Origin: a virus
Taxonomy: Duplodnaviria > Heunggongvirae > Uroviricota > Caudoviricetes
Direction: 5' to 3' (one strand)
Length of the DNA stretch: 64,000 nt
Virus record (IMG/VR): IMGVR_UViG_3300042868_014220
Positions 1-64,000 of the stretch are shown here, piece by piece (within the stretch, counting starts at the first letter, position 1; each line of letters begins with the position of its first letter). The position numbers and the translations under genes are program-made. The notes below the pieces were generated by a model, which saw only the letters and a program-made list of their open reading frames with translations, made no database searches and had not been told where the DNA came from.

Positions 1-821
1 GATTCATCAATTTTTCCTCTTGAGTATTCTCTTAATTTTTTAACAAACTCTCCAACTCCAACCAATTCATCAATCAAATCATTTTGATTTGGAAATGAAT
101 TTCTTAAATCATTAATATTAACTTGTCGGTCCTGAGCATCGTAAATCTCTTTAGTTCTATTTTCATCATTAACGTATAACGCCAATTTAGTATTATTTTT
201 TTTGTTAATGAAATAATATAAATTACCATTTACTGAATATCTTTGAAAAAAACCTGAATTGTCTTTTGCCGCGGTACACCATTTAGTATTAGCGCCATAA
301 TAACAAGAAGCGGCATGTGATTTTGGTTTAACAACCAAAACTTCATCATCTTCATATAATTTTTCAGCGTTGGCTTTGGCCTCTCTTTCTATATCCCCTT
401 CAGTTTTTCTACTATCAACAACTTTTATCAAGGTTTTTAAAAATACAATATTATCATATGAATTAATATCTTTTGGTGAATTTGCAATGTTTTCAACATT
501 AATACTTTCTCCATATTTTTCTTCAAAAACTTCCTTTGTCTTAAAAATATCTTCTGGTTTTATCTTATCATAATTTTCATGGAACCAAGGAACTACAGAA
601 CCTAAATTCTCTTGAATTGCATCTTGTTGTGACATATTAAGACCACCCTTTTCACCTGAAACCTGAGGGATTATTCTTTCAAGTATTTTTGCAATATAGT
701 CAACGTATTTATATCCTGTTGGGTCAACAGATAACATACGCTCCATAAATGGACCATCATATTCAAACCTCTGTTTAAGTCGTTTTAAAACGTCTTCTTT
801 TTTACCTTCAATTATAATCAC
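1..821 (-). CDS. Partial CDS (3' end outside window); paralog of the KYGSGTKWCT family. Likely GTG start near 821
   Basis: Minus-strand translation gives ...LVVKPKSHAASCYYGANTKWCTAAKDNSGFF..., matching conserved block of ORFs 2015-3514, 29564-30511, 42554-43576. Confidence 0.55.
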   Translation of the reverse strand, partial: MIIIEGKKEDVLKRLKQRFEYDGPFMERMLSVDPTGYKYVDYIAKILERIIPQVSGEKGGLNMSQQDAIQENLGSVVPWFHENYDKIKPEDIFKTKEVFEEKYGESINVENIANSPKDINSYDNIVFLKTLIKVVDSRKTEGDIEREAKANAEKLYEDDEVLVVKPKSHAASCYYGANTKWCTAAKDNSGFFQRYSVNGNLYYFINKKNNTKLALYVNDENRTKEIYDAQDRQVNINDLRNSFPNQNDLIDELVGVGEFVKKLREYSRGKIDE

Positions 822-986
822 GAGCAGTTTTTAATATAAATACCAGTTTTATTTGGAATTTCAATATTTATTCTTACCTTTGTATAACAAATCACGGGTG
901 GCTCCCTTAATAGTTAAGGCTGACCTTAAGCATCTGACGAAAGTCTATACAGGGGGTGAAAGTGATTTTTAAGTTCTTTAAATTAT

Positions 987-1377
987 GGGGGTATAATGGT
1001 ATTGATTGGCATTATTATTTATTTAGGGCACGTAGTGAGATGTTTCCTATCACTTTAATCTATGGTAATAAAAACTAAACGGCAACGTTTTAAACAAAAT
1101 GGCTCTAGTAGGTCTTGTTAAGCAAGATGAGCTTGTATCAGTAGCGTAAGCTTTGGTATATTCGGGTCGGGGAGACGTTAACCTAGGAACAGGAGTCTCT
1201 ATAGGGTGTGGTTTCTATCCTAAAAGAAACAAGTGGAGGATTAGTTCTCAGTAAACCGAACCACTTAAAAATAAGGGAATTGTGAATTTTGGAGTGTTAA
1301 CAAACACTATCCTAAACGTGTAGTCCTGATTATTTAGAGTGAACAAGACGAGATTTCGACTATCTCTACCTCCACCA
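987..1377 (+). ncRNA. ssrA: Candidate tmRNA (ssrA); encoded CCA at 1375-1377
   Basis: 5' GGGGGTA pairs with 3' TACCTCC (G3:U70 wobble, Ala identity); perfect T-arm GAGAT-TTCGACT-ATCTC; discriminator A + CCA; internal short tag-like ORF ending ..DELVSVA-TAA (~1102-1149); intrinsic terminator follows; smpB present at 53663-54097. Confidence 0.55.
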
Positions 1378-1380
1378 TTG

Positions 1381-1409
1381 AAAATGGGGTCTTAATTGAC
1401 CCCATTTTC
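1381..1409. terminator. Bidirectional intrinsic terminator hairpin (aaaatggggtcttaattgaccccatttt) with T-tract
   Basis: Perfect palindrome GGGGTC..GACCCC flanked by A/T runs. Confidence 0.6.
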
Positions 1410-1934
1410 TTTTATTAATTTTAACAAAAATTTAACATCTTGGTCTGACATATTATTTTTCATATAATTCATTGACCTTGAAATCCATTGTAAATTTCCT
1501 TTCTCATATCCTTTATTAGAGTCGATTCTGTCCAACGAGGCTGAAGTTATTGGGTCTTTTTTAATTTTTGAATACGAACTTAAAACTAAATTAATATTCA
1601 AGTAAGGACATTTACCTTCCTGTAATTCCCATAAATTTTTAAGGTCTTCAATTGTAATATCAACATTTTTATCTCTTTTTTTTATGTTACGAAAATGATA
1701 TTTAAATTTAGTATATTCATCTTTTCTGTTTCCTGAATGTTTTGATATATCATAAGTTTGTTTTTCTTTAGGAAGATTTTTAACATTATTTTTCCCGACA
1801 CAATATCTACTGCAAAAATTATCTCTATTTAATTTTTCATTTCTTCTAATTTCGGTGAGAGGTTTTTCAAAAATAACTCCACAATTTTTGCAAGTACATT
1901 CACCCATTTTATATTTTGTTGTTTTAATTCCCAT
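1392..1934 (-). CDS. HNH/zinc-finger-like putative homing endonuclease
   Basis: N-terminal CxxC..C.C cluster; C-terminal block SLDRIDSNKGYEKGNLQW resembling HNH_3-type motif. Confidence 0.5.
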   Translation of the reverse strand: MGIKTTKYKMGECTCKNCGVIFEKPLTEIRRNEKLNRDNFCSRYCVGKNNVKNLPKEKQTYDISKHSGNRKDEYTKFKYHFRNIKKRDKNVDITIEDLKNLWELQEGKCPYLNINLVLSSYSKIKKDPITSASLDRIDSNKGYEKGNLQWISRSMNYMKNNMSDQDVKFLLKLIKENGVN

Positions 1935-2014
1935 ATTGATAAATATATGGAGATGGGTAAAAAACTATGGAGGTGGATAAAAAATATTTATATGTTAATG
2001 GTATATTTATATAC

Positions 2015-3514
2015 ATGAGATTAACACCAATTCTTATACAAGAAGGTCGGAAAGAAGATTTACGTAAAAAATATTCATTTAAATTTAAAGAGTATCCTGA
2101 AACTTTGGATTTTATTTTTGGTATTTCGGATTTGGCAGATACTAATTTCAAATATGCTGACTTTGTATTAAGAGAGTTAGCTCCAAATGACGATGTAGAT
2201 GAGATTGAAGAGATTGTAGAACTTGTTAAAGATTTTGATAGATTCAAACAATCGTTAGAGGTTAAAGATATTAACCAATATGATTTGGAAAGTTTACAAA
2301 GGGCAATTAAAAAACACACAGAATCTTCCAAATCGCAATCAAATAAATTTGACCCATCTGATGTTAAAAAAATATACGAAGATGTTAATGTTTTAATTGT
2401 TAGACCATTAACTCATAAAGCCTCTTGTAAATATGGTTCTGGAACCAGATGGTGCACAACACAACAAGACCCAAATTATTTCTTTAATTATACAAAAGAA
2501 AAACGAGCATTATATTATATAATTCTTAAAAAATTTGATATAAATAATAAGTTTTACAAAATTGCAATCTATCTTGAACCAAATGATATTACTTGGTATG
2601 ACTCAACAGACCAAGTAATGACTGATAGGGAAATTGACGTTTTTAATTTAGGTGCTCCAAAGATAATACAAACAATCAAAGATGATTACACAAAATACCT
2701 ACATAATATGGCGGTAGGATTCTTTGAAAACTTGTTTAATCCTGCAGCTTATGAATATCTTGATATTAGTAGTGCGTTTGGTAATATTAACCATAAAGTA
2801 GGGATTGAATATTTACATGCCAGCATTATTCCTGACAAACCAGGGTATGCAAAAATGGATATGAATATTTCGGTTGATGAAGAAAATATTGCACAATATA
2901 CTGTTTTATTAAACTATGAAACAGGACAATTTATTTATTTTAATGTCGGTTTTGAAGATAACAACGAAATTAAACCTGATATTGATTTTAAATTTGATGA
3001 TTTGGTATTTAAATTCCAATTTGGACTACAAAGATACAATTTAGAATCAGACGAAGACCTTAAAAGATATTTTGAAGAATTGTGTTATGACATTACAAAA
3101 AATCTTATTCGGCCTATGAAAAAAGTTCGTAAATTCACTATGTTAATTCATGACGGAAATATAACTTGGACTCCAAACAGAAGTAGTTATGGTTTTACAT
3201 TTAAAGAAAATAAAGGTTTAATAAAAAAACTTGTTGATTATTTTGATTCAGGTTATGATAATGGAACCAAATTAGATTTCTTGGAATACATTGGATTATT
3301 AGATAAAAAAGTAATTAATGGAAAACCATATTACTCAAGAAAAGGTCAAAATGATTGGCATATTTCATCCAAATGGAGAGGTCAATATAGTGGTTTCTTT
3401 AACTCGGCAAAATTAGCTGGAATTATTGAATATACAAAAGATGGAAATCAGTTTATAATGAAACCAGGTCCAAATTTTGAAACGTTCAAATCAGGTGAAT
3501 TAAAAGCTCTTTAA
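2015..3514 (+). CDS. KYGSGTKWCT-family protein (unknown function); start probably ATG 2015 preceded by ATATTTATA motif
   Basis: Conserved block LIVRPLTHKASCKYGSGTRWCTTQQDPNYF shared with 3 paralogs. Confidence 0.6.
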   Translation: MRLTPILIQEGRKEDLRKKYSFKFKEYPETLDFIFGISDLADTNFKYADFVLRELAPNDDVDEIEEIVELVKDFDRFKQSLEVKDINQYDLESLQRAIKKHTESSKSQSNKFDPSDVKKIYEDVNVLIVRPLTHKASCKYGSGTRWCTTQQDPNYFFNYTKEKRALYYIILKKFDINNKFYKIAIYLEPNDITWYDSTDQVMTDREIDVFNLGAPKIIQTIKDDYTKYLHNMAVGFFENLFNPAAYEYLDISSAFGNINHKVGIEYLHASIIPDKPGYAKMDMNISVDEENIAQYTVLLNYETGQFIYFNVGFEDNNEIKPDIDFKFDDLVFKFQFGLQRYNLESDEDLKRYFEELCYDITKNLIRPMKKVRKFTMLIHDGNITWTPNRSSYGFTFKENKGLIKKLVDYFDSGYDNGTKLDFLEYIGLLDKKVINGKPYYSRKGQNDWHISSKWRGQYSGFFNSAKLAGIIEYTKDGNQFIMKPGPNFETFKSGELKAL

Positions 3515-3567
3515 AAATTTCTTATTTAAATTTGGTTTTATAACTAGGTTTACATTATCTTTACTCT

Positions 3568-4161
3568 ATGAAAGTAATATTTTTGGACCACGATGGAGTT
3601 ATCTGTTTGTCAGAAAATTGGGGTAGCAGATACAAAAAAGCTCATAAATGGATGACTTATGGTAATATTCAAGAATATTCTCCTGACGCATTGAATGAAC
3701 TAACTCGTCCAGTAAATGTTCGTTTTGACAATTTTGACAAAAAAGCAATTAAAGTTCTTAATGAAATTTTAGAAAAAACAGGAGCAGAAATTGTTGTATC
3801 ATCCGATTGGAAAAATTGGGCAACCGTTGAAGAAATGGGAGAATATTACGAATCTCAAGGTATTATCAAAAAACCAATTGCATTTACCGACACAAAACTT
3901 TTAGACAACTACGATAACTTTCCGTGGAATCGAGAATTAGACTTAGAACAAACTCGTAGTTTGGAAATTGCCGAATATCTAACTGCATATAAATCCATTC
4001 TTAAATGGGTTGCAATTGATGATTTAGATATGTCACTGAGAAGAACTGAAGATGGTGAGTATAGTTGGGGGTTAAATAACTTTGTTCACACACCAAAAAG
4101 TAATCAGGGAATTAAACAATCAGGAATTAAAGAAAAAATAATTAAATTCTTAAATGATTAA
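3568..4161 (+). CDS. HAD-superfamily phosphatase-like protein
   Basis: N-terminal motif I FLDHDGV (DxDG), downstream VVSSDW; TTATCTTT promoter-like element immediately upstream. Confidence 0.55.
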   Translation: MKVIFLDHDGVICLSENWGSRYKKAHKWMTYGNIQEYSPDALNELTRPVNVRFDNFDKKAIKVLNEILEKTGAEIVVSSDWKNWATVEEMGEYYESQGIIKKPIAFTDTKLLDNYDNFPWNRELDLEQTRSLEIAEYLTAYKSILKWVAIDDLDMSLRRTEDGEYSWGLNNFVHTPKSNQGIKQSGIKEKIIKFLND

Positions 4162-4331
4162 TGTTATGAAAAAAATCAAAACCATCATTAATTCTTTTAT
4201 TGAGAAAAGAAAAAGAATAAATTTTAACAGAGAAATGAAAAGAATAGAATCTAAAGAAAATTTAGAATCACACTAATATTACACAAAAACATATAATAAA
4301 ATGAAAAAAACACTATGTCCAAACAGGATTA

Positions 4332-4787
4332 TTGAATTTAAAAAAGGATGATATAATATCTTTTGACCATAGAATAACAAACTCTAGTGGTTCAGGTACT
4401 GTCAATGTATCTTATGTTGATTCCTTAGGAAATGTAACCAATATTAAAACAATCACATACAATTCCGCAAATAATAATACGGTAACAGATACTGTTAAAG
4501 TAAATAATTCTAAGAGGGTTAGAGTTAGGTTTGAATTCACTAAATTGGGTGGTAATAATACTGCAAGATTTGAATTAAGTTCATTTAGTGCTGTTGGTTT
4601 AGTTCCACTACCAATTAAACCCACTATTCAAAGACCCAAACAACAAGTTGAAGTCATTGAAGATGAAATTTTAATATACAACATATTTGGAGTGTGTGTT
4701 TATGAAGGATATCTTTCAGACTTTTATAAAATTGGAGAAAAGGGTCAAATGTATTTCACAAACAAAAAGAAATTTATTGTTTATTAA
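4332..4787 (+). CDS. Hypothetical protein (start uncertain, possibly TTG)
   Basis: Long ORF, Asn/Thr-rich beta-like sequence. Confidence 0.45.
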   Translation: MNLKKDDIISFDHRITNSSGSGTVNVSYVDSLGNVTNIKTITYNSANNNTVTDTVKVNNSKRVRVRFEFTKLGGNNTARFELSSFSAVGLVPLPIKPTIQRPKQQVEVIEDEILIYNIFGVCVYEGYLSDFYKIGEKGQMYFTNKKKFIVY

Positions 4788-4865
4788 TTATTGATATTTC
4801 CATTTAAAACATAAAACCAACTTATAGTTGGTTTTTTTTTATTTAAATATAACTATTTATTATGT

Positions 4866-5957
4866 ATGAGTAGTCAATCAAAAATAATTAAAGATATTTT
4901 ATCCACATATGATACTATATTAGAGAATAAAAAAATATCTGAAGCAACTGATGTATATGACAATGTTGATTTTAAAGACAATATTGTTAAAAATAGTACT
5001 CCATCAAGGGATAATATTAATACATCTCTTTTACAAGATGTTCAAACTGCTGCAAAAAACGCTGGTGTTAAAGTTGATATCACAACTGCAGTTTCAGGTC
5101 ATGACAAGGGTACGAGACATGAATCAGGTAATGCTGTGGATATATCACAAATTAACGGTAAAAAAGTAAGTCTATCAAATAGAACAGATGCCGATAAATT
5201 AGTTGCTGAGTTAGTTAAAATGGGGTATGTTAAAAATTCTGAATCAGGTAATCCTAAAGCAGTATTAACCTTTGGATTTAAAAACCATAATGACCACGTA
5301 CACATATCAAATACATCAGGAAGTTCATCGTCAGGAAAATCATCATCAGGAAAGACATCGTCAAGTACAACATCTGGAAGTACTGAATATAATCCATATA
5401 ATTATATTCAAAATATAGGTAAAGACTTATTAAATACCAATATAGGTAAATCATTGGTAAATGCAACTGGTTTAAGTGAAGGAAAGGTATATTCATCATT
5501 TGGTAAAAATTACATAACAAGAAATGGTGAAGTTATAATCCCAAAAGACGATAATAAAAAAATTAAAAGTCCTGTTTCAGGTGTTATTACAACATTTTTT
5601 TACAATAGTAATTGTAGTAATCAATTATTCATTAAATTTAAAGTCGACAACAACGATTTTTATTTAGAATATTGTGGATTAAAATCTATCTCAGTTAGAA
5701 GAGGAGAAACTGTTAATCAAGGAGATTTAATAGGTACATCAGACGACGACATTAGAGTTACATTATATGGTTCTAATGGTAATAAAAAATATATTGACAC
5801 TAGATTAGAATCTAAAGAAAATAAACCTAAAAATTATACTGACAATAGTGATTTAAATAATGGGTTATATACTTCGGCGTATAGAAAAATCAGGGATACT
5901 TGGTTTAAAAAAGATAATGTACAAGAAAATATAGATAGAATTAAAGGTCTATTATAA
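4866..5957 (+). CDS. Peptidoglycan hydrolase: M15 (VanY/L-Ala-D-Glu peptidase-like) N-domain plus M23/LytM-like C-domain
   Basis: SGHDKGTRHESGNAVDIS resembles the SxHxxGxAxD zinc-binding motif of M15 peptidases; C-terminal PVSGVITT..GDLIG M23-like; Ser-rich linker. Confidence 0.65.
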   Translation: MSSQSKIIKDILSTYDTILENKKISEATDVYDNVDFKDNIVKNSTPSRDNINTSLLQDVQTAAKNAGVKVDITTAVSGHDKGTRHESGNAVDISQINGKKVSLSNRTDADKLVAELVKMGYVKNSESGNPKAVLTFGFKNHNDHVHISNTSGSSSSGKSSSGKTSSSTTSGSTEYNPYNYIQNIGKDLLNTNIGKSLVNATGLSEGKVYSSFGKNYITRNGEVIIPKDDNKKIKSPVSGVITTFFYNSNCSNQLFIKFKVDNNDFYLEYCGLKSISVRRGETVNQGDLIGTSDDDIRVTLYGSNGNKKYIDTRLESKENKPKNYTDNSDLNNGLYTSAYRKIRDTWFKKDNVQENIDRIKGLL

Positions 5958-5959
5958 CA

Positions 5960-5996
5960 AAAAAACCCACAATAATGTGGGTTTTGTTTTTTAAGG
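5960..5996. terminator. Hairpin aaacccacaataatgtgggttt with T-run
   Basis: Inverted repeat CCCACA..TGTGGG followed by TTTTGTTTTTT. Confidence 0.5.
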
Positions 5997-6005
5997 ACTA
6001 TAGAA

Positions 6006-6173
6006 ATGTTATTTAACTTCTACAGAATCAACAACAACTTTTGTTGAATCAGATACCACTAAAGTAGAATCACATGATGTTGAATCGCATGAAGTACCTT
6101 TTTCACAGGTTGATGTTGAGCTTCCACATGAAGCTAATGCTACGATTGCTAATAACGCTACGATTTTTCTCAT
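6006..6173 (-). CDS. Small lipoprotein (55 aa), not in supplied ORF track
   Basis: Minus-strand translation MRKIVALLAIVALASCGSST... (signal peptide + lipobox LASC). Confidence 0.4.
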
Positions 6174-6260
6174 AATTGTTTGTATTTTGTTTGTTAATAT
6201 TTTGAATTATAAATATAAACAAAGATATGTGTTTTGTCAATTTTCTGTAAAAAAATATAT

Positions 6261-7517
6261 TTAAAATAACCAAGAATTTACCTCAGATAACGACTTAAGA
6301 GTAACTTCATCCAACGACTTTAAAATATCCTCAACATTGTTTGGGTCTACACCACCGATTGACATTCTAAACCATCCAGGATTCTCTTTTGAACCAAAGT
6401 ATTCAAATGGGACAACACCGATACTACACTCATCTATTAAGAATTTAGTATACGATTCCATTGATGGAAATGACACCGATTCCCCAAAGTAAATTGAGAT
6501 GTATATTCCTCCTTCAGGTCTTTGACAGTCAATACGGAATCCTTTATTTTTTAATCCATCAATCTTATCACAAATTTTAGTTGTGATATCAGAATATTGT
6601 TTGGTTTTTGTTTTCACAAAGTTAACCGTCTCATCATAATCGTTTAAATACTTTGCAACGGCGTTTTGCTCAGGTTTTGGAGCCCAAGCCCCAATGTGTG
6701 AGAGAACCTCTGTCATCTTACCTATAATGTACTGAGGACCGAATACCCAACCCACCCTAACACCTGTTGCACATAATGATTTTGAAACACCGTCAACGCA
6801 AATTAAGTATTCACGAATTTCAGGGCATAATGTTAATGGATGAACAAATAAACCGTCAACAGTAATGTCGGAATAAATTTGGTCAAAGAACAAATAACAA
6901 GGTCTTTCATTATCACCCCTACGTTTGTTTTCCTTAACAATTACCTCACAAATACCTTTTAATGTTTCGGGGTTAATTACACGTCCTGTTGGATTCTGAG
7001 GAGAACAAATACATACCATATTCAATGACGTGATATTCTCTTCAATATCTTGAACTGTAGGAAAGAATGAGTTCTCAGGTTTACATTCAATGGGAATGGT
7101 ATTCACACTGTGAAGAAATGAGTAGTGATTGTTATTCCAAGATGGAACAGGATAAAGAACGATGTCACCAAACTCAACAATTGATTTATAGATTGTGTAG
7201 ATTAACGGACGAACGCCAGCCCCAATCAATATCTCATTCTCGTTGTAATCAATACCTTGTCTTTTTTTAAGGTATTCACTGACCGATTGTCTTAGATTCA
7301 ATTGTCCTGACGATAATGGATAATTTGTTAAATTTTCGTTGTAAGATTCTATGATTAACTCTTTAAGTTTTTTGGGAATTGGGTTTATGTTTGAATCAAA
7401 ATCACCAATGGTTAAGTTTTGAACTTTTCTTGTTTTTGAGATTTCCTTAATTTTTTGTGAGATTTTGATGATTTCAGAACCCACAATATTGGTTCCTACT
7501 AATGATAATTTTCGCAT
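6261..7517 (-). CDS. PLP-dependent aminotransferase (class I/II fold)
   Basis: SKSLCATGVRVGW (PLP-lysine motif SKxxxxxGxRxG), overall aminotransferase-like. Confidence 0.75.
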   Translation of the reverse strand: MRKLSLVGTNIVGSEIIKISQKIKEISKTRKVQNLTIGDFDSNINPIPKKLKELIIESYNENLTNYPLSSGQLNLRQSVSEYLKKRQGIDYNENEILIGAGVRPLIYTIYKSIVEFGDIVLYPVPSWNNNHYSFLHSVNTIPIECKPENSFFPTVQDIEENITSLNMVCICSPQNPTGRVINPETLKGICEVIVKENKRRGDNERPCYLFFDQIYSDITVDGLFVHPLTLCPEIREYLICVDGVSKSLCATGVRVGWVFGPQYIIGKMTEVLSHIGAWAPKPEQNAVAKYLNDYDETVNFVKTKTKQYSDITTKICDKIDGLKNKGFRIDCQRPEGGIYISIYFGESVSFPSMESYTKFLIDECSIGVVPFEYFGSKENPGWFRMSIGGVDPNNVEDILKSLDEVTLKSLSEVNSWLF

Positions 7518-7560
7518 GTATTAAATATATATTTTTAAATTCTGTTTGTCAATTTTTTTG

Positions 7561-7644
7561 CGGAAGGTGAGGGGTTCGAACCCTCGCATCATTTATAGAT
7601 GTACGGTTTAGCAAACCGCTGCGTTACCACTCTGCCAACCTTCC
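7561..7644 (-). tRNA. tRNA-Ser (GCT), type II
   Basis: 7-bp acceptor GGAAGGT/ACCTTCC, T-arm GAGGG-TTCGAAC-CCCTC, anticodon loop TTGCTAA, long variable arm. Confidence 0.65.
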
Positions 7645-7704
7645 TTGTATTATTACTGTTCCAAAATGAATAAAAAAATAGAGTTTTGGAACACTAATAA
7701 TTTT

Positions 7705-8181
7705 TTATCTTATTTTCCAGGCTCCGTTGATGTGTTTCTTCATTTGTTTACCATCGGCAAGGTTTCCGATTACAACACCATCTTTAATGGTAAACGCATG
7801 GCGATTAACAGTAACAATATAGGTCCCTACAGGATATCTTTTAATAAATGAACCCGTGGTTGTCCTCCTAAGAGTTTTCATACCTTTTACGGTTACATAA
7901 TATAACATTGTATTATGTTCTTCGGTAACGATTTCAATACTTTTACCGTTAATTTGTTCGTTGTTTTTAGATAACAAGTTTATTGTGCTTGCAAATCTAT
8001 AAACACCTTTTTTATTGTTTCTACAGAATTTTTCTTTTGTGAATTTGTGTGCAGAATCATAATCCATATCAGCTGCGGTTGCGATTGCTCTTACAACACA
8101 ATCATTATCTTCAGATTTTGCAATTACAGATTCTGATATTCCTTTGATTACTTCTCTTGATGATATATATCCCTTATTCAT
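7705..8181 (-). CDS. Hypothetical protein
   Basis: Protein-like ORF between tRNA-Ser and ferritin gene. Confidence 0.5.
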   Translation of the reverse strand: MNKGYISSREVIKGISESVIAKSEDNDCVVRAIATAADMDYDSAHKFTKEKFCRNNKKGVYRFASTINLLSKNNEQINGKSIEIVTEEHNTMLYYVTVKGMKTLRRTTTGSFIKRYPVGTYIVTVNRHAFTIKDGVVIGNLADGKQMKKHINGAWKIR

Positions 8182-8269
8182 GGTACAAAGATAAAGAAAA
8201 GATTTTAAACCGCAAAAAAAAATCCCACCGAATACTCAGAGGGATTTTACTTTAATGTATTTGTGTAGA

Positions 8270-8857
8270 TTAAAAATAAGTTTGCTCAAAGTATAAAACT
8301 TGGAATTTGTCAGTTTTACTTATAAGATTGGATGCATTGATTAAATCATTGTATTCAACTACGGCATCTTTTTGAATTTCTCTTAATTCTTGTAAAAAGT
8401 CAAAAGTTGTGATATCATCAGAAAAAACGGTATGAGAATCTTGATTGTATGCTTTCATTAAACTTAATTCCATTGTATATGCACCATATACGATTTCAAT
8501 TAAACCTGTGAATGTATGTTTTGGATTTGCAGCTGGAATTTGGGGGATAATGTTAAACCCTGTCATATAATCTTCAATTTTCTTTGCGTGGGTTAATTCA
8601 TCCAACGCTTCACTTTCAAAGAATGCTCCTGCTTTTTTGTAATTAGCATCGTTACACCAATTAGCTGCCGCTCTATAGAAATAATGTGCGGTATATTCAT
8701 CTTTAATTCTATCAGTTAATAGTTTAACTGTTTTGTCCGATAATACATATAACTTAGGTTCTTTAGATGAACTTAGTTTATTTTCACCAGACTTTTGTTC
8801 ATTCAACTTAATAGCTTTGAACAATTGGTCTCTTGTCATTGTGATTTTGTCTTCCAT
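8270..8857 (-). CDS. Ferritin-like iron-storage protein
   Basis: EYTAHYFYRAAANWC ... EALDELTHAKKIEDYM ... FDFLQELREIQKD pattern matches the bacterial ferritin di-iron site layout. Confidence 0.7.
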   Translation of the reverse strand: MEDKITMTRDQLFKAIKLNEQKSGENKLSSSKEPKLYVLSDKTVKLLTDRIKDEYTAHYFYRAAANWCNDANYKKAGAFFESEALDELTHAKKIEDYMTGFNIIPQIPAANPKHTFTGLIEIVYGAYTMELSLMKAYNQDSHTVFSDDITTFDFLQELREIQKDAVVEYNDLINASNLISKTDKFQVLYFEQTYF

Positions 8858-8890
8858 AACTATAAATACTACGAGTAATGAAAAAAATTG

Positions 8891-8962
8891 TAGCGACGGA
8901 AGGAATCGAACCTTCGACTTCTCGGATATGAGCCAAGTGTTCTTCCACTGAACTACATCGCC
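8891..8962 (-). tRNA. tRNA-Met (CAT)
   Basis: Cloverleaf parsed manually; anticodon loop CTCATAT; T-loop TTCGATT. Confidence 0.75.
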
Positions 8963-8969
8963 ATTTTTG

Positions 8970-9041
8970 TGGTTTTGAAAGGACTCGAACCCTCACTAAA
9001 AAATCCGTAATTTTACGTGCTATCCGTTACACCACAAAACC
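8970..9041 (-). tRNA. tRNA-Arg (ACG)
   Basis: Anticodon loop TTACGGA; T-arm GAGGG-TTCGAGT-CCTTT. Confidence 0.7.
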
Positions 9042-9045
9042 ATTG

Positions 9046-9117
9046 TTATCCCTTAAGGATTCGAACCTCAATTCATTGGCCCAAAACCAATTGTCCTGCC
9101 AATTAGACGAAGGGATA
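9046..9117 (-). tRNA. tRNA-Gln (TTG)
   Basis: Acceptor TATCCCT/AGGGATA; anticodon loop TTTTGGG. Confidence 0.75.
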
Positions 9118-9124
9118 ATTTTTG

Positions 9125-9206
9125 TGGGAGCAGTAGGACTCGAACCTACGAACTCAAAAGAGGGGACATTTACAGTGTCCTGCCATTGCCGCTAGACGAT
9201 ACTCCC
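9125..9206 (-). tRNA. tRNA-Tyr (GTA), type II (bacterial-type long variable arm)
   Basis: Acceptor GGGAGTA/TGCTCCC; anticodon stem-loop GGACA-CTGTAAA-TGTCC; 13-nt variable arm. Confidence 0.75.
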
Positions 9207-9279
9207 AAATAAGTTAAACTAACACCCTGACTCCTTTCGAACTTTGGGGGCTCGTATCATTCATTCTGTGTTAGTTTTG

Positions 9280-9352
9280 CACGCCTGATAGGAATCGAAC
9301 CTATAACACCTGGTTTTGGAGACCAGTGCTCTACCAATTGAGCTACAGACGC
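9280..9352 (-). tRNA. tRNA-Trp (CCA)
   Basis: Anticodon stem-loop CTGGT-CTCCAAA-ACCAG; canonical D-arm TAGCTCAATTGGTAGAGC. Confidence 0.8.
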
Positions 9353-9359
9353 GTATTTG

Positions 9360-9431
9360 AGGTCGGTACAGGAATTGAACCTGTGTAGATAGTTTTGCAG
9401 ACTACCGCCTAAACCACTCGACCAACCGACC
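9360..9431 (-). tRNA. tRNA-Cys (GCA), U73 discriminator
   Basis: Perfect acceptor GGTCGGT/ACCGACC; anticodon loop CTGCAAA. Confidence 0.7.
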
Positions 9432-9437
9432 TTATTG

Positions 9438-9512
9438 TGACCCCGCCAGGATTCGAACCTGGGACTCCCTAGTTAAAAGCTAGGTGCTCTAAACCAACTG
9501 AGCTACGAAGTC
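9438..9512 (-). tRNA. tRNA-Lys (TTT)
   Basis: Anticodon stem-loop CCTAG-CTTTTAA-CTAGG. Confidence 0.8.
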
Positions 9513-9518
9513 AAATTG

Positions 9519-9590
9519 TTGTCACGATAGGATTTGAACCTATGACCGCTTCCGTATCAGGGAAGAACTCTACCGCTGAGTTACGTGACA
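9519..9590 (-). tRNA. tRNA-Ile (GAT)
   Basis: Anticodon stem-loop CTTCC-CTGATAC-GGAAG. Confidence 0.8.
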
Positions 9591-9721
9591 ATTTATTAAA
9601 ATCAATTGTGGGTTTCCATTTCCACTCCGACAACTTCAGTCAATGTGATTTGTGGTAGTGTACCTCTACCTTAGACACTTCGGAACGACCCACTGTATGT
9701 GGTCTGTCGTTAATTGATTAG

Positions 9722-9803
9722 TGGTTAGAACAGGATTCGAACCTGTGACAATACAACCTTTACAGGGTGACATAACCTCTTTGCCATTACGTATTACCTA
9801 ACC
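9722..9803 (-). tRNA. Type II tRNA, anticodon probably GTA (second Tyr-like) with imperfect anticodon stem
   Basis: Acceptor GGTTAGG/TCTAACC, T-arm ACAGG-TTCGAAT-CCTGT, loop CTGTAAA, long variable region. Confidence 0.45.
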
Positions 9804-9808
9804 ATTTG

Positions 9809-9892
9809 CGGAAGCGAAGGGAATCGAACCCCCAATACGTTGCAGTACTACTTGTTTTCAAGACAAGCTCCTCGTCCATTCGGACCACTTCC
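9809..9892 (-). tRNA. tRNA-Ser (TGA), type II
   Basis: Anticodon stem-loop CTTGT-CTTGAAA-ACAAG; long variable arm. Confidence 0.75.
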
Positions 9893-9898
9893 AATTTG

Positions 9899-9974
9899 GG
9901 TGACTAACGGGAGTCGAACCCGTGACCTCTTGAACCACAATCAAGTGCTCTAAACCAACTGAGCTATAGCCAAC
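9899..9974 (-). tRNA. tRNA-His (GTG) with encoded G-1
   Basis: Anticodon stem-loop CTTGA-TTGTGGT-TCAAG; extra 5' G opposite C73. Confidence 0.75.
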
Positions 9975-9980
9975 ATGTTT

Positions 9981-10073
9981 GCTGATTAAAAAGGATTCGA
10001 ACCTTAATCCTACTCCCTATTGTCTTCGGTTAAGAATATCGTCGGGTGGAGTGCTCCATTACACTATAATCAA
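9981..10073 (-). tRNA. Atypical elongated tRNA-like gene (93 nt) with ~20-nt insert in anticodon/variable region
   Basis: Acceptor TTGATTA/TAATCAG, D-arm GTGT-AATGGA-GCAC, T-loop TTCGAAT intact; no canonical anticodon arm found. Confidence 0.35.
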
Positions 10074-10122
10074 TCGGATGCTTCGAATCATCCATTCTCA
10101 AGGTAATTAATCTTGAGTTTTG

Positions 10123-10232
10123 CAGTCAGGACAGGATTCGAACCTGTATGTGATTTGACATGCTTTTTTATAATGCTTCCTAAATCACTTATCCGCCTTC
10201 AGTTTTTGCGTCTACCATTCCGCCACCTAACT
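10123..10232 (-). tRNA. tRNA-Leu-like gene with ~27-nt insertion (110 nt)
   Basis: Acceptor AGTTAGG/CCTGACT, Leu-type D-arm TGGCGGAATGGTAGACGC, T-arm ACAGG-TTCGAAT-CCTGT; internal GTGATTT...AAATCAC hairpin. Confidence 0.4.
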
Positions 10233-10293
10233 AAATTCTAATTCTATACAGTCACAACATGGGACCCTATGAATTAGTAACAGTCTCACCTCG

Positions 10294-10384
10294 TAGTCAG
10301 TAGAGGATTCGAACCTCCCATCTATGTGGCTACCGTATTTGTGGTGACTCGAACACCGCCTCTAAGACTGACCAACATCCGACT
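10294..10384 (-). other. tRNA-like element with two T-arm modules (double-T-arm), no anticodon arm
   Basis: Acceptor AGTCGGA/ACTGACT; hairpins GGTG-TTCGAGT-CACC and GGAGG-TTCGAAT-CCTCT. Confidence 0.35.
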
Positions 10385-10511
10385 ATTTTGAAAAGATATA
10401 TGGTGTCGCTCCACAGCCTCTACAACCTAAGGATTTTGCTCAGAAGGGATATTATCCGCTCCGTACTTATCCGAGTTGCTAACCCTGTCCTTTCGAGACA
10501 GATATCTTTTG

Positions 10512-10584
10512 TGGTACGAACTGGAATCGAACCAGTGGCACAAGGATTTTCAGTCCTTTGCTCTACCTACTGAGCTACCATACC
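10512..10584 (-). tRNA. tRNA-Phe (GAA)
   Basis: Anticodon stem-loop AAGGA-CTGAAAA-TCCTT; D-arm TAGCTCAGTAGGTAGAGC. Confidence 0.8.
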
Positions 10585-10591
10585 ATTTTTG

Positions 10592-10663
10592 TAGCCCCTA
10601 CGGGAATCGAACCCGTCTTTCTAGAATGAAAATCTAACGTCCTAACCGATAGACGAAAGGGCC
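10592..10663 (-). tRNA. tRNA-Glu (TTC)
   Basis: Acceptor GGCCCTT/AAGGGCC... anticodon loop TTTTCAT. Confidence 0.7.
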
Positions 10664-10797
10664 AAATTGACTTTACCTTACAAAGTCTAAGTAGGTTTAG
10701 TTGCGGTCTCTCCTACCTGATGAAGGCTCTTTTTGTGATTAATCATCACAGGCACGTTATTCATCATTTTAACACGAAGCCAACGTGTTGCTCATCG

Positions 10798-10863
10798 TAG
10801 TCAATACAGGATTCGAACCTGCCCTTGGTAATTACTCCCGTGGTGCCGCTCCACTAATTGACT
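10798..10863 (-). other. Short (66 nt) degenerate tRNA-like element
   Basis: Acceptor AGTCAAT/ATTGACT, D-arm GTGG-AGCGGCA-CCAC, T-arm GCAGG-TTCGAAT-CCTGT; anticodon arm absent. Confidence 0.3.
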
Positions 10864-10891
10864 TCTCCAAGATAATTAGTCTTGAAGATTG

Positions 10892-10966
10892 TAGTCCCTG
10901 TAGGATTCGAACCTACGACCTATTGTTTGTAAGACAACCGCTCTAAACCAACTGAGCTAAGGGACT
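10892..10966 (-). tRNA. tRNA-Val (TAC)
   Basis: Anticodon stem-loop GTTGT-CTTACAA-ACAAT; perfect acceptor AGTCCCT/AGGGACT. Confidence 0.8.
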
Positions 10967-11039
10967 GTTTTTTCTAATATGTCAAAGAACCATTTTCTAA
11001 ATCAACGATACAAAGGTAATGTTATTTTCGATATAAACA

Positions 11040-11080
11040 AAAAAACCCCAAACTTTATTTACAAGTTCGGGGTTTTTATA
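11040..11080. terminator. Intrinsic terminator hairpin (aaaaccccaaacttt...aagttcggggttttt)
   Basis: GC-rich inverted repeat CCCCGAACTT/AAGTTCGGGG-like with T-run. Confidence 0.5.
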
Positions 11081-11279
11081 TTTTATTATTTCTAACTAAT
11101 TTTAACCTATTGTATTTACCGAACTCCAATTTCGCACATTGCGATACCAGCTACAAACTTCTTGTTGCTTAATAAACGACGACTTATGTTCCATTGATGT
11201 TCTCATTTTCTAATAATTATAACAATAATAGGAAAAGTTTCTTATTTGTCAAATATATTTTTCAGAGTATTTATAAAAG

Positions 11280-11702
11280 ATGAGAAATTTAAGACAAATT
11301 ATTAAAGAGGAATTATTATTAGAGAAAAAAATTGGTCAGATTAGAGCCTCTCTTGAAATTGCGTTTTTATTTGATGTTATTAGAACAACTCATGCACATA
11401 TTAGAACGACTAGAACAGGTATTGAAAATTACGAAAAAAGAGATATTGGAAATGACGAAATCAATGAACTTATTAATATGTCAAAAAGTGAAATTGCTGA
11501 AAAAATAGCAATGAGAGAAATTGTTCATGAACAAGACTTTGTAATAAAATCTTTAAGATGGCAGTTGGCATTAGCAATTAGAGCTATTCACGTAGATGGA
11601 ACTTATTGGGAATTACTTGTTAAGACTGTTTTCAGAGAATCCAAAGATAATCCATTTAAAGTTGGTGAGGGTCAATTAGTCATTTATTTAGATTTTAGAT
11701 AA
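11280..11702 (+). CDS. Hypothetical protein with N-terminal IIKEEL motif variant
   Basis: Promoter-like TTATTTGTCAAAT upstream; protein-like ORF. Confidence 0.5.
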   Translation: MRNLRQIIKEELLLEKKIGQIRASLEIAFLFDVIRTTHAHIRTTRTGIENYEKRDIGNDEINELINMSKSEIAEKIAMREIVHEQDFVIKSLRWQLALAIRAIHVDGTYWELLVKTVFRESKDNPFKVGEGQLVIYLDFR

Positions 11703-11890
11703 AAAAAGGATAACACTTGTATCTGAATCGTTCCCGTGTTACCCTTGGTACCCATGTGATTAAGCTTGTGTATCTGAATCGTTCTCCTCAATCACAGTAC
11801 AAAGATACAACAAAATTCCGAACCACAAAATTTATTCTATAATTTTTTTAATTGTCTTTAATGAATTGATTACTATCTTCTATTTATAGG

Positions 11891-12907
11891 TTGATGAAAA
11901 AAATTTTATTTATTCTAAAACAAAGAAACATCTATTCAAATGGCGTTTATTCAAACGTTGACAGTGGATTACAAAACTCGGCGAGATTTGTAAATGATAT
12001 GTTGGTTAAAAACAAAGTTGACTCTACACTAGTACAAGTGGTAGATAATAACGAAATCGACAAATATTGTACTATACACAAACCTGATGTTGTAATCATT
12101 GAAGCAATTTGGGTTGTTCCAAGTAAATTTGAGGTTTTAAAGAAACTACACCCGAATATCACTTGGATAATTAGATTACATTCTGAGTTACCATTTTTGG
12201 CAAACGAAGGTGTTGCAATGGAATGGTTAAAAGAATATGTAAAATACGATAACGTATTTATCGGTTCAAATTCAATTTATTTGATTGATGCCTTGTCTCC
12301 GTATTTGGGAACCAACATCATCTATCTACCAAATTATTATAAAGTAACAAGTAAAGAATCTGTAATAAAGGAAAATAATTATGGTGAGATAAATGTTGGA
12401 ATCTTTGGAGCAATAAGACCAATGAAAAATGCATTAACCCAAGCGGTTGCTGCAATCAATTATGCTAATATGAATAATCTAAAATTAAGATTACATATAA
12501 ACACGGCAAGAGTTGAACAAAAGGGTGAAAACGTATTGAAAAATTTAAGAGCTTTGTTTGTTGATACAAGACACGAATTAGTTGAACATGCATGGTTGAA
12601 ACATGAGGATTTTGTTAAATTGGTTGGGACAATGGATATCTGTTTACAAGTATCAATATCCGAAACCTACAATATTGTTGCTGCCGATGTAGTTAATCAA
12701 AGAGTTCCTGTTGTAACCACAGATGAAATTCCATTTGTTAATAGTTTTAGTTCTGTTAATTCTAACAAAAATGTTGAAAACATTATCTACACTATGAAGT
12801 TTAATCTAAGATTCAAAACTGTGTTAACCATCTTAAATAAGTTCTATTTGTTTGTAAATTCAAAAAGAGCTAAAATGGTTTGGATGAATTTCATCCATAA
12901 TTTTTAG
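11891..12907 (+). CDS. Hypothetical protein (338 aa)
   Basis: Long ORF; no motif recognised with confidence. Confidence 0.5.
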   Translation: MMKKILFILKQRNIYSNGVYSNVDSGLQNSARFVNDMLVKNKVDSTLVQVVDNNEIDKYCTIHKPDVVIIEAIWVVPSKFEVLKKLHPNITWIIRLHSELPFLANEGVAMEWLKEYVKYDNVFIGSNSIYLIDALSPYLGTNIIYLPNYYKVTSKESVIKENNYGEINVGIFGAIRPMKNALTQAVAAINYANMNNLKLRLHINTARVEQKGENVLKNLRALFVDTRHELVEHAWLKHEDFVKLVGTMDICLQVSISETYNIVAADVVNQRVPVVTTDEIPFVNSFSSVNSNKNVENIIYTMKFNLRFKTVLTILNKFYLFVNSKRAKMVWMNFIHNF

Positions 12908-12988
12908 TACCTTGGGTCGGACTCGAACCGACACGACTTTCGCCACAAGTTCCTAAGACTTGAGTGTCTACCATTTCACCACCAAGGC
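12908..12988 (-). tRNA. tRNA-Leu (TAG), type II
   Basis: D-arm TGGTGAAATGGTAGACAC, anticodon stem-loop CAAGT-CTTAGGA-ACTTG, long variable arm. Confidence 0.75.
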
Positions 12989-12991
12989 ATT

Positions 12992-13083
12992 TCATTATCG
13001 CTTCAGCCACATCGGGAAAGACGCCTCCCCCGCGTTGTTTAAGTGTATATCTTGCGTCGTATCTCACTGAGCTACGATAATGA
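12992..13083 (-). other. tRNA-like element with 9-bp acceptor stem and non-canonical T-loop (possible pseudo-tRNA)
   Basis: TCATTATCG...CGATAATGA terminal helix; internal TAGCTCAGTGAGA D-arm-like segment. Confidence 0.3.
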
Positions 13084-13087
13084 TTTG

Positions 13088-13161
13088 TAGTCCCAGTAGG
13101 ACTCGAACCTACGACCTACGGTTTAGAAAACCGTTGCTCTATCCAGTTGAGCTATGGGACC
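13088..13161 (-). tRNA. tRNA-Arg (TCT)
   Basis: Anticodon stem-loop ACGGT-TTTCTAA-ACCGT. Confidence 0.8.
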
Positions 13162-13168
13162 ATTTTTG

Positions 13169-13248
13169 TACCTGGGGAGAGACTCGAACTCTCATTCACA
13201 AGGAACTGAGGCTTAAACCCAGCGTGTCTACCATTTCACCACCCAGGC
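13169..13248 (-). tRNA. tRNA-Leu (TAA), type II
   Basis: Anticodon stem-loop CTGGG-TTTAAGC-CTCAG; D-arm TGGTGAAATGGTAGACAC. Confidence 0.7.
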
Positions 13249-13250
13249 GA

Positions 13251-14024
13251 CTATAGTTTAAAACTCTCTTCAAACAATGTATGACTTTCGTTTTCTTCTG
13301 TATTCATTGTATGTAGAAGTAATATGGTTGAATTGTTAAAATTAAAAATAAACCTACCATCAGAACCTTCGTTGATTTCCCAACCACCAAAATGAGATTC
13401 TAATTCTCTATAACACCAATCTTCAATTCCTGCAGGAACAGCATCACCTGTTTCCTCAAATGAACCTTCAATATATCCAGAATCACCACCACCATTATAT
13501 GGTATAGTCAAAATACCATCTTCAGGAACTTCAATCTCTTTCATATCTGTTTCCATCCAACGCTCAAATCTTTCGATATCATCAGCAGCATCATATTCAA
13601 CTGAGTTTTCATTACCTCTACCATAATAAGAAAACCAATATACAACAGTAATTTCTCTATTAGGACAATCAATTTCAAGGTCAATTTTTTGATAATTTAC
13701 CATATCAATATCCACAAAATCTATTGATTCAAACTTACCTGATTTTATAACCTTGTCCATAATTTTTTGTAAAATTGGAGTTAGATTTTCAGGTATGTCT
13801 GCTCTATAGTTATTTTCAAAATGAGTAACGTATTTCCATTTAATATCATCTGATGTTAGTTCTTGTTGTTGAATATCTAATTCAAAACCTACCACACCAA
13901 CACTCATACCTAATGAACCAAGGTAGTTACATATCCTATTAAGATATTTTTTTTCGTCTAATGTTAAAATTCCATTCATAATTATAAATATCAGTCTTCT
14001 ATTTTCATTGTCCTTAGCATCCAC
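13251..14024 (-). CDS. Hypothetical acidic protein
   Basis: Protein-like ORF. Confidence 0.5.
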   Translation of the reverse strand: MDAKDNENRRLIFIIMNGILTLDEKKYLNRICNYLGSLGMSVGVVGFELDIQQQELTSDDIKWKYVTHFENNYRADIPENLTPILQKIMDKVIKSGKFESIDFVDIDMVNYQKIDLEIDCPNREITVVYWFSYYGRGNENSVEYDAADDIERFERWMETDMKEIEVPEDGILTIPYNGGGDSGYIEGSFEETGDAVPAGIEDWCYRELESHFGGWEINEGSDGRFIFNFNNSTILLLHTMNTEENESHTLFEESFKL

Positions 14025-14338
14025 TGAGGTCTTTTATTCTCTAATAAATTGTCAATCCACTCCTTTGCGGATGGGATATAGTTATTACAATCTTCTCTGA
14101 CGTGTTGTTCACCGACATAACGAGTGTAAACTATTTTCCCATCACTATTGGTAAATTCGGACCCAAATTTCTTCTCCATCTCAAAAATACCTTCACTATG
14201 GTGTCTAAACATTCTGTGTAAAGAATCCGCAATCCAACCTTTTGTTTCATCCAACCATTCGTGTAAATGGATGTAATCTTCAGGTTTTCCACCAAACTTT
14301 TTAACCGAACTTTTTGCGTGTATGTTAGGATGTGCCAT
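13991..14338 (-). CDS. Hypothetical His-rich protein
   Basis: ORF; possible metal-binding His residues. Confidence 0.45.
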   Translation of the reverse strand: MAHPNIHAKSSVKKFGGKPEDYIHLHEWLDETKGWIADSLHRMFRHHSEGIFEMEKKFGSEFTNSDGKIVYTRYVGEQHVREDCNNYIPSAKEWIDNLLENKRPQWMLRTMKIED

Positions 14339-14345
14339 AGTTTAT

Positions 14346-14801
14346 TTAATAATCTTTTCCTTTGTGAAGTAAGTAAGTTGCGTAATATTTTAAGTCCGTT
14401 CCTTGATAATAAATTACAACATAATAATCTAAATCTCCTGAGGGAATATAATTAATCCATATCTTGTCTCCGCACTCATTCACAGCTGAAATTAATCTTA
14501 AACAATCACGAGTACTATCTTCATCCCACTCTTCAATAATTGAAAACTTCATAACAATACCTGCCCTTGTCTTTGAAAACGTAAATGAAGAGTCAGTTAG
14601 GTTAACGTGAAAGTGGTCATATTCCCATTTAGTTTTTTTCTTCGGTTTTCTAATCTTAACATTTTCTGCATCTTCAATCATTTTTTTTGAATTTTTGAAT
14701 TGGTATCTGTATATGGAATCCGCTTCTAAATTCTGACCATTTGCTTCGGACAATCCGAAGATAAATAGGAACATAAGTCCTATGATAAATTTTAACTTCA
14801 T
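14346..14801 (-). CDS. Secreted/lipoprotein-like hypothetical (start set at MKLKFIIGLMFLF signal peptide)
   Basis: Upstream part of track ORF overlaps tRNA-Ala; internal Met followed by hydrophobic signal. Confidence 0.5.
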   Translation of the reverse strand: MKLKFIIGLMFLFIFGLSEANGQNLEADSIYRYQFKNSKKMIEDAENVKIRKPKKKTKWEYDHFHVNLTDSSFTFSKTRAGIVMKFSIIEEWDEDSTRDCLRLISAVNECGDKIWINYIPSGDLDYYVVIYYQGTDLKYYATYLLHKGKDY

Positions 14802-14815
14802 ATTATTTTTTTTTG

Positions 14816-14890
14816 TGGAGACAATGGGTATCGAACCCACCTCAAAAACATTGCAAGTGTTTTTCGCCAAGCCTTGGTACATTTGCCCCC
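14816..14890 (-). tRNA. tRNA-Ala (TGC) with G3:U70
   Basis: Acceptor GGGGGCA/TGTCTCC with G3-U70 wobble; anticodon stem-loop AAACA-CTTGCAA-TGTTT; atypical D-arm. Confidence 0.6.
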
Positions 14891-15077
14891 GTTGTTTCTT
14901 AAATGGAATCGCCATTTGTTGCTTTGTAAATTGCAATAACCAAACCAACCACCCAACCAACAATAACTAAAGTGATTAGGACATCTTTCATTGATAATTT
15001 TCTTAACATATTCATACTATTTTTTTATTTAGGTCACAAAGATACTATAAAATTCTTAATTACCAAATTTATTTTTG

Positions 15078-15160
15078 AGCCTCCTGACGGATTCGAACCG
15101 CCGCGTCCTTACGAAACCTGATTACAAGTCAGGTGCAATCAACCACTATGCGAAGGAGGC
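15078..15160 (-). tRNA. Type II-length tRNA with apparent anticodon TGT (Thr) - identity ambiguous
   Basis: Acceptor GCCTCCT/AGGAGGC, anticodon stem-loop CCTGA-CTTGTAA-TCAGG, ~14-nt variable arm, T-arm GGCGG-TTCGAAT-CCGTC. Confidence 0.45.
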
Positions 15161-15169
15161 ATGTTTTGG

Positions 15170-15241
15170 CGGTCTATGCGGGAGTCGAACCCGCCTCACT
15201 ACCGTGACAAGGTAGCATCCTAGCCGATGAACGAATAGACC
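15170..15241 (-). tRNA. tRNA-Asp (GTC), CCA encoded (15167-15169)
   Basis: Anticodon stem-loop CTACC-TTGTCAC-GGTAG; acceptor GGTCTAT/ATAGACC. Confidence 0.75.
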
Positions 15242-15464
15242 AAATTTCCCCACCCTGAGATTATGGATGAGTGGATTTTAACGGTTTAGTTTTCTTAAAA
15301 ACAAACACATTAGTGTCTTACCACATGAAACTATAAATCAACACTACTGGGAGGAATTGTGTCAGTTCCTTGGTCCCAAGACCCCCTCTGTAAAATCGTG
15401 GAGGGCTACAACTACATCATTGTTAAGAAACGATGCCAAATCTGTGAGTATCTCTTACTCATTG

Positions 15465-15538
15465 AGCGAGTAGTCGGTCTCGAACCGACCCTATTTCACA
15501 TTGGAAGTGTGATGCCATACCAACTAGGCGATACTCGC
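15465..15538 (-). tRNA. tRNA-Gly (TCC)
   Basis: Acceptor GCGAGTA/TACTCGC; anticodon stem-loop TCACA-CTTCCAA-TGTGA. Confidence 0.7.
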
Positions 15539-15973
15539 AATTTTTAATTTAAAATGTAAATCTCTATGACAATTAGAACACAAAATATCACACTTATCAA
15601 TTTCATTTAATATTTTTGTCTTATTTCCTCTCCTAATTAAAGTAGAAACATCAATATCTTTTTCCTCAGGATTTCTGTGATGAAAATCTAAAACCCAATA
15701 TCTATTCTCACCACACACCTCACATTTTAATGTTTTTTTATAATCCGTAAACCATTCAATTATTGATTGTGTAAATACTTTTGCTTTATCAATATATTTT
15801 TTTTTATTTTTTTCATAGTGTTTTTTTCTATAATCACTTTGACATTTTCTACAGATATGTTGAAACATTTTTTCTTTTCTATCATATCTCGATGCGAAAT
15901 GGATATCATCCAACGGCAATTCTAACTCACATTTAGGACATATTTTTATTTTCATATCTATAAATACTTCCAA
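15524..15973 (-). CDS. HNH homing endonuclease
   Basis: Zn-finger CPKC...CRKC plus LDFHHRNPEEK...CSNCHRDLH HNH motif. Confidence 0.75.
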   Translation of the reverse strand: MEVFIDMKIKICPKCELELPLDDIHFASRYDRKEKMFQHICRKCQSDYRKKHYEKNKKKYIDKAKVFTQSIIEWFTDYKKTLKCEVCGENRYWVLDFHHRNPEEKDIDVSTLIRRGNKTKILNEIDKCDILCSNCHRDLHFKLKIASIA

Positions 15974-16006
15974 ATTATAAAAAAACTTGGAAGTGTTAAT
16001 TATTTG

Positions 16007-16090
16007 CTGGCACGGTAGGATTCGAACCTACGGTGTGGTTGCCCAGTCAGGTTAACAGCCTGATGCTCTCGGCCTCTAAGCGACGTACCA
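16007..16090 (-). tRNA. Type II-length tRNA with apparent anticodon GTT (Asn) - identity ambiguous
   Basis: Acceptor TGGTACG/CGTGCCA, anticodon stem-loop TCAGG-CTGTTAA-CCTGA, ~14-nt variable region. Confidence 0.45.
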
Positions 16091-16097
16091 ATATTTG

Positions 16098-16170
16098 TCG
16101 AAAGTGTTAGATTCGAACTACGCCCCAACCTCCCAAAGGTTATGTGCTACCTGACTACACCACACTCTCG
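16098..16170 (-). tRNA. tRNA-Pro (TGG), weak T-stem
   Basis: Anticodon stem-loop TAACC-TTTGGGA-GGTTG; T-loop TTCGAAT. Confidence 0.55.
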
Positions 16171-16419
16171 AGTTAATTTTCCAATATTTCAAAGAACACT
16201 ACAAAGATAACAATTAAAACCATATAAAACAAAAAACCCCAAACTTTTTATGTTCAGGGTTTCTAATTTTTGGCTTTTATATTTCCGTTATTTTAGGTCT
16301 GAACATTTGCATAGATTCCCTGTACCGTCATTTGTCGGTGCTAAAGTCGCTCTATCAAGTGTATTCAAACTTTTCATAATGTCTTTATAAATATAACCAA
16401 TTATTTAAAAAAGTCAACC

Positions 16420-16683
16420 TTAAACGTATTTTTCAAACATTTTTTCCAAAGTTTTTTCTTCTTCAGGTATTAATCGGTAATAACAACCCGCTAATTTACT
16501 CATTTTTTCAAGGAACATACTTTCCATTAGTCCCATTTTTTTAGATTCTGAAGCTTCAACTAAAGGTTTGCTTAAGTAACCGTGAAATACTAATTCATCG
16601 ATGAGTTCATCGATTTCTTGTTTGTTACATGCTGATACGAAATCATCCACATCAACCTCAATGTAATTGTTAAATTCTGGCAT
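16420..16683 (-). CDS. Hypothetical protein
   Basis: ORF. Confidence 0.5.
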   Translation of the reverse strand: MPEFNNYIEVDVDDFVSACNKQEIDELIDELVFHGYLSKPLVEASESKKMGLMESMFLEKMSKLAGCYYRLIPEEEKTLEKMFEKYV

Positions 16684-16747
16684 ATTTTTATTTAATTTTA
16701 TTTTACAATAATATGGATAAATTTTTTGTTTTCCAAATTTTATTCAT

Positions 16748-17002
16748 TTATTTCTTTTTAAATTGTTCAAACCATTCTTTTATATAATCTGATATGTATG
16801 AATTTTGATTAACAGAATATTCAAATGAATCAATTTTATCTTTTAATTCTTCTGTAAATACTTCTATATCACTATACATCATTTGTTCTTGCCATTCAGC
16901 ACCAGCTTTAAAATCTGCAATTGGATATTCTTTTTCAACACCCATTGGATATTGCATTTTTACATAGTATTTAGCAGCCTCTTCTATTGTTTCTTCTTTC
17001 AT
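16748..17002 (-). CDS. ETIEEAA-domain protein (tandem paralog 1)
   Basis: MKEETIEEAAKYY...EQFKKK; paralogous to 17005-17235 and C-terminus of 17238-18137. Confidence 0.55.
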   Translation of the reverse strand: MKEETIEEAAKYYVKMQYPMGVEKEYPIADFKAGAEWQEQMMYSDIEVFTEELKDKIDSFEYSVNQNSYISDYIKEWFEQFKKK

Positions 17003-17004
17003 AA

Positions 17005-17235
17005 CTATTTCTTTTTATATTGTTGGATATGAGATTTATCTAATTTGTTTACTGAGTATTTTTGTGCAAATCTTAACATATCTTCCTCACTATACATTCT
17101 TTCTGCTTGCCATTTAGTACCTTTAATAAATCCTAATTTAAAAGGTCTAATATCTTTTTTTGATATAATAGGATTTTCTTTTTGAAAATTATTAAACAAT
17201 CTTTCAGCAGCCTCTTCTATTGTTTCTTCTTTCAT
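17005..17235 (-). CDS. ETIEEAA-domain protein (tandem paralog 2)
   Basis: MKEETIEEAAERLF...QQYKKK. Confidence 0.55.
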   Translation of the reverse strand: MKEETIEEAAERLFNNFQKENPIISKKDIRPFKLGFIKGTKWQAERMYSEEDMLRFAQKYSVNKLDKSHIQQYKKK

Positions 17236-17237
17236 AA

Positions 17238-18137
17238 TTATTTCTTTTTAAATTGTTCAAACCATTTATTAAATACTCCTATAAGAATATTATTTCTACC
17301 CATAGCATAAGCATCTTTAGCTATTACTTCAACTTCTTCCTCACTATACATTCTTTCTTTTTGCCAATTAGTACCTTCTAAAAACATATCTTTCCAATAT
17401 TCACTATCTTGCGGTGGATGGTATGGATACTTTTCATATAATAATTTAGTAGCCGCTTCTTCAATTGTTTCTTGTAAAGGTTCACAATCACAAGTTATAG
17501 TATGACCACAATAACATTTAATTTGTTTTTCTTGTGGAACCACAGCACTTATTCTTGTACCACTTAACTGATAAAACTCAGAGACTTGTAATAAGTAACC
17601 GGCTTGTTCTGATGTTAAGTTTTCAAATCTTATATGTTTATTGTGAAACAGAACATCTATAGTGGCTTTATCATTTATTACAATATCTTTGCAAGGATTA
17701 GGTTCTTCTTGTGGAATGATGATTTTGTAACCTAAATTCATCGGTTCTTCTAAATCAAATCCCCAATTACTATTTGGAATAGAGTCAATATTAATTGTAT
17801 CACAACTTGGATTCTTTACAAACCATTCTAAATATTCTTCATCAATCTCTTGAACACCATCTTTGATAAGGTCTGGGTCTGTTGTTAAAATGATTTTTTT
17901 ATCAAAACTTTGTGGCTGTAATAACAATCCATTTTTTGGATGATGTTTAATTATTTTTTTAGTATTAACTTGAACAAACCAATCTCCTCCTTTAATTTCT
18001 TCATCAGAAGTGATGTAGATGTGAAATCCTTTAAATTCCCCGTATCTAATTTTTTCTATAATGGAAAAGTGTAATCCATTTTTTGACTCGAATATACCTG
18101 TTGGTTTATCTGTTGGTATTAAATGTATGTTTTTCAT
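17238..18137 (-). CDS. Hypothetical protein with C-terminal ETIEEAA domain (paralog 3)
   Basis: C-terminus ...QETIEEAATKLLYEKYPY...WFEQFKKK. Confidence 0.55.
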   Translation of the reverse strand: MKNIHLIPTDKPTGIFESKNGLHFSIIEKIRYGEFKGFHIYITSDEEIKGGDWFVQVNTKKIIKHHPKNGLLLQPQSFDKKIILTTDPDLIKDGVQEIDEEYLEWFVKNPSCDTINIDSIPNSNWGFDLEEPMNLGYKIIIPQEEPNPCKDIVINDKATIDVLFHNKHIRFENLTSEQAGYLLQVSEFYQLSGTRISAVVPQEKQIKCYCGHTITCDCEPLQETIEEAATKLLYEKYPYHPPQDSEYWKDMFLEGTNWQKERMYSEEEVEVIAKDAYAMGRNNILIGVFNKWFEQFKKK

Positions 18138-18198
18138 ATTAAATTATTGTTTAGCAAAGATACATTCTTTATTTTTATCCACCAAATTTATTTTATTG

Positions 18199-18288
18199 TA
18201 GTCAGGACAGGATTCGAACCTATAATCCGTTCTATCACCGTTTCTAGGGGATTCGAACCCCGATAGATAGGACAACCGTCACCTGACT
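18199..18288 (-). other. tRNA-like element with two T-arm modules (double-T-arm), shares acceptor AGTCAGG/CCTGACT with Leu-like genes
   Basis: Hairpins CGGGG-TTCGAAT-CCCCT and ATAGG-TTCGAAT-CCTGT; no D-arm or anticodon arm. Confidence 0.35.
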
Positions 18289-18294
18289 ATATTT

Positions 18295-18558
18295 TTACGT
18301 TACAATTGTGTTATGAATTTCATTGAAGGTGTATCTCTTTTTTACATATTCCACATCCTCCTTAAAAATATCCTCCACTGTTTTTATTTTTTTGTAAATC
18401 TCAGGACACATATACTTTTTACCCAAAGAATGACCTTCAACTAAATTCCAAGATTTTTCTCTAGACCACCAACTTTTAAATTTCCATTCATAGACGGAAT
18501 ATTGATAACAATTGGCTATGGTGTTATCGACAATCGTTAATTTATATATTTTATCCAT
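18295..18558 (-). CDS. Hypothetical protein
   Basis: ORF. Confidence 0.45.
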   Translation of the reverse strand: MDKIYKLTIVDNTIANCYQYSVYEWKFKSWWSREKSWNLVEGHSLGKKYMCPEIYKKIKTVEDIFKEDVEYVKKRYTFNEIHNTIVT

Positions 18559-18572
18559 ATTTTTCTTTTTTG

Positions 18573-18702
18573 CAGTCAGGACAGGACTCGAACCTGTATA
18601 TCAACCTCTGCGACAGAGCAATTCTTATTATATGGTGCGACCCATTTTTATTATTGTTGTAGTTGACTATCTCTGTAGCGTCTACCATTCCGCCACCTGA
18701 CT
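18573..18702 (-). tRNA. tRNA-Leu-like gene carrying ~43-nt insertion in anticodon loop region (130 nt)
   Basis: Acceptor AGTCAGG/CCTGACT, Leu-type D-arm TGGCGGAATGGTAGACGC, anticodon stem ACAGAG/CTCTGT enclosing 43 nt, variable arm, T-arm ACAGG-TTCGAGT-CCTGT. Confidence 0.45.
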
Positions 18703-18850
18703 ATGTTATTTTATAACTTTAACGTATTGTGTATGAAACCAATGAGGTTCGTTTCTATGTACGTAAAAGCCGTAAAGTAATAATGATGTAAAAAATATCA
18801 TCAATACAACAACTTTTAATTTATCTTTTGTGTCTGTTTTCATAATACTT

Positions 18851-19069
18851 TTAATAGGTTTTAAGTTTGATTGTATCTCCCTCAAAATATTGTTTACTTG
18901 AAAAGATTACACCTGTTTGTGTTGTATCTTGTAAGTTTTTCACCTCGTATTTGTATTGACCGTCACTAACGGTTTGACAACACAATACTAAAAATAATTT
19001 AATTGCTATTATTGTTTTCATTTGTGAGTACAAAAGTAACACTATTAAATCAATTTTCCAAATGGTCAA
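18851..19069 (-). CDS. Small secreted hypothetical protein
   Basis: Short ORF with hydrophobic N-terminus. Confidence 0.35.
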   Translation of the reverse strand: MTIWKIDLIVLLLYSQMKTIIAIKLFLVLCCQTVSDGQYKYEVKNLQDTTQTGVIFSSKQYFEGDTIKLKTY

Positions 19070-19105
19070 AAAAAAAACTCTTAAAAAGAGTTTTTATTTA
19101 ATATT

Positions 19106-19699
19106 TTACCAAGTCCTACATGCCCAATATCTTGGTTTCCATCTTGGACCAGGAGTATCACATTTCATACGAGCTCTAAATGATTTTCTTCTTGCAGGGT
19201 TATTCTTTTTAATTGTCATTCTTTCACCGTGAGCGGATTTTCCACCAAAACCAAAGTTTACCTTAACAACCTTACCTTTATCATTTTTAACATATACCTT
19301 GGATTTCTTAACATCACCTTGCATTATTTTTCCCAATTGGACTTTTCTACCCTGATATTCCGCCTCAGTCAATAAGTCACCAACAACAAAGTTGGTCTCT
19401 TCCACCGAACCAAATTCATCCTCATATAAAGTTTCATTTTTGGGTTTAATACCCTTCTTCTTCATATTGATGGCAATTGCCGCTTGTTGTGCGGGACTTG
19501 AAGCTTCATCTGTTTCTCCAACAGATTCTTTTTTAACACAATTTGGATATTTTTTACCAAACATAGTTTTCATTCCCTTTTGAGTATAACCTTTCCAACA
19601 AGCTTCAGTGATTTCAGTTTCCTTACCTTTTTGTTCTTGGAGAACACGATTAACCAAATTAATTAAATCAGATTCAGTTAGTTTTATTATTTTTCCCAT
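19106..19699 (-). CDS. Hypothetical protein with N-terminal KLTESDL motif and basic Cys/Trp C-terminus
   Basis: MGKIIKLTESDLINLVNRVLQEQ... Confidence 0.55.
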   Translation of the reverse strand: MGKIIKLTESDLINLVNRVLQEQKGKETEITEACWKGYTQKGMKTMFGKKYPNCVKKESVGETDEASSPAQQAAIAINMKKKGIKPKNETLYEDEFGSVEETNFVVGDLLTEAEYQGRKVQLGKIMQGDVKKSKVYVKNDKGKVVKVNFGFGGKSAHGERMTIKKNNPARRKSFRARMKCDTPGPRWKPRYWACRTW

Positions 19700-19737
19700 A
19701 AAATTGTTATTTAATAATAAATATCCTGATTAGATAA

Positions 19738-20046
19738 TTATAACTCTACTCCGTCTCTAATCTCTTCAACTATATTTGATTTACGTTGTTGTATCATCAT
19801 TAATAACTTATCAAGATTTTCGGATTCCTCAATGGTATATTCATTTTCTATCTTGTAAATTTGACCATCATTACCATCTAAATGTAATATGATACCTTTT
19901 GTTGTTGTAATCGTTGGAGAATAATATTCTACAAGATTTTTTGTATCCATCACGGTGGTCCCACCACACGATTGAACTTCTCCTTTGTTTACACTACCAT
20001 ACTTGGTAAAATGTATGTATTTTGACCCTGGTTTAAAATTTGACAT
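19738..20046 (-). CDS. Hypothetical protein (start trimmed to MMSNFKPG)
   Basis: ORF; upstream extension overlaps next gene. Confidence 0.45.
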   Translation of the reverse strand: MSNFKPGSKYIHFTKYGSVNKGEVQSCGGTTVMDTKNLVEYYSPTITTTKGIILHLDGNDGQIYKIENEYTIEESENLDKLLMMIQQRKSNIVEEIRDGVEL

Positions 20047-20050
20047 CATA

Positions 20051-20319
20051 TTATTTATCTGTTTTATGTATTGAATTTTTGCAATTTCCTTTGTGTGTTC
20101 CCCAAGCACTATTAGTCCCTCCATTTACCTCAATATACTCACAACCGTCTAATGTGTAATTTTGGTAATATCTCTCGTATAGTTCAATAGACGTATCAAG
20201 TTCCTTAATCTCAATTGGTTTTGACACCGTGTTATCATTCTTGTCTTTTTTATCACCGATAAAATCATCACAACTATACATGAGGATTAAAACCGATAGA
20301 ATCATTATTCCGTATTTCA
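20051..20319 (-). CDS. Small lipoprotein (start trimmed to MKYGIMILSVLILMYSC)
   Basis: Signal peptide with lipobox; track ORF N-extension is antisense of tRNA-like element. Confidence 0.5.
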
Positions 20320-20334
20320 TATTTTCTTTATTTG

Positions 20335-20411
20335 TGGGCCTAGAGGGATTTGAACCCCCGTGTAACCAGCTACGCTTTCTACGCATTATGAGTGCGAGGC
20401 GATATAGGCCC
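20335..20411 (-). other. Degenerate tRNA-like element (intact acceptor and T-arm, possible CAT anticodon loop, D-arm missing)
   Basis: Acceptor GGGCCTA/TAGGCCC, T-arm GGGGG-TTCAAAT-CCCTC. Confidence 0.3.
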
Positions 20412-20623
20412 AATTGGATATCACCAAATTACCAAATCACCACTGATGTTATCCCAATCATCTTCAAGGAAGTGTGGTGGTTCGTTTTCTAAACCATCCA
20501 TTAATGTCACATCCCATTCTTTCATTTCTTCTAACTCTTCAAAGTTGTAAGAAAACTTTTCAATTTTAATTGTTGGGTCGTTTTTCATTTTAATTTAAGT
20601 TGTTTTTAATTAAATATACAACA

Positions 20624-20899
20624 TTAAGGTTCCATTAAACCTTTATCAATTAATTGTTTCTCATATTTCTGACACTTAAGACAAGTTTCAAAATGAACAC
20701 AAGAAGAACACATATCAAAGTAAACTGTATCTCTTCCTGATGGAACAATCACAGTTTCAATTTTAGGTGTTGGTGTTTCTGTTGGATTAAGTTTGGTATA
20801 TAAGTATTCACCAATAAATGAAGAAAACATAAATAGAGCACATAGAAGTGCTGTAACAATTACCATTCCCAATGTTTGTTTGTGGTTTAAATCTTTCAT
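20624..20899 (-). CDS. Small membrane protein with Cys cluster
   Basis: TM helix then CSSCVHFETCLKC. Confidence 0.45.
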   Translation of the reverse strand: MKDLNHKQTLGMVIVTALLCALFMFSSFIGEYLYTKLNPTETPTPKIETVIVPSGRDTVYFDMCSSCVHFETCLKCQKYEKQLIDKGLMEP

Positions 20900-21104
20900 C
20901 TTATTTAATACTTCTCATTTTACCCTCAATCCTCATCATTTTCTCTTGAATATCTTGTAATGCTTGCATCATAGCAAGTTGATTTTCAATTGTCATTTCA
21001 GTTATGTCACTTGAACCAATCTTCAAGTGTTCTCTTGTCTTATCAATGTTTTCCGATAAATTTTTCATAGTGCAAATATATGATTAAAAAATGTAATTCC
21101 AAAT

Positions 21105-21515
21105 TTAATTTACGGTATGAACCCATTGAACCCTAACACAGTTTTGAGGTAATCTGTTAATGTGTCGGTAATTGTTAATGTAACCCATCATATTGGCACT
21201 CCCAATAGCATTTGCAGAGTGAACAACAACCTCAACAACAGGACTTCCATCCATCCATTTCTCTACCAACCATTTCGTGCAATCCATACCCGTCTTTTCG
21301 GTAATGTTGTTATAATCTAAGGTGTAATTCTCATACACATTTTTATGCCATTCCGCCATTGCAGTGTCGCCCAAGTCGTGGTCCAAAGAAATTAATTCAA
21401 TATTCTCCAATCCAATTTCATTAATTTTATCTACGAACTCTTCGTAGTTTCTAACAACAACCCAATCTTTATCAATCGGAGTGCGAACATCATCTAAGTA
21501 TATTTTGTATTTCAT
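21105..21515 (-). CDS. Hypothetical; receiver-domain-like (LDHDLG) protein
   Basis: MKYKIYLDDVRTP...LISLDHDLGDT pattern. Confidence 0.45.
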   Translation of the reverse strand: MKYKIYLDDVRTPIDKDWVVVRNYEEFVDKINEIGLENIELISLDHDLGDTAMAEWHKNVYENYTLDYNNITEKTGMDCTKWLVEKWMDGSPVVEVVVHSANAIGSANMMGYINNYRHINRLPQNCVRVQWVHTVN

Positions 21516-21516
21516 A

Positions 21517-21918
21517 TTATTTTTCTTTAACTATTTCAATTAATTTTTTAAGACAAGCAAGTTCTGCTTCTTCGTAAGTATTATAAGTTTCTTCAGAATA
21601 GATGTAAGTATTTTTGTCTAAATAAATAATAGAGTACATCCACTTTTTAGTATCATTTTTTCTATTTGCACTAATACCTACATCATTTAATAAATCATGT
21701 TTTTCTCTAAACCATCTAAATGCTTGTTGGTAAAGTGGTGTTGAAATGGTAAACATAGAACCAATGTTATAAAATTCATCAAGTGAATCATATTGTTTAT
21801 CGTCAGCAAACTTCCAATCTTTTCCATTTAGTGTGTAATAATATCCAAAACATTGTTCATCAAATCCAAGTTCTTTTAACGCTAACGCTTGTTCGTAAGG
21901 TATAAATTCTTTATTCAT
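21517..21918 (-). CDS. Hypothetical protein
   Basis: ORF. Confidence 0.5.
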   Translation of the reverse strand: MNKEFIPYEQALALKELGFDEQCFGYYYTLNGKDWKFADDKQYDSLDEFYNIGSMFTISTPLYQQAFRWFREKHDLLNDVGISANRKNDTKKWMYSIIYLDKNTYIYSEETYNTYEEAELACLKKLIEIVKEK

Positions 21919-21987
21919 GCCACAAATGTAATAAAATTTTTTGGTTTTGGAATTAAAATTGACTATTCTTCTAAAAAAATTAAGAAG

Positions 21988-22473
21988 ATGAGTGGAGTAT
22001 TAGTGTTGAATTATGATTATACACCCCTAAATATAACTTCTACAAGGAGGGGTTTTATACTTGTAGATAAAGGTAAGGCTGAGATTATCAAGTCAGATGA
22101 AACACCTATTGCAGGTGGATATAATAACTATGTTAGACCATTAATCATCAGGTTGTTGAGTTACATAAAATTCCATACCCGACTTATCAGAGTTAATAGG
22201 TCAAGAATTTATAAAAGAGATAATCACCAATGCGTATATTGTGATTCAAAGAAACAATTAACCTTGGACCACGTTATCCCTAAGTCTAGGGGTGGTAGTA
22301 ATGATTGGACTAACTTGGTAACCTGTTGTTTTAAATGTAACCTTAAAAAAGGTAATAGAACTCCTGAAGAAGCAAAGATGACAATGAGTGTAAAACCATT
22401 TGTCCCATCATTATTAAATGATAACGGAGCATTAAATAAAATTTGGAACGATTATCAAAACTCATTTGTATAA
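21988..22473 (+). CDS. HNH endonuclease (start trimmed to MSGVLVL)
   Basis: CVYCDSKKQLTLDHVIPKSRGGSNDWTNLVTCCFKCNLKKGNR canonical HNH. Confidence 0.75.
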   Translation: MSGVLVLNYDYTPLNITSTRRGFILVDKGKAEIIKSDETPIAGGYNNYVRPLIIRLLSYIKFHTRLIRVNRSRIYKRDNHQCVYCDSKKQLTLDHVIPKSRGGSNDWTNLVTCCFKCNLKKGNRTPEEAKMTMSVKPFVPSLLNDNGALNKIWNDYQNSFV

Positions 22474-22513
22474 TTGAAAATAAATGATTAAACTTATAAA
22501 AAATATATAATAT

Positions 22514-22819
22514 ATGGAAAATTACGTAACCCCAGAGGAGCAAGGACGACCAGACCAACCTCAAGATTTATTAAACGCATCAATGTTATTTGCAAGAGCA
22601 TTGGGATTAATCTTCAAAGAAGATGAAGGTATTGTTGTTGATGTTAAAGGTGATGTCAAATTAGCTGACGATGTTAAAAAAGTAATCGTGTTCAAACAAA
22701 ACGACCAAATTCACATTTTTAAATGTGAAGAAGATGTAGAAGAAGGTATGATGGTTAACTTAGGTCCAAATCCTGATGAAACACCTGAAATGCCAGAAAC
22801 ACCACAAACTGAACAATAA
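22514..22819 (+). CDS. Small acidic protein
   Basis: Asp/Glu-rich ORF. Confidence 0.45.
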   Translation: MENYVTPEEQGRPDQPQDLLNASMLFARALGLIFKEDEGIVVDVKGDVKLADDVKKVIVFKQNDQIHIFKCEEDVEEGMMVNLGPNPDETPEMPETPQTEQ

Positions 22820-22872
22820 TTTTGTCAGTTTAAAATCTTTCAACTATATTTGCACCAACAAAAAAGAATAAT

Positions 22873-23553
22873 ATGAATTACGGAAAAGAATTTCAATCGT
22901 TTTACACAGGACATTTAGGTAAACCATCATCACATTTAGATTACTTTGCAAAAAGTATTGAATCATCAATGACTCCATATATTTTGGAAGAAAGGGAAAT
23001 GAGGGTTACTCAAATGGATATCTTCTCAAGATTAATGAGAGACAGACTATTATGGGTCGCAGGACCTGTCAATGATAATATGTCCACTATCGTTCAAGCT
23101 CAGTTAATGTTCTTGGATTCAACGGATAAAGCGGACATTACAATGCACATTGACTCTCCTGGTGGAAGTGTTAAATCGGGTTTGTCTATGGTTGATGTTA
23201 TGGAGTATATCTCTTGTGATATCAGGACTGTTAACACGGGTATGGCGGCTTCAATGGGTTCAGTACTATTAGGTGCAGGTACCAAAGGAAAACGTTCATC
23301 TCTGAAGTTCTCACGAACAATGTTACACCAATCATCAGGCGGTGCTGAGGGTAACATCCAAGACGCTCGTATTAGCTTCATAGAGTGGGAGAAAATTAAC
23401 AAAACTCTGTTTGATTTGTTGGGTTCTTATTGTAACAAAACTGCAGAACAAGTTATGGAAGATGCGTCTCGTGATTTGTGGTTGGATTCTAGCGAGGCAT
23501 TGACCTACGGAATTATTGACGAAATTGTTAAAACAAAAAAGAAGGGTAATTAA
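22873..23553 (+). CDS. clpP: ClpP-family serine protease
   Basis: GMAASMGS (Ser), MLHQSSGG (His), overall ClpP alignment. Confidence 0.8.
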   Translation: MNYGKEFQSFYTGHLGKPSSHLDYFAKSIESSMTPYILEEREMRVTQMDIFSRLMRDRLLWVAGPVNDNMSTIVQAQLMFLDSTDKADITMHIDSPGGSVKSGLSMVDVMEYISCDIRTVNTGMAASMGSVLLGAGTKGKRSSLKFSRTMLHQSSGGAEGNIQDARISFIEWEKINKTLFDLLGSYCNKTAEQVMEDASRDLWLDSSEALTYGIIDEIVKTKKKGN

Positions 23554-23614
23554 CCCTTCTTTTCCGAGATTTGGACACCCCCTTTTGTTTTATTTCTCGT
23601 TTATATTCAAGAAC

Positions 23615-23650
23615 TTTCGTTCTTAGAATCTCTTTGGAACCTTCAGTTAT
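23615..23650. terminator. Hairpin cagttacataactg-type terminator between convergent genes
   Basis: Inverted repeat followed by T-run. Confidence 0.4.
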
Positions 23651-24303
23651 GTAACTGAGGGTTTTATTTTTTCGGCAACTTTTTCTGCATTATCGGTAAA
23701 TTTACCGACTAACGAACAAATTGTATTCTCTAATCCTTTTTCTAAACCACCGACAAATTCAATGTTACGTATAACATCTGCCATAGTATTTCTAATTAAA
23801 TCGTAACCAGGAGCAGAAAACCCTTTTTCTTCTTGTATCGTTTTTACAATACTTTCAACAATACCACCAGCAACTAATTTTGTCATTAACTTACAATCAC
23901 TAAATGATTTAATAATATCAGATGGTCTTGAAGTTAAATATGATACTAGAAAATTTCTAATATAACCCTGATTTAGTCCAACTCCACCTAATATTTTTTC
24001 AATAAATGGTTCTACTAAAGTTTGTGTTACATTACCAAACGCTCCACCAAATAATGATTTTAAAATTGAGCTAAAGTCTATTTCAAGTAATAATCCATTT
24101 TTTTCCAAAAATGACATTTCTTGTAAGAATTTAATGCTTAATTTTAGTTTTTTATCGTCAGATAAATTATTAAAATCCTCAACACTTTTTACGTTTTCTA
24201 TAATCATAGAAAGTCTGTTTTTGATTAAAGTTTCTTCAATCAATTTTTTTTCTTTTCTTTCTTTGGTCTCAATCAAGGACTTTTTTATTTTTTTATCTAA
24301 CAT
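23647..24303 (-). CDS. Hypothetical protein
   Basis: ORF. Confidence 0.5.
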   Translation of the reverse strand: MLDKKIKKSLIETKERKEKKLIEETLIKNRLSMIIENVKSVEDFNNLSDDKKLKLSIKFLQEMSFLEKNGLLLEIDFSSILKSLFGGAFGNVTQTLVEPFIEKILGGVGLNQGYIRNFLVSYLTSRPSDIIKSFSDCKLMTKLVAGGIVESIVKTIQEEKGFSAPGYDLIRNTMADVIRNIEFVGGLEKGLENTICSLVGKFTDNAEKVAEKIKPSVT

Positions 24304-24322
24304 AATTAAATGTGTTATATTA

Positions 24323-25357
24323 TTATAATGCCCACTTATCTTTTTTAGCTGGTGTTGCAGAAGAATCGGGTGTTCCTGAATCTGTTGTAGGTGTAACCGC
24401 TGGTGTTTGTAATTTAGCGATTTTACCTTTAGTAATACCTAAATCATTATAATTAAGATTATTAGTAATACAAGCCTTAACAGCTATCTTCCAATTTTGT
24501 AACACTGCATTATCAACATAAGCCTTTCTTTCTTTGGAAACACTATATTTTTCGATAATATCTCTACAAGTTTTTCTATCACGATAATTGTTAGTTTTTA
24601 CTAATTGATTAAGTTCTTTAATTAAAACATCTATATCAATTGATTGTATTGGTTTAACTAATTTGTAACTTACCTTGAAATCCTCAGGGTAATCGTCCAT
24701 TAAGTCAAGACTTATATATTTATCCGCTTCAGCAGGATTTAATTTACCTCCAATATCTTGCCAACCTGCATTTAGATATGTTTTGATTATATTTTTCTGT
24801 TGAGGACTTTGAGTTTGTCTTAATCCAGTTTTTTTCCAAATAAAATAATCAGTGAATATAATATCTTTAAACTTATCTTCGGTTTTAAGATTAACTTTCT
24901 CCCATTCTTTTTTTGCTAATTGGTCGGCAGTTGGTTCTTCTTTTTTATATAATGGTTCAGGACCCTTATTATAAAAATTAATTAAATCATCAACACTTTT
25001 TTGTTGTTGAGGTGTTAATTTCGGTACCTCTTTACTATTTTGACCTATGTTATCACATTTCCAGTTACCACTAGCACTTCCATCGGTAAAACTGTATGTC
25101 ATGTCAGCAAAAAAATCAACGGTTTTATTTGGGTCTTTAGCACTTGCTTTACGATAATATGACTTACCTGTTGATTGACTTTTTCTCAATGAACCATTAG
25201 TTAAACATCCCGCGGCAATAGCACTTTTAAGTTTTGTTATATCAAGGTCTTCTGTTGCAGCAACTTCTTGTTCAACAATAATTGGACGATTATTTTTCAT
25301 CTTAGAATGCATTTCCAAGATACTTTTAGCTTCTTCAGTCGTAATTTTAAATCTCAT
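24323..25357 (-). CDS. Hypothetical protein (N-terminal ITTEEAKSIL motif)
   Basis: ORF. Confidence 0.5.
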   Translation of the reverse strand: MRFKITTEEAKSILEMHSKMKNNRPIIVEQEVAATEDLDITKLKSAIAAGCLTNGSLRKSQSTGKSYYRKASAKDPNKTVDFFADMTYSFTDGSASGNWKCDNIGQNSKEVPKLTPQQQKSVDDLINFYNKGPEPLYKKEEPTADQLAKKEWEKVNLKTEDKFKDIIFTDYFIWKKTGLRQTQSPQQKNIIKTYLNAGWQDIGGKLNPAEADKYISLDLMDDYPEDFKVSYKLVKPIQSIDIDVLIKELNQLVKTNNYRDRKTCRDIIEKYSVSKERKAYVDNAVLQNWKIAVKACITNNLNYNDLGITKGKIAKLQTPAVTPTTDSGTPDSSATPAKKDKWAL

Positions 25358-25359
25358 TT

Positions 25360-26439
25360 TTAAATTTGGTTAGGGTCTTTATCTTCAATTTCTACACTGT
25401 CAGGGTCTACAACAGGTTTAGGTTTAGTTTTACATATTATATCAACATCTGCATCTGTGAAAAAAGTTCTTCCTGATTCTCTCAATTTTGTATCGGTATT
25501 TGAACCATATTTACCATCAACAACTAATCCTAAACATGCCTGTACTTTACCAATTGGACCAGATGGGTCTGTCATACACCCTTTCTTATAAGGATTACAA
25601 TTTGATTTCCATCTTTGTTCTGGGTTAGGTTTTGGTTTAGGGTTAGGTTTTTTTTCTCCAGTTAAATCACTATCATCTATTTGCTCACTTAATTTTTTTT
25701 TTACGATTGACTCGGCAATAAAAGAAACTTTAGAACCTTGACATGAAACCCTCTTACCTGTTGATGTCCCGTCAGATTTCTTAACTCTGCCGTCAGCAAA
25801 TACTTGATATTGACCGCCTGATGTACCTTTAATTAAAATGTATACATAATTGTTTGCGTTTTTACGAACTGTTTGGTCAACATTACCATCGGAATCAAAA
25901 ATACAAGGATAATTCTTCTTAAACCAGTTAATATTTTTTTGTTCTGTACTATTAACTGCTAATTTAGACTCTTTGTCAGTCTTATATTTCATAGCTGAAA
26001 ATGTTTCCATTAATTCTGCTAACTCTTCGTCAGACAATTCTTCAACAAGTTGAGTTGCAAAATCGCCATATCCCGCATCTTCAAATTCTTTTTTAACATT
26101 ACATAAGTCATCATAATTACCTTTAATCATTTTGGATGCTTGACTTCTCCATAATGAATCGTCTGTACCACCCATAAAACCAAGTGTTTCATAGTTAAAT
26201 GACCTGTTGAATGCGGATGCAATTGCTGCGGCATCTACTGTACCTTCAGCTTCTGCACGACCACTACATCCATTTAATATTTTTTGAACTGATATTTCAG
26301 TTTTAGTGTCAATACTATCTTCTTTAAGTAGCGATTTAAGTTTTTGTTCATTTTCCGTTAAAGTATTTGAAGGGTCGTATCCCATCATTAACTTAGCTCT
26401 TTTTAAGGCCTCTTTAGGGCTGTATTTAGGTTGTATCAT
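25360..26439 (-). CDS. Hypothetical protein
   Basis: ORF. Confidence 0.5.
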   Translation of the reverse strand: MIQPKYSPKEALKRAKLMMGYDPSNTLTENEQKLKSLLKEDSIDTKTEISVQKILNGCSGRAEAEGTVDAAAIASAFNRSFNYETLGFMGGTDDSLWRSQASKMIKGNYDDLCNVKKEFEDAGYGDFATQLVEELSDEELAELMETFSAMKYKTDKESKLAVNSTEQKNINWFKKNYPCIFDSDGNVDQTVRKNANNYVYILIKGTSGGQYQVFADGRVKKSDGTSTGKRVSCQGSKVSFIAESIVKKKLSEQIDDSDLTGEKKPNPKPKPNPEQRWKSNCNPYKKGCMTDPSGPIGKVQACLGLVVDGKYGSNTDTKLRESGRTFFTDADVDIICKTKPKPVVDPDSVEIEDKDPNQI

Positions 26440-26470
26440 AGTCTTTTTTTTTTATATAAATATATCGTTA

Positions 26471-26710
26471 TTACCAAATTGTATTTGCAGGTCCTCTAGT
26501 TAAACCTGTTTCCCATTTCTCACCCGCCTTACCTAACATATTTCCAGGCCCTCTTGTTATCTTATATGAATCCGCCCATTTAGGAACACTACTTGTACTA
26601 CCCCCTCCTGATGGTGCCGCAGCAGCATCTTGTTCACCCATTTCTTCTTTAGACACTCTACTTGAAAGTTTATCAAAAAGGTTAATAAGATAATCTACGT
26701 CTAAATTCAT
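26471..26710 (-). CDS. Small hypothetical protein
   Basis: ORF. Confidence 0.4.
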   Translation of the reverse strand: MNLDVDYLINLFDKLSSRVSKEEMGEQDAAAAPSGGGSTSSVPKWADSYKITRGPGNMLGKAGEKWETGLTRGPANTIW

Positions 26711-26751
26711 AGTTATAAATATTTTAGTATTTGGAAAAAAACTATTTATGT

Positions 26752-27057
26752 TTAATACAATTCAGGTTTTGGTAATGATTTTGGATTTATTTCGTAATAT
26801 TCATTTAAAAACGAAACAAGCTCATCTTCATCCAATTCTATTTTAAGTTCTTCATCAAAAACTTCATCGTCGTCAAATTCATCGTCATAAAATCCAAAGA
26901 TTTCTGATTCAAGAACGAATCCGTATTCTTCGGTGATTGAATAGTCAATGTTATCAGTTCTAAGAACGTCATCCTCATCATCAAATGTTCTAAAGGATAC
27001 TTCAAGTATATTTGACTCAGAGTTCAAAAAATACGATACAATTTCTTTAATTTCCAT
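26752..27057 (-). CDS. Highly acidic small protein (DNA-mimic candidate)
   Basis: Runs of D/E: FGFYDDEFDDDEVFDEEL. Confidence 0.5.
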   Translation of the reverse strand: MEIKEIVSYFLNSESNILEVSFRTFDDEDDVLRTDNIDYSITEEYGFVLESEIFGFYDDEFDDDEVFDEELKIELDEDELVSFLNEYYEINPKSLPKPELY

Positions 27058-27104
27058 AGTGTTTAATTTAATAACAAATATTTGGAAAACTTGTAAAAAC
27101 CAAA

Positions 27105-27150
27105 AACGGCATAAAAAAACCCCTAATTTTTTGTTAGGGGTTTTTCTTTA
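27105..27150. terminator. Intrinsic terminator aaaaaaacccctaattttttgttaggggttttt
   Basis: CCCCTAA/TTAGGGG stem plus T-run. Confidence 0.55.
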
Positions 27151-28527
27151 ATTATATTTTTTGAATCTATTAAACATTTCGTTAATCTTGTTCTTTTGAA
27201 GAATAAGTGATTCTTTCAAATCCTCATCAACTTCTTCAAAATCATCTTCTTCGTCTAATTCACTTTCGTATGAGAATTCTTGGTATGGTCCTGCTTTACC
27301 AGGTCCATCACTATCAAAGTCAAACGCTTTTTTCATATCACCATAAATTCCTTGAACACCTGAAACATCTATTTCGTCCAATTCTTCTTCTAACTCATCG
27401 TCAGCCCAAGCAGATTCCATTGTTTCATAATTTTTTTCAGGTTCATAACCATACATATCATCTTCATTTACGTTATAACCACTATTTGGACCACCTGAAA
27501 CAAAATCAAATGCTGGTTCTTCACTATCGACATCCATATCATCTGCGTTTCCGCCTTGTTCATCAAGTTCTACTTCATCTCTTAAACTCTTAATGAAATC
27601 TTCAACACTTTTCTTACCCAATGCATAAGATTCACCTTCATCTTCACCTTTAAAACTATACATACTTCCACTTTCAGGATATTTGTGTTCGTCTCCAAAT
27701 TCAATTTCAGCGTGACGAGCAGGTGATTTATATTTGTATTTATTTCCTTTAACTAAATCGTTAACATCAATTTCATCCATTTCACTACTTTGAATGTCCT
27801 CAAATCCATCATCTTCATTATCAGGGTCTTCCATATCATCATCAGTATATGATGACTCATAATCCATAAAATCATCATCACTACTTGGGAAATCCATATC
27901 ATTATCTTCTTTGTATAATTTTTTATGACTTCCTTCAAAAGTTCCGTAGTCGTTTCCGCCACCTTCAACGTAATCAAAATCACCTTTTTTCAGGTTTAAA
28001 TCTCTTACACTATAGATGTCATCTAAATGACCTGTTTCTTCTTCCATTTTTCCTGAACCACATTGTTCGCAAACATCTTCTTTCATAGTACCGCCACATT
28101 GTTCACACATTTCGGAACCTTCCACGTATTCTTCTTCCATTTTTCCTGAACCACATTGTTCGCAAATACCTTCATACATTTCACCACCACACTCACACAT
28201 ATTACCTTCCTCAAGATATGATTCTTCCATATGTCCGTAATTACATTCGGTACACATACCATCCATAATCATTGCACCACAATCATCACAAACTTCTTTC
28301 ATTTCAACTTGTTCGTTGATTCCCATATTGGTGTATTTTTTAACTTCACCTTTGTTGTTAACAACCATACCATCTTTATCACTTATGTCATCATAAACAT
28401 ATAATGGTTGAGTGTTTGATACCTGTGGTTGCATTGTTTGGTATCCGTTATAAACGCTTTTGTGTTGGTTCAAAATATCTGACTTTTCAGTTGGAGATAA
28501 TTGACCTAATCCGAAATATCCTCTCAT
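27148..28527 (-). CDS. Extremely acidic protein with four tandem CxxC..CxxC zinc-ribbon-like repeats
   Basis: CDDCGAMIMDGMCTEC / CECGGEMYEGICEQCGSGKMEEE / CEQCGGTMKEDVCEQCGSGKMEEE; underlying ~36-bp DNA direct repeats at 28037 and 28131. Confidence 0.55.
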   Translation of the reverse strand: MRGYFGLGQLSPTEKSDILNQHKSVYNGYQTMQPQVSNTQPLYVYDDISDKDGMVVNNKGEVKKYTNMGINEQVEMKEVCDDCGAMIMDGMCTECNYGHMEESYLEEGNMCECGGEMYEGICEQCGSGKMEEEYVEGSEMCEQCGGTMKEDVCEQCGSGKMEEETGHLDDIYSVRDLNLKKGDFDYVEGGGNDYGTFEGSHKKLYKEDNDMDFPSSDDDFMDYESSYTDDDMEDPDNEDDGFEDIQSSEMDEIDVNDLVKGNKYKYKSPARHAEIEFGDEHKYPESGSMYSFKGEDEGESYALGKKSVEDFIKSLRDEVELDEQGGNADDMDVDSEEPAFDFVSGGPNSGYNVNEDDMYGYEPEKNYETMESAWADDELEEELDEIDVSGVQGIYGDMKKAFDFDSDGPGKAGPYQEFSYESELDEEDDFEEVDEDLKESLILQKNKINEMFNRFKKYN

Positions 28528-28602
28528 AGTTTTTTATTTATAAATATCCATAAAAAACCATTTTTATTTGACACACGAAAAAATAAGATTTATCTTTATC
28601 CT

Positions 28603-28860
28603 ATGGGTTTAATAGAAGATTATAATATTGATGAAATTGCCGATGGTGCAATATTATTGGACGGACTTGAAGAAGCAATTATTGGTGTTGTTGAAGAGTT
28701 TGGAAATGGTCCAAGAGTTTTATATTCTAAAAACAAAGTTTTGGATATTCTCTCTAAAAGAGATGGTATGACTTGGTCTGAGGCTGAAGAATTTTATGAT
28801 TTCAATATTTTGGGACTTTATGCTGGAGAACAAAATCCAGTTTTTTTAATTACAGAATAA
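28603..28860 (+). CDS. Small hypothetical protein
   Basis: ORF, TTATCTTTATCCT immediately upstream. Confidence 0.45.
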   Translation: MGLIEDYNIDEIADGAILLDGLEEAIIGVVEEFGNGPRVLYSKNKVLDILSKRDGMTWSEAEEFYDFNILGLYAGEQNPVFLITE

Positions 28861-28876
28861 TGCATATCTTTGACCC

Positions 28877-29551
28877 ATGATTAAGATAGATAAAGATTTC
28901 AAAGGTGATGTGTGGATTTTTTCTGACCCCCACTATAACCACACAAACATTTGTCGTGGTATTACCAACTGGCGTTTACTTAACGGAGAAATTCCAGTTG
29001 ACCAAACTCGTGATTTCCCGAGCTTAGAAAAGATGAACTCATCAATTGTTAACAACATCAACGAAGTTGTTATGCAGGATGACATTTTAATTTGTCTTGG
29101 TGATTGGAGTTTTGGTGGTTTTGAATCTATTAGAGAATTTTGGGATAGAATTGTTTGTAAAAACATTCACTTAATTTTTGGAAACCACGACCATCACATT
29201 GAAAACAACAGACAAGGTTGTCAGGGTTTATTTAAGAGTGTATCTCACTACAACACATTAAAGATTGGTGAATACACATTCCGTTTGATGCACTACCCAA
29301 TCAGTTCTTGGGACGGTTTAAATAAAGGTGTTATGCATCTTCACGGACACTGTCATCTTCCAACCAACTTAAGATTTGGTAAGGGACAAAGAATGGACGT
29401 TGGAATGGATGGTCACCCTGAGTTCCGACCATACCACATTGTTCGTGAAGTGGTTCCTTTGTTAAAGAACAGACCAAAAGTATCCGAAATGGATAATGAC
29501 CACCACACAGATGAAATCACAGGTAGAGAAAAAGATAATAAATTTTTATAA
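28877..29551 (+). CDS. Calcineurin-like metallophosphoesterase
   Basis: GDWSFGG, GNHDHH, LHGHCH motifs. Confidence 0.7.
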   Translation: MIKIDKDFKGDVWIFSDPHYNHTNICRGITNWRLLNGEIPVDQTRDFPSLEKMNSSIVNNINEVVMQDDILICLGDWSFGGFESIREFWDRIVCKNIHLIFGNHDHHIENNRQGCQGLFKSVSHYNTLKIGEYTFRLMHYPISSWDGLNKGVMHLHGHCHLPTNLRFGKGQRMDVGMDGHPEFRPYHIVREVVPLLKNRPKVSEMDNDHHTDEITGREKDNKFL

Positions 29552-29563
29552 AAATAAAAAAAA

Positions 29564-30511
29564 ATGTCAAGAATAGATAAATTAAAAGAACAACATCCTG
29601 AACTCAATGTCAGTGTAATTGATTTGTTGTCTAAAGTAGACCCAACAGATTCATACAAATACACCGAATTTTTGGTTAAAAAACTTAAATCGTGGTATGG
29701 TAATACCACCATAGAAAAAACTCATATTGCTATGGGTATTGAATTGGTTGGTGAAGAAAATACAAAAATTTTAAATGAGTTTGAGATTCATTCAAAGGCG
29801 GGTAGAATTAAGAAAAATGATATAAGTCAACATAAAGATTTTGGTTCATTGTCAGAGTCAGTTAAAGAAGCTGAGGAAATCGTTAAGTTGAAAGAAGCGG
29901 AAAAACAAACTGTCAAATTGATGGATACCGATGAATATTGTATTGTAATTCCGTTGAGCTATGAAGCATCCAAAATTTATGGGTCAGGTACTAAATGGTG
30001 CACTACTCAAGAAAGACATTGGTATGATTATATAGATAAATACAAATTAATTTACATCATTAATAAAATAACTAACACAAAATACGCGGTTTCAAGAAGA
30101 AAAAATGACGATACCAAAATTCAGGCGTGGTTAGATAATGATAATGAAGTTAGTCCTTTTCTATTACCACTATCACCAGAGGTTATGACAATCATTACCG
30201 ATGAGGTTAAAAAGAATGAATGTGTTAAAGATTTAATAAAGGAGGAAAAATCAGTTGGTTTTAAACCTTCCGCAAATAATATAACTCAATATATTACGAA
30301 ATATCTTAGTAATTCAAATTATGGTTCAAGTGAGTATGGTATGAATATTAACATGCTTCAAGACCTACTACAATATAGTCATAATCCATTCGGAGGAGGT
30401 GCTGGTGGTAATGTATACAACAGTTCGGTTGATTTAGCAACTGAAAGTGAAGAATCTGACGATGAAATGTATAGTGAAGATGACAATGATTTAACTAACT
30501 ATGTCTTGTAA
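29564..30511 (+). CDS. KYGSGTKWCT-family protein
   Basis: MSRIDKLKEQHPELNVSVIDLL N-terminus and IVIPLSYEASKIYGSGTKWCTTQERHWYDY. Confidence 0.6.
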   Translation: MSRIDKLKEQHPELNVSVIDLLSKVDPTDSYKYTEFLVKKLKSWYGNTTIEKTHIAMGIELVGEENTKILNEFEIHSKAGRIKKNDISQHKDFGSLSESVKEAEEIVKLKEAEKQTVKLMDTDEYCIVIPLSYEASKIYGSGTKWCTTQERHWYDYIDKYKLIYIINKITNTKYAVSRRKNDDTKIQAWLDNDNEVSPFLLPLSPEVMTIITDEVKKNECVKDLIKEEKSVGFKPSANNITQYITKYLSNSNYGSSEYGMNINMLQDLLQYSHNPFGGGAGGNVYNSSVDLATESEESDDEMYSEDDNDLTNYVL

Positions 30512-30695
30512 AGAATGTCCTTGGAAAGTTAAAAATAGTCATAATGATATGATTGTGGGATTTTCAATTAAAACTGATAAACCCCACAATTGTCATATGA
30601 CTGATAACGGAGGAAAAAACCTTTGGAATGTAAAAGAAAAAACAAAATGTAATGGAAGAAAAGAATACGAGAAATCTCTTGGTGTTTCAAAATAA
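30501..30695 (+). CDS. Small Cys/His protein
   Basis: CKECPW...HNCH. Confidence 0.35.
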   Translation: MSCKECPWKVKNSHNDMIVGFSIKTDKPHNCHMTDNGGKNLWNVKEKTKCNGRKEYEKSLGVSK

Positions 30696-30713
30696 AACAC
30701 TTATCTTTGTAGT

Positions 30714-31103
30714 ATGAAAAAACTATTCCTACTTCGTGGTCTTCCTGGTTCAGGTAAAACTACGTTATCCGAACAATTAGGAGGTTCTCATTTTGAAACC
30801 GATAAATACTTTATAGATGAACACGGAAATTATAATTTTGATGGTTCTAAATTAAAAATGGCTCACAAATGGTGTCAATTGCGTGTTGAGCATTCTATGG
30901 AAGACAATATTGATAAAATTGTGGTCTCTAACACATTCACCCAAGAATGGGAAATGGATACTTACTATGAGTTGGCCAAACAATATGGTTACACAGTGTT
31001 CAGTATCATAGTAGAAAACAGACACGGAGGAATAAATCAACACGGAGTTCCTGAAGACAAACTCCAACAAATGTCAGACCGATTCGAGATTAAATTAAAA
31101 TAA
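30714..31103 (+). CDS. P-loop kinase, polynucleotide-kinase-like
   Basis: Walker A GLPGSGKTT; TAtcTTTG promoter element 4 nt upstream of ATG. Confidence 0.6.
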   Translation: MKKLFLLRGLPGSGKTTLSEQLGGSHFETDKYFIDEHGNYNFDGSKLKMAHKWCQLRVEHSMEDNIDKIVVSNTFTQEWEMDTYYELAKQYGYTVFSIIVENRHGGINQHGVPEDKLQQMSDRFEIKLK

Positions 31104-31108
31104 CAAAA

Positions 31109-31336
31109 ATGCAAACCCTTATATTCAACACCGCAACAAAAAAAGTTAACCTCTTAAACGGACCAAGAGGTAATGCTCAAGTTTTAGAAACTTTTGAAAA
31201 TGTATCCACAGTTAAAGTGGAAGTAAATCATTACGAAATAATGCAAAAATTATCAACAGATGAAGAAGCAAAAAGTGTTCCCGTAATGAGAGTTCCAATT
31301 TCACAAACAAATATGATTTTAATCCATGAAAAATAA
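31109..31336 (+). CDS. Small hypothetical protein
   Basis: ORF. Confidence 0.4.
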   Translation: MQTLIFNTATKKVNLLNGPRGNAQVLETFENVSTVKVEVNHYEIMQKLSTDEEAKSVPVMRVPISQTNMILIHEK

Positions 31337-31547
31337 ATTATCAAACTTTTTAATCGCATTAGTCATTGGTATTCTTGCGATGGAAATGTCACGATTGGCA
31401 TTTCACTTAATGAATCAATCAGACTCATTACTATTTTATTTAGGTCTTTCAATAATTGCCATAGAAATTTTTGTTGGCGGTTGGTATCTTGTTAAATTCT
31501 TAAATAAGAAATTCCCAACAGAAAAAAATGATGAAGAATCAAAATAA
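31326..31547 (+). CDS. Small two-TM membrane protein
   Basis: Two hydrophobic helices. Confidence 0.45.
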   Translation: MKNKLSNFLIALVIGILAMEMSRLAFHLMNQSDSLLFYLGLSIIAIEIFVGGWYLVKFLNKKFPTEKNDEESK

Positions 31548-31583
31548 ATCACTATCTTTGTAATCAATTAAAAAAAAATATAT

Positions 31584-32432
31584 ATGTCAAGTTTTAAATT
31601 AGCGTTAGGAGCAGTAGTTGCAATTGCAATGTCTCTATTATTATTCAACTCATGTGAGCGTATTGACGCAGGTCACGTAGGAGTTAAGGTCAATCTTTAT
31701 GGTACAGGTAAAGGTGTGGGTGATGTTACGGAATGTACAGGTATAGTTTTCTATAACCCTTTATCAACCCGTATTTACGAATTCCCGACGTTTATGCAAC
31801 ATAAGGAGTATATCAAAACAGAAGATGCTGATAACTCGTTTGTTGTAAACTCAAAGGATGGTAGTGAATTTCACGTAGCACCAATCATCAACTATTCAGT
31901 TCAACGTGAAAAAGTTCCGTTTATCTTTGGAAAATATCGTAGGACATTGGAGTCAATTGAAGAAGGATTTTTAAAGACAACTATCTATGACGCGTTCCGT
32001 ATGACGGCAAACTCATACACGGCAGAAGAACTTATCTCAAATCGTCAAATATTTGAAACTAAAGTAAGAGCTAAATTGGATTCGGATTTACTTAAGGAGG
32101 GTTTTATAATTAGTCAATTAACCTCAAACTTAGGATACCCTGAAACGTTCAAGAAAGCGATTGAAGCTAAGAACAACGCGGTTCAACAATCTTTAACGGC
32201 TGAAAATCAAGTTAAGACGGCTGAGGCACAAGCAAAAATCAAAGTGGCAACCGCTGAAGGTAACGCACAAGCAATGTTGGCAACCGCAAAGGCTGAGGCA
32301 GAATCTTACAGATTGAAACAATCCGCAATCACACCGATGTTATTACAACAAATGTGGATTGAGAAGTGGGATGGGGCGATGCCGACTACACAACTTGGTT
32401 CAGGAACCAATATGATGTATAACGTGAAGTAA
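31584..32432 (+). CDS. SPFH/band-7 (prohibitin/HflKC-like) lipoprotein
   Basis: Lipobox LFNSC; band-7 core and Ala-rich coiled C-terminus AEAQAKIKVATAEGNAQA. Confidence 0.65.
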   Translation: MSSFKLALGAVVAIAMSLLLFNSCERIDAGHVGVKVNLYGTGKGVGDVTECTGIVFYNPLSTRIYEFPTFMQHKEYIKTEDADNSFVVNSKDGSEFHVAPIINYSVQREKVPFIFGKYRRTLESIEEGFLKTTIYDAFRMTANSYTAEELISNRQIFETKVRAKLDSDLLKEGFIISQLTSNLGYPETFKKAIEAKNNAVQQSLTAENQVKTAEAQAKIKVATAEGNAQAMLATAKAEAESYRLKQSAITPMLLQQMWIEKWDGAMPTTQLGSGTNMMYNVK

Positions 32433-32512
32433 AACAACTAAAACTATGATAAAAATCCTCATCTTAATCAGTGGGGATTTTTTTATTCCATAATTTTTAT
32501 TATATTTGCATC

Positions 32513-33724
32513 GTGAATCAATTTTTATACACATTAGAACAATACTCAAGGACTGGCCATCTATTCAAACAAGACCATCCTACACTACCATTGTCTATAT
32601 GGAACTACACACCTGAAGTTCAATATGGTCAGTCGTGGGATGAGGTTACTTTGCAGTGTCGTGGATTGGTTACCGATAATGAAGGTAATATTGTTGCTCG
32701 TCCATTCAAAAAATTCTTCAACATAGAAGAAGGTAAACATACTCCAACTGAAGAGTTTGATGTGTTTGAAAAAATGGATGGTTCATTGGGTATTCTTTTT
32801 TATTATGAAGGTGAATTGTTAACTGATGAGGAAAGATATAACATATGGTTTAATAACAATTACGAAACAGGTATGGAAAGGTTCTTTGACCCAAATAAAC
32901 TACCAGAATTTGATAATCCATATTATAAACCAACACCAAAAACAAAAGGTGAATGGATATTTGCAAGTCGTGGTTCATTTACTTCGGACCAATCAAAAAA
33001 AGGTCGAGAATTACTTGAAAAGTATAACTACCAAAGATTGGATACTAACTACACTTATTTGTTTGAAATAATCTTCACCAAAAATAGAATAGTTGTGGAT
33101 TATGGTGATATGGAAGATTTGGTATTACTTGGAATGATACATACCAAAACTGGATATGAGGTTGATATACATTTGGGTAATGATAGAGATATCAGGTTTA
33201 AAAACTTGGTAAGAAATCTTGGATTTAACATCGTTAAAAAATATGATGGTATAAAGGATTACAACGCCTTAAAAGAAATGGTGGAAAACAATGCTGAAGG
33301 GTTTGTTGTTCTATTTTCTAATGGGGATAGAATGAAAGTTAAAGGTGAAGAGTATATTCGTCTTCACAAAATAATGACAAATATATCAACCACTGGTGTA
33401 TGGGAAATGCTGTCTTCAGGTGGTGATATTAACGAACACTTAAAAGATGTTCCTGACGAATTTTATCAAAAAGTTAAACAATATGCAGACAATTTGAAAT
33501 ACGCTTATTTTCAAGTATCAGAGCATTGTGGAAAATCTCACGATTATTTCCGTTATGGAAAATATGGTGATAGGGAAATTGAACCAACAAAGAAAGAATT
33601 TGCGGAGCATGTTATGAAATATTGTCATCCTCCATATCGTGCGGTGATGTTTGCAATGTGGGATGGAAAACCATATGAAAAGATTATTTGGCAAATAATT
33701 AAACCTGAATTTAAAAAACTTTAA
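32513..33724 (+). CDS. ATP-dependent RNA ligase-family nucleotidyltransferase (GTG start after TATATTTG promoter)
   Basis: Motif I KMDGS (KxDG), motif IV EGFVV, motif V KVKGEEYIRLHK. Confidence 0.65.
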   Translation: MNQFLYTLEQYSRTGHLFKQDHPTLPLSIWNYTPEVQYGQSWDEVTLQCRGLVTDNEGNIVARPFKKFFNIEEGKHTPTEEFDVFEKMDGSLGILFYYEGELLTDEERYNIWFNNNYETGMERFFDPNKLPEFDNPYYKPTPKTKGEWIFASRGSFTSDQSKKGRELLEKYNYQRLDTNYTYLFEIIFTKNRIVVDYGDMEDLVLLGMIHTKTGYEVDIHLGNDRDIRFKNLVRNLGFNIVKKYDGIKDYNALKEMVENNAEGFVVLFSNGDRMKVKGEEYIRLHKIMTNISTTGVWEMLSSGGDINEHLKDVPDEFYQKVKQYADNLKYAYFQVSEHCGKSHDYFRYGKYGDREIEPTKKEFAEHVMKYCHPPYRAVMFAMWDGKPYEKIIWQIIKPEFKKL

Positions 33725-33726
33725 CA

Positions 33727-33930
33727 ATGGATAAAAAATTAAAACAAATCTATGATAAAAATATGAATACTAGCTTTGTATTAGATAAAGAAGGGGTATT
33801 TAAATCAATAGAAGAATCATATAATTTGGGGACAAAAGAAGTTTTAGATTGGTTATCTAAAATGGATTACTTATCGGATAATATTGATTATATTATTGAT
33901 GAATGGAATAATAGAAAGGGTAAATCATGA
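33727..33930 (+). CDS. Small hypothetical protein
   Basis: ORF. Confidence 0.4.
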   Translation: MDKKLKQIYDKNMNTSFVLDKEGVFKSIEESYNLGTKEVLDWLSKMDYLSDNIDYIIDEWNNRKGKS

Positions 33931-34121
33931 CAAACGAAAAACATTTAGAAGAAATCTTAATGGACGCTCACAAGTTAAAAATTAAAAACGAAGTTTTTGA
34001 CTTGGTAGATGAAATCTCCAAAAAAAATCCTACAATGTCAATGGTCGATTTATTTGATTTGGCACTAAAAACAATAAAAAACAATGGAATTATTAGCAAC
34101 ACATCCAGTCAAGAAATCTGA
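33927..34121 (+). CDS. Small hypothetical protein
   Basis: ORF. Confidence 0.4.
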   Translation: MTNEKHLEEILMDAHKLKIKNEVFDLVDEISKKNPTMSMVDLFDLALKTIKNNGIISNTSSQEI

Positions 34122-34485
34122 TTTAGGGTTTCACGGAAATTTATTTGGGGGGAAACTTTTATCTTGGGTTGATGCAGCCGTTGCAGCTTATGCAATGGAG
34201 AAATGTCATACCCAAAACATGATTACAATTGCAATTGATGAATGTGTATTCAAAAAACCTGCAAAGGAAAAACAATTGGTTAAAATCTATGCTGAGATGA
34301 CCAGAGTTGGGAACACCTCCGCAACATTTAAGATTGAGGCAAGAGCTTTCAATGTTTTTAGAGGTGATGAGGTCGTTTTATTGGCAACAAAGATGACATT
34401 TGTTAGAGTAGATGAAGAAGGGGTTCCAATACCCATCTCCGAACAAGTTAAAAGATTATTTAAAATACCTGAATCAAAATTATAA
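34084..34485 (+). CDS. Hotdog-fold acyl-CoA thioesterase
   Basis: HGNLFGGKLLSWVDAAVAAYAME typical 4HBT/YbgC-like. Confidence 0.65.
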   Translation: MELLATHPVKKSDLGFHGNLFGGKLLSWVDAAVAAYAMEKCHTQNMITIAIDECVFKKPAKEKQLVKIYAEMTRVGNTSATFKIEARAFNVFRGDEVVLLATKMTFVRVDEEGVPIPISEQVKRLFKIPESKL

Positions 34486-34487
34486 TA

Positions 34488-34688
34488 ATGAAACGAACAA
34501 TATCATCAGAAGAATTTGAAGAAGCTTACATTAAGTATGCTTGTGATGAAGTATCTCATAATACTATGACGAGAGGAGAGTTTTTAAAGAAGATTGAGAT
34601 AGATAAACAATTTTCTAATAGATTCTTTCCCGATTATTTAGAAAATACTTTTGATTGGTCTTATAATAATGAAAGTGAAATTAAATGA
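34488..34688 (+). CDS. Small hypothetical protein
   Basis: ORF. Confidence 0.4.
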   Translation: MKRTISSEEFEEAYIKYACDEVSHNTMTRGEFLKKIEIDKQFSNRFFPDYLENTFDWSYNNESEIK

Positions 34689-34707
34689 TGAATAAAAAAG
34701 AAGACAG

Positions 34708-35334
34708 ATGAATAAAATACAAGTAACACAACCAACATTTCTAATCAATTTAGATAATCCAACAGAAACTAGTTATGTACCTATGGAAGGTAATTGGAAA
34801 ACAATCACATCTCAAACATACCTAAATGGGTTTCCTGAAATAAAGGATGATGAGATTCTTTATGTCTATAAAAATAATAGAGGTTATATCTATAAAAATA
34901 ATATAGGTTATATTGCAATAAGTACAAATAACGAAAAATATAATCAGATTATTGATGATGTTTATAAATCTTATATAAAATCATTTTTTGAAGGACAATT
35001 AAAAGAAAATTATATATCAAGTGGTTATGATTTTGACGATTACTATACAGCTATAATGGATGTTCAAAATTTTTTAGGATTGCCTGGACCAATATCTCAA
35101 AAAGAATTCATCAACAAAATCAAAACAGATGGGGATTTTTCTAAGGAGTGGGGACTAAAGATTGAGGAAAGAGAGTTGAGTTTGGAAGAGAGAACAAAAT
35201 ATAAAAAGAAAAGAGACGGTATCGTTCGTACTTTTGCATCGTATACTCACCAAATGTTAGACGGTTCAAATATCCCAACCAAACTAATCACAATAACATA
35301 TAAAAACGAAACAATAGAAAGTTATGAAAATTAA
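34708..35334 (+). CDS. Truncated ThyA-derived paralog (no catalytic residues)
   Basis: KEFINKIKTDGDFSKEWG...RELSLEER...NIPTKLITITYKNETIESYEN aligns to insertion segments of thyA 36420-37559. Confidence 0.55.
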   Translation: MNKIQVTQPTFLINLDNPTETSYVPMEGNWKTITSQTYLNGFPEIKDDEILYVYKNNRGYIYKNNIGYIAISTNNEKYNQIIDDVYKSYIKSFFEGQLKENYISSGYDFDDYYTAIMDVQNFLGLPGPISQKEFINKIKTDGDFSKEWGLKIEERELSLEERTKYKKKRDGIVRTFASYTHQMLDGSNIPTKLITITYKNETIESYEN

Positions 35335-35536
35335 TAGACCAAAAGATGGTGACTATAGATATAAAACTAAGTTTTTATGGTTCCCTAAAAGATTTGATGG
35401 CGGGTGGTATTGGTTAGAAATTGTAACCATTAGACAAGTATATTTTTATTATGGACTAATCCCAGGATGGTATAATGTGTGTTTGTCAAACCCAGAATCA
35501 GGTCTCCCAATAAGTATTGACCCCATTAAAAAATAG
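35324..35536 (+). CDS. Small hypothetical protein
   Basis: ORF starting in ATAGAAAGTTATGAA context. Confidence 0.4.
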   Translation: MKINRPKDGDYRYKTKFLWFPKRFDGGWYWLEIVTIRQVYFYYGLIPGWYNVCLSNPESGLPISIDPIKK

Positions 35537-35542
35537 AAAGTT

Positions 35543-35872
35543 ATGAATAAAGAACAACAAGAATTGGTGGGTGATGTTTATAAGAACTATGAAAAATGGT
35601 GGAAATCTTACTCTCCAGGTGGTGCTCCAATACCACTATCAAAAGAAAAATTCATCAACAAATGTAAAAACGATACAGAGTTCTCTGGAAGGTGGGGATT
35701 AAAGATTGAAGAACGAGAATTAGATATGATGGAAAGATGGAAGATAGCCGACCTAACACCTAATATGGAAGAATTTGATTTTGCTAATTATATGTGCGAC
35801 AAACACAATATCCCAACCAAACTAATCACAATAACATACAACAACAAAACAATAGAAAGTTATGAAAATTAA
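35543..35872 (+). CDS. Truncated ThyA-derived paralog 2
   Basis: DVYKNYEKWW...EKFINKCKNDTEFSGRWGLKIEERELD...NIPTKLITITYNNKTIESYEN. Confidence 0.55.
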   Translation: MNKEQQELVGDVYKNYEKWWKSYSPGGAPIPLSKEKFINKCKNDTEFSGRWGLKIEERELDMMERWKIADLTPNMEEFDFANYMCDKHNIPTKLITITYNNKTIESYEN

Positions 35873-36059
35873 AATAGATGGAGGTGATTTACTAAGACAT
35901 ATGATGTTTTGGGGTGAAAAGACAGATGATGACTGTATTAAAATGGCAACTAATGATGAAGGTGAATTAAATGCTGAACAAGCTCTTATTAATATGTTGG
36001 AGAGAGATAATGCAGTAGAATTCAATAAGGAAGTTATTGAAGGATTAATGAATCTTTAA
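35862..36059 (+). CDS. Small hypothetical protein
   Basis: ORF. Confidence 0.4.
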   Translation: MKIKIDGGDLLRHMMFWGEKTDDDCIKMATNDEGELNAEQALINMLERDNAVEFNKEVIEGLMNL

Positions 36060-36150
36060 AAAAATATGAATAAATTAGATAAACCCCAACCACCTGCACC
36101 ACCAAAAGATAGAATCTATATAGAATCTTCTTGGTTAGAAACCATAACAT

Positions 36151-36423
36151 TTGGGTTATACAAAACTAAAAAATACCATAGAAAAGATGAACAAATTAGA
36201 TAAACAAGATTTAACTTCAGGTATAATTTACGTACCATATATAATTGAAACAACATCAACTTCAATTAACAACACTACTGTATGGTATAAAAATAAATGG
36301 AAAAATCTATGGTTAAAGATAAAGTTCTTCTTTAAAAAACCTGACGAGTTAAAACGATTTGAAAAATACTCTAAAAAATTAATAGACCCAAAATTTTACC
36401 AAGAAATAAAAATTACAAAATGA
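36151..36423 (+). CDS. Small hypothetical protein
   Basis: ORF. Confidence 0.4.
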   Translation: MGYTKLKNTIEKMNKLDKQDLTSGIIYVPYIIETTSTSINNTTVWYKNKWKNLWLKIKFFFKKPDELKRFEKYSKKLIDPKFYQEIKITK

Positions 36424-37559
36424 ACAACCTAGATAAACAATACACAGACCTACTCCAAGACATATTGGATAATGGTGTAACTAAAAAAGATAGAACAGGA
36501 ACTGGTACAATAAGTGTATTCGGTAGACAAATACGTCATAAAATGAGTGATGGTTTTCCATTACTTACAACTAAGAAGATGCCATTCAAAACAATTGTAA
36601 CTGAATTGTTATGGTTTTTAAGAGGTGATACAAACATTAAGTATTTGGTTGATAATAACTGTCATATTTGGGATGGTGATGCTTATAAGAATTATTGTAA
36701 GCACTTTATGGATGAATACTTAGAAAAAAATAAATTAGGTGAGTCTTATAGAAATAGTTTAAGACCATATCCAATAGAAAAATTCATCAACAAAATCAAA
36801 ACAGATGATGAGTTTGCTAAACAGTGGGGTGAATTAGGTCCAATTTATGGTAAGCAATGGAGAAAATGGACTAAAAAGAAAATGTATCTATCAACAGATG
36901 GTTCATATGAGAATATCTACGATGAAGCTGACCAAACTGTTATTGACCAAATATCAATTCTAATTAACGACCTTAAAACAAATCCAGATTCAAGACGATT
37001 AATGGTTAATGCTTGGAATGTAGGTGAATTAGACCAAATGGTGCTTCCTCCTTGTCATTATGGATTTCAGGTTTATACAAGAGAGTTGAGTTTAGATGAG
37101 AGAGTACAGTTATTAGGAGTAGAAAAAATCAACACAACTGACGCTGGTTATTATGAACATAGCTACGCTAAATTAAAAGTAGATGAAGAGAATATTCCAA
37201 CCAGAGCAATCTCTTTAATGTTCAATCAACGTTCAGTAGATACATTCTTAGGTTTACCATTCAACATAGCATCATACGGATTATTGTTAGAAATCATTGC
37301 TAAAACAGTTAATATGGTTCCCGATGAATTAATTGGTAATTTAGGAGACATACATCTTTACCTTAACCATATTGAACAAGCAAAGGAACAAATTGGTAGA
37401 GAACCATTTGAGTTATCTAAGTTAGTAATAAATTCAGGTAATGAAAACTGGCATTTGTTAGACATAGATGAAATTATTAATACCTTTAATACCGATATTA
37501 CATTTAAAGTAGATGGTTATCAGTCCCACCCCACAATTAAAGCACCATTAAGTAATTAA
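36420..37559 (+). CDS. thyA: Thymidylate synthase (ThyA) with two large lineage-specific insertions
   Basis: GTGTISVFGRQIRH, ELGPIYGKQWRKW, LPPCHYGFQVY (Cys nucleophile), LGLPFNIASY, C-terminus HPTIKAPLSN. Confidence 0.85.
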   Translation: MNNLDKQYTDLLQDILDNGVTKKDRTGTGTISVFGRQIRHKMSDGFPLLTTKKMPFKTIVTELLWFLRGDTNIKYLVDNNCHIWDGDAYKNYCKHFMDEYLEKNKLGESYRNSLRPYPIEKFINKIKTDDEFAKQWGELGPIYGKQWRKWTKKKMYLSTDGSYENIYDEADQTVIDQISILINDLKTNPDSRRLMVNAWNVGELDQMVLPPCHYGFQVYTRELSLDERVQLLGVEKINTTDAGYYEHSYAKLKVDEENIPTRAISLMFNQRSVDTFLGLPFNIASYGLLLEIIAKTVNMVPDELIGNLGDIHLYLNHIEQAKEQIGREPFELSKLVINSGNENWHLLDIDEIINTFNTDITFKVDGYQSHPTIKAPLSN

Positions 37560-37562
37560 ATT

Positions 37563-38186
37563 ATGAAATTAAATTCAAATATTCCATCCTTTAAAGGATT
37601 TGTTAAAAAGTCTTATTTTACTAAAAATGAAGAAGACGCAAACGATTATTATGGTGTTTATGTTTTTGGCATTCAATCTTGTGGTGGTCAAATACTTACC
37701 TTTCACGTTATGACTGACACTGGTATGTTGAGAAGTAGAGTACCCTTATCCGAAATCTACACAAAAATTCCGACAAATGATATCCCCTTCAACTTCAAAC
37801 AATTGTGGGATTGTTTCAGTGAAAACGTTTCTGTTATTGAATATGATTTTTTAGCGTTTCACAGAGCTCAGATAGTATTAAGAGACGGAACAAAAGTTTG
37901 GGGTACATATATGTTTACCGTTGATTGGTATAATAATCCATATAGTGATGAACCATCTGATTATAAATGTGGACATATATTTGAATCAGATGAGGGGTAT
38001 TTGTTGTGTCAACCAAATAATAGACTTTTTTGGAGGGATAGTAATTGGGTAACCAAATCACTACCTGAAGATTTAAAACAATTTAAAGTTGATACAGAAA
38101 TTATATCAGTTGAAAATCAATCTGATAGGTGGGTAACTGAAGATAGTAATTCGTTTTACTATGATATTAAAAATAATAATGTATAG
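37563..38186 (+). CDS. Hypothetical protein encoded by putative inserted cassette at thyA 3' end
   Basis: Flanked by synonymous duplicate of thyA last 14 codons (37518-37559 vs 38187-38230). Confidence 0.5.
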   Translation: MKLNSNIPSFKGFVKKSYFTKNEEDANDYYGVYVFGIQSCGGQILTFHVMTDTGMLRSRVPLSEIYTKIPTNDIPFNFKQLWDCFSENVSVIEYDFLAFHRAQIVLRDGTKVWGTYMFTVDWYNNPYSDEPSDYKCGHIFESDEGYLLCQPNNRLFWRDSNWVTKSLPEDLKQFKVDTEIISVENQSDRWVTEDSNSFYYDIKNNNV

Positions 38187-38572
38187 AATTATCAATCACA
38201 CCCAACAATCAAGGCACCATTAAGTAACTAAAAGATAATGTTTAGTTAATATGTATGTTAATCCCACACCATACTTATTAAAAATCGGTAAATTATCTAC
38301 ATACTATACATTATATTATTAATTACAAGTCCAAGTAAAGAACCATTATCTGGTGTTAAAATTGAATTGGTCGGCACAAATAAAACATACTATACTAATC
38401 TAAAAGGACAGGTATCAATTCCGTATAATTCTAATATTAGTTTGAGTTACATATCCTATAGAACAAAAATAATAAACAAGGATAGTATAAAACCTTTTAT
38501 TATATTAACGCCTAGATAAAAAATATGAAATTAAGTTTGGAACATTCCAAACTTTTTTTGTATATTCGCATT

Positions 38573-38920
38573 ATGGAAATTAAGAAAATTACATATAAAG
38601 AAGTTGAACATGAGTTTTTTAAATTAAAACCTGATTTGTTAGATGAATTTGCAACTTATTATGGTTGTTTTATTAAAGAAGAATTGGTCGGTATTGTTTC
38701 ATATGTGGAACATCCTGCAGTAATTTATCTTTGTCACGCTTATGTTAAAGAAGAACATAGAAGTAAAGGTATCTATAAATTATTGTGGCATTACAGGGAT
38801 TCTAAAATTGCTAAAACTGAGAAAGTGGTATATGCTCACTGCAATGTTGATAGTTTGAAATATTTCATCAACAACGGATACAATATTGATAAAGCCCTAT
38901 TTAAAGTAGTAAAAAGATAA
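38573..38920 (+). CDS. GNAT-family N-acetyltransferase
   Basis: VKEEHRSKGIYKLL (R-x-x-G-x-G/A-like motif A). Confidence 0.5.
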   Translation: MEIKKITYKEVEHEFFKLKPDLLDEFATYYGCFIKEELVGIVSYVEHPAVIYLCHAYVKEEHRSKGIYKLLWHYRDSKIAKTEKVVYAHCNVDSLKYFINNGYNIDKALFKVVKR

Positions 38921-38924
38921 TACT

Positions 38925-39119
38925 ATGTTTAGGGTTTTAATTTTGATGTTATTAATAAGTTCGTGTGAAAAAGACGACTTTATTGGTAATAGTGTTGAAC
39001 CTATAAAGGTTACTAAATCAAATAAAATATATTATAGAAAAAGAAAATTTAGGTTATTTAAGGGAAAGACATATAAAGTTGCAAAATATCCACGGAAAAC
39101 TTCCTCATTAAACGATTAA
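38925..39119 (+). CDS. Small lipoprotein-like protein
   Basis: LLISSC lipobox. Confidence 0.4.
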   Translation: MFRVLILMLLISSCEKDDFIGNSVEPIKVTKSNKIYYRKRKFRLFKGKTYKVAKYPRKTSSLND

Positions 39120-39708
39120 CCTTTTCCAATTCAATTTCCATATCTTTAGAGTCCATATATTTCATAACTCCTTGAATCATTTTGTTTTTGGATTCATCTG
39201 CCATTTCTAAAATCTCTTGGAATGTATCATTATCTTCTTCATCTTCACCATAATATCTTTCAATCCATTCTTTACCTGAATATAAAAATGGTGCTGATTC
39301 GAACATATTAACAGGGCTAGCTTCCCTTAATTTCATTAAAAATTTTCTTAAAAATCTCCAATCAAAATTTTCAAATATTTCAGGATTGTCACTAAAGAAA
39401 TTATATTCTGTAGATAACGTATTTGTCTTAGCCTCTTCAATAGGTTTTGGTTCCTCTTTAATCCATCTATCAGTTGCACTTAATAACCCCAACGTACTTC
39501 CGTTATCCCAATCAACAGTAATTATTTCACTATCAACCTCAAATGGGTCTCTAGTTGTACGAGATACGGTTCCAGTAGTGCCCATTGGGACTGATGTTTC
39601 TCCATCCATATGAAGACACATAACCCTATCACCTTTTGTTAATTTTGGATTTAACTCTTTTCTTGGTTTACTCATAACAATAAATATCTTTAGTATATTT
39701 ATTATCAT
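39058..39708 (-). CDS. Hypothetical protein
   Basis: ORF. Confidence 0.5.
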   Translation of the reverse strand: MIINILKIFIVMSKPRKELNPKLTKGDRVMCLHMDGETSVPMGTTGTVSRTTRDPFEVDSEIITVDWDNGSTLGLLSATDRWIKEEPKPIEEAKTNTLSTEYNFFSDNPEIFENFDWRFLRKFLMKLREASPVNMFESAPFLYSGKEWIERYYGEDEEDNDTFQEILEMADESKNKMIQGVMKYMDSKDMEIELEKVNRLMRKFSVDILQLYMSFP

Positions 39709-40326
39709 ATGGATTTTTTAATTAACGAATCTCAACTAAGAATTATCTTACAAGAACAAGACCAGTCTAAGATGACTGATTATATGAAAGAATTATATTC
39801 TTATACAAGTAATCTTGTTGTTAAGGCTAAAAAAAGTTTTGGACTTAATCTAAAGTTTCTTTTGACTTGGGGAACATCTGTTGGTGGTTTGGTTATGCCG
39901 TTGGACGCATATATTCGTACAGGTAGATTTGATTTAACTGAAGAACAGTCGTCTTTAATATTGTTTGGTGTTGCTTGTGCTTATTTCTATGAGAATAGTA
40001 AAGCATTTAAAACAATCTTAGTTAAAATAAAAGAGGAGGGATTAGAGGAAACTTTCAAAGAAGTTTTAATTAAATCTAAAAACCTAAAAGACTCTTTCTT
40101 AAAATTCTTATCGTCAATAAATTCGACATTAGGTTCATCTTCAGATTTATTAGCTTATTCATTTTTAATTCCTATTATTGGTGATATTTTATCTGCAAGT
40201 ACTGATGGTGATTTACAAACAACCGCAATGACAATTGCCAAGAGATTGGTTGCTTCAGGTGTTGTAGTTGTTGGACAAGTTGTTTTAACACAGTTAATTA
40301 AAAAGATTATTAAGAAGTTTTCTTAA
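39709..40326 (+). CDS. Membrane protein with N-terminal INESQL motif
   Basis: MDFLINESQLRIIL; several TM segments. Confidence 0.5.
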   Translation: MDFLINESQLRIILQEQDQSKMTDYMKELYSYTSNLVVKAKKSFGLNLKFLLTWGTSVGGLVMPLDAYIRTGRFDLTEEQSSLILFGVACAYFYENSKAFKTILVKIKEEGLEETFKEVLIKSKNLKDSFLKFLSSINSTLGSSSDLLAYSFLIPIIGDILSASTDGDLQTTAMTIAKRLVASGVVVVGQVVLTQLIKKIIKKFS

Positions 40327-41068
40327 ACATATTTTCCGAGAAATCGTCTCGGAAATAGTCACCATTTGCTTCAGTTTCCATTCCTTCTACGCTACTAATC
40401 CAATAAAATGGATTATAGTAAATTTCAGTATCTTCAATCTTTAAACTTGGTTCTAAAACACGAAATATTATGTCTTGTAATTTATTCAAAAATGACTCCG
40501 AATATTGTAATTTTTCGTTAAATACTTCTGCAAATTTATCAACCATTTTCATATCTAATTCAACGGGATTACCTTCTATTTTGATATTAGATAAACTATA
40601 ACTAAGATATATGTTAATATATTGGTCGGAATCCACTTCATAAAAATTAATTCCTTTTTGAGGTTTAAATGAAATGTTTGCTCCAACACTAAAACGGTTT
40701 GTGTGTATTTCGTTATTTGTTACTGTAATATATTTTACATTCTCGTTTAACGCACGAATAGTCTCATCACAATCTTCAGGATTAATATATACCCCATCTT
40801 TAGGTACGGGTCTTCCGTCCACTAAAATATGTTCCATATACACAATTGGTTCTCCAACATATTTTGATATGTTTCGTATTATCTTTGAAATGTCTCGATT
40901 AAATTTATCTACAGAAAAAGATTGTCCTTTTTTTGGTAGAACAACATTAACAGTAAAATCAATTATAGTGTCATCAAGTTCAACTGAAACAAATTGATAT
41001 TCAAAACCATCTTCAAAATATGGTTTGTACATTAAAAACTTCTTAACTATTTTGAATATTCTTTCCAT
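40310..41068 (-). CDS. Hypothetical protein
   Basis: ORF. Confidence 0.5.
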   Translation of the reverse strand: MERIFKIVKKFLMYKPYFEDGFEYQFVSVELDDTIIDFTVNVVLPKKGQSFSVDKFNRDISKIIRNISKYVGEPIVYMEHILVDGRPVPKDGVYINPEDCDETIRALNENVKYITVTNNEIHTNRFSVGANISFKPQKGINFYEVDSDQYINIYLSYSLSNIKIEGNPVELDMKMVDKFAEVFNEKLQYSESFLNKLQDIIFRVLEPSLKIEDTEIYYNPFYWISSVEGMETEANGDYFRDDFSENMFKKTS

Positions 41069-42057
41069 TAAGCAAGTTCAAGAATTCTACTTATAACTAT
41101 TTCAACCTTTTTAGGTGATAATCTATGTTTTGAGGGGTTCCTTTCAAACCATTTTCTAATTACCTCTTCCAATGGTTTACGTTCTTTTTTTGCTCTTCTT
41201 TTAAAACCAGCAATTTGAGCACCTAATTCATGTTTTTGGGTATAATATTTAAAAGGGTCTTTTGGTTCTCTTTTAGGGATATAATCTCCTCTGTCATATT
41301 GGATAATATGTTCCACTTCATGACGAATCAACTCATTAAGTTCGTAATAAAGTTCTTCCAATAATTCTCGGTCTAAATGAGGATTTGAAATTATCTCTAT
41401 TTCAATATAACCCTCTTCATCATAATAACCACCATCAACATCCACAGTATCTATTTCATCACTCAATTCCAATTTTAATTGAATTGTAAAGTTAGTCTCT
41501 AAGACAGGGAACTCATACGTCATCCCTTTATTGATATCTTCAGGTAATATAAATTCTCCTTCTTTTTGGTATTTGAATACTGACATAACATCTTTAACCA
41601 ATTGTCTTGTCATACTATCATATTTACCTTCGACGATTAAACTTTCATTCATATAATTGGATTTACTAAGATTATTAACAATTCTGGTGCAAGTAACGTG
41701 ATTATCAACCTCAAAGTATTTTAAGAAAGTTCTCAACATAGTACTAATATTAGAAGTTATTAAATAAAAAGTTGTATCTGTATTTACAATTTTGTAATCG
41801 TTTGTTTTTAATACTTCAAATTGAGCATTAAGAAGTTTACGAGCAAAGTCAGTATTAACATCTTCTAAAAATAGAGTATATTCAACAAAGTCTGTCCATT
41901 CACCTACGGATATCATTGGTTTAATCCCTGTTAATTCAACTTTGACCGTAAGTGTAATGGGATGGTTCATCCCACTACCAAATGGACTTTGAATCTCAAA
42001 AGAATGATTTTTTAAGAAATGATTTATTTTTTCTATTGGGAAATCTATTTGGTTCAT
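41068..42057 (-). CDS. Hypothetical protein with HEVEH motif
   Basis: IRHEVEHIIQ. Confidence 0.5.
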   Translation of the reverse strand: MNQIDFPIEKINHFLKNHSFEIQSPFGSGMNHPITLTVKVELTGIKPMISVGEWTDFVEYTLFLEDVNTDFARKLLNAQFEVLKTNDYKIVNTDTTFYLITSNISTMLRTFLKYFEVDNHVTCTRIVNNLSKSNYMNESLIVEGKYDSMTRQLVKDVMSVFKYQKEGEFILPEDINKGMTYEFPVLETNFTIQLKLELSDEIDTVDVDGGYYDEEGYIEIEIISNPHLDRELLEELYYELNELIRHEVEHIIQYDRGDYIPKREPKDPFKYYTQKHELGAQIAGFKRRAKKERKPLEEVIRKWFERNPSKHRLSPKKVEIVISRILELA

Positions 42058-42494
42058 CTATTATAAATACTTGAAAATGGAATTGATAACCCTACACCAT
42101 ACCTAAAACCTTCAGAATAATTTAAACCGAGACAAAAATCCACACCACTCTTATTTTTTGTAACCATTCTTATTGGGAAAATCTTTAACCAAATATCGGG
42201 AACCGTCTCAATACCATTGATATTCTTCTTGACAAATCCTCCACCCATTATACTATATGTGTTTTTTTTATTAACATAGGTAAAACCCATCCGATTCACA
42301 ATAACACTTGGGGTTATGTAAATAAACGGTTGTAGACTACTTGTCGTATAGGTTCCTCCGACATACCATCCGAGTTGTTTGAAGTTATATGAAGTAACTA
42401 AAGCCTGTTGGTTGGGGACATACATAATATCTGTTTGTTGTGCATTGACAATAACATATAAAAATAGTAAGATTGATGTTATTAAACTTTTCAT
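42054..42494 (-). CDS. Secreted outer-membrane beta-barrel-like protein
   Basis: Signal peptide MKSLITSILLFLYVIVNAQQ; alternating beta pattern, C-terminal aromatic. Confidence 0.5.
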   Translation of the reverse strand: MKSLITSILLFLYVIVNAQQTDIMYVPNQQALVTSYNFKQLGWYVGGTYTTSSLQPFIYITPSVIVNRMGFTYVNKKNTYSIMGGGFVKKNINGIETVPDIWLKIFPIRMVTKNKSGVDFCLGLNYSEGFRYGVGLSIPFSSIYNR

Positions 42495-42553
42495 AAAACA
42501 AAGATATAAATATTATTTGATATAATGAAAAAATAAATTTATAATTACAAAAT

Positions 42554-43576
42554 ATGTCACGAATAGAAGAATTAAAAAAACAAAATCCATCATTCTCGGT
42601 CAATTATATTGACATAATTAACAATATATTGCCCAAAAGTATCTATACTGAAATGGCGGTTAATTTACTTAAGAATGACAACTTAAATCGTAAAAATAAT
42701 CAGGAGAGAAAAGACCTTATTAGTGAGTTAGTCAATCAATATAAGGTAGATGAGAAAATACTTGAACCTATGTCATTTATGGAAGTTCATAACACTTTTA
42801 GAACTGTAGCGGATTATTTTGGATATGATAACTTTAAAACAATACAGAAATTTGCAGAATTAAATGATAGAAAATTAATTGAAAATAATGATTTAACATC
42901 ATATAAAAACTTTAAAGAACTTGAACTTCAGATTTCATTATCAGGTTTAAAGGTAATTGATAAAGAATTGGAAAAACAAATACTAAGATTATATGAAACT
43001 GATGAATGGTTGGTAATGAAACCTTTATCTTATTTATCATCATTAAAGTACGGTGCAAGTACTAAATGGTGTACCGCGGCAGATAACAATCCTGAGTATT
43101 TTTACAAATATGTTAAAAGAGGTATTTTAATATATGTGATTAATAAAAAAACAGGTGATAGGGTTGCAGCTTTTAAAACTACTGATACAGGTGAATATGA
43201 TAAAGAAACGTCATTTTGGAATATTACAGACCAAAGGATTGATTCTATGGAAAGTGGTCTATCTTATGAGGTTATGAACGTAATTAGAAATGAATTTACA
43301 AACAATCTAATATCTAATTGGAATATTTTAGATGACAAAGAAAGAAATAGACAGATTTTATGGTTAGAGAATGATTATTATAAATCTAAAAGAGGGAGAC
43401 TTACTATTTTACAAGAGGAAGATGAAATAGCGCCACCAAGGGATGTTAGATTTGAAATATTAACACCTATGGATATTAGTCATGATGTAGTTGAAGACCT
43501 TTACGAAACTTTTGGTGGTGGCTCTGGTGGAATGGTGGTGTTTAACGAGGATAGCGAACCTCAGACATCACAATAA
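42554..43576 (+). CDS. KYGSGTKWCT-family protein
   Basis: MSRIEELKKQNPSFSVNYIDIIN; LVMKPLSYLSSLKYGASTKWCTAADNNPEYF. Confidence 0.6.
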   Translation: MSRIEELKKQNPSFSVNYIDIINNILPKSIYTEMAVNLLKNDNLNRKNNQERKDLISELVNQYKVDEKILEPMSFMEVHNTFRTVADYFGYDNFKTIQKFAELNDRKLIENNDLTSYKNFKELELQISLSGLKVIDKELEKQILRLYETDEWLVMKPLSYLSSLKYGASTKWCTAADNNPEYFYKYVKRGILIYVINKKTGDRVAAFKTTDTGEYDKETSFWNITDQRIDSMESGLSYEVMNVIRNEFTNNLISNWNILDDKERNRQILWLENDYYKSKRGRLTILQEEDEIAPPRDVRFEILTPMDISHDVVEDLYETFGGGSGGMVVFNEDSEPQTSQ

Positions 43577-43613
43577 TGGCTTTTTATTCCAATAAATAGT
43601 CTATATTTGTGAC

Positions 43614-43808
43614 ATGAAAACACTGTTAATAATTTTTCTATTTGTATTACGAATTGTGATAGGACTTAAAGTAATGTTTTGGTTAATTCAGGAATACAAA
43701 TATCCTGATGACCATACATTTCTTGAGATAGAATTCTACTTAGTGTTATTATTACTTGATATTTGGATAACAAAATATAGTAGTATTGAACCTCCTCCTC
43801 AAGAATAG
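43614..43808 (+). CDS. Small membrane protein
   Basis: Two hydrophobic segments. Confidence 0.4.
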   Translation: MKTLLIIFLFVLRIVIGLKVMFWLIQEYKYPDDHTFLEIEFYLVLLLLDIWITKYSSIEPPPQE

Positions 43809-43848
43809 CTTTCCATATTAAAACATATTTATAATAAAACACATAATT

Positions 43849-44649
43849 ATGTTATTGAAAATTGGGTCTAAGGGTAAAGACGTAAAAAAAATCCAAGAAA
43901 AATTAAAACTTAAAACTGATGGAAAATTTGGTGATGATACTTTTGAAGCTGTTAAAAAATGGCAATCTGAAAATGGGTTAGAACCTGATGGTCTCGTTGG
44001 AGAGATTGATTGGTACATAATGTTTCGTAATGAGGTTTCTTCCGTAAAAGGTTTAAATCTTAATAAATTAAAAGGTAATATTCCTGATATTGTCTTGTCT
44101 CAAATTCCTGAAACTGCCAAAAAATTTAAGATTACAACCAACTTAAGATTAGCTCATTTCTTATCTCAATGTGCTCACGAATCTGGCGGTTTTAAAGCGG
44201 TTAGTGAAAATCTTAATTATTCGGTAGAAGGACTTAAAGATATTTTTGGAAAATACTTTCCTGGTAATTTATCTGAATCATACGCTCGTCAACCACAAAA
44301 AATTGCAAATAAAGTTTATGGTGATAGAATGGGTAATGGACCAGAATCCTCAGGAGATGGATTTAAATTTAGAGGTAGAGGTTATATCCAATTAACAGGA
44401 AAATCAAATTATACCAAATTTGGAAAATTCATCGGTGAGGATACAATTGGTAATCCTGATTTGGTTGCCAGCAAATATCCATTAGCTTCTGCAGCATTTT
44501 TCTTTGATTCAAACAATATTTGGGAAACTTGTGATAAAGGTTCTGATGTATCAACAATCACTTCAGTTACCAGAAGAATTAATGGAGGAACCAACGGATT
44601 GGAAGATAGAATAAAATATTTCAACAAATACTACAAATTATTATCGTAA
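43849..44649 (+). CDS. Endolysin: peptidoglycan-binding domain + GH19 (chitinase-like) catalytic domain
   Basis: GSKGKDVKKIQEKL..DGKFGDDTFEAVKKWQ; HFLSQCAHESGGF...GRGYIQLTGKSNY. Confidence 0.75.
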   Translation: MLLKIGSKGKDVKKIQEKLKLKTDGKFGDDTFEAVKKWQSENGLEPDGLVGEIDWYIMFRNEVSSVKGLNLNKLKGNIPDIVLSQIPETAKKFKITTNLRLAHFLSQCAHESGGFKAVSENLNYSVEGLKDIFGKYFPGNLSESYARQPQKIANKVYGDRMGNGPESSGDGFKFRGRGYIQLTGKSNYTKFGKFIGEDTIGNPDLVASKYPLASAAFFFDSNNIWETCDKGSDVSTITSVTRRINGGTNGLEDRIKYFNKYYKLLS

Positions 44650-45065
44650 TGGAAGAGTCAGAAGTAATGTATAATAGCGAATTTTTACCAAGTGTTAAAA
44701 TTGCTGTAGTGTTTGAAAATAATCCACAATATGAAACATTAAAAGAATATTTTGATGAATATGGTTACGGGTTTATGGTACCAGGTAATAATATGGTAAT
44801 TATTGATGGCGAACAACTGGTTAATGGTCTTGGTCCTGAAGCATTAAAATTTATTGAAGCTCATGAAATATCTCACGTCATTATGGGTCACGATGGTCCA
44901 AGAAATGAAGATGAGGAATTGGATGCAGATTTGGGAGCATACATTCTATTATCAAAGTCAGGTAATACGGATTCAATTAAAACTTTATTGAAACAATTTA
45001 AAAATAGGCATGGGGTAAGATTCAGTAAAAAACTTTTAGATAGGGTAACACATTACTTCAATTAA
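44649..45065 (+). CDS. Putative zinc metalloprotease (HExxH)
   Basis: IEAHEISHVIMGHDG. Confidence 0.5.
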   Translation: MEESEVMYNSEFLPSVKIAVVFENNPQYETLKEYFDEYGYGFMVPGNNMVIIDGEQLVNGLGPEALKFIEAHEISHVIMGHDGPRNEDEELDADLGAYILLSKSGNTDSIKTLLKQFKNRHGVRFSKKLLDRVTHYFN

Positions 45066-45154
45066 GATATGTTATATCATTTTATAAAAGACCTGTTAAT
45101 TTATTTTGACAGGTCTTATTTTTTTATTATCTTTGTATTCTAAATTTAAATAAA

Positions 45155-45397
45155 ATGGCATCAACAAGTAAACATTACGGAGACGTAAATAAGTGGATAG
45201 AAAGAGTTATTGATTCATGCACCACTCCATTGCAGGAGTGTTCTGTAAGAAGATTGATTAGATTGTTTGGAGAAGATTTGGAACGAAGTGGTGAGATTGA
45301 TAATGCCACAATAAGCTATATGCAAAGTGCTTTAAGATATAGGTTAGATGAGAAAAAGTATTCACGAATAGAAAAGGAATTAGAAAATGGAAATTAA
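45155..45397 (+). CDS. Small hypothetical protein
   Basis: TTATCTTTG promoter element upstream. Confidence 0.45.
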   Translation: MASTSKHYGDVNKWIERVIDSCTTPLQECSVRRLIRLFGEDLERSGEIDNATISYMQSALRYRLDEKKYSRIEKELENGN

Positions 45398-45989
45398 ATT
45401 TGCTGATAGTTTTGGTGATAGTATCAAAACACTAATAAGACACAACACTTGGTGGTATAAAATATACGATTTATTTCGTTATGACTTACCACGATTTTTC
45501 AAAAACATTTGGAGATTTAGAAAAGCATTATGGAATCACTATTGGTTTGACCATCACGGAACTTTAATGTTCCTTGAAACAGGATTAACTCATATTTCCG
45601 ATACTCTTGAAAAACACGGAAATGAAATTGATGAACCTAGATTAAAAAAGGTTGCAGTCATGCGTAGAGCAATCCAAATAATTCAAAACTACAACAATGA
45701 CTTCCCATATATTGAGATGGCGGAGAAAGAACTTGGTGAGTTGGTCATTCGTGATTGGAAGTTTGAATCAGTTCCTGACAAACCAAATTTAAGTAGATTG
45801 GTTGATAATGAAACCGAAGAGGAAAGTGCACACAATCGTAAAGTTTATAAAAGAGCTCATGAAATTGAGGAACAAGAATGGAGTGAATTATTTGAAATCT
45901 TGAAGGGTCAGGATTATACCAAATTTGATAAAGATAAAGATTGGTATAAACAATTTGATGGTTCAGGATTAAAAGGTTGGTGGGATTGA
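45387..45989 (+). CDS. Hypothetical protein
   Basis: ORF. Confidence 0.5.
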   Translation: MEIKFADSFGDSIKTLIRHNTWWYKIYDLFRYDLPRFFKNIWRFRKALWNHYWFDHHGTLMFLETGLTHISDTLEKHGNEIDEPRLKKVAVMRRAIQIIQNYNNDFPYIEMAEKELGELVIRDWKFESVPDKPNLSRLVDNETEEESAHNRKVYKRAHEIEEQEWSELFEILKGQDYTKFDKDKDWYKQFDGSGLKGWWD

Positions 45990-46011
45990 TAAAAAGTATT
46001 ATATTTGCATT

Positions 46012-46686
46012 ATGAAAATTGTATTCATTTCAGACACGCACGGTAAACATAAGATTTTAACATCTAAAGCGTATAATAACATCTTGGGTGAAGGTTTTTG
46101 TTTGGTTCATGCGGGAGATTGTACCAATGTTGGTAAAACTCACGAAATTAAGGAATTCTTGGATTGGTTTTCAGATACACCATTCACACATAAAATATTC
46201 ATTGCAGGTAATCACGATTTTGGATTTGAAAAGAACCACGATATTGACCAAGAATATAAAGACAAAGGTGTTCATTATCTTTTTGATAGTTCAGTTGAAA
46301 TTGAGGGAATTAAGTTCTACGGAAGTCCGTGGCAACCTGAATTTTATGATTGGGCATTCAACCTACCAAGAGGTGAAAAACTAGCTGAAAAGTGGGCTAA
46401 AATCCCTGAGGATAGTGATATCGTAATTACACACGGACCAGCATACGGAATGGTTGATGCCACAATCCAAGGTACGAATGTTGGATGTCACGATTTATTC
46501 CACCGACTTATGAAAGTTCAACCAAAAATTCACGTTTGTGGACACATACATTGGTCTTACGGTCAAAAATCATTTAATGGTATTGAGTTCTTAAATGCGT
46601 CTACCTTAAATGAAAGATATGAATATGAGAACAAACCAATTGTAATTGAATTTAATCCTGAGACAAAAGAAATTGACTATTTATAA
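46012..46686 (+). CDS. Calcineurin-like metallophosphoesterase
   Basis: FISDTHG, GDCTNVG, GNHD motifs; TATATTTG immediately upstream. Confidence 0.7.
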   Translation: MKIVFISDTHGKHKILTSKAYNNILGEGFCLVHAGDCTNVGKTHEIKEFLDWFSDTPFTHKIFIAGNHDFGFEKNHDIDQEYKDKGVHYLFDSSVEIEGIKFYGSPWQPEFYDWAFNLPRGEKLAEKWAKIPEDSDIVITHGPAYGMVDATIQGTNVGCHDLFHRLMKVQPKIHVCGHIHWSYGQKSFNGIEFLNASTLNERYEYENKPIVIEFNPETKEIDYL

Positions 46687-46696
46687 TAAAAACGAC

Positions 46697-46969
46697 ATGG
46701 CAACAGAAAACGATAAAGTAATATTAGTCTGTGAGTGTAACTCAACAGAACACCAAATAGTTATGTTTCACAGTGATGATGAAGGTACACCAATATCTTA
46801 TATTTACATCCATTTAAATAAAAAACCATTTGTATGGAGATTGTATTATGGAATTAGATACATTTTCGGTAGACAATGTAAATTCGGTGCATTTGATGAG
46901 TTTATTTTCAACACAGATGATACCGAAAAGTTACAGGAGTTGGTTGATTATCTTAAAAAAGACAAGTAA
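46697..46969 (+). CDS. Small hypothetical protein (start trimmed to MATEND)
   Basis: ORF. Confidence 0.4.
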   Translation: MATENDKVILVCECNSTEHQIVMFHSDDEGTPISYIYIHLNKKPFVWRLYYGIRYIFGRQCKFGAFDEFIFNTDDTEKLQELVDYLKKDK

Positions 46970-47014
46970 TTTAAGGGTGATAAGAAATTATCACCTTTTT
47001 TTATATTTATTATT

Positions 47015-47662
47015 ATGGCAACAGAACAAAGTCGATTTTCAAAATTACCAAAAAAACAATTAGTTTTAATTGCTGAAAAATTGGTTGATGGAGATTTTCC
47101 TTCAGGAAATCCTTACCAAGACAATGATTATGATGAACATTATAAAGCATTGGAAAACATTGCAAGATTTTTTAACCTTGACGTAATGGATGAAGATGTC
47201 CAATTTTTCTCCAAGTTCCTTGAAATTAATGATAACCTCCTTTCAAAAATCTTTGGTGGTGATAAAAGTTTAACTGAAGAACTTATAATACCCATGGCAA
47301 GAACTTACGAATTACAATATAGTGTTTGGGGTTCTTGTACTTATGATGAATATTTAGCTCAAAATTTTGACGCTTACGATAAAAATTGGGTTGAAGACTC
47401 CGCAAGACAACAACAAAATGATGGAAATTTTGACCTTTATGATGGTAGAAATAGGGGTGAAACTATTTACGACAATTTTGAAATGTCGGACTATGAGTTT
47501 GGTTTTGTTATTGAACTTAATGATGATAGAACTAACGGCATTAGAGAATCAATATTAAAACACCTTGTTGTTGAAAATACATCAAAAGTTGTATCGTCGT
47601 TAGATAAAAAAACTTTATTGAAATTAAAAAGAATTATTGATTCAAGACTTTCGTCTCTTTGA
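47015..47662 (+). CDS. Acidic hypothetical protein
   Basis: ORF. Confidence 0.5.
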   Translation: MATEQSRFSKLPKKQLVLIAEKLVDGDFPSGNPYQDNDYDEHYKALENIARFFNLDVMDEDVQFFSKFLEINDNLLSKIFGGDKSLTEELIIPMARTYELQYSVWGSCTYDEYLAQNFDAYDKNWVEDSARQQQNDGNFDLYDGRNRGETIYDNFEMSDYEFGFVIELNDDRTNGIRESILKHLVVENTSKVVSSLDKKTLLKLKRIIDSRLSSL

Positions 47663-47875
47663 TTTTAAAGGTTTTTTACCATCGTTTACCAAATCACCCA
47701 ATGTTTTTTTCTTACCTGATGGTAATGGTTCAAATCCCTTCTTCCATTTATATTCAACAGAAATAGGTCCATTGGTAGTTATTTTTGAATCGTATTTCCA
47801 AATAGAAATCTCCTGTTCATCTTCATACACAACCTCCCATTTTGTTGGTTTCTCAGGAATATTTTGTTTCGCCAT
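47642..47875 (-). CDS. Small basic hypothetical protein
   Basis: More protein-like than overlapping + strand ORF. Confidence 0.4.
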   Translation of the reverse strand: MAKQNIPEKPTKWEVVYEDEQEISIWKYDSKITTNGPISVEYKWKKGFEPLPSGKKKTLGDLVNDGKKPLKSKRRKS

Positions 47876-47892
47876 GGTGCAAATATACGGAA

Positions 47893-49080
47893 TTAAGTAG
47901 AAGGGAAAAAATCTTTTTCAAAAGATTGTGCAATACCTCCTTTTATTTTGTACAACCAATCACCATAATTTATTTTTTGTTCAGTTCCTTTATTTGGAAA
48001 TACCACAATACCACCAATATTATAACTTAATAATTTTGAATCTTTCTCAGAACTTTTTACTTGGATTGGTACTTTAACCCCATTTAACTCAAGTATTAAG
48101 TCAGTTTGAAAAGTTATATCAACTAAGTTACCATAAGACGAAAAACTATGTATCTTTGATTCTGGTACGTTTTTATCAATTATTAACCATTTAATAAATT
48201 CATCCTCACTTTTGTCACCAGATTTTGTTGTTTTTTTAATCCTATTAATAATATTATTCAACGGGTCAATACCTAACATTTCAGTATCTTCGTCGTTTTG
48301 ATGGTGAAACGCTTCAATTATATCAAACTCAGCAAAACTCAAAGTTTCAGCAGAATTTGACACTTTATTTTTTTCGTGTTTATCTAAATGTTCAAATTCA
48401 GTGTAAAAATCTGAAATTGATTGTTGTTCAAAATATTTTAACAAAGCGTCACGAGCAGAACCTCTACCCAAATCACCATTAAGATATCTTTTGGTAATCA
48501 TTCTCGCCCAGTTAATTGTGTTGGTATTAATTTTATTTAAAATTGACCAAGTTTTTTTCTCACCATCAACTTCAACAAATCCAACAAATTTTTCAGTTGA
48601 TAATTCTCGTATTAAACTAAGTGCCTCTTCGTGGGTAGTCGATTGATTTATTCTATCTTCAAATTTGTGTGAGCTTGGACTATTTTTTGTGTTTTTTATA
48701 AAAAATTTCAAATCATTTGAATTCCTAATGACCCATTCTTGAGTTGGTTTATCAACAATTATTTTATAATCTTTTGAAGGTTTTAAAAATTTTTTTTTGG
48801 ATGTTTTCATTAAATTTAGATAAGCCTCAATACCCAACTCTTTAATTTTACTTTGATAGTGTTTTTGAAGACTGTCATAAATTAAAGAATCTTTATAAAA
48901 ATTTGTTTTGAAAATTTCAATAGCCTTTTCCAATTGTGATTGACTCAAAGTTCCTTTTCGTTCTAATTGAGCCTTTATACTATTCATAAAAACGTTTGAA
49001 CCTTTGTAATCACGAATCAATTGAAGCGTATCAAATTTCTCAACTTCTTCTTTAATAATTTTTCTGATTAAATCCTTCAT
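47893..49080 (-). CDS. Hypothetical protein (N-terminal IIKEEV motif); first gene of minus-strand operon
   Basis: ORF. Confidence 0.55.
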   Translation of the reverse strand: MKDLIRKIIKEEVEKFDTLQLIRDYKGSNVFMNSIKAQLERKGTLSQSQLEKAIEIFKTNFYKDSLIYDSLQKHYQSKIKELGIEAYLNLMKTSKKKFLKPSKDYKIIVDKPTQEWVIRNSNDLKFFIKNTKNSPSSHKFEDRINQSTTHEEALSLIRELSTEKFVGFVEVDGEKKTWSILNKINTNTINWARMITKRYLNGDLGRGSARDALLKYFEQQSISDFYTEFEHLDKHEKNKVSNSAETLSFAEFDIIEAFHHQNDEDTEMLGIDPLNNIINRIKKTTKSGDKSEDEFIKWLIIDKNVPESKIHSFSSYGNLVDITFQTDLILELNGVKVPIQVKSSEKDSKLLSYNIGGIVVFPNKGTEQKINYGDWLYKIKGGIAQSFEKDFFPST

Positions 49081-49112
49081 ATCATGATAAATACCACAGT
49101 AAAATAAAAATG

Positions 49113-49400
49113 TTAAGAATCCTCAGTTGGTTCCTCTAATTTCTTTTCTTTCTGAATTTGATTTACAATATAACCAGCAATTGCAAATTCAATACTAGCC
49201 CAAAGTGCAATGTCAGAAGCGGTAAGTTTATCGATATTAATTAACAAGAAATAAATCATACCCCATTGCCCAACAATAACTGCAATACCTGATTCAACTC
49301 TTTTTTTAGAAAAATAAGATTTCTCATTACTATATAGTTTAACGATTTCTTTAATAACCCATTTTAAATTTGTCCATCCTAAAAAATATTTTTTCTTCAT
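49113..49400 (-). CDS. Small membrane protein
   Basis: Hydrophobic segments. Confidence 0.45.
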   Translation of the reverse strand: MKKKYFLGWTNLKWVIKEIVKLYSNEKSYFSKKRVESGIAVIVGQWGMIYFLLINIDKLTASDIALWASIEFAIAGYIVNQIQKEKKLEEPTEDS

Positions 49401-49464
49401 AGTAATTTCTCTTTACTTATAAATATCTTGTAATAAAAAAAGGAAACATTTGTTTCCTTTATAA

Positions 49465-49707
49465 CTAACTTACTTTGACTATCTGAATTGTAATCCCCGC
49501 ACTCCCTGAAGATATATTATATCTGTTACCGACATTAGTGTTGATGAATCCGTAATCTTTAAATCTGAATATAACACATTCCTCGTTTTCAAACCAAGCA
49601 TGTATAGCATTTGTTGCATAATCAATATGTGGATGAGTAATTTTTTCCGCTCTCCAAGAACTCTTAAATTTTTCTTCTAATTCTTCAACACTTATATGTA
49701 TTAACAT
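49465..49707 (-). CDS. Small hypothetical protein
   Basis: ORF. Confidence 0.45.
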   Translation of the reverse strand: MLIHISVEELEEKFKSSWRAEKITHPHIDYATNAIHAWFENEECVIFRFKDYGFINTNVGNRYNISSGSAGITIQIVKVS

Positions 49708-49843
49708 TCTATTTGATATTTATAATTAAATCAGCCTCCCCACAATGATGGGGACTTTTAGGACCGTTATCGTTATGGTAACATTAAAAGGGGAAGTTCG
49801 CTACTATCCCCTTTTTTCATTTAAATAATAGTAAAAATTATGG

Positions 49844-50137
49844 TTATAACAAATAACCATCAATATATTTTTTGATAGTTCTTCTTAAAACTTCAGTCCC
49901 CAAATGTCGCCACTCATCCTCAATTTCACCATATATTTTTCCAACCAAATACTTTTTATTATGTTCGATGGTGTGTGACCTATCATCAACATACATTTGT
50001 TTTATTGGTTTTTTCATCCAGTCAAATTTGAATTCACTAACAGGAAAATTTCTCTTCAGGTGGTTCAATAATTCATCTGAAGTTTTTCCATCATATTTAG
50101 ATAGTATTTGTTTTTTTTCTTCTTCTGTGATATTCAT
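49844..50137 (-). CDS. Hypothetical protein (N-terminal ITEEEKKQIL motif)
   Basis: ORF. Confidence 0.5.
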   Translation of the reverse strand: MNITEEEKKQILSKYDGKTSDELLNHLKRNFPVSEFKFDWMKKPIKQMYVDDRSHTIEHNKKYLVGKIYGEIEDEWRHLGTEVLRRTIKKYIDGYLL

Positions 50138-50187
50138 AATAATAATAAATATAGTTGTATTTATTTAAAAAAATAGCAACAAATATA

Positions 50188-50340
50188 ATGGCAAAATTAG
50201 CAAAATCCAAAGGCTCAACAACAACTTCTATAAAAAGAGCTAAGAAAAAAATTTCAAGACCTGGCGTTCACGCTAAGACTAAAACTTCTAAAACTAAAAC
50301 CTCTAAGAATTACAAAAAACGTAATAGAGGACAGGGGTAA
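50188..50340 (+). CDS. Small lysine-rich basic protein
   Basis: MAKLAKSKGS...KTKTSKTKTSKNYKKRNRGQG. Confidence 0.4.
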   Translation: MAKLAKSKGSTTTSIKRAKKKISRPGVHAKTKTSKTKTSKNYKKRNRGQG

Positions 50341-50382
50341 TCTACATTTTTTTATATTTTTTCGTATACTATTGTTATTGTA

Positions 50383-50664
50383 ATGGATAATAAACGGAGA
50401 GTCTATCGCCTGTTGGAAGGATTTATTAACGAATCTAATAAAGAGTCTGTTGAAACTTGGTATGGTAAAGGTTCGGTTATTAAAATTCACAATATGACAT
50501 TCACTCAGAAAAAAAGCGTTGTCATTGAGATTGTTATTGTGTTGGGTGATGTAATATCGGAAGCCGTTATGGATGAGAGAATGGCAACTGTATTGGTTTC
50601 TGATGGGTTAGGATATTTCTTTCCTGAGTTATCTGTTCACCTAATTCATAGGTGGGATTCTTAA
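50383..50664 (+). CDS. Hypothetical protein
   Basis: ORF. Confidence 0.4.
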   Translation: MDNKRRVYRLLEGFINESNKESVETWYGKGSVIKIHNMTFTQKKSVVIEIVIVLGDVISEAVMDERMATVLVSDGLGYFFPELSVHLIHRWDS

Positions 50665-51278
50665 TTTCCTCTATTTGAAGATAGATACCCTGCAACTCTT
50701 TCTGAACGTATTTTTAAATATTCAATCTGCCCTTCTGTAAGTATTGTTGGGTCCAAGAAATCAACTCCAAGAGAACCCATTAGTTTTCCCGTTCCAAAGT
50801 CAAATAAACCAACCATATAAGTCGCCTTTGCACCTGTTGCTTCAGCTCCTGGTTTTAAACCATAAGTTGCAACGGTTTCATTATCATAATCTGAAATTCC
50901 TATGAATTTTGAATTCATAATCTCAGCAAAACATCTTGAATATAATGATATTGGAATATTGGTAAAAACAGTTGATACTGGTAATATTCCTGGTCCGTCT
51001 ACTTCATAAACTACCGAGAATTTTTGCATTGATTTATTTGAATGTAAAAAATGACCTCCATTATGGAATTGAGTAATCCAAACTCTGTCTCCACCTATTT
51101 TTTGTAAAACTTCTTCAATTTCTGTTGTTATTTTTTCAATTGAGAAAAGTTCAATAACCATTTCGTCTTTAGGTTTAGTTAATTTTTTCTTAACCCATAA
51201 TAGTACAACAGGTCCAAACAATGCGGTAATTAGCGCTACCAATACACTACCAAATATTTCCATCATATGCTGATTCAT
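50661..51278 (-). CDS. Hypothetical membrane-anchored protein
   Basis: N-terminal TM helix. Confidence 0.5.
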   Translation of the reverse strand: MNQHMMEIFGSVLVALITALFGPVVLLWVKKKLTKPKDEMVIELFSIEKITTEIEEVLQKIGGDRVWITQFHNGGHFLHSNKSMQKFSVVYEVDGPGILPVSTVFTNIPISLYSRCFAEIMNSKFIGISDYDNETVATYGLKPGAEATGAKATYMVGLFDFGTGKLMGSLGVDFLDPTILTEGQIEYLKIRSERVAGYLSSNRGN

Positions 51279-51356
51279 TTACCTTTTAATTTAACATATA
51301 AATACTAAAAAATACTAAAAGATGAAATATTAAAATAAATTAATTTAGTGTTAGTT

Positions 51357-51668
51357 CTATGAAAAATCCACACAACACTCAAAACCTAATAAAGATTCTA
51401 ATAAGTTTGTAACATTAAGTGTTTGTAAAGTTTGAGAATAACCCTCATTAAGACTTGTTCCCCTTTTTAATGAAATAAATAATGTATACGAAAATGGTTC
51501 CCATTTATTGTCGTCAGTTAACTGACTTGTTTCCAACGCTTTAAATTCAGTTATTGTTAACCCACTAAACGAAATATCCAATGCAGATTGAACTACTTTT
51601 TTTAATCTATTTTCGTCCATGTCATATCTGAATTTAATACCACAGAATAGACATGTTTTTTCTTCCAC
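51357..51668 (-). CDS. Small hypothetical protein
   Basis: ORF. Confidence 0.4.
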   Translation of the reverse strand: MEEKTCLFCGIKFRYDMDENRLKKVVQSALDISFSGLTITEFKALETSQLTDDNKWEPFSYTLFISLKRGTSLNEGYSQTLQTLNVTNLLESLLGFECCVDFS

Positions 51669-52012
51669 TCCGATGGAGCAATAATGGATAATGAATATCC
51701 ACCATCCAAATCCTCATATAAGTGATATATTTCACCTATAAGAGGCTCAAATTTATATTTGGACTCGTATATCCTCTGAGTAATTAAAAACGATTTCTGA
51801 AGGGTTTCTGCTTGTTCTACAATCTCTTTGTATCTTCTATCAAAAACTTTATTTACTTTATCAAGACCATTTTTCTTGAATGTGGTTAAATCGGTTGGTT
51901 TTATAGATGGTGAACCGACATTACTACCGTATGGAAGTAATCCAGGATTGTCCGCAACGTTATCAGGTTTCTTGTTAGTCATAAAAAAAAATGTCCCACT
52001 ATTGTGAGACAT
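51602..52012 (-). CDS. Hypothetical protein
   Basis: ORF. Confidence 0.45.
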   Translation of the reverse strand: MSHNSGTFFFMTNKKPDNVADNPGLLPYGSNVGSPSIKPTDLTTFKKNGLDKVNKVFDRRYKEIVEQAETLQKSFLITQRIYESKYKFEPLIGEIYHLYEDLDGGYSLSIIAPSEWKKKHVYSVVLNSDMTWTKID

Positions 52013-52044
52013 TAATTATAATCTTTAAAAATTAAAAAACAACA

Positions 52045-52545
52045 TTAGTGTCCTTTAATCATGTTAATTCCGTGTTTCAAGAACTCTTTTGCTCTTGGTG
52101 AAATGTGTTTCATCGAATACACTTTTTCAATATCTTTAACAAGTTCCTCCCCGTGTTCATTCTCTTTATAAAGTTCAATAATTTTATCCATAGCAGAACC
52201 ACACTCTTTTTTGGTTTCATCAAAGTAGTTGTAAGGCTTAAATGATTTCAAGTGATTCATAATCTCACTTGCCAAGTGTTCACCACCATCAGAAACTTTA
52301 TTATGCATTCTAAGGGTTTTCAATAACTCTAATTTATCTACCAAACCATTAATACCTCTAGGTCTAATTTGTACACCTTCAATATAATCTTCGGCATCAT
52401 CATCACCAACAATTTCCTCTAAAGATTTTACGTTTCCACCATGGCAGAATTTACGGTCATCTTCTTTTGTTTCGGATTCTTCTATAAGATAAAGTTTTTT
52501 AATTGATTCTTTATCGCTTTCAGTAAGTTGAAATCTTTTTCCCAT
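52045..52545 (-). CDS. Hypothetical protein (N-terminal QLTESDKESI motif)
   Basis: ORF. Confidence 0.5.
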   Translation of the reverse strand: MGKRFQLTESDKESIKKLYLIEESETKEDDRKFCHGGNVKSLEEIVGDDDAEDYIEGVQIRPRGINGLVDKLELLKTLRMHNKVSDGGEHLASEIMNHLKSFKPYNYFDETKKECGSAMDKIIELYKENEHGEELVKDIEKVYSMKHISPRAKEFLKHGINMIKGH

Positions 52546-52587
52546 ACATATAAATATACAGAGTCTAAGTTAGTTAGGGGTTTCTTG

Positions 52588-52785
52588 TTAAAATAATTTT
52601 TGTGTATCGTTATACAATTTTTTCATCGTTGATTCGATAACATTGATTCTTCGTTGGTCTTCGTCACTAACTTCAAAGTTTTTTGCTTTAATCAATCTCA
52701 CTTCTTCTTGAAGTCTTTGATATCTCAAAAGCATATCGTCATACAATTTTGCTTTTTCTTGTTGGTTTAAATGTTGAGCTCCCAT
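52588..52785 (-). CDS. Small coiled-coil protein
   Basis: ORF. Confidence 0.4.
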   Translation of the reverse strand: MGAQHLNQQEKAKLYDDMLLRYQRLQEEVRLIKAKNFEVSDEDQRRINVIESTMKKLYNDTQKLF

Positions 52786-52833
52786 AATTTCTTTTTCTAA
52801 AAATAATATAACTTTTAGGATTATAAATAGTCT

Positions 52834-53028
52834 TTAGTTTTTATTAGTATCTTTCCACTCTAACCAAAATCCGATTCCAACTATTAAATTCATGCCAACA
52901 GATATTAATATTTCATAAATGTCTTTATAGATATTCATGGTTAAATGAATATGACCAACAATCCAAAAAGGTATTGATAAGTTAGATGCAATCCATTTTA
53001 TAGTATATTTTAAGAATTCCATGACCAT
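52834..53028 (-). CDS. Small membrane protein
   Basis: ORF. Confidence 0.35.
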   Translation of the reverse strand: MVMEFLKYTIKWIASNLSIPFWIVGHIHLTMNIYKDIYEILISVGMNLIVGIGFWLEWKDTNKN

Positions 53029-53279
53029 TGATAACCTAAGACATAATCTCTATTATGTTTTAATGTTGTAAATTTTTCTATTCTATTTGTTAAATCATAA
53101 CCAAGTGTGTCATCATAATCACTTTTTTTGGCATCATATTTAATAATAAATCTTGGACAATCACCATCATACGCTGACAATATATCATAAGATATCTCAA
53201 CTATTGGGTATTTGTGGACACCGTCAATATTCAAATAAGTCTCTATTAATTTTTTAACTTGTTCGGGTGTTTTTCTCAT
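53010..53279 (-). CDS. Small hypothetical protein
   Basis: ORF. Confidence 0.4.
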   Translation of the reverse strand: MRKTPEQVKKLIETYLNIDGVHKYPIVEISYDILSAYDGDCPRFIIKYDAKKSDYDDTLGYDLTNRIEKFTTLKHNRDYVLGYQWSWNS

Positions 53280-53651
53280 TTAAGCATCGAGAGTTTTAAC
53301 TGGTAATTCAAAATTTTCCGTAAACCATTTTTTAAATGGTTCATACCACATTTCATTAAAATATCCATTCAATATCTTTTCATATTCATATTCAACAGAT
53401 ACCATTGGACAAGAAACTTTTATTTGATTATCGGGATAAAAATATTCACAATCATACCATCTAAAACACGTATCTTCATCACCATAATCTCCAATATAAA
53501 ATTCAACTCTGGTTTCATCGTCATAGTTTTCACCAGTTTCATCATCATATTCTGTAGGATTTGTGGAGTTTATGTTATCAACGGGAAATAAAACATTAAT
53601 ATACTCAATAATGGCGGTTTCCAATTTAGATTCAGTGATGATATACTTCAT
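53280..53651 (-). CDS. Hypothetical protein (N-terminal IITESKL motif)
   Basis: ORF. Confidence 0.5.
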   Translation of the reverse strand: MKYIITESKLETAIIEYINVLFPVDNINSTNPTEYDDETGENYDDETRVEFYIGDYGDEDTCFRWYDCEYFYPDNQIKVSCPMVSVEYEYEKILNGYFNEMWYEPFKKWFTENFELPVKTLDA

Positions 53652-53662
53652 ACCTTTAAATA

Positions 53663-54097
53663 TTAGGAATTTTGGTTAATTTCCCTGTCAATATCCCTCT
53701 TTTTCATCGTTTCCCTTTTATCATACAGGTTTTTACCCTTTGCAAGAGCTATTTCGACCTTAATTAGACCCTTTTCGTTGAGAAATACTCTATATGGGAC
53801 AATGGTTAACCCTTTAATCAATTCCTTCTGTAAACGAGACAATTCTCGTCTTTTTAGTAAAATTTTACGGTCTTGATTGGATTTATGGGTATAATCTGAC
53901 AATATTTCACTAATATTAGCGTTTTTTAGGTATAATTCACCATCAATAAAGGTACAAAACGCTTCAGATATTGACATTTTACCATTACGAATTGATTTCA
54001 CTTCGGAACCCATCAATACAATACCACCAACTTCAGTACGGATGAATTGATATTCAAACTTGGCTTTCTTATTTATTATATTAACTTGACTATTCAT
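53663..54097 (-). CDS. smpB: SsrA-binding protein SmpB
   Basis: KKAKFEY...GIVLMGSEVKSIRNGKMSISEAF...TIVPYRVFLNEKGLIKVEIALAKGKNLYDKRETMKKRD matches SmpB conserved blocks. Confidence 0.75.
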   Translation of the reverse strand: MNSQVNIINKKAKFEYQFIRTEVGGIVLMGSEVKSIRNGKMSISEAFCTFIDGELYLKNANISEILSDYTHKSNQDRKILLKRRELSRLQKELIKGLTIVPYRVFLNEKGLIKVEIALAKGKNLYDKRETMKKRDIDREINQNS

Positions 54098-54149
54098 AGT
54101 GCAAATATAATAAAAAAACTCTCAAGGTGTTGAGAGTTTTAAATATTTT

Positions 54150-54710
54150 TTAAGCAATATTTGTATCAATTGGTTTTGGTTTTGGAGATGCACCTGCTAA
54201 ATATCCGTCGGCTACTTTAGCCAACAATGGACCAGTTCCCCATTTTTTAAGTCCTTGCATTCTTGATAGTTTGTAAAGACCGACATCATTCTTTAATCCA
54301 TTAACAATGTCCGTATAATATCCTAATTTCAAAGTTTCGCATGTTGCTTTAATCCCATCTTCCATTGACCGATAGTTTTTAACTCCTTTACTATTAAAGT
54401 TTGTTGTTCCTGACATTTTTTTAGTTGTATTAAATGGGTTGAATTTTGCGGTTGCTCCTTCAGCTTGTCTCCAAGCATACATAAATGACATATTACCTTT
54501 AGTTGGTTGAGCACCAAGACATTGTAATACCTTCTTATAAAACTCATCATCAGATGTTGTTTTAGATTGGACTTTATCATCCAATTTTTTTGAGTCCAAA
54601 TCTATTTTTTTTGAATTCAAGTCTGATGAGTTACCACCCATTGTCATTTTTAAAATGTTACTAAGCAATTTTGCTAAATCTTGTTCATTAAGTCGTATAA
54701 CTCTTTTCAT
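54150..54710 (-). CDS. Hypothetical protein (N-terminal IRLNEQDL motif)
   Basis: ORF. Confidence 0.5.
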   Translation of the reverse strand: MKRVIRLNEQDLAKLLSNILKMTMGGNSSDLNSKKIDLDSKKLDDKVQSKTTSDDEFYKKVLQCLGAQPTKGNMSFMYAWRQAEGATAKFNPFNTTKKMSGTTNFNSKGVKNYRSMEDGIKATCETLKLGYYTDIVNGLKNDVGLYKLSRMQGLKKWGTGPLLAKVADGYLAGASPKPKPIDTNIA

Positions 54711-54719
54711 ATACTAATC

Positions 54720-55061
54720 TTATTTTCCTAATTTACCTAACATACAACTAGGTAATGCAGTATTTTTTGAATCGGTAACACCAACCATGTACCACATGGT
54801 ACCTGATTGTTTTAATGTTCCTTTTGAATTTACGGAACACATTTTCATCCCTGCAAAGTTTTGCGGAGATTGTGTCGGTTTATTAATTGGAGCTGACACT
54901 TGTTCATCAATTGAATATTGATGAACTAATGGTTTTAAATCACCAAGTTTTGAATTTGTTAATTTATTGAAATTTTCGGTAATAACTTTTATTCCACCTG
55001 TATGTTGTTCACGAATACTATTTTTTTCCTCTTCAGTTAAATTATTTAATATGTGTTTCAT
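54720..55061 (-). CDS. Hypothetical protein (N-terminal LTEEEKNSI motif)
   Basis: ORF. Confidence 0.5.
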   Translation of the reverse strand: MKHILNNLTEEEKNSIREQHTGGIKVITENFNKLTNSKLGDLKPLVHQYSIDEQVSAPINKPTQSPQNFAGMKMCSVNSKGTLKQSGTMWYMVGVTDSKNTALPSCMLGKLGK

Positions 55062-55091
55062 AAAATTTGTTTATTATAAATATAAGATAAA

Positions 55092-56465
55092 TTAAATTTC
55101 GCCAAGTTCTGACTGTAATGTTTCACTATCAGGTATATTCTTGGATTTTAATATTTCCGCCATTTTTTTTGCAGTATATCTATCCATCTTACCTACTGAT
55201 GACGTTAATTTATTTTCTTCTTGAAATTTAGTTAATTGTGATTGCGTTTCAGGACCGAACTTACCGTCCACACCGAATTTAGGTAAAGTATATCCTAACT
55301 TAATTAATGCATTTTGGAATTTAGTAACGTCATTATTTTCCGTATATACTCCTGATTCTCCTTCATATCCTGCAACCTCTTCTGCCATAAAATCTAACGA
55401 TTCTTTTGATGTTTCATCAGGATTTAAATCTTCCATGTTATCCAAAGCATTATAATCAATTGACCCATCATCCAACACAACATCAGATAATCTTTTTATA
55501 AATAAAGGTACCAAAACACTATATCCTCTTCTCATCCAAGGTGCTCCAATTGCGTTTTTAACAAATGTCTCAACAGGAACCGCAGTTTGCCAAGTTCTAT
55601 TACCACCTTTAAATAAAATTTTTACACCAGTATCTGTAACTTCTTCAATTGTTCCAGTCATTGCCTTTCCTGAAGGTCCTATATACCTATATGGTTTACC
55701 CTTAACAAATCCCATTCTTCTTAAGAAGAATGAACCTTTTTGTATTTTAGGTATTTTACTTAAAAATGAAGTTAATGCTTTTTTACCTCCCGCTCTCATA
55801 CCAGTCATTATTGCAGCCTTTGGAGTTATTTTTGAAAGTAATGCAGTGACTCTTGTAGAAAATTTTGAAACGTATCCTGATATTTTAGTCCCAAATTTGC
55901 CTAAAATCTTTTTGGCTAATGGAGATTTTAACGCTTTCCCAATTAAATTTGGAATTGCACCTAATATAAATTTTAAACTTTTACCGATAATACCCAAACC
56001 TTTAACCACAACTTTTGAAGTTAAACCTACACCTGTTTTTACCGCTCTTTTAAGTGGTATAGAAATTGCTTGTAATGGTCCAGGTAATATAACAAAAGCA
56101 AAGGTAATTGCTGCCATTAAATATAAAGAATCTTTTTCCTCATCTCCTTTAAATTGTGCCTCAATGATATAACTAACAGCGTTTAAAACATCAACAACCG
56201 CACCACTTCCAGGTATTACAAAATCTAATCCTGCAGATAAAACGTCAGCTCCAGCGTGTAAAATATCACTAAGTGTCCATCCTTCATTTAATAATGTTTC
56301 TTCACCTGTTTCAGTATAATATGCTTTACCTTCATAAACAACATATTTACCATCAGACGTGAATTTACATTCCATTAATTTTTGTAATGGTTTTTTATCT
56401 TCGACCAATAGTCCATACATTTTTAATATATCGTTTCTATCTGATTCAGTAATTATAAATCTCAT
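55092..56465 (-). CDS. Membrane protein with N-terminal IITESD motif and C-terminal peptidoglycan-binding domain
   Basis: C-terminus DVTKFQNALIKLGY...VDGKFGPETQSQLTKFQ; central hydrophobic region. Confidence 0.55.
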   Translation of the reverse strand: MRFIITESDRNDILKMYGLLVEDKKPLQKLMECKFTSDGKYVVYEGKAYYTETGEETLLNEGWTLSDILHAGADVLSAGLDFVIPGSGAVVDVLNAVSYIIEAQFKGDEEKDSLYLMAAITFAFVILPGPLQAISIPLKRAVKTGVGLTSKVVVKGLGIIGKSLKFILGAIPNLIGKALKSPLAKKILGKFGTKISGYVSKFSTRVTALLSKITPKAAIMTGMRAGGKKALTSFLSKIPKIQKGSFFLRRMGFVKGKPYRYIGPSGKAMTGTIEEVTDTGVKILFKGGNRTWQTAVPVETFVKNAIGAPWMRRGYSVLVPLFIKRLSDVVLDDGSIDYNALDNMEDLNPDETSKESLDFMAEEVAGYEGESGVYTENNDVTKFQNALIKLGYTLPKFGVDGKFGPETQSQLTKFQEENKLTSSVGKMDRYTAKKMAEILKSKNIPDSETLQSELGEI

Positions 56466-56486
56466 GTACTTATAAATATCATAAAC

Positions 56487-56522
56487 AATAAAAAACCCAT
56501 CCTTGTGAGACGAGGTTAATCA
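56487..56522. terminator. Conserved intergenic terminator module copy 1
   Basis: aaaaaacccatccttgtgagacgaggttaatcattt. Confidence 0.45.
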
Positions 56523-56923
56523 TTTACGTCTTTAACGTTAGCATCAATATTTCCGTCAACAGATGTTATTGAGAAATTAAGTCCAACATATACCAAAAGT
56601 TTAGACATTGTTCCTCTCATATTACTAAAATAATTAAAACCATAAGCATTATCCGCCATTTCAGTGGTAATCTCATCTTCACCATTCCATCCATTATCAA
56701 ACAATGGTTTAGAATCCATTATAACATTAACATCAAAATCTAAAAATCTTTCACCGATACGATAAGGACCGATTTTACGTGTGGTATAAACTTCTTTAAC
56801 ATAATTTGTTTTGAATTCCAAAACAAACGGATAGGTTGAGGGCATCATAGTATCCCAAAGCTTAGATAATACTTTTGTGTGGTCAGCAACCACATCTTCT
56901 TCCTTAAAATCTTTCCGTGACAT
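56516..56923 (-). CDS. Hypothetical protein
   Basis: ORF. Confidence 0.5.
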   Translation of the reverse strand: MSRKDFKEEDVVADHTKVLSKLWDTMMPSTYPFVLEFKTNYVKEVYTTRKIGPYRIGERFLDFDVNVIMDSKPLFDNGWNGEDEITTEMADNAYGFNYFSNMRGTMSKLLVYVGLNFSITSVDGNIDANVKDVND

Positions 56924-56949
56924 AATCTATAAATACAATAATTTTAATC

Positions 56950-57864
56950 TTACACAATTCGTGTGTTGTTATTTTGTTTTGTATCTTGGTAAGCCAACTG
57001 ATTTATTTTGTTTATCATAATATTAATATCTTGATAACCACTCAAAGCCCAACAACATAAAACCCAATAAATTTGACCATCATATTTTTCTTTTTTAATA
57101 TATGGTATTAACATTTCTTTAGTTATGTTTTCTCCTGGCTTTAAATTAAAAAGTTTTCTAATTGCCATAATATTAGACATTTTTTCAGTTTCTTTACAAG
57201 CATAATTTGGATTGTTTTCTTCTTGACTTTTAGCGGTTCTTAACCAAGTAAATAAAGTGAATTCATCTATTCCATATTTTTTTGATACTTTTCTAATATT
57301 AACCCAAAATTTACTTAAAGCTTCATAACTAACTTCAAAATCTTTTGGTGTCATTTTTTTTGTCCCATCTTTAACAAATACATCACCAATTTTAACAGAT
57401 GGATTTAATGGTTTAATTTTGTAAAGAGTATGTTGAATTTCGTGAACTAATGTCGTTAATGGTTGTTCATCATTTTTAGAACAATTAACGAAAAGTTTAG
57501 TTGGTTGCGTATCAATAACATATGCGAATGTATTTTTAGTTGAATCACTAGATGCAGTTACATTATCATAGTAAACCAAATTAATTGCATTTATTGCGTT
57601 AATATATTTTTTAAATAAATCATCTACAGTAATTCCATCAATTTTATTATCAACACCAACACCCCAATTTTTCTTAAATTTAGACTTAGTAATAGGACTT
57701 GATAACCATTGAATCCAATAATCTTTTGCTTGTTTAAGATAACTTATCCATTTTGATTTACAGAATGGACCAACTCTTGCAACATTATTTGAGCTCTTAC
57801 CTGAGATTGTAGTTTGTTCTGTTAAAATTTTTGAAAGTTGAGATTCTGTTATGATAAATTCCAT
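56950..57864 (-). CDS. Hypothetical protein with IITESQL N-terminus and HEIQH motif
   Basis: MEFIITESQLSKIL; LVHEIQHTLY. Confidence 0.5.
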   Translation of the reverse strand: MEFIITESQLSKILTEQTTISGKSSNNVARVGPFCKSKWISYLKQAKDYWIQWLSSPITKSKFKKNWGVGVDNKIDGITVDDLFKKYINAINAINLVYYDNVTASSDSTKNTFAYVIDTQPTKLFVNCSKNDEQPLTTLVHEIQHTLYKIKPLNPSVKIGDVFVKDGTKKMTPKDFEVSYEALSKFWVNIRKVSKKYGIDEFTLFTWLRTAKSQEENNPNYACKETEKMSNIMAIRKLFNLKPGENITKEMLIPYIKKEKYDGQIYWVLCCWALSGYQDINIMINKINQLAYQDTKQNNNTRIV

Positions 57865-57885
57865 ATCATTATAAATACAAAGATA

Positions 57886-57927
57886 AACAAAAAACCCCAT
57901 CCTTAAGACGGGGTTAGTGATTTAAGA
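57886..57927. terminator. Conserved intergenic terminator module copy 2
   Basis: aaaaaaccccatccttaagacggggttagtgattt. Confidence 0.5.
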
Positions 57928-58206
57928 TTTTATCATCGCGTCGATAAACAATATTGTATTTTCAACTTTACTCCAATTTTCTTCTCGGATTGCGGACTTT
58001 AACATTCGTCTAACATATTCAATTTTATTTACAACTTCACCTGATAAATCTCCTGACGAATCATCAAGATGAACGTATTCATCATCCTTTAAATCATCAT
58101 ATAAATTTTTAATATCTCTACCACCGTATACTCTGTCATTTTCATTGATTACTTTTTTAACAATTCTTGTTAAATCATCTTCCGTTAATTTTATAACTTT
58201 TTTCAT
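57922..58206 (-). CDS. Small protein with KLTEDDL N-terminus
   Basis: MKKVIKLTEDDLTRIVKKVINEND. Confidence 0.5.
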   Translation of the reverse strand: MKKVIKLTEDDLTRIVKKVINENDRVYGGRDIKNLYDDLKDDEYVHLDDSSGDLSGEVVNKIEYVRRMLKSAIREENWSKVENTILFIDAMIKS

Positions 58207-58212
58207 ATTTTT

Positions 58213-59052
58213 TTATTTTTTTAAAATTAAGAATTCATAATAATATTTACCTGATTCACCTTTCCATTCGTCTTCTCGTTTCAAGTTGGGGTAAAGGTTT
58301 TCTATGTTTTTTTCAATTCTATCATCTAATTCTTTTCTATTAATGTCGGACCATACTAGTGTCATACCTGCTATTTTGGTTTCACCTGTTGAGTATGATA
58401 CTTTAAACACATTATTGGTGTATGAGAAAACCACACTACTCTCATCTATTGATGTACCACCACTTGTTTTAGATTTTACCTTGTTTCTAAATTCGTCAAG
58501 GGTGGTTCCTTCTATAGTTTCAGGTACGTTTGGTTGTGATTGTGAATTTTTTGAAACTATAAAAAATGCCTGTATATATTCCTCATTTGTTCCTTTTACT
58601 TTATAAATGGATGGTCCAATTACCCTTATTTGACTTGGAGTTACTTTGAAAAGTGCCTGTAATCTATCAATTAAACCATTGGTATTATCTTTAAAACGGT
58701 TTTTATAATCAGCACCAATAGCACCTCTAGATGTAAATCCAATATCAGGATTGTTAGTGTCTGAAACTAAAGTAACAGTTCCGTCGGTAATAATTTTTTT
58801 ACCACTAACATATGATGAAACTTTGATATCGGTAATTCTATAACTTCCACTCTTTAATTTTTTACTTACTCTATCTTCCAAATCATCGGATAAATTCTTA
58901 GAACTTAATATACCGTGTACTAAATCCCAATTAGTTTCCCCTGGATATGGTTGTTCTCCTCTGATTGAAACAGTCTCGCTTGACTGTTCATTTAACCCGT
59001 ATAAACTACGAATTGATTTTTTTTCTTCTTCCGTTAGAATAAATTTTCCCAT
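58213..59052 (-). CDS. Hypothetical protein (N-terminal ILTEEEKKSI motif)
   Basis: ORF. Confidence 0.5.
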   Translation of the reverse strand: MGKFILTEEEKKSIRSLYGLNEQSSETVSIRGEQPYPGETNWDLVHGILSSKNLSDDLEDRVSKKLKSGSYRITDIKVSSYVSGKKIITDGTVTLVSDTNNPDIGFTSRGAIGADYKNRFKDNTNGLIDRLQALFKVTPSQIRVIGPSIYKVKGTNEEYIQAFFIVSKNSQSQPNVPETIEGTTLDEFRNKVKSKTSGGTSIDESSVVFSYTNNVFKVSYSTGETKIAGMTLVWSDINRKELDDRIEKNIENLYPNLKREDEWKGESGKYYYEFLILKK

Positions 59053-59074
59053 ATCATTATAAATACCTCATAAA

Positions 59075-59113
59075 ACAAAAAACCCCATCCTTTTGAGACG
59101 GGGTTAGTGATTA
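59075..59113. terminator. Conserved intergenic terminator module copy 3
   Basis: aaaaaccccatccttttgagacggggttagtgatt. Confidence 0.5.
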
Positions 59114-59539
59114 AATTACTTCAATGGAGTTAATCTTATCTCCTTGTTGGATTTGGTCAATCACATCAAGTCCTTCAACAACTTTACCGAAACAGGTATG
59201 GTTTCCGTCCAAGTGTTGTGTTCCTTGTCTGTTATGACAGATGAAGAACTGAGAACCACCAGTGTTTCTTCCTGCGTGAGCCATAGATAGAATACCTTTG
59301 TCGTGGAATTGTTTTGGTGCGGTTACTTCACATTCGATGGTATAACCTGGTCCACCATTACCAAGTCCATTTGGGCATCCACCCTGAACTACGAAATTTG
59401 GAATAACTCTGTGGAAATTTAATCCATCATAGAATTTTTTTTCAATTAAACTTTTGAAATTGTTTGTTGCGATTGGCGTCTCGTCATACAACTCGGCAAC
59501 CATATCACCTTTGCTTGTAGAAATTTTTACTTTACTCAT
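59111..59539 (-). CDS. Cyclophilin-type peptidyl-prolyl cis-trans isomerase
   Basis: HRVIPNFVVQGGCPNGLGNGGPGY...SMAHAGRNTGGSQFFI. Confidence 0.8.
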   Translation of the reverse strand: MSKVKISTSKGDMVAELYDETPIATNNFKSLIEKKFYDGLNFHRVIPNFVVQGGCPNGLGNGGPGYTIECEVTAPKQFHDKGILSMAHAGRNTGGSQFFICHNRQGTQHLDGNHTCFGKVVEGLDVIDQIQQGDKINSIEVI

Positions 59540-59566
59540 AAATATATTTTCAACAAGTATAAGAAA

Positions 59567-59944
59567 TTAATTTTTAAAATCCAACACAAATCTTATATCA
59601 AAACTAGCACCAAATAAATTAGTTTTATACCCTAACATTTTATTTACGGTATGTAAATCATTAACTAAATTATTTTTTTCAGTATAAAACCCATTTAAAA
59701 CACAATCGTCCATATCCGCAATATGTAAAATTGCCAAACCTCCACCAGTAGAAAGAAATCTTTTTTGACAACGATTAACAAACATTATATCTGCCCACGA
59801 TGCTTTAAGATAAAAATTAACTCTAATACTGATTCTATCAATATCATCTTTAGTAACTTTTAAAGCTTCAATTCCTGAGATGAAATCATACTTTGGAACG
59901 ATTACCAAATTAATTACCTTCTCGTAAGTTTTATTTAAATCCAT
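59567..59944 (-). CDS. Hypothetical protein
   Basis: ORF. Confidence 0.45.
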   Translation of the reverse strand: MDLNKTYEKVINLVIVPKYDFISGIEALKVTKDDIDRISIRVNFYLKASWADIMFVNRCQKRFLSTGGGLAILHIADMDDCVLNGFYTEKNNLVNDLHTVNKMLGYKTNLFGASFDIRFVLDFKN

Positions 59945-59946
59945 AA

Positions 59947-60285
59947 TTAAAAAGGTCCACCGAAAGGTCCACCAAAATTTGCAATTAACTCACCATCAAC
60001 TCCATAAACTTGAAACTGAACACTTCTAAGTTTTATTCCAAAATATTTTGAAAGAGATTGTATATGATTGTCAACTAAATAGTGTGGGTCAAAATTGTAT
60101 TTATACATATTAAATTTATTTATTTCGGGGTCATTAAGATAAATGTTGACATACATATCGTAACCTTGGAAAAAAAGATTTTTTTCAAGTGAGACAATAT
60201 CAATATGGTCCACCATTGGATAAACCGATTTTAATATATCCGAATTAATTATTTTTGAAAACGCGGAAATTAATTTATCATCCAT
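59947..60285 (-). CDS. Hypothetical protein
   Basis: ORF. Confidence 0.45.
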   Translation of the reverse strand: MDDKLISAFSKIINSDILKSVYPMVDHIDIVSLEKNLFFQGYDMYVNIYLNDPEINKFNMYKYNFDPHYLVDNHIQSLSKYFGIKLRSVQFQVYGVDGELIANFGGPFGGPF

Positions 60286-60286
60286 A

Positions 60287-60553
60287 TTAATATCTATTTT
60301 TTAAAAATACATATACTACTTCAGGTATTTTTGTACATACATGCATTTCTCCTTTGTCATTTTTACAATCAATATATGGTAATTCTTTGATTATTTTTTT
60401 TAGTTCTCTAGGCCCGTTTTTCAACCTATTAACAATATAATCTCTGTTATATAATTTTTGGGAGTCGTATATCTCTTCATTGATTATTCTTTCAACCAAT
60501 GAAATCATTTGTGATTCTGTTAATCTTAATACTTTTGATTTACGTTTTTCCAT
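60287..60553 (-). CDS. Small protein with LTESQM N-terminus
   Basis: MEKRKSKVLRLTESQMISLVERIINEE. Confidence 0.5.
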   Translation of the reverse strand: MEKRKSKVLRLTESQMISLVERIINEEIYDSQKLYNRDYIVNRLKNGPRELKKIIKELPYIDCKNDKGEMHVCTKIPEVVYVFLKNRY

Positions 60554-60584
60554 ATTTAAAGTCCTTTAGATTATAAATACTTTG

Positions 60585-60773
60585 TTATTTAATAATCTTC
60601 CAAACTTTATCAATTGGAGCACCGAGCATATCGTCAAACATTCCAACTATAAAATCTCCGTCAATCTCAAAGACAATCTCTTCTTCTGGGTTATCAAATT
60701 CTTCTTCGTCAGTGATTTTGTATTCAAAATCCTCAATGTAAATTGTCTGCACCATAGTTATATATTGTTCCAA
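60585..60773 (-). CDS. Small acidic protein
   Basis: More protein-like than overlapping + ORF. Confidence 0.35.
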   Translation of the reverse strand: MEQYITMVQTIYIEDFEYKITDEEEFDNPEEEIVFEIDGDFIVGMFDDMLGAPIDKVWKIIK

Positions 60774-60978
60774 AATTATTTATTTTTTCAATCATCTTAA
60801 CGATTGTTTCATCGCTTTCTGTGACTCTATAGGTTATTGATGAGCCAAATCCCATTGTAATGTAAGTATAAGATTCCTTAGAATTAATGGAATCAACTTC
60901 TTCAATACTTTGAATGTAATTTGGATTTAGGTAAAGAGATTTACCGTCTTGTTTTGTTAATTTTATAAAATTTTTCAT
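60733..60978 (-). CDS. Small hypothetical protein
   Basis: ORF. Confidence 0.4.
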   Translation of the reverse strand: MKNFIKLTKQDGKSLYLNPNYIQSIEEVDSINSKESYTYITMGFGSSITYRVTESDETIVKMIEKINNFGTIYNYGADNLH

Positions 60979-60979
60979 A

Positions 60980-61426
60980 TTAGTTTACTGTTAAGTTTTC
61001 AATTATTACAAATCCAAGTAATCCTTCAATGTAGTTAACAACTTCTTCTTCAGAACAATCTTCAATTCGTTTCATTGACATTCTATTGATATCTTCATAT
61101 TCGGATACAGGTATTACTTTTAAGTCCTCAAGAACTTTGAGGTTTTTTAATTCAATGGCATACTTATCCATCGTATCATCAAAGACAACATTACAACCCA
61201 GTAAAGTTTTTCTGTGATTATCGTAATAATCGGGATGAAGTAATCCTTCAAGTGCTGGATACATTGTAATTGTATCTGCACCACCTCTTAAAGAGTTTAT
61301 CCTAATTTGTAATGAAATCTGTGTGAATTTCTCCAGTAATGTTTTGTTCCATTTCAATTGTAATCCGACTTCAGGTTCACTGGTTTCTTTCCAACCCATA
61401 AAGTCCCATTTAATTATATTTTCCAT
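60980..61426 (-). CDS. Hypothetical protein
   Basis: ORF. Confidence 0.45.
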   Translation of the reverse strand: MENIIKWDFMGWKETSEPEVGLQLKWNKTLLEKFTQISLQIRINSLRGGADTITMYPALEGLLHPDYYDNHRKTLLGCNVVFDDTMDKYAIELKNLKVLEDLKVIPVSEYEDINRMSMKRIEDCSEEEVVNYIEGLLGFVIIENLTVN

Positions 61427-61432
61427 ATTATA

Positions 61433-61687
61433 TTATACTACATCATTTACAGGATAATCGTGTGCAATCTTAAACCATTTACTCACAACCTCAAATAAAA
61501 TCTTATCAATAAAGACCCTACCAAATTTTTTACCTAACTCATCTTTAACAACATCGGAAACAAATATGGTTCCACTTTTAATGTCGTATAAGAAAAACTC
61601 ATTGTGCCAAGTTTGTTCCGTCTTATTGTAATAAAGATAGGGAAAACTAAACTTATTCTCAATAAACTTTATAATTTCTTTCTTCAT
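61433..61687 (-). CDS. Small hypothetical protein
   Basis: ORF. Confidence 0.4.
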   Translation of the reverse strand: MKKEIIKFIENKFSFPYLYYNKTEQTWHNEFFLYDIKSGTIFVSDVVKDELGKKFGRVFIDKILFEVVSKWFKIAHDYPVNDVV

Positions 61688-61731
61688 TTAAGCAAATATA
61701 GACAAATTTTTTGGAATAAAAAAAACCCCTC

Positions 61732-61932
61732 TTATAAAGAAGGGGTTGGCTGTGATTTGTCAATACTTGATATGAGATAGTAAAAATCTCCTTTGTATTT
61801 AATAAACTGTTTGATTGGAGTTTCAGTTGGTGGTGTTGTCATCCACGTTTCAACTAAACCTTTACCCTCCATAGGTTTCATAACGATTTTTCTGTCTGAA
61901 AAACGAATTGCTCTTGTTAGTGTATTTTCCAT
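61732..61932 (-). CDS. Small hypothetical protein
   Basis: ORF. Confidence 0.35.
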   Translation of the reverse strand: MENTLTRAIRFSDRKIVMKPMEGKGLVETWMTTPPTETPIKQFIKYKGDFYYLISSIDKSQPTPSL

Positions 61933-61975
61933 ATCCCTAATTTAAGTTAATTTGAGAGTTTATAAAGATAAACCC

Positions 61976-62254
61976 TTATAATTTTCGTTTATCTATAAGT
62001 TCTGCGTCTTTAAAAGAATTTAAAGATATAAATTCGTTATTTAAATGGTCAATAATCGTTTGCATTAGTTCATAATCTTTAATCTCTCCTTCGTCTTCAC
62101 ATAATTTAACACAAAGGGATATTCCACCTGCAAACATATGAGCCATATCGTTAAGGGATAGTTTTTGTTGTTCTTTGGGATATGTAATATACAATCCCAT
62201 CAAACCTGTATCTTCTTTTGGTTCTATTGTAATGGTTAAACTTAATGAGCTCAT
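61976..62254 (-). CDS. Small hypothetical protein
   Basis: ORF. Confidence 0.4.
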   Translation of the reverse strand: MSSLSLTITIEPKEDTGLMGLYITYPKEQQKLSLNDMAHMFAGGISLCVKLCEDEGEIKDYELMQTIIDHLNNEFISLNSFKDAELIDKRKL

Positions 62255-62386
62255 CTTTTCATTCTATATTAGATGAAAAAGAATCAAAAGTCAAACCATC
62301 GTTTAATTTATTAAATGTTTCTTATCCATTAATAGGAACCTTGTTAACCTCACCTTATCAACAAGTAAGTTATATTGATTATTCAA

Positions 62387-64000
62387 CTAGTCTTTTATAA
62401 ATTTGGAATAGAATCTTAATCCACTTTTCTTAACCAATTGGATGATATAAAATCCTTTTTGTAATTCTTCGGTATTAATTTTTATTAATTCCCCGTTAAA
62501 TTGACTCAAATCTATTTCTTGGATAGTTTTTCCTTGAATATCGGTAATTAAGATTGTTTCATAAGTTTGTAATTGTCCTTGAATTAGTAAATTCAAATTT
62601 TTTTGATTTGGATTAGGGTACAAAGCCTTTATACCAGTTTGGGTATTGCTGTGCTCTAATTGTACAATATTACTAAAGGTAATTAATCCACTATTTTCTG
62701 TAATTCTGAGTTGGTAATAGGTTGAATTATAAGCCAGATGTTGTGTGTTTATAAATTCATAGTGTGTCAATGAATTGGTGTTATTTAATGCCGTGATATC
62801 ACCTATCGGATTAAAATTGAAACCATCATAAGAAATCATAATCTCATATTTATCGATGTCACTTTCATCGGCAACCTGCCACTCAATATAATGATGATTC
62901 ATTACTTGATAGGCTTCAAAAGAAATTAATTTGACGGGTAAAGGAATACAAAACGGAGTTAAAATAAAGGTGTCTCTAATGGTTTGGCAAATGTTATTTT
63001 CTATTTGCCACACAAGACTGTAAGTTCTTAGTGAATCCCCTGTGAAGGTGGCATTAGGATTGTGAATATCACTGATAGTGCCTCCCGAACCGCTTATAAT
63101 AATCCATGTGCCCTTAGAATTTCCGTTTGTTGATTGTGCATTTAATTGACAAGACCCACAGTGAGTATCAGAATCTGATGCAGATGAAATGTGTCGGTCA
63201 ATAATGGACGAAACAATGAATAATCCATTGGTTGTACCCGCACCTCCTCTCGTAGCTCCATTCGCTATAAATTCTGTTAATGCTGCAGAAGTAGTAGTAC
63301 CATTTACACCACCATTTGCTATTCTTGTTGGGCTCCCGTTTGAGATAGAAATAGTTCCACCGCCACCTCCACCTCCTGGACCTTCTGCTTCGTTACTAGT
63401 TATTAATTGATTACCTCCATTACCGCCATTTGTAAATAAGTTTAAAGTGTTTGCTATTGTGCCATCAACGCTTAATAAGACTGTACCACCACCGCCACCA
63501 CCACCAGGAGCATCATTGTGTCCCGCCGTTGTATTGGGTGAGTTTCCTCCACTTGAGGTAATAACGCCACTTCCTGATAAATTACCATAGCAAAGAATCA
63601 AAACTATTCCACCCCCGTGGCCACCTCTTGTTGCTGCCGAATTATTACCATCACCTGCACCTCCTCCGCCTCCAAAAAATGTTCTAGTATTGCTAAAAAC
63701 CAAAGGCCTTCCACCATAGCCACCCGAATTTCTTCTCCAATCTCCACCCCAAAGACTATTACCAGGTGCGGTTATTATTGCATCTCTATTAGCCCCAGAA
63801 TAAGTATATCCCCCTCTACCTCCTCCAGATGAAGTATTTGTTGAAAATGTACCTCCTTCCAAATTCCATGCGGTTGTCCAATTAATTGGTCCGTTGTCCG
63901 GATTTCCTAGTCCGTTCCAAGCAGATACAACCCCACCATTTGCACCACCCCCACCACCAGCATTGTGAGAATTACCCCCTCCCCCTCCATTTGCAGGAGC
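62387..64000 (-). CDS. Partial CDS (N-terminus outside window): glycine-rich repeat protein with Bacteroidota T9SS C-terminal sorting domain
   Basis: Reading frame open to window edge; GGGGG/NGGNGG repeats; C-terminus ...LYPNPNQKNLNLLIQ...ITDIQGKTIQEIDL...LQKGFYIIQLVKKSGLRFYSKFIKD typical of the Por-secretion CTD. Confidence 0.6.
   Translation of the reverse strand, partial: APANGGGGGNSHNAGGGGGANGGVVSAWNGLGNPDNGPINWTTAWNLEGGTFSTNTSSGGGRGGYTYSGANRDAIITAPGNSLWGGDWRRNSGGYGGRPLVFSNTRTFFGGGGGAGDGNNSAATRGGHGGGIVLILCYGNLSGSGVITSSGGNSPNTTAGHNDAPGGGGGGGTVLLSVDGTIANTLNLFTNGGNGGNQLITSNEAEGPGGGGGGGTISISNGSPTRIANGGVNGTTTSAALTEFIANGATRGGAGTTNGLFIVSSIIDRHISSASDSDTHCGSCQLNAQSTNGNSKGTWIIISGSGGTISDIHNPNATFTGDSLRTYSLVWQIENNICQTIRDTFILTPFCIPLPVKLISFEAYQVMNHHYIEWQVADESDIDKYEIMISYDGFNFNPIGDITALNNTNSLTHYEFINTQHLAYNSTYYQLRITENSGLITFSNIVQLEHSNTQTGIKALYPNPNQKNLNLLIQGQLQTYETILITDIQGKTIQEIDLSQFNGELIKINTEELQKGFYIIQLVKKSGLRFYSKFIKD

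What the first reader, a model, noticed from the sequence alone, without database searches (positions are those of the whole stretch)
18199..18288. Double-T-arm tRNA-like elements (two copies)
At 18199-18288 and 10294-10384, a 7-bp acceptor helix (AGTCAGG/CCTGACT and AGTCGGA/ACTGACT) encloses two consecutive T-arm-like hairpins (stem, TTCGAAT/TTCGAGT loop, stem) but no D-arm or anticodon arm. The acceptor sequences match the Leu-like genes, so these derive from the same tRNA lineage by internal rearrangement. Such minimal tRNA-like structures could act as decoys for tRNA-targeting nucleases or modification enzymes, as primers, or as recombination hotspots.
Basis: seen in the sequence. Interest (0 to 1): 0.6.

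Follow-up and report, generated by a model that had tools for sequence, protein, structure and literature searches.

The report
Phage tRNA-like RNAs with two T-loops
The two elements are real genes for tRNA-shaped RNAs that carry a second T-loop hairpin where the anticodon arm should be, and they belong to a large, apparently undescribed family of non-decoding tRNA look-alikes that freshwater phages keep inside their tRNA gene arrays.

Summary
Each has an acceptor stem, a normal T-arm, no D-arm, and an internal G-C-closed hairpin with a T-loop sequence at nucleotides 32-38, the anticodon slot. Neither qualifies as a tRNA (Rfam 26.1 bits against a threshold of 29 for A; no tRNA hit for B; ARAGORN calls neither).

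A is one of 10 sequence variants found on 13 viral metagenome contigs. Identity is 0.93 inside the element and about 0.5 in the flanks, and the drop falls at the tRNA-like ends. B has no orthologue and looks like a divergent, possibly decaying, paralogue.

Both belong to a phage-specific family derived from tRNA-Leu: over 100 distinct sequences, up to 13 per array. Acceptor stem, T-arm and usually D-arm are near-identical, while the body is replaced by diverse modules. A sister double-T-loop type has a five-helix fold supported by covariation, and is more conserved than any canonical tRNA on the same contigs.

Function is untested. My best guess is a non-decoding tRNA mimic processed like a tRNA. 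Decoding (anticodon CGA), mRNA punctuation, mobility and decay are the rivals.

The parts
18199..18288 (-). Element A: 90-nt tRNA-like RNA gene (A-type double-T-loop element), discriminator A at 18199
   Evidence: Sequence read. CM R1 gives 74.6 bits. Rfam tRNA model gives 26.1 bits, below the 29-bit threshold. Ten unique orthologous variants on 13 IMG/VR contigs, identity 0.93 inside and about 0.5 in the flanks.
18282..18288 (-). A: acceptor 5' strand AGTCAGG (nt 1-7), pairs with 18200-18206
   Evidence: 7 of 7 pairs. Pair 6:67 changes G-C to A-T in L150 and L151.
18262..18281 (-). A: nt 8-27. U8 G9, then a stretch as long as a D-arm but with no D-stem; the GG at nt 12-13 is invariant among orthologues while its neighbours vary
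   Evidence: Alignment A8. D-arm test not met. Rfam treats this stretch as an insertion.
18247..18261 (-). A: internal hairpin GGGG TTCGAAT CCCC. The loop is nt 32-38 (anticodon slot) and the sequence is that of a T-arm
   Evidence: Loop is TTCGA(A/G)T in 10 of 10 orthologues found with the hairpin left unconstrained; the outer stem pair varies G-C, G.U, G.A, U-A.
18224..18246 (-). A: 23-nt variable-region analogue TAGAAACGGTGATAGAACGGATT, containing a D-loop-like GAAACGGTGA
   Evidence: Nearly invariant among orthologues. The motif is shared with B and with the CAU element at 20335-20411. Its pairing (H2/H3, or a CUA/UAG stem) is unresolved.
18207..18223 (-). A: genuine T-arm ATAGG TTCGAAT CCTGT
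   Evidence: Rfam aligns it to the T-arm.
18200..18206 (-). A: acceptor 3' strand CCTGACT
10294..10384 (-). Element B: 91-nt divergent paralogue of the A-type (an alternative 80-nt version starts at 10373)
   Evidence: Sequence read. CM R1 gives 69 bits. Shares the 5' TGTTGGTCAGTC with the A-type of L110 and L123. No orthologue in the viral or metagenome scans. No Rfam tRNA hit; only 19 bits to tRNA-Sec, in the inner register.
10343..10357 (-). B: internal hairpin GGTG TTCGAGT CACC (loop at nt 32-38)
10302..10318 (-). B: genuine T-arm GGAGG TTCGAAT CCTCT
10367..10373 (-). B: inner alternative acceptor 5' strand GGTCAGT, pairing 7 of 7 with ACTGACT at 10295-10301
   Evidence: The Rfam tRNA-Sec alignment uses this register.
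18573..18702 (-). Family member C: same frame with a Leu-type D-arm and a body of about 80 nt; ends 14 nt upstream of the ATG of the 87-aa ORF
   Evidence: ARAGORN's intron mode gives a dubious Ile(aat) call.
10123..10232 (-). Family member D: AGTTAGG frame with a Leu-type D-arm, 110 nt
   Evidence: Rfam tRNA 36.3 bits with a long insertion.
10798..10863 (-). Family member E: AGTCAAT/ATTGACT, 66 nt, with a shortened body
9983..10076 (-). tRNA-like element F (TGATTAT...TTAATCA). Its L013 orthologue has an internal TGAAG TTCGAGT CTTCA hairpin
9722..9803 (-). tRNA-like element G (GGTTAGG/TCTAACC), 82 nt
   Evidence: Called a pseudo-tRNA by ARAGORN -ps.

Best explanation
A and B are genes for small, non-decoding, tRNA-shaped RNAs.

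Shown:
- They lie on the tRNA strand.
- They keep an intact acceptor stem and T-arm, U at -1, A73 and a CAA trailer, like the phage's real tRNAs.
- They lack a D-arm.
- They carry a G-C-closed hairpin with a T-loop sequence exactly in the anticodon slot.
- A is conserved as a discrete unit across 13 phage contigs.
- Both belong to a phage-specific family derived from tRNA-Leu, in which one frame is kept and the body is swapped for different modules: T-loop hairpins, GNRA hairpins, and longer structured inserts.

Inferred:
- The RNAs are co-transcribed with neighbouring tRNAs and genes.
- They are cut out by RNase P at the 5' end and by RNase Z or exonucleases plus the CCA-adding enzyme at the 3' end. 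Those enzymes read the acceptor/T-arm stack and the T-loop, not the D-arm or anticodon.
- The RNAs then persist as stable tRNA mimics.

Committed guess:
They occupy or titrate a factor that recognises the tRNA body, acceptor end or elbow. The most likely candidates are host tRNA-targeting defence enzymes, or tRNA-modifying or tRNA-processing enzymes that bind T-arms. Because the mimics take no part in decoding, damage to them costs the phage nothing.

Likelihoods:
I put about 0.85 on 'functional, tRNA-like, processed RNA' for A and about 0.5 for B. I put about 0.3 on the mimic/decoy mechanism specifically. The confidence of 0.4 below is for the statement as a whole.
For: - Strand and placement among tRNAs.
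- Same layout in both elements.
- A-type orthologues found with the hairpin left unconstrained: 10 variants, loop always TTCGA(A/G)T.
- Identity 0.93 inside against 0.46-0.54 in the flanks, with the drop at position +1 and just after the discriminator.
- Two-sided change in acceptor pair 6:67.
- Family of over 100 distinct frame members, with orthologous bodies conserved between phages.
- The frame is absent from one-genome-per-species bacteria and archaea, except for 6 short low-GC MAG contigs carrying the same non-canonical elements. It is also absent from GenBank phages.
- ARAGORN labels on frame members are inconsistent.
- The sister y-type has a five-helix fold: 97% of cells paired, 8 pairs with two-sided change (reached by 1 of 500 shuffles), signal collapses when partners are slid, and the fold is recovered by single-sequence MFE.
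- The y-type is 0.92-0.96 identical where canonical tRNAs on the same contig pairs are 0.67-0.85.
- Processing context: -1 is T in 61 of 68 frame members, the discriminator is A in 59 of 68 and the trailer is CAA in 35 of 68, as for canonical tRNAs.
- RNase P needs the T-loop but not the D-loop (PMC4919913).
- The phage encodes an Rnl1-type RNA ligase and an RNA-repair HAD protein.
- Published cases exist of phage tRNA loci acting as counter-defence against tRNA-cleaving systems (PMC13096335).
Against: - There are no expression, processing or binding data.
- The A-type varies too little to prove its internal fold (58 of 500 shuffles do as well).
- Thermodynamic folding of A and B prefers a rival structure in which the two T-arm sequences pair with each other.
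- A decoy for an anticodon nuclease would be expected to keep the target anticodon loop, which these do not.
- The loop at nt 32-38 formally fits an anticodon loop: U33, CGA, purine 37 in A and B.
- A D-arm-less element with a Met-type anticodon loop and the same layout passes Rfam's tRNA threshold, so decoding is not excluded.
- B has no orthologue and an imperfect outer acceptor helix.
- The high identity of the y-type was measured on elements found by a sequence pattern, which inflates it.
Confidence: 0.4

Rival explanations
1. They are true decoding tRNAs of unusual shape: no D-arm, a long variable region, and anticodon CGA reading UCG (GGA in some relatives).
For: - The internal loop lies at nt 32-38 with U33 and a purine at 37 in A and B.
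- Rfam aligns the hairpin to the anticodon arm.
- In the unbiased y-type set, the loop varies at position 3 (C to G, the wobble slot) and never at positions 4-5, unlike genuine T-loops.
- A conserved D-arm-less element with a CAU loop and the same layout scores 34.6 bits as a tRNA.
Against: - UCG makes up only 6.7% of Ser codons, and the phage already has tRNA-Ser(UGA).
- Position 37 is a pyrimidine in several relatives: TTCGATT, TTGGATT, TTCGACT.
- The 11-mer GGTTCGAATCC is identical to the element's own T-arm.
- A shares acceptor, A73 and T-arm with dozens of siblings that have no anticodon loop at all.
- D-arm-less tRNAs are described only in mitochondria (PMC7609411).
- Rfam score is below threshold.
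Confidence: 0.12
2. They are only processing signals ('tRNA punctuation'). RNase P and RNase Z cut at them to separate and mature neighbouring mRNAs and tRNAs, and the body has no function of its own.
For: - A starts 6 nt after the stop codon of the 87-aa ORF and lies 61 nt upstream of the 299-aa gene.
- Element C ends 14 nt before that ORF's ATG.
- Only the acceptor/T-arm stack is shared by all family members.
- The -1 U and CAA context matches that of tRNAs.
Against: - The bodies are as conserved as the frame: 0.93-0.95 across contigs whose flanks are saturated.
- The y-type side hairpins show two-sided changes that keep pairing.
- Most copies sit between other tRNAs, where no extra cleavage signal is needed.
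Confidence: 0.15
3. They are by-products of duplication and recombination in a tRNA array: pseudogenes with no function, the second T-arm being a recombination scar.
For: - B has no orthologue, an imperfect outer acceptor helix and no stem around its D-loop-like motif.
- L154 carries an A-type copy with a destroyed 3' acceptor strand.
- Copy number at the Phe-His hotspot varies from 3 to 13.
- HNH endonuclease genes sit in or near the array, and homing endonucleases are known to drive amplification of tRNA loci.
Against: For A and the y-type, this reading does not fit the sharp conservation boundaries, the compensatory changes, or an identity higher than that of real tRNAs.
Confidence: 0.1
4. 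They are small mobile or selfish elements that spread between phage genomes. This would explain why they are more alike than the tRNAs around them and sit in different neighbourhoods.
For: - The y-type is 0.92-0.96 identical against 0.67-0.85 for canonical tRNAs on the same contig pairs.
- Neighbours differ from contig to contig.
- Flanks are unrelated.
- Copy number varies.
Against: - No target-site duplication or conserved flank is visible in the flank alignments.
- No transposase or reverse transcriptase was found among 40 window proteins.
- Substitutions are non-random and keep pairing.
- The identity figure is inflated, because the elements were found by pattern.
Confidence: 0.08

Closest known systems
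Bacterial type II tRNA-Leu (the likely ancestor of the frame)
   Same: 7-bp acceptor stem, A73, 5-bp T-arm with GGTTCGAATCC, and a long region between the anticodon slot and the T-arm. In most family members the D-arm GCGGAATGGTAGACGC matches annotated tRNA-Leu genes.
   Different: A and B have no D-stem and no Leu anticodon. The U8-A14 and G18/G19 core that LeuRS requires (PMC2377443) is not recognisable. The acceptor begins A1-U72. No cellular genome in the species set carries this frame as a canonical tRNA.
Mitochondrial tRNAs that lack the D-arm (for example nematode and mammalian mt-tRNA-Ser)
   Same: The D-arm is replaced by an unpaired connector, while the acceptor, anticodon-slot hairpin and T-arm are kept (PMC7609411).
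   Different: Those are short, AT-rich decoders with co-evolved translation factors, and they are confined to organelles. A and B are 90 nt, have a long variable region and a T-loop sequence in the anticodon slot, and come from a phage of bacteria.
Viral and bacterial non-decoding tRNA mimics: gammaherpesvirus MHV68 vtRNAs, phage T4 stable RNAs 'species 1 and 2' in its tRNA cluster (both from my own knowledge), and bacterial YrlA Y RNAs (PMC4201824, listed but not read)
   Same: tRNA-like acceptor/T-arm domains that use the tRNA-processing machinery, sit next to or among tRNA genes, and do not decode.
   Different: There is no sequence or Rfam relationship. No Ro60/Rsr gene was found among the window proteins scanned. 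None of these mimics is a multi-copy family with one invariant frame and swappable bodies, and none has a second T-loop in the anticodon slot.
Interdigitated double T-loop module of T-box Stem I, RNase P and the ribosomal L1 stalk
   Same: Two T-loop pentanucleotide motifs (U..RA) in one RNA. That module is the recurrent device for docking onto tRNA elbows, and the review explicitly suggests looking for it in viral RNAs (PMC4919913).
   Different: In the known cases the two T-loops come from a bulge and an apical loop of one stem and interlock. Here they cap two separate hairpins, one of which is the element's own T-arm. Whether they touch cannot be told from sequence.
Generic 'tRNA or tRNA-like' candidates in the IMG/VR structured-RNA survey (PMC10690425)
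   Same: Same data source. That survey notes that some viral candidate RNAs overlap ARAGORN tRNA calls.
   Different: The passages I read (a term search, not the whole paper or its supplements) give no description of this frame, of anticodon-slot T-loops, or of a multi-copy family.

Membership tests
Canonical tRNA (Rfam RF00005 / ARAGORN cloverleaf) | 7-bp acceptor stem with a discriminator base | tested here: met
   A pairs 7 of 7 (AGTCAGG/CCTGACT) and has A73. B pairs 6 of 7 in the outer register or 7 of 7 in the inner register.
Canonical tRNA (Rfam RF00005 / ARAGORN cloverleaf) | 5-bp T-stem with a 7-nt TTCRANY loop next to the acceptor 3' strand | tested here: met
   A has ATAGG TTCGAAT CCTGT and B has GGAGG TTCGAAT CCTCT.
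Canonical tRNA (Rfam RF00005 / ARAGORN cloverleaf) | D-arm: a 3-4 bp stem starting at nt 10, with G18 G19 in the loop | tested here: not met
   No D-stem in A, B or any of the 8 T-loop-bearing elements in the unbiased set. Rfam treats nt 10-26 as an insertion. A GG is present and conserved, but unpaired.
Canonical tRNA (Rfam RF00005 / ARAGORN cloverleaf) | Anticodon arm: 5-bp stem and 7-nt loop with U33 and purine 37 | tested here: inconclusive
   A hairpin sits at the right place (loop at nt 32-38, U33, A37 or G37). But its stem is 4 bp plus a mismatch, and its sequence is that of a T-arm. Relatives have a pyrimidine at position 37.
Canonical tRNA (Rfam RF00005 / ARAGORN cloverleaf) | Score at or above the curated threshold, or a call by the tRNA finder | tested here: not met
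   A scores 26.1 bits against a threshold of 29. B has no tRNA hit. ARAGORN calls neither, even in pseudogene or intron mode.
Phage 'AGTCAGG-frame' tRNA-like family (defined here) | Acceptor AGTCAGG/CCTGACT, T-arm (A/G)CAGG TTCGA(A/G)T CCTGT, A73, U at -1, C(A)A trailer, location in the phage tRNA array strand | tested here: met
   A matches every feature. B matches with substitutions: AGTCGGA, ACTGACT, GGAGG/CCTCT.
T-loop structural motif | Pentanucleotide U-N-N-R-A closed by a G-C pair, with a stacking gap filled by an intercalating base | tested here: inconclusive
   The sequence requirement is met in both hairpins of A and B, and in 42 of 42 unbiased relatives (UUCGA or UUGGA). The three-dimensional features cannot be tested with these tools.
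Interdigitated double T-loop (elbow-docking module) | Two T-loops interlocked head-to-tail, forming a flat stacking platform | not testable with these tools
   Two T-loop sequences are present. No 3D model or probing data exist. In the A-type, the predicted long arm would hold them apart.
LeuRS substrate (tRNA-Leu identity) | A73 together with the tertiary core U8-A14, G18-U55, G19-C56 (PMC2377443) | tested here: not met
   A73 and U8 are present. No D-arm carrying A14/G18/G19 in the canonical arrangement is present in A or B. Many sibling elements do keep it.
tmRNA tRNA-like domain | G3.U70 pair, a tag reading frame and pseudoknots between the two halves | tested here: not met
   Pair 3:70 is U-A. 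The element is only 90 nt. ARAGORN finds no tmRNA, and Rfam gives no tmRNA hit at A or B.
YrlA / bacterial Y RNA | A tRNA-like module plus a Ro60-binding helix, encoded next to rsr (Ro60) | tested here: not met
   No Rfam hit at E <= 10. No TROVE/Ro60 protein among the 40 window proteins scanned.
tRNA pseudogene or gene fragment | No conservation beyond neutral expectation, and disrupted helices | tested here: not met
   For A: 0.93 identity inside against about 0.5 in the flanks, with helices kept. For B the test is inconclusive: no orthologue was found.

The most novel reading that the evidence does not exclude
These phages carry a modular library of tRNA-shaped RNAs: one invariant, Leu-derived frame that guarantees tRNA-style processing and stability, combined with interchangeable body modules. 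The double-T-loop members present a second elbow-like or interlocked T-loop surface. They would use it to dock onto tRNA elbows or onto machines that read elbows or T-arms (RNase P, the L1 stalk, T-arm-modifying enzymes, tRNA-targeting defence toxins). That would make them an RNA-based anti-defence or translation-hijacking system, with no protein component of its own.
Probability: 0.15. Interest if true: 0.85.

Novelty: new variant of a known kind. Interest (0 to 1): 0.66.

Why it matters
Phage tRNA arrays are usually read as codon-supply or counter-defence kits made of ordinary tRNAs. In this lineage, a sizeable part of the array consists of tRNA look-alikes that cannot decode in the normal way. 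At least some of them are kept more faithfully than the real tRNAs on the same contigs.

If they are stable RNAs, they would be a new class of phage non-coding RNA. They would also be a natural version of the 'tRNA scaffold' used in the laboratory to express structured RNAs. And they would offer a direct handle on how phages interfere with enzymes that recognise tRNA shape rather than the anticodon.

They also show that standard tRNA finders miss a whole population of conserved genes in viral metagenomes. In addition, they include D-arm-less elements with real anticodon loops. If those are functional, they would be the first such case outside mitochondria.

Tried and rejected
- Reading the elements on the plus strand. 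Rejected because every tRNA is on the minus strand.
- A first exact pattern for two nearby T-loops found only complete tRNAs followed by stray T-arm remnants, not this architecture.
- blastn of the regions, of A, of a y-type element and of the frame against GenBank phages found no relative. Only generic tRNA-Leu D-arm and T-arm pieces matched.
- The homologue search via the 299-aa neighbouring gene gave two loci without any element, so A is not tied to that gene.
- B-specific searches in viral and metagenome collections found nothing related.
- Introns: ARAGORN's intron mode gives only one dubious call, for element C, and none for A or B. The inserts are too short for group I introns.
- tmRNA, Y RNA, CRISPR repeat and riboswitch families: no credible Rfam hit.
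- A cellular tRNA as the model being mimicked: none was found carrying this frame.
- My first two D-arm detectors were mis-specified, one too loose and one too strict. Only the third is used.
- Proving the A-type internal arm by covariation failed for lack of variation.
- Thermodynamic z-scores are uninformative, as is usual for tRNA-sized RNAs.
Full report
**1. The observation**

The window is about 30% G+C. It carries 23 ARAGORN tRNA genes, all on the minus strand, between 7560 and 16170. Read on that strand, the two elements have the same layout: a 7-nt acceptor strand, UG, 18 nt, a 4-bp hairpin with a 7-nt loop, 23 or 24 nt, a 5-bp T-stem with a 7-nt T-loop, the 7-nt acceptor partner, and a discriminator A.

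- A (18288->18199): AGTCAGG TG ACGGTTGTCCTATCTATC GGGG TTCGAAT CCCC TAGAAACGGTGATAGAACGGATT ATAGG TTCGAAT CCTGT CCTGACT A
- B (10384->10294): AGTCGGA TG TTGGTCAGTCTTAGAGGC GGTG TTCGAGT CACC ACAAATACGGTAGCCACATAGATG GGAGG TTCGAAT CCTCT ACTGACT A

A's acceptor pairs at 7 of 7 positions. B's outer helix pairs at 6 of 7, but an inner strand GGTCAGT pairs at 7 of 7 with the same 3' strand. The internal loop occupies nucleotides 32-38 in both. The T-loop nonamer GTTCRADTC occurs 31 times in the window against 4.4 expected. Several of those occurrences lie outside ARAGORN's genes.

**2. Not tRNAs by the usual tests**

ARAGORN does not call A or B in normal, intron or pseudogene mode.

Scanned alone, where the filters are most permissive, A scores 26.1 bits against Rfam's tRNA model (threshold 29). 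The alignment places the internal hairpin in the anticodon-arm slot, treats nt 10-26 as an insertion instead of a D-arm, and adds an 18-nt variable insert. B has no tRNA hit, only 19 bits to tRNA-Sec (threshold 47), and that match uses the inner register. No other Rfam family fits.

**3. A larger family**

Reading the gaps in the array shows five more tRNA-like genes that ARAGORN misses. Two of them, 18702->18573 and 10232->10123, have the same acceptor and T-arm as A, plus a Leu-type D-arm.

The adjacent aminotransferase gene retrieved 47 related loci from large IMG/VR phage contigs. I built a covariance model from eight double-T-loop elements. It scored those elements at 69-99 bits and then, after a gap, picked up a population of 80-180-nt elements.

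These share a near-identical 5' block (AGTCAGG TG GCGGAAT(T)GGTAGACGC) and 3' block ((T)ACAGG TTCGAAT CCTGT CCTGACT A). Between the blocks lies a hypervariable body of 30-130 nt.

- **Size:** my own acceptor/T-arm scan gave 103 distinct non-canonical members, with a median length of 104 nt.
- **Not decoders:** ARAGORN's occasional labels on them are arbitrary.
- **Bodies conserved:** the bodies differ between paralogues, but orthologous bodies are conserved between phages. Some are recognisable modules, such as an ACCAC-GNRA-GTGGT hairpin.
- **Position:** the elements cluster at one syntenic site, between tRNA-Phe and tRNA-His. There are 3 copies in the window, 5 in L017 and 13 in L013.

**4. 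The frame is phage-specific**

I scanned one genome for each of 185,579 bacterial and archaeal species for the frame, allowing a body short enough to include a canonical type II tRNA. This gave six hits. All are non-canonical members on short, low-GC contigs in MAGs of discordant taxonomy.

GenBank phages contain neither A, nor a y-type element, nor the frame. The 5' block alone matches the D-arm region of annotated tRNA-Leu genes at 82-86%. The frame therefore derives from tRNA-Leu but copies no cellular tRNA in the species set.

**5. Double-T-loop types**

A degenerate pattern found 72 IMG/VR loci with 44 distinct elements. They fall into these types:

- **A-type:** includes window A.
- **y-type:** the most abundant.
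- **x-type.**
- **z-type:** keeps a normal D-arm and has the T-loop hairpin in the anticodon slot.
- **Singletons.**

That pattern forced the loop sequence, so I repeated the search using flanking sequence only. Of 32 y-type variants, 28 have TTCGAGT, 1 has TTCGATT and 3 have TTGGATT. All 10 A-type variants, from 13 contigs, have TTCGA(A/G)T.

In the protein-selected (unbiased) loci, none of the 8 elements with an internal T-loop hairpin has a D-arm, against 40 of 71 without one (Fisher p = 0.002). The data points are not phylogenetically independent, and the z-type is an exception.

**6. Selection**

With 40-nt flanks, mean column identity is 0.93 inside both types and 0.38-0.54 outside. The drop falls at acceptor position +1 and just after the discriminator.

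Two-sided substitutions that keep pairing occur in three places:
- Acceptor pair 1:72 (A-U, G.U, G-C).
- Acceptor pair 6:67 (G-C to A-T).
- The T-stem (AGAGG/CCTCT to CAAGG/CCTTG).

For the y-type, I wrote down a five-helix model before counting: acceptor, T-loop hairpin, a 4-bp hairpin with an NGGA loop, a GGG/CCC hairpin, and the T-arm. It gives 97% paired cells. Eight pairs show two-sided change, a number reached by 1 of 500 shuffles. The covariation score is 0.143 against 0.076 (0 of 500 shuffles), and slid partners give at most one such pair. Single-sequence folding recovers the same helices.

Over the same pairs of contigs, the y-type is 0.92-0.96 identical while every canonical tRNA species is 0.67-0.85. 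That comparison is biased upward, because the y-types were found by pattern.

The A-type is 95% identical overall. That is too little variation to prove its internal arm: only one pair changes on both sides, and 58 of 500 shuffles do as well. RNAalifold proposes a long arm, GTCC/GGAT plus UCUAUCG/UGAUAGA, capped by the T-loop hairpin. The three changes seen in GTCC/GGAT all keep pairing. However, an alternative CUA/UAG stem around a D-loop-like GAAACGGUGA cannot be excluded.

For A, B and L123, the minimum-energy or centroid fold instead pairs the two T-arm sequences with each other, through the TTCGAA palindrome.

**7. B**

B shares its first 20 nt with the A-type of L110 and L123. Otherwise it diverges and does not keep the proposed A-type arm. 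Searches of the viral and metagenome collections found no orthologue. I regard B as a lineage-specific paralogue of A that may be decaying. An A-type copy with a destroyed 3' acceptor strand exists in L154.

**8. Processing context**

In the unbiased loci, frame members have T at -1 in 61 of 68 cases, discriminator A in 59 of 68, and a CAA trailer in 35 of 68. Canonical tRNAs of the same phages have T at -1 in 190 of 262 and CAA in 160 of 262.

According to the review read (PMC4919913), RNase P binds the acceptor/T-arm stack and needs the T-loop but not the D-loop. RNase Z and the CCA-adding enzyme also measure from the elbow.

In the window, A starts 6 nt after the stop codon of an 87-aa ORF and lies 61 nt upstream of a 299-aa gene that has homologues elsewhere. 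Element C ends 14 nt before that ORF's ATG. Co-transcription and excision are inferred, not shown.

**9. The decoding rival**

Formally, the internal loops read U33-CGA-R37. In the unbiased sets, loop position 3 varies (C to G in one lineage) and position 4 never does. In genuine T-loops of the family, position 4 is A in 10 of 79 and position 3 is never G.

A further element at 20411->20336 has no D-arm, a hairpin with the Met-type loop CTCATAA, a D-loop-like AGCTGGTTA after the hairpin, and a T-arm. Its orthologues in L157 and L181 have changed on both sides in both stems. Rfam accepts it as a tRNA at 34.6 bits, with the same alignment shape as for A. Its post-hairpin motif resembles that of A and B. 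So A and B sit on a scaffold that can also carry an anticodon-like loop.

Against decoding:
- UCG makes up 6.7% of Ser codons, and tRNA-Ser(UGA) is present.
- Several relatives have a pyrimidine at position 37.
- The 11-mer GGTTCGAATCC equals the element's own T-arm.
- A shares its identity-bearing acceptor end with dozens of anticodon-less siblings.
- D-arm-less tRNAs are described only in mitochondria.

**10. Context for a mimic role**

- The window encodes a T4 Rnl1-type RNA ligase, a 'Swiss Army Knife' RNA-repair HAD protein and two metallophosphoesterases.
- HNH endonuclease genes lie in and near the array.
- A protein with a T9SS sorting domain points to a Bacteroidota host.
- Published work shows defence systems that cleave type II tRNAs. 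Phages escape through variant or amplified tRNA genes, with a homing endonuclease driving the amplification (PMC13096335).
- For siblings that keep the D-arm and A73, charging by LeuRS is conceivable, because the anticodon arm is dispensable for leucylation (PMC2377443). A and B lack that core.

All of this is circumstantial.

**11. Prior knowledge**

Four full-text searches and the papers read turned up no description of this frame family or of T-loop hairpins in the anticodon slot. A 2023 IMG/VR survey notes only that some candidate RNAs are tRNAs or tRNA-like. My searches cover open-access text only.

**12. Verdict**

- A is a conserved, selected, tRNA-like RNA gene.
- B is a doubtful paralogue.
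- The lineage claim is supported.
- The proposed functions are untested.

I classify the finding as a new variant of a known kind, the non-decoding tRNA mimic. It is a member of an apparently undescribed phage family.

Noticed in passing
window 20335-20411 (-): A 77-nt tRNA-like gene missed by ARAGORN. It has a perfect acceptor stem, no D-arm (a short linker instead), a hairpin with the Met-type anticodon loop CTCATAA, a D-loop-like AGCTGGTTA placed after that hairpin, and a T-arm. Rfam tRNA gives 34.6 bits. Orthologues in L157 and L181 have changed on both sides in both stems. The window uses 239 ATA codons, and ARAGORN lists no tRNA-Ile able to read ATA, so this could be an Ile2- or Met-type decoder of unprecedented shape.
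   Followed up: partly
window 15077-15160 (-) and 16006-16090 (-): tRNA-Thr(TGT), 84 nt, and tRNA-Asn(GTT), 85 nt, have long base-paired variable arms. That is a type II shape, unusual for these amino acids (ARAGORN drawings). Many IMG/VR phages likewise have 85-nt tRNA-Met(CAT) genes with a TCA-GAAA-TGA variable hairpin.
   Followed up: partly
window 18573-18702, 10123-10232, 10798-10863, 9983-10076, 9722-9803 (all -): Five more non-canonical tRNA-like genes in or near the array. Their bodies replace the anticodon and variable arms. Two carry a Leu-type D-arm on the same frame as A.
   Followed up: partly
L031:6332-6409, L034:8974-9051, L055:4891-4968: Frame members whose anticodon arm is replaced by a 5-bp stem capped by a tetraloop: GTAA or GTGA (GNRA) in two phages and ATAA in the third. 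They are conserved across the three phages.
   Followed up: no
L017:6159-6260 and L021:8144-8248: Orthologous frame members share a body containing CACCTCCC(C)AAGG, which resembles the anti-Shine-Dalgarno end of 16S rRNA. This may be coincidence.
   Followed up: no
window 32471-33724 (+), 3568-4161 (+), 28877-29551 (+), 46012-46686 (+): A T4 Rnl1-type RNA ligase, an RNA-repair HAD (HAD_SAK_2) protein and two metallophosphoesterases. Together these suggest a tRNA/RNA repair capacity.
   Followed up: no
window 15524-15973 (-) and 21889-22473 (+): HNH endonuclease genes inside and beside the tRNA array. They may be relevant to the variable copy number of the tRNA-like family at the Phe-His hotspot.
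   Followed up: no
window 62387-63862 (-): A protein with a T9SS C-terminal sorting domain (Por_Secre_tail), which points to a Bacteroidota host. Two of the six MAG bins that carry frame members are Chitinophagaceae and Bacteroidia.
   Followed up: no
L154:4136-4238: An A-type copy whose 3' acceptor strand is destroyed (CTTCAAA instead of CTTGACT). This is an apparent decayed member, showing that copies can be lost.
   Followed up: no
L141:486-577 and 921-1012; L149:553-643: y-type variants in which the internal loop changes to TTGGATT. In the same variants, the neighbouring 4-bp hairpin changes to GTTG TGG CAAC. The two changes occur together in one lineage, possibly reflecting a loop-loop contact. 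L141 carries two copies 435 nt apart.
   Followed up: no
window 11891-12907 (+): A plus-strand ORF with weak, sub-threshold similarity to family 4 glycosyltransferases (Pfam GT4-conflict 16.6 bits against a cut-off of 26; PHROG E = 2e-4). It is embedded within the minus-strand tRNA array.
   Followed up: no

Follow-up and report, generated by a model that had tools for sequence, protein, structure and literature searches.

A tRNA-Leu-like phage gene with an exchangeable RNA middle: a probable non-decoding mimic and its relatives

The MHV68 TMER vtRNAs and the mammalian mascRNA are tRNA-shaped RNAs that do not decode; their maturation depends on RNase P and RNase Z, they gain a CCA end and, in the case of the TMERs, they are multicopy. 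YrlA, a Y RNA of bacteria and phages, joins an unrelated second module to a T arm, a D arm and an acceptor-like stem that mimic the tRNA elbow. In tmRNA, a tRNA-like domain of acceptor and T arm is combined with a large insert at the site of the anticodon arm. Phage T4 carries in its tRNA cluster RNAC and RNAD (species 1 and 2), stable RNAs of 119–139 nt to which no function is assigned (PMC3014915, PMC9697503). Finally, the engineered "tRNA scaffold" (Ponchon and Dardel 2007, as presented in PMC10155629) carries a foreign RNA where a tRNA has its anticodon loop or arm, and that source describes the chimera as stably folded and handled by tRNA processing enzymes.

We analysed a 64,000-nt stretch of DNA (the window) from a Caudoviricetes virus, IMG/VR record IMGVR_UViG_3300042868_014220. 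It holds on the minus strand a tRNA-like gene, E7, whose architecture, and that of its relatives in other phages, is the same as that of the engineered scaffold; the one is man-made, the other natural, multicopy and evolving. RNAC and RNAD of T4 are comparable in location to E1–E5, further tRNA-like genes of the window, as they are encoded in a phage tRNA cluster on the tRNA strand, and the 3′ end of rnaC is a T-arm sequence (CCGGGUUCGAAUCCCGG). They are single copies, unlike the family with its variable centre; no sequence similarity to the family was seen, and by eye rnaC has neither a matching 7-bp acceptor nor a Leu-type D arm. The TMERs and mascRNA differ in being eukaryotic, in depending on Pol III or a host lncRNA, in lacking a conserved aminoacyl-tRNA synthetase identity set, and in carrying their extra hairpins 3′ of the tRNA-like body, whereas the insert of the family lies inside the body. 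YrlA is permuted, ends at the Ro60-binding stem and has its "acceptor" capped, whereas the ends of E7 form the acceptor stem. tmRNA has the alanine identity pair G3:U70, pseudoknots and a tag ORF, whereas E7 has U3:A70 and a 52–80-nt middle without such features. The window has its own tmRNA gene at 987..1377 (Rfam RF00023, 65.8 bits), and at E7 itself Rfam gave no tmRNA or Y RNA match at E-values up to 10.

The frame and the middle of E7

E7 occupies 18573..18702 of the minus strand, with 129 nt plus the discriminator G73 (18573), followed by CAAAA. The original prediction had seen here a tRNA-like frame of acceptor, Leu-type D arm and T arm, and this frame is borne out on the minus strand. 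The acceptor strand AGUCAGG (18696..18702) makes seven of seven pairs with CCUGACU (DNA CCTGACT, 18574..18580), T8 and G9 stand between acceptor and D arm, and the nucleotide at −1 is T (ACAT followed by AGTC). The Leu-type D arm GCGGAATGGTAGACGC (RNA GCGGAAUGGUAGACGC, 18678..18693) has a 3-bp stem, G13.A22, and a loop with A14, A15, G18 and G19, as is typical of bacterial tRNA-Leu, and the T arm reads ACAGG-UUCGAGU-CCUGU (18581..18597). Between these arms an 80-nt segment, the cargo (18598..18677, with U48 at 18598), replaces the anticodon arm and the variable arm. E7 thus has the 7-bp acceptor, the G18G19 D arm and the T arm with a UUCRANU loop of a canonical tRNA, and lacks the 5-bp anticodon stem with a 7-nt loop holding U33 and a Leu anticodon. 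Its G73 is unlike A73 of tRNA-Leu, the main LeuRS determinant in E. coli.

The gene is not a product of chance or of assembly. With up to 3 mismatches allowed, the 21-mer that spans its T arm and acceptor has six occurrences in the window and none in 100 shuffled sequences, which is more than chance. E7 is 100% identical in 3–4 independent metagenome contigs or assemblies (L123, L124 and L153 among them), and the objection that the insert might be an assembly artefact therefore falls away.

The middle of the gene does not behave as first described. The stem ACAGAG/CUCUGU (18676..18671 and 18618..18613), taken as an anticodon stem enclosing 43 nt, actually encloses 52 nt, i.e. 45 nt beyond a 7-nt loop, and under that model the 15 nt on the 5′ side of the T arm give no variable-arm hairpin, contrary to the variable arm originally listed. 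The CTCTG of the proposed stem is able to pair instead with the adjoining CAGAG (hairpin CUCUG-UCG-CAGAG, 18618..18606), and a further hairpin, AUGG-GUCGCA-CCAU, lies at 18645..18632. With the tRNA scaffold enforced, ViennaRNA predicted the ACAGAG/CUCUGU stem with a probability close to 0 (−25.2 kcal/mol) and preferred a competing helix, GUCAAC/GUUGAU (18667..18662 and 18605..18600), that closes two hairpins (−32.4 kcal/mol). The 6-bp stem is accordingly predicted to be disfavoured, as an anticodon stem, by about 7 kcal/mol. All known copies of the E7 cargo are identical, hence there is no covariation signal for either predicted fold. E7 was reported neither by default ARAGORN nor by the Rfam tRNA model (E-values up to 10). 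When introns were allowed, ARAGORN forced it into the shape of a tRNA-Ile that has a 45-nt intron and the anticodon AAT, an implausible one for bacteria. Re-folding in search of a canonical anticodon arm, with ARAGORN, Rfam and ViennaRNA, found none, and on its predicted structure E7 is without an anticodon arm.

We searched the insert for the features of an intron. Its likening to the short introns of archaeal and eukaryal tRNAs is not upheld: our own pattern scan found no strict or relaxed bulge-helix-bulge (BHB), and the loosest pattern matched 2 times compared with 2.35 in shuffled sequences. The statement that the insert is too short for a group I intron is correct, as its 45–52 nt compare with a core (P3–P9) of some 200 nt or more, and there was no Intron_gpI match in the window; the same Rfam search recovers such an intron from another locus, L012. 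Self-splicing finds no backing at E7, where Rfam reported no group I or ribozyme match at E-values up to 10; a permissive Rfam scan of 18400..18900 for small self-cleaving ribozymes (hammerhead, twister, pistol, hatchet) returned only miRNA and snoRNA matches at chance level. No EndA-like nuclease was found among 30 window ORFs scanned against Pfam. An Rnl1-like RNA ligase is encoded at 32471..33724.

Sigma-70 promoter and terminator signals around E7 are at chance level. An antisense or guide role was rejected, as the complementarity of E7 and the other cargos within the window does not go beyond chance matches of 10–12 nt, and the idea of a tmRNA-like tag was set aside because short frames in the cargo (MGRTI-stop) are unremarkable in AT-rich sequence. 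We found no homologue of the E7 cargo among 160 fetched loci; a 20-mer from it had one metagenome match, an identical contig of the same phage, an exact IMG/VR search with the 5′ junction of E7 gave 0 matches, and GenBank phages contain neither a relative of the E7 region nor the exact scaffold.

E7 lies 2.4 kb outside the tRNA array, in a hyperplastic slot on the minus strand (18194..18849) that holds ORF59, E7, ORF87 and E6. The slot is bounded by a conserved ORF (19069..18851) and by a conserved 299-aa gene (18137..17238) whose family, of more than 7,800 members, is without assigned function; homology with the related loci L125, L146, L147, L149 and L151 breaks at both boundaries. In L151, whose flanks are 95–97% identical, the slot consists of an 83-aa ORF only, with no tRNA-like element. 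The positional orthologues of E7 in L125 and L147 carry unrelated cargos, and the single element of L147 joins the left flank of E7 to the right flank of E6. An insert-free allele, which the original prediction proposed to look for, was absent from these relatives, which have other cargos or no element instead. E7 and E6 bracket the 87-aa ORF87 (18295..18558), the end of E7 lying 15 nt upstream of its ATG, and the elements X1 and X2 in relatives are 26–27 nt upstream of small ORFs. The ORFs that neighbour E7 have no Pfam or PHROG function.

Eight tRNA-like genes, E1–E8, were recognized in the window, all missed by default ARAGORN and all on the minus strand, and eight "empty" stretches in or near its tRNA array are thereby explained. 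E1–E5 lie within the tRNA cluster. E1 (81 nt, 9723..9803) has the acceptor GGUUAGG/UCUAACC, A73 and no canonical anticodon arm, while E2 (90 nt, 9983..10072), with UGAUUAU/UUAAUCA (6 of 7 pairs) and ACUCC/GGAGU enclosing 31 nt, is a weaker case than the others. E3 (109 nt, 10124..10232; AGUUAGG/CCUGACU, G73) is a family member inside the array and has the same Leu-type D arm as E7. E4 (79 nt, 10295..10373; GGUCAGU/ACUGACU) contains a T-arm-like hairpin, GGUG-UUCGAGU-CACC, and E5 (65 nt, 10799..10863; AGUCAAU/AUUGACU) is a mini-gene of D arm, 17-nt middle and T arm. E6 (89 nt, 18200..18288) is a family member with the acceptor and T arm of E7, A73, and a cargo that includes a second T-arm-like hairpin, CGGGG-UUCGAAU-CCCCU. 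E8 (76 nt, 20336..20411) is non-canonical: it has GGGCCUA/UAGGCCC and a CUCAUAA loop and lacks a normal D arm; it scores 34.6 bits with the Rfam tRNA model, is ARAGORN-negative, and is conserved in L046 and, with a compensatory change in the acceptor, in L125. We list E8 as related in context, with a different scaffold, outside the AGUCAGG family. The window also has 23 normal tRNAs that cover all 20 amino acids, among them tRNA-Leu(TAA) and tRNA-Leu(TAG), whose acceptor stems differ from that of E7.

A scaffold shared among phages

A scan of IMG/VR with the T-arm/acceptor 21-mer of E7 gave at least 120 loci with at least 167 copies, and 178 distinct members were analysed. Among the 167 copies listed, the 5′ partner is perfect in 156, and the copies are 53 to 190 nt long. 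The common scaffold consists of AGUCAGG/CCUGACU, U8, a D stem with G18G19, U48, the T arm and usually A73. The search pattern itself accounts for part of the invariance of acceptor and T arm, and variant acceptors exist (E1, E4, E5); with this in mind, A1 is found in 93%, G2 and U3 in 100%, U8 in 95%, U48 in 81%, C74 in ~100% and U(−1) in ~80% of the 178 listed members. E7 matches this consensus (acceptor, U8, U48, T arm RCAGG-UUCGARU-CCUGU, C74, U-rich −1) at every position. The D stem is fully paired (3/3) in 146 of the 178 listed copies, compared with about 55 in shuffles, and its replacements are compensatory (T-A, C-G and A-T pairs) with GG kept in the loop.

The family shares with bacterial class II tRNA-Leu the 7-bp acceptor, U8, the T arm, U48 and A73 (164 of the 178 listed members, 92%), as well as the D arm GGCGGAAU(U)GGUAGACGC with its 3-bp stem, G13.A22, A14, A15, G18G19 and A20a. 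These elements are those reported sufficient for E. coli LeuRS (PMC9976931). Unlike tRNA-Leu, the family lacks both the 5-bp/7-nt anticodon arm and a regular variable arm, and its A1:U72 and fixed AGUCAGG stem set it apart from the true tRNA-Leu genes of the same phages, whose acceptors begin with GCC. Members as short as 53–72 nt have no room for an anticodon arm. The Rfam tRNA model aligns to family members by skipping the whole anticodon arm. Default ARAGORN called 37 of 173 listed copies, with anticodons that were random or impossible; the intron-aware mode called 96 of the 178 listed copies, spread over 49 "anticodons", and left 82 uncalled.

Members are located within phage tRNA arrays or next to them, share the strand of the array, and have the U(−1) leader and the N-CAAA trailer of true tRNAs. 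Solitary copies exist in genomes without any second copy. Nearby genes include those for terminase, portal and ERF, and occasionally homing-type genes (HNH, T5orf172); no Pfam family was enriched among the 150 nearest ORFs that could mark a partner protein. Among 185,579 species genomes, the 21-mer was found in only 20 contigs, all of them MAG contigs (mostly Bacteroidota bins) and all carrying non-canonical elements. It was absent from all isolate genomes among them, and host tRNA mimicry was rejected as an explanation of the scaffold. The hosts of these phages are apparently freshwater Bacteroidota. Our literature search, in which the scaffold sequence itself was included, found no description of the family; the nearest item speaks in general terms of "tRNA-like" candidates in IMG/VR (PMC10690425). 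The family of E7 is apparently a large, widespread and undescribed phage RNA family.

The cargos, of 16–142 nt, are different in nearly every copy. Individual cargos or whole elements are, at the same time, 95–100% conserved between phages with unrelated flanks. The 59-nt cargo of E3 recurs with at most 2 differences in 9 IMG/VR contigs that include at least 3 further flank lineages (at least 4 in all), and that of L017 is 96–100% conserved in 5 contigs without flank similarity; compensatory changes occur inside cargo clusters. Folding stability relative to shuffled sequence did not differ between cargos (mean z −0.56) and flanking DNA (−0.57). Rfam, applied to 18 family-rich loci, gave matches to the tRNA model only and no known family inside the cargos. 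We found no shared cargo motif, only weak enrichment of GNRA-type k-mers, and a common function of the cargos is therefore not evident. E4, E6 and X1 of L125 have two T arms and resemble fused pieces.

A non-decoding tRNA-Leu mimic and its alternatives

We think it probable that E7 is a non-decoding tRNA-Leu mimic, processed as a tRNA, with a cargo that is swapped by recombination within the scaffold, and that it belongs to a widespread phage family. The family RNA would be composed of the near-invariant tRNA-Leu-derived scaffold and a cargo of 16–142 nt that stands where anticodon and variable arms would be. It would be excised by RNase P and the tRNA 3′-end machinery, receive CCA and adopt the L shape with an intact elbow, and would be unable to read a codon. 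A minimal substrate of bacterial LeuRS needs A73 and the tertiary pairs of the D and T loops, the anticodon and variable arms being dispensable (PMC9976931); most members could be leucylated, because the part conserved in them approximates this substrate. G73 is an antideterminant for LeuRS in E. coli tRNA-Ser (reviewed in PMC9976931), E7 is probably not leucylated given this discriminator, and the charging idea may not apply to it. Cargos would travel between phages by double crossover in the scaffold arms of ~25 nt. The role we favour is that of an accessory factor in counter-defence or host takeover, in which the RNA may mimic a tRNA and so engage host proteins that bind tRNA, or may be a stable carrier, framed as a tRNA, on which the cargo is presented. 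The decoy tRNA proposed originally comes close to this reading.

Four alternatives were weighed. The one that survives best, which we nonetheless hold to be unlikely, is that the elements are processing and recombination modules: RNase P and RNase Z would cut transcripts to free small ORFs (tRNA punctuation), and the scaffold would be portable homology that shuffles ORF cassettes, the RNA itself having no function in trans. PeSL elements are portable homology that shuffles cassettes in T4-type phages. The exact bracketing of ORF87 by E7 and E6, the spacing of E7, X1 and X2 before small ORFs, the use of the slot as a cassette site with the fused flanks of L147, and the suitability of U(−1) and the 7-bp acceptor for RNase P all speak for such a module. 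Yet in the array of L013 eight elements stand head-to-tail with tRNAs and no ORFs in between. Structure alone would suffice for cleavage, yet the acceptor sequence and the Leu-specific D loop are conserved, and the individual conservation of cargos is not required of a mere cleavage signal.

The near-identity of elements in contigs without flank similarity could mark selfish spread rather than a benefit to the phage. Such a non-autonomous mini-element of ~100 nt would spread by exploiting its tRNA-like ends, used for instance as sites of recombination or integration, or by way of an RNA intermediate. Presence and absence do vary between close relatives, elements are multicopy, no partner protein is linked to them, and homing-type HNH and T5orf172 genes are occasionally near. 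However, no target-site duplication or terminal repeat was seen beyond the acceptor pairing, the conservation of U8, G18G19, U48 and G13.A22 and the covariation of the D stem argue for selection on a folded RNA, and the replacement of cargo within a retained scaffold and at an unchanged locus is better accounted for by homologous exchange than by transposition. We rate this reading as rather improbable. The suggestion of an inserted mobile mini-element holds insofar as the middle acts as an exchangeable cassette; the insert is a family-wide trait and not a one-off insertion into a working tRNA.

Pseudo-tRNAs are known in phage tRNA arrays, and E7 might be one of them, a functionless gene decaying after array duplication and illegitimate recombination, with the scaffold kept by gene conversion. 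Decay should also reach the acceptor, D and T arms, yet more than 120 unrelated contigs show them almost unchanged, with compensatory substitutions in the D stem; solitary copies have no conversion partner in their genome, and whole elements, cargo included, are 95–100% conserved across unrelated flanks. These observations make decay very unlikely, even though the fused-looking members with two T arms, the unremarkable folding energy of the cargos and the dispensability of the element in the close relative L151 speak in its favour.

Of the tRNA-Leu with an intron, the frame and the insert stand and the intron is not supported: a functional tRNA-Leu with a new kind of short anticodon-loop intron, lost through self-splicing or through an endonuclease together with the Rnl1-type ligase of the phage, is hardly credible, for all its complete frame, its 6-bp stem able to close the insert, the presence of the ligase gene and its acceptance by intron-aware ARAGORN, given that no contiguous intron placement leaves a Leu or otherwise sensible anticodon, that the closing stem is disfavoured and neither BHB nor ribozyme was matched, that relatives at the locus never show an insert-free allele, that calls across the family scatter and its shortest members cannot hold an anticodon arm, and that the normal tRNAs already supply tRNA-Leu.

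Implications for phage biology

Phage tRNA genes are being reread as counter-measures to tRNA-targeting immunity (PMC10264068, PMC11464382, PMC11555353, PMC12851939). Non-decoding tRNA look-alikes that keep the parts seen by processing enzymes and LeuRS would add a new class of player, and the family would offer a concrete, testable set of RNAs. Standard tRNA finders miss its members or mislabel them with arbitrary anticodons, which bears on censuses of phage tRNAs and on arguments from codon usage. Through a fixed scaffold with swappable cargo, short non-coding genes may pass between otherwise unrelated phages. More tentatively, and as a possibility that we consider well short of probable, phages, mainly of freshwater Bacteroidota, may draw on a common pool of RNA cargo modules, each displayed by a single fixed scaffold that suits RNase P, CCA addition and LeuRS; the modules would be traded between unrelated phages via recombination in the scaffold arms and would serve, as RNA effectors or tRNA decoys, in host takeover or against the many defences that target tRNAs. 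If true, this shared pool would be an RNA-level cassette system for accessory genes that has not so far been described, and a natural counterpart of the engineered tRNA scaffold.

The tRNA frame and the centre of E7

E7, the tRNA-Leu-like gene on the minus strand at 18702..18574, reads AGTCAGG-TG-GCGGAATGGTAGACGC-T, then 80 nt, then ACAGG-TTCGAGT-CCTGT-CCTGACT, with G and then CAAAA on its 3' side. The complete tRNA frame of the original prediction was borne out: the acceptor stem is paired at 7/7 positions, the D arm is of the kind found in bacterial tRNA-Leu, and the T arm has the canonical form. An assembly artefact is dismissed, because the sequence is 100% identical in three contigs of other metagenome assemblies (L123, L124 and L153). 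Default ARAGORN and Rfam together gave 23 tRNAs, one further tRNA-like match and one tmRNA in the window (the last encoded by the phage at 987..1377, plus strand, Rfam 65.8 bits), with no call at the position of E7. A permissive Rfam scan of 18400..18900 returned no tRNA, intron or ribozyme match.

The reading of E7 as an intron-bearing tRNA-Leu did not survive. ARAGORN with introns allowed does call 'tRNA-Ile(AAT)' with a 45-nt intron. Contiguous deletions never gave a 7-nt loop that combined U33 with a Leu anticodon, and a motif scan for the bulge-helix-bulge found none. The proposed stem ACAGAG/CTCTGT exists, but it encloses 52 nt rather than 43, and its fold (-25.2 kcal/mol) has essentially zero probability when the acceptor, D and T stems are imposed. 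Under the same constraints the preferred fold (-32.4 kcal/mol) has GUCAAC/GUUGAU closing two hairpins, AUGG..CCAU and CUCUG-UCG-CAGAG. The stability of E7 folded without constraints was not significant (z = -1.6). The normal tRNAs of the phage serve every one of the 20 amino acids; among them are Leu(TAA) and Leu(TAG), both with GCC... acceptor stems.

A phage family built on a tRNA elbow

The T-arm/acceptor 21-mer GGTTCGARTCCTGTCCTGACT has six minus-strand copies in the window at ≤3 mismatches, versus 0 expected. Additional copies were located through T-loop motifs, and a matching 5' acceptor strand is present for each. The elements, all on the minus strand, are E1 (9803..9723, 81 nt), E2 (10072..9983, 90 nt), E3 (10232..10124, 109 nt), E4 (10373..10295, 79 nt), E5 (10863..10799, 65 nt), E6 (18288..18200, 89 nt), E7 (129 nt) and E8 (20411..20336), the scaffold of which differs from that of E1-E7. 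Their acceptors vary in a compensatory manner (AGTCAGG/CCTGACT, GGTTAGG/TCTAACC, AGTCAAT/ATTGACT and GGTCAGT/ACTGACT). All copies lie in stretches left blank by the tRNA finders; they share the strand of the tRNAs and have an 'N-CAAA' type trailer like theirs.

ARAGORN does not detect E8, to which the Rfam tRNA model assigns 34.6 bits; its loop is CUCAUAA (anticodon CAU), its variable region is long and it lacks a normal D arm. Its counterpart in a relative (L125:346-421) is conserved, with a compensatory acceptor change from C-G to U-A, and a copy 89% identical to E8 is present in L046 between unrelated flanks. The centres of E4, E6 and L125:1814-1933 hold a second hairpin that is T-arm-like and complete (5-bp stem and UUCGAnU loop), and this type recurs in seven IMG/VR members (L026, L040, L049, L072, L084, L105 and L111). 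Within the tRNA array, four ORF-free minus-strand stretches were explained by no tool (9591..9722, 10233..10294, 10374..10510 and 10664..10798), the third carrying several hairpin-like G+C-rich segments. The class I genes tRNA-Thr (15077..15160, minus strand, 84 nt) and tRNA-Asn (16006..16090, minus strand, 85 nt) have an additional short variable-region hairpin with GUAA- or GCAA-like loops, unusual in these isoacceptors.

An exact 21-mer scan of IMG/VR gave at least 120 loci and at least 167 copies, 156 of the 167 listed having a perfectly complementary 5' strand; the listed copies measure 53-190 nt. Many contigs hold several, and in L013 eight copies alternate with seven normal tRNAs in 4 kb. 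In genomes representing 185,579 species of bacteria and archaea, the 21-mer occurs in only 20 contigs, all from MAGs, mostly short and mostly from freshwater Bacteroidota bins; in all 20 the elements are non-canonical, and in none is the match a host tRNA. GenBank phages lack the exact scaffold. The family is thus large and phage-specific.

Family statistics were taken over 178 distinct listed copies, at positions outside those fixed by the search pattern. A1 (93%), U8 (95%), G9 (85%) and U48 (81%) are conserved, the discriminator is A in 92% and G in 6%, C74 is nearly always present, and U stands at -1 in about 80%. The D stem is fully paired (3/3) in 146/178 copies versus about 55 in shuffles, with T-A, C-G and A-T replacements; GG is found in the D loop of 141/178, and position 13-22 is usually G.A. 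CCA is encoded in 5/178. A search seeded with the Leu-type D arm alone met an AGTCAGG-type acceptor in 78/90 matches, the other 12 being ordinary tRNA-Leu genes with GCC... stems. The Rfam tRNA model gives many members 31-45 bits through an alignment of acceptor, D and T arms that bypasses the anticodon arm via a local end. Default ARAGORN called 37/173 copies, with odd, scattered anticodons, and with introns allowed 96/178, with 49 anticodon types. What is conserved is thus the tRNA elbow, made up of the acceptor/T-arm stack, D arm and core tertiary positions. A variable centre, here termed the cargo, replaces both the anticodon arm and the variable arm.

The window is an AT-rich phage region. 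The ORFs nearest to family members include terminase, portal and ERF, with no enrichment of any family among them. The host is probably of the Bacteroidota, since a 491-aa ORF (62387..63862, minus strand) has a C-terminal T9SS sorting domain (Por_Secre_tail). The window also encodes thymidylate synthase and a 417-aa ORF (32471..33724, plus strand) with a T4 RNA ligase 1 domain (Rnl1-type, PF09511, 2e-17); in T4 such an enzyme reseals broken tRNA anticodon loops. An SmpB gene neighbours one family-bearing IMG/VR locus. The IMG/VR phage contig L012 also has a tmRNA (7832-8193), which a group I intron (7609-7837, 97.8 bits) adjoins and slightly overlaps.

Exchange at the E7 locus and the nature of the cargo

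At the E7 locus, relatives (73-97% nucleotide identity) share the upstream gene (19069..18851) and the downstream 299-aa gene (from 18194), and differ in what lies between. The window, L123 and L124 have ORF59, E7, ORF87 and E6, the two ORFs being small ones beside E7. L125 has two tRNA-like elements, X1 and X2, and two other ORFs; the 5' scaffold and flank of X2 are exactly those of E7, and its 83-nt cargo is unrelated. L146, L149 and L150 carry X1 and one ORF. L147 carries a single 129-nt element with a third cargo, its 5' side running on into the flank of E7 and its 3' side into that of E6. In L151, with flanks 95-97% identical, the slot holds an 83-aa ORF only and no tRNA-like element. Because slot content differs in this way, down to the absence of any element in L151, the locus is a cassette slot and the element is accessory. 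The scaffold is the fixed point of exchange, which would most simply proceed through homologous recombination in its ~25-nt arms. The 299-aa protein beside E6 (17238..18137, minus strand) contains no Pfam domain, though its homologues at E ≤ 1e-5 number more than 7,800; its halves occur separately, and the homing-endonuclease domains NUMOD4 and HNH_3 are present in homologue P0034.

Cargo length ranges from 16 to 142 nt (median 51), and BLAST leaves 136/157 sampled types as singletons. The sampled cargos share no motif beyond weak GNRA-like k-mers, cargo folding energy has no advantage over flanking DNA, and predicted architectures range from 1 to 5 hairpins. Small clusters show compensatory changes, such as GTTGAA/TTCAAC versus GAGCAA/TTGCTC in L014 and L056. 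In a targeted scan nine IMG/VR contigs, representing at least 3 other flank lineages, contained the 59-nt cargo of E3 with ≤2 differences, the D arm and T loop varying more than the cargo they enclose. Conservation of the L017 cargo is 96-100% across five contigs, with flanks dissimilar over 1.5 kb on either side. Since clusters show compensatory changes and whole cargos are conserved across unrelated genomes, the cargos are not junk. The E7 cargo had matches in its own lineage only. A pseudogene is an unlikely rival reading of E7.

Comparators and proposed role

The nearest comparators are tRNA-Leu, the synthetic tRNA scaffold, T4 RNAC/RNAD, viral vtRNAs, mascRNA, YrlA and tmRNA. Every one of them lacks the combination of true tRNA topology, a fixed tRNA-Leu-derived scaffold, a hypervariable exchangeable centre and multicopy spread over many phages. 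T4 rnaC (species 1 RNA; L152, NC_000866 70908..71046) ends 3' in the canonical T-arm sequence CCGGGTTCGAATCCCGG. A search of the full-text literature, incomplete in coverage and including the scaffold sequence, found no description of the family; a survey from 2023 speaks of 'tRNA-like' candidates in IMG/VR in generic terms only (PMC10690425). We rate the family as belonging among tRNA-like non-coding RNAs, a known kind, with a cassette system as a possible and more novel alternative.

What RNase P, the 3'-end nucleases and the CCA-adding enzyme read in a tRNA is its acceptor/T-arm stack and its elbow; the anticodon arm is dispensable for them. The family RNA would therefore be expected to mature like a tRNA and to be stable; it would be unable to decode. 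E. coli LeuRS relies on A73 and a D/T-loop tertiary network (A15-U48, G18G19, A20a and U8:A14), and still charges tRNA-Leu variants without anticodon and variable arms (PMC9976931). As the family keeps precisely these parts, it is plausible, on sequence grounds, that most members are LeuRS substrates; E7, with G73 as its discriminator, may not be one. E7 may also be a selfish mini-element or a processing and recombination module, and either could coexist with a function in trans.

Our preferred reading is that the RNA is an accessory factor for host takeover or counter-defence, because the slots are hyperplastic, the elements diverse and their presence variable between close relatives, and because bacterial immunity often targets tRNAs and phage tRNAs counter this (e.g. 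PMC10264068, PMC11464382, PMC11555353, PMC12851939). Individual cargos are strongly conserved, which speaks for their importance in at least some types; members of 53-72 nt have hardly any cargo, which suggests that a bare scaffold can be enough. The RNA in such an accessory role would act as a mimic engaging tRNA-binding proteins, or as a tRNA-framed carrier of cargo, a natural analogue of the engineered tRNA scaffold.

Follow-up and report, generated by a model that had tools for sequence, protein, structure and literature searches.

Putatively exchangeable in-frame cassettes in a phage thymidylate synthase gene, and a family of small core-less proteins probably derived from the enzyme

The small domain of thymidylate synthase (TS) is highly variable in extent and structure (PMC6479881), and it is especially developed in the long-form enzymes of the Lactobacillus casei/Enterococcus faecalis type. 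Phage thyA and td genes are, in addition, the targets of gene conversion driven by homing endonucleases (I-TevI, I-BmoI), and free-standing Seg/Mob enzymes bring about intronless homing and marker exclusion. The critical bases of the I-TevI/I-BmoI target belong to the codons for the conserved Arg and Asp of QR|SxD (PMC3664794). Co-conversion around endonuclease cuts is established, and mosaicism, partial duplications and gene splitting are described for the T-even phages (PMC2988022). Mobile peptides of another kind are encoded by the Rickettsia palindromic elements (RPEs), selfish elements of ~150 bp that lie in frame in unrelated protein genes and whose peptide is tolerated (PMC10969869). 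Finally, in the pilE/pilS and vlsE systems, core-less partial copies lie upstream of a full gene, and the variable segments are bracketed by conserved DNA.

The locus described here, part of a stretch of 64,000 nucleotides of phage DNA (the window), bears a likeness to each of these systems and departs from each; its features are listed in Table 1. The ThyA insert I1 occupies the same position as in the long-form TSs and aligns with 3uwl, 4dq1 and 1lca, but here the loop is a mosaic cassette, apparently swapped among alleles and mini genes, and these ThyAs carry one or two further inserts (I2, I3) for which no solved TS has an equivalent. As in the phage thyA/td homing systems, GIY-YIG/NUMOD3 genes adjoin thyA in relatives, a homing-site homologue lies 9 codons 3′ of I2, and mosaicism, partial duplications and a split gene are seen (compare PMC2988022); in contrast, the window has no intron (Rfam) and no endonuclease gene, and it is short translated cassettes that would be exchanged. 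The cassettes resemble the RPEs in size, in lying in frame in surface loops of unrelated enzymes and in being tolerated. Unlike RPEs, they are non-palindromic and lack inverted repeats, their host-gene range is very narrow, their middles are hypervariable between conserved peptide edges, and the evidence points to homologous exchange rather than transposition. Two small genes upstream of thyA, the minis, recall pilS and vlsE as core-less partial copies with variable segments bracketed by conserved DNA; they differ in being expressed and selected, in the lack of same-genome transfer and in their target, a viral metabolic enzyme.

We consider it probable that the thyA cassettes are exchangeable and mobile, that the minis form a selected family of core-less TS relatives, and that cassette exchange is linked to endonucleases. 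The homology, the mosaicism, the boundaries in the DNA, the empty sites, the flanking repeats, the purifying selection and the synonymous excess on which this reading draws are direct observations, and they are set out below.

Table 1. Features of the thyA locus (positions in the window)
Feature	Position	Strand	Description	Basis
RNA ligase cassette	32810..32947	+	138-bp in-frame cassette GELLTDEERYNIWFNNNYETGMERFFDPNKLPEFDNPYYKPTPKTK in the RNA ligase gene (32471-33724)	
mini1	34708..35334	+	208 aa, diverged paralogue with ~75-aa N-terminal extension; cassette 35170-35280	
70-aa ORF (phrog_11031)	35324..35536	+	between the minis; start codon overlaps mini1 stop	PHROG E=6e-10
mini2	35543..35872	+	109 aa, canonical core-less mini, apparently TS-derived; cassette 35714-35818	
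thyA start region, three copies	36044..36440	+	~43 nt, ATGAAYAANYTAGATAAAC, at 36044, 36165, 36398	repeat families D2, D14, D15, D18
thyA	36420..37559	+	long-form thymidylate synthase, 379 aa, intact	PF00303 full length, E=2e-95
I1	36678..36830	+	ThyA aa 87-137, small-domain segment	aligns to small-domain insertion of 3uwl/4dq1
I2 cassette	37080..37202	+	R221-T261, RELSLDER...ENIPT, in β-hairpin just after catalytic Cys212	
I-TevI/I-BmoI homing-site homologue	37227..37274	+	codons Q270-R271-S272-V273-D274...	PMC3664794, T4 comparison

The ThyA enzyme and its inserts

The thyA product scores 319 bits against PF00303 (cut-off 24.3) and covers profile positions 1-265 of 266. The PPCH motif with the catalytic Cys, DSRR and QRSVD are all present, as an earlier note made from the DNA alone had it, and C212, R25, R192/R193, R271, D274 and N282 are invariant in the clade alignment (A2). 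The residues expected of a PF00303 enzyme are thus in place, namely the PPCH Cys, the phosphate-binding Arg residues (RTG, DSRR, QRS) and the D and N of RSxD...PFN, and the product looks like an active long-form TS. In the PDB it comes closest to the long-form TSs 3uwl, 4dq1 and 1lca, and many metagenomic phage ThyAs of 355-450 aa are 62-82% identical to it. The AF2 model of ThyA, built on a 32-sequence clade alignment, was poor (pLDDT 55). The genome that carries the 32.8-37.6 kb block is that of an uncultured phage, low in GC and rich in tRNA genes.

The earlier note had credited this ThyA with two large insertions, and the two have fared differently. For I1, phmmer aligns ThyA residues 87-141 through 3uwl and 4dq1 with the domain unbroken, and 1lca is likewise alignable at this point; the ~50-aa insertion between IWDxW and GxLGxxYG is that of the solved long-form TSs. 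A conserved helix, GDAYKNY, leads into a hypervariable loop and then into a conserved handle, EKFINKIKTDDEFAKQWG. Across 79 ThyAs, the loop is mosaic and ranges from 33 to 84 aa, and one I1 cassette is common to mini P0052 and ThyA P0185 (82% over 85 aa, E=6e-51). Judged from these alignments, I1 is the ancestral variable small domain of long-form TSs, with a hypervariable loop, and no novel insertion.

I2, an apparently helical stretch of ~40 aa, is on the other hand a real insert when set against the solved TSs, every one of which lacks a counterpart in the PDB comparison, but it is not specific to this gene: site 2 is occupied in all 76 readable clade ThyAs (of 79), with an I2 length of 31-58 aa. 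Aligned across the clade, I2 has conserved edges and a hypervariable middle, and both I2 and I3 are bounded by the conserved handles RELSxxER ... IPT[KR]. The I2 cassette of the window recurs in ThyA P0139 and in mini P0268 (E=7e-23). Site 3, where I3 lies, is a presence/absence polymorphism (~19 clade ThyAs occupied, ~38 empty); its junctions read AGA(GAR) at both ends, with a flanking repeat of 3-6 bp. In 79 of 79 alleles, the ThyA inserts are in frame and free of stops, although their sequences are unrelated.

Two familiar kinds of insert were considered and rejected. Inteins begin with Cys or Ser, end in His-Asn followed by Cys, Ser or Thr, and have a Hint fold of at least ~130 aa; the inserts here are 31-70 aa long, start R-E-L-S and end I-P-T-[KR], and the Pfam search found no Hint domain. 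A td-type group I intron in thyA is excluded by the Rfam search of 32-39 kb, which gave no match, and by the inserts staying in frame. The I2 cassette, which the earlier note had overlooked as such, appears instead to be an exchangeable, translated, in-frame peptide cassette.

The mini-proteins

Both minis align with the ThyA insert segments and the strand that follows, as the earlier note had proposed. In composition-adjusted BLASTP, ThyA 87-137 matches mini1 84-149 (E=1e-8) and ThyA 248-276 matches mini1 178-206 (E=2e-3), mini2 gives two matches with ThyA (E=2e-8 and 9e-4), and mini1 and mini2 are 43% identical (E=7e-27). An HMM of the mini family scores 51.5 bits on the window ThyA (E=7e-15 for the full sequence), the match falling into two parts, I1 and I2; over five genomes, it matches I1 and I2 of the ThyAs with E 7e-10 to 1e-17. 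The best score of any shuffled ThyA sequence was 9.7 bits when the whole protein was shuffled (5000 times) and 8.5 bits when only the inserts were (5000 times). A similarity confined to low-complexity K/E-rich segments, which by the earlier note would have refuted the observation, is therefore not what is seen: 51.5 bits stand against at most 9.7 in the 10,000 shuffles.

In the pairing of mini2 with ThyA, G10-G52 corresponds to G86-G137, L53-E57 to F216-T220 and N89-N109 to N258-G278; a mini, in other words, is ThyA minus residues 1-85, 138-215 and 279-379. The homology extends from the small-domain helices through the β-hairpin to the strand equivalent to NQRSVDTF, and the flanking strands and C-terminus of the minis correspond residue by residue to the TS core (FQVYT, AISLMWNQRSVDTF). 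The segment E138-G215, which holds DSRR and the Cys, is absent, the equivalents of R271 and D274 are Lys and Glu, and a Pfam search of the minis (E<=0.1) gave no match, PF00303 included. That the minis lack the catalytic core, with neither the Cys nucleophile nor the Arg residues, had been noticed from the start, and the comparison supports viewing them as TS-derived, non-catalytic proteins and not as TS enzymes. The mini1 cassette is common to site 2 of ThyA P0185/L004 (60% over 60 aa, E=8e-22); the cassette DNAs of mini1 and P0185/L004 are ~90% identical and are bounded exactly by AGAGAGTTGAGT and CCAACCARA. The 3′ 66 nt of mini1 are 95% identical to mini2.

The family to which the minis belong comprises at least 5,126 homologous protein clusters at 90% identity (538 at 50%), and its dN/dS of 0.10-0.34 indicates purifying selection. 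The AF2 model of the mini is a compact, autonomous fold (pLDDT 88), and the predicted fold is both confident and, it appears, new. A mini-family profile run against PDB sequences found no TS match even at E<=10, mini2 had no tblastn match in 50,697 phage genomes, and a PHROGs search of the minis returned nothing; in the PDB and the phage genomes, mini profiles found nothing outside the thyA clade. A mini lies within 8 kb of thyA in 8 of 80 clade loci, always upstream and on the same strand, and long ThyAs are ~10x more widespread. Minis come in tandem arrays of 2-6 copies, whose DNA flanks are 86-93% identical and whose interiors are unrelated. The canonical mini2-type cassette is nearly invariant. 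The two-mini arrangement of the window is found again in L004, where ThyA is 62% and the RNA ligase only 41-47% identical to that of the window, and where the minis still carry PTRAISLTYNNKT.

Taken literally, the earlier note made the minis recent, local and decaying copies of thyA with an internal deletion. They do adjoin thyA, share DNA repeats with it and lie in a locus with other rearrangement scars, but they are only ~40% identical to the resident ThyA, their ORFs are intact, members of the family number in the thousands, and the same arrangement occurs in the divergent genome L004. With 5,126 clusters, the dN/dS values given above and the confident model, this reading is effectively refuted, and we give it almost no credence; family size and dN/dS also rule out that the minis are pseudogenes. 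The minis rather belong to a large, selected and previously undescribed family of small non-catalytic proteins, probably descended from this TS. To our knowledge, there is no earlier account of expressed, “exon-1-like”, core-deleted TS proteins that form a stable family.

The same note offered the reverse direction as an alternative, whereby an ordinary thyA would have received, in two parts, an independent small domain (the mini), which gave rise to I1 and I2. The compact, autonomous and confidently modelled fold of the mini would suit such an origin, as would the status of I2-type modules as insertions relative to all solved TSs. However, the conserved helices of I1 find their match in the small domain of Firmicute TSs of solved structure, core TS sequence recurs in the flanking strands and at the C-terminus of the minis, long ThyAs are some ten times commoner than minis, and the mini profile is confined to the clade. 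We regard this direction as very improbable as a whole; split insertion is unlikely for I1 and possible for the I2 cassette.

Mobility of the cassettes

The cassette in the RNA ligase gene lies in the β-hairpin after motif I and is flanked by a 9-bp direct repeat, AAGGTGAAT, at 32808-32816 and 32946-32954. It is 79% identical (38/48) to the site-3 cassette of ThyA P0132 (E=4e-22), and it is found also in minis P0392-4 and at ThyA site 2 of L047. All six of the other RNA ligase orthologues (6/6) have a clean empty site, the closest reading ‘..YYEGEW..’ with a single GGTGAATGG. A word-index protein search with the 48-aa RNA ligase cassette produced 4 candidates, all of them minis carrying that cassette, and in 1.35 Mb of related sequence the only cassette carriers are ThyA, minis or mini-like ORFs and one RNA ligase.

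Among ThyA alleles, I1, I2, I3 and the C-terminus occur in mosaic combinations. Clusters of cassette middles span different site types in 18 of 47 cases, 29 cassette pairs link I2 to minis across genomes, and the tracts of homology stop exactly at the handles. The two I2 flanks have a synonymous codon homozygosity of 0.84 and 0.72, and the distal core one of 0.50-0.54 (permutation P<5e-5 and 2e-4); the conservation of the flanks could instead reflect recent sweeps or mRNA/translation constraints. On the strength of these comparisons, cassettes seem to pass from one ThyA allele to another, to change places between sites 2 and 3, to be traded between ThyA and minis and, now and then, to enter a different gene, as with the RNA ligase.

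Might the cassettes be selfish mini-elements, RPE- or MITE-like, that transpose in frame with an enzyme supplied in trans and have thyA and the minis as preferred hosts? In-frame inserts of 105-138 bp in unrelated genes, empty sites, conserved end motifs and direct repeats, 9 bp long in the RNA ligase and 3-6 bp at ThyA site 3, are what such elements would leave. Yet the cassettes have no terminal inverted repeats and no stable hairpin, the direct repeat is not of constant length and is explicable by microhomology with the AGAGAG 5′ end of the cassette, the hosts are as few as stated above, and no transposase candidate was seen. We therefore judge selfish transposition to be quite unlikely, and a palindromic or hairpin element of the RPE kind is rejected outright (fold z -0.33 to +0.33; cassette ends without inverted repeats).

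A further possibility is programmed diversification: much as in pilE/pilS, the mini arrays would be a donor library from which gene conversion varies the surface of the phage TS, so that the enzyme evades a host inhibitor or sensor. It accords with the arrays of near-identical flanks around unrelated cassettes, with minis that dispense with the core yet keep both variable regions and the handles, and with the cross-genome pairs and the conservation of the cassette flanks in the DNA. Against it, purifying selection acts on the minis, whose ORFs are complete and translationally coupled and whose canonical cassette hardly varies, minis are nearby in only ~10% of clade loci while every ThyA is mosaic, and identity between donor and ThyA in one genome was not found. 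In the 13 loci that have both a mini and a ThyA, no cassette is shared between them, and intragenomic conversion was not seen; the transfer from a silent same-genome donor to an expressed gene that characterises pilE/pilS occurs in 0 of 13 loci, and the minis are intact, selected ORFs. We know of no defence system that targets TS. Programmed diversification is thus unlikely in our estimation. The near-invariance of the mini2-type cassette argues for a functional protein more than for a passive store of cassettes, and in this respect it also speaks against the reading that we prefer.

The homing-endonuclease site and rearrangement of the locus

At the homing-site homologue, 37 of 48 bases match the T4 td site. 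Exon 1 of T4 td is 549 nt long and 1tis_A 167-283 aligns to ThyA 262-376, which places the end of exon 1 at G278; a td-type intron would be inserted after this residue, between 37253 and 37254. The minis end exactly at this exon 1 boundary. The region of the homing-site homologue shows excess synonymous conservation. ORFs of the I-TevI-like GIY-YIG/NUMOD3 type adjoin thyA in ~13 of 90 related loci, and they tend to be found together with minis (Fisher P=0.0034, on the small counts of 4/7 vs 5/66). No homing endonuclease gene was found within the window by BLAST, the best profile match having E=0.055.

In the preferred reading, cassettes would be exchanged by double-strand-break repair or gene conversion, with the conserved handles or microhomology providing the pairing. 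The likely trigger would be I-TevI-like homing endonucleases aimed at the QRSVD-coding stretch 3′ of I2. A cassette would form a helical hairpin of its own within a surface loop, and this may be why the protein tolerates it. An endonuclease that targets thyA does not explain the insertion in the RNA ligase gene. As for the minis, it is tempting to speculate that they act as a free-standing accessory module of ThyA, binding the same partner or ThyA itself, and/or that they serve as ectopic templates for cassette exchange.

A bolder proposal, which we put forward only tentatively, is that the in-frame mobile peptide cassettes are a new, non-palindromic class that spreads through homing-endonuclease breaks and diversifies the surface of a viral enzyme, with the minis as reservoir and/or modulators of TS. 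The minis would then be “exon-1” relics turned into a selected gene family. If these proposals hold, an origin can be assigned to a family that numbers at least 5,000 clusters and is without relatives in Pfam, PHROG or the PDB, namely a core-stripped TS cut at the td intron site, and that origin suggests a function in binding or modulating TS or its partners. Through handle-bounded cassette exchange, proteins would evolve in a way that differs from introns, inteins, palindromic elements and diversity-generating retroelements; the exchange would be tied to the best-studied target of homing endonucleases, so that the methods developed for I-TevI and I-BmoI apply, and protein engineers may find in it naturally permissive sites for insertion and insert modules that fold by themselves.

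The DNA of the locus is rich in repeats. A 90-nt repeat has three copies (35088, 35632, 36764), as has a 42-nt repeat (35152, 35696, 37062), a 17-nt exact match joins 35113 and 36789, and AATATYCCAACC occurs three times. In related loci, truncated duplicates of the thyA 5′ end lie upstream of thyA (L081, L038, L018), thyA is partially duplicated (P0144, P0156, L038, L081), and in L007 the thyA ORF is split within I1 by a Zn-ribbon/DUF7487 ORF. The triplicated start region, the partial duplications and the split gene agree with the earlier note's description of a locus of repeated thyA rearrangement, and they support, at the level of sequence, a rearrangement hot spot at thyA in this phage group. 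A scan of 32-39.5 kb for promoters and terminators gave a site count no higher than chance. Junction fragments of a mini and the 70-aa ORF lie at 36375-36392, within the zone of start-region repeats. The 70-aa ORF is paralogous to part of a 45-aa ORF at 36066-36203 (repeat families D14, D18), which suggests tandem duplication of a unit made up of a mini and a small ORF.

The thyA block and the insert regions of ThyA

The window is a phage genome segment of low GC content (~30%). Among 50,697 phage records, only the thyA of Flavobacterium phage vB_FspM_immuto is related to it at the DNA level. The ORFs named in an earlier note are present where it placed them, as follows: thyA, encoding a thymidylate synthase (TS) with every catalytic motif, and two small upstream ORFs, mini1 and mini2, for which Pfam and PHROG searches gave no match. 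Together with several ORFs of 45–90 aa, they form one tightly packed block on the + strand.

Coordinates of features in the thyA region of the window
Feature	Position (nt)	Strand	Description
RNA ligase (PF09511)	32471-33724		46-aa insert in hairpin after motif I
mini1	34708-35334	+	208 aa
mini2	35543-35872	+	109 aa
ThyA	36420-37559	+	379 aa, full-length PF00303, E=2e-95
thyA start region (MNKLDKQ-like codons), three copies	36044-36086, 36165-36207, 36398-36440		just upstream of and at thyA
Repeat pairs	35338-35357 vs 36101-36120; 35410-35427 vs 36131-36148		

ThyA has two insert regions, I1 (aa 87–137) and I2 (aa 221–261), which had been taken as peculiar to this thyA. That view does not hold, since both are common to hundreds of metagenomic phage ThyAs of 355–450 aa, and I1 is ancestral rather than a new insertion, as its alignment to the long-form TSs of known structure (E. 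faecalis, S. aureus, and L. casei) runs unbroken across their small-domain insertion. I2 has no counterpart in any solved TS, and all PDB alignments break between residues 225 and 264. Across the 79 non-identical ThyAs of the clade, I1 varies from 33 to 84 aa; I2 is occupied in all 76 that are readable there, with 31–58 aa. Some clade ThyAs (~19) have a further insert, I3, between ‘EQIG-R’ and ‘EP’; in ~38 this third site is empty. The edges of I2 and I3 are identical in type, R-E-L-[ST]-x-x-E-R ... [IV]-P-T-[KR], and the middles cannot be aligned. We call such exchangeable in-frame segments cassettes and their conserved edges handles.

A family of small proteins derived from ThyA

The proposed similarity between the minis and the ThyA inserts is borne out. 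In composition-adjusted BLASTP, the I1 region matches the minis with E=1e-8 and 2e-8, and the I2 region with E=2e-3 and 9e-4. An HMM of the mini family matches ThyA in exactly two pieces, HMM positions 11–65 to I1 and 63–120 to I2 (full-sequence E=7e-15), and also matches the ThyAs of four other genomes (E 7e-10 to 1e-17). The objection that the similarity might be confined to low-complexity K/E-rich segments fails, since ThyA itself scores 51.5 bits, and the best of 5000 global shuffles reached 9.7 and the best of 5000 insert-only shuffles 8.5. At the DNA level, the minis and thyA have in common a 90-nt and a 42-nt repeat, each in three copies, and a 17-nt exact match.

The residue mapping is as follows. 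G10–G52 of mini2 align to ThyA G86–G137, L53–E57 to F216–T220, with the cassette next, and N89–N109 to N258–G278, where mini2 ‘NNKTIESYEN’ (family consensus ‘NDKTIESYE’) parallels ThyA ‘NQRSVDTFLG’ through conservative changes. From this mapping, a mini is a ThyA without residues 1–85, 138–215, and 279–379. The minis do lack the catalytic core, as the earlier note stated, because the missing residues 138–215 include DSRR and the catalytic Cys. The note left two readings, internally deleted thyA copies or a small domain split-inserted into thyA. The composition of the minis as ThyA minus segments, the ancestral standing of I1, and the far wider spread of long ThyAs all argue for the direction from ThyA to mini.

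Homologues of mini2 form 5,126 clusters at 90% identity, and an exhaustive profile search gave 538 mini representatives at 50% identity, the best 150 of which are 88–217 aa long; none was found in cultured phages, the nearest of which, Flavobacterium phage immuto, has the ThyA inserts alone. The N-terminal part is variable and the C-terminal ~70 aa are strongly conserved. The canonical module has a dN/dS of 0.10–0.34, with dS up to 0.7, and AF2 confidently (pLDDT 88) predicts that it folds compactly into five helices and three strands, a fold for which no structural relatives were found. In every mini-seeded contig, the mini precedes thyA by 0.2–4 kb in the same orientation; of the viral loci seeded from ThyA, only 8 of 80 have a mini within 8 kb. 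Arrays are frequent, with two minis in the window and in the related locus L004, three in L007, and six in L008, and their members have flanks of 86–93% DNA identity around unrelated cassette interiors. The comparisons thus show a selected, TS-derived family with cassettes in common with ThyA. No earlier description of the minis or the cassettes was found in Pfam, PHROGs, PDB, or the searched literature, and we rate the minis as a new protein family. Our best guess, offered with low confidence, is that a mini is a free-standing version of ThyA’s accessory module, with the same binding partner or with TS as its target.

Several further features of the minis were seen. The motif AAACAATAGAAAGTTATGAA recurs at three gene junctions (window 35309-35328, 35528-35547, and 35847-35866). 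The ‘IESYE’ codons ending each mini contain the ATG of the next ORF and a purine-rich stretch, in a stop/start overlap, so that DNA conservation of the mini C-terminus may come in part from translational coupling. The N-terminal extension of mini1 includes a 24-nt tandem duplication (92% identical, window 34860-34907) encoding YVYKNNRGYIYKNNIGY. An 83-aa mini in L008 (9204-9455) has a plain hairpin (WGVTIYSVVEDGNIRIGINYNDKTIESYES) in place of the cassette, a rare ‘empty site’ in the family. In L018 (5718-6569), a 284-aa ORF joins a mini-like N-terminal part (EEFINLLLVDDEFYSKWG plus an ELTYEER...PTPKRKL cassette) to an unrelated C-terminal region of ~140 aa; the metagenomic protein P0391 is apparently of the same type, and such ORFs may be a divergent branch of the family.

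Cassettes shared among ThyAs, minis and an RNA ligase

On a nearly invariant catalytic core, I1, I2, I3, and a variable C-terminal stretch assort independently. Of the variable parts of the window ThyA, I1 recurs in the metagenomic proteins P0124 and P0132, I2 in P0139, and the C-terminal stretch in P0128, P0130, and P0180. When cassette middles were grouped by similarity after removal of the conserved edges, 18 of the 47 groups spanned different site types, with 29 cross-site pairs linking the I2 position of ThyA (site 2) to minis, 4 linking it to the I3 position (site 3), and 3 linking site 3 to minis. ThyA P0185 has an I1 cassette in common with mini P0052 (82% over 85 aa, E=6e-51) and an I2 cassette in common with mini1 of the window (E=8e-22); mini P0268 holds the window ThyA’s own I2 cassette (E=7e-23), and the mini L008_m4 matches site 3 of the L006 ThyA (83% over 42 aa). 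At the DNA level, mini1 and the L004 thyA are homologous from precisely AGAGAGTTGAGT to CCAACCARA, a tract of ~90% identity with unrelated sequence on either side. Across the clade, these comparisons show a set of exchangeable, translated cassettes whose DNA boundaries are discrete.

A cassette is also present in a gene unrelated to thyA, the RNA ligase of the window, whose insert is 79% identical to the site-3 cassette of ThyA P0132 (E=4e-22). The site is cleanly empty in all six other RNA ligase orthologues of the fetched loci. The closest of these (60% identity) has TAT GAA GGT GAA TGG once, and the window has AAGGTGAAT at both ends of the 138-bp insert. Similarly, AGA(GAR) is found at both junctions of ThyA site 3 in 20 of 20 occupied alleles, and empty alleles have a single GGT AGA GAA CC. 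Empty sites and flanking direct repeats are thus seen at what would be cassette insertion points. The cassette variant of the RNA ligase (..YNIWFNNNYETGME..) also occurs at ThyA site 2 in L047, in minis P0392-4, and in the mini-like fusion ORF of L018; no further cassette-bearing host gene was found across 1.35 Mb of related sequence.

Because they are in frame in all alleles, the cassettes are most readily read as translated inserts. Introns, inteins, and RPE/MITE-like elements were considered and rejected, since the cassettes are in frame and non-palindromic (fold z −0.33 to +0.33, no inverted repeats), and an Rfam scan of the region gave no family match.

The td insertion point and rearrangement of the thyA locus

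Exon 1 of T4 td has 549 nt, or 183 codons (PMC1851640), and residues 167–283 of T4 TS (1tis_A) align with 262–376 of the window ThyA. Given this exon length and alignment, the td intron insertion point would correspond to G278|L279, and the stop codons of both minis fall exactly at the equivalent of that point. I-TevI and I-BmoI bind a homologous TS target, with critical bases in two conserved codons of QR|SxD, those for Arg and Asp (PMC3664794); the equivalents here are R271 and D274, nine codons after I2. The ThyAs show a peak of DNA-level conservation at the cassette flanks and the homing site. The I2 flanks of 79 ThyAs have a synonymous-codon homozygosity of 0.84 (5′) and 0.72 (3′), compared with 0.50–0.54 for the distal core (P<5e-5 and 2e-4 by permutation), and minority codons are nearly fixed in the flanks (E222 GAG in 71/79, L223 TTG in 65/79). 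Genuine I-TevI-like genes (GIY-YIG, I-TevI zinc finger, NUMOD3, I-TevI DNA-binding domain) adjoin thyA within 60 bp in ~13 of 90 loci and are enriched in mini-bearing loci (4/7 vs 5/66, Fisher P=0.0034); no endonuclease gene is detectable in the window.

The locus is also rearranged in other ways. In L007 (6675-8814), thyA is split into ORFs of 105 and 270 aa by a 323-aa Zn-ribbon/DUF7487 ORF with an HNH-like C-terminal motif; the split falls within the variable loop of I1, and, like the minis, the C-terminal fragment begins ‘MNKE..’. Partial thyA duplications with breakpoints in I1 are found in P0156 (513 aa), whose I1-bearing segment is duplicated in tandem within the protein, the two copies having different I1 cassettes, and P0144 (443 aa), which has an N-terminal partial copy ending in I1; both look like unequal-recombination intermediates. 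Truncated duplicates of the thyA 5′ end occur in L081, L038, L018, and the window. The triple thyA start region, along with the partial paralogy of a 45-aa ORF at 36066 to a 70-aa ORF at 35324 (phrog_11031), suggests that a ‘mini + small ORF’ unit has been duplicated in tandem more than once.

In T-even phages, intronless homing is established, as is co-conversion of the sequence around endonuclease cuts (PMC2988022). We propose that breaks at the TS homing site or elsewhere would be repaired from allelic or ectopic (mini) templates, with tract ends set by the handles or by microhomology, and that a cassette would be a self-contained helical hairpin tolerated by surface loops. The minis may have arisen from exon-1-like thyA fragments made at the td-type insertion site, which then lost the core to give functional small proteins. 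The nearest known systems are the variable small domain of long-form TS, I-TevI/I-BmoI homing with intronless homing at phage thyA, the Rickettsia palindromic elements, and pilS-type cassette conversion; each has some features in common with the present case, which appears to depart from each in at least one defining test. We rate the phenomenon as akin to endonuclease-associated mosaicism and in-frame selfish inserts, with a new protein family in addition.

Other features of the window were noted. A 4HBT-family thioesterase gene lies near thyA both here (34084-34485) and in phage immuto (L001 6238-6666), and neighbor clustering finds it kept in 11 loci where the genes around thyA otherwise vary greatly. 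A tRNA array of 23 genes, which serves most amino acids, and a tmRNA gene occupy 7560-16170 (−) and 987-1377 (+); since related contigs L002/L003 encode SmpB (5512-5949), the phage group may carry its own trans-translation pair. GC content rises abruptly to 0.45 at the window end (63001-64000), the other GC-rich block, at 9–11 kb, being the tRNA array. Finally, a perfect palindrome with a 9-bp stem, AAGTTTGGAACATTCCAAACTT, followed by a T-run on both strands (38533-38554), sits just within the start of a GNAT acetyltransferase ORF (38525-38920); this may be a bidirectional terminator, and the start called for the ORF would then possibly be wrong.
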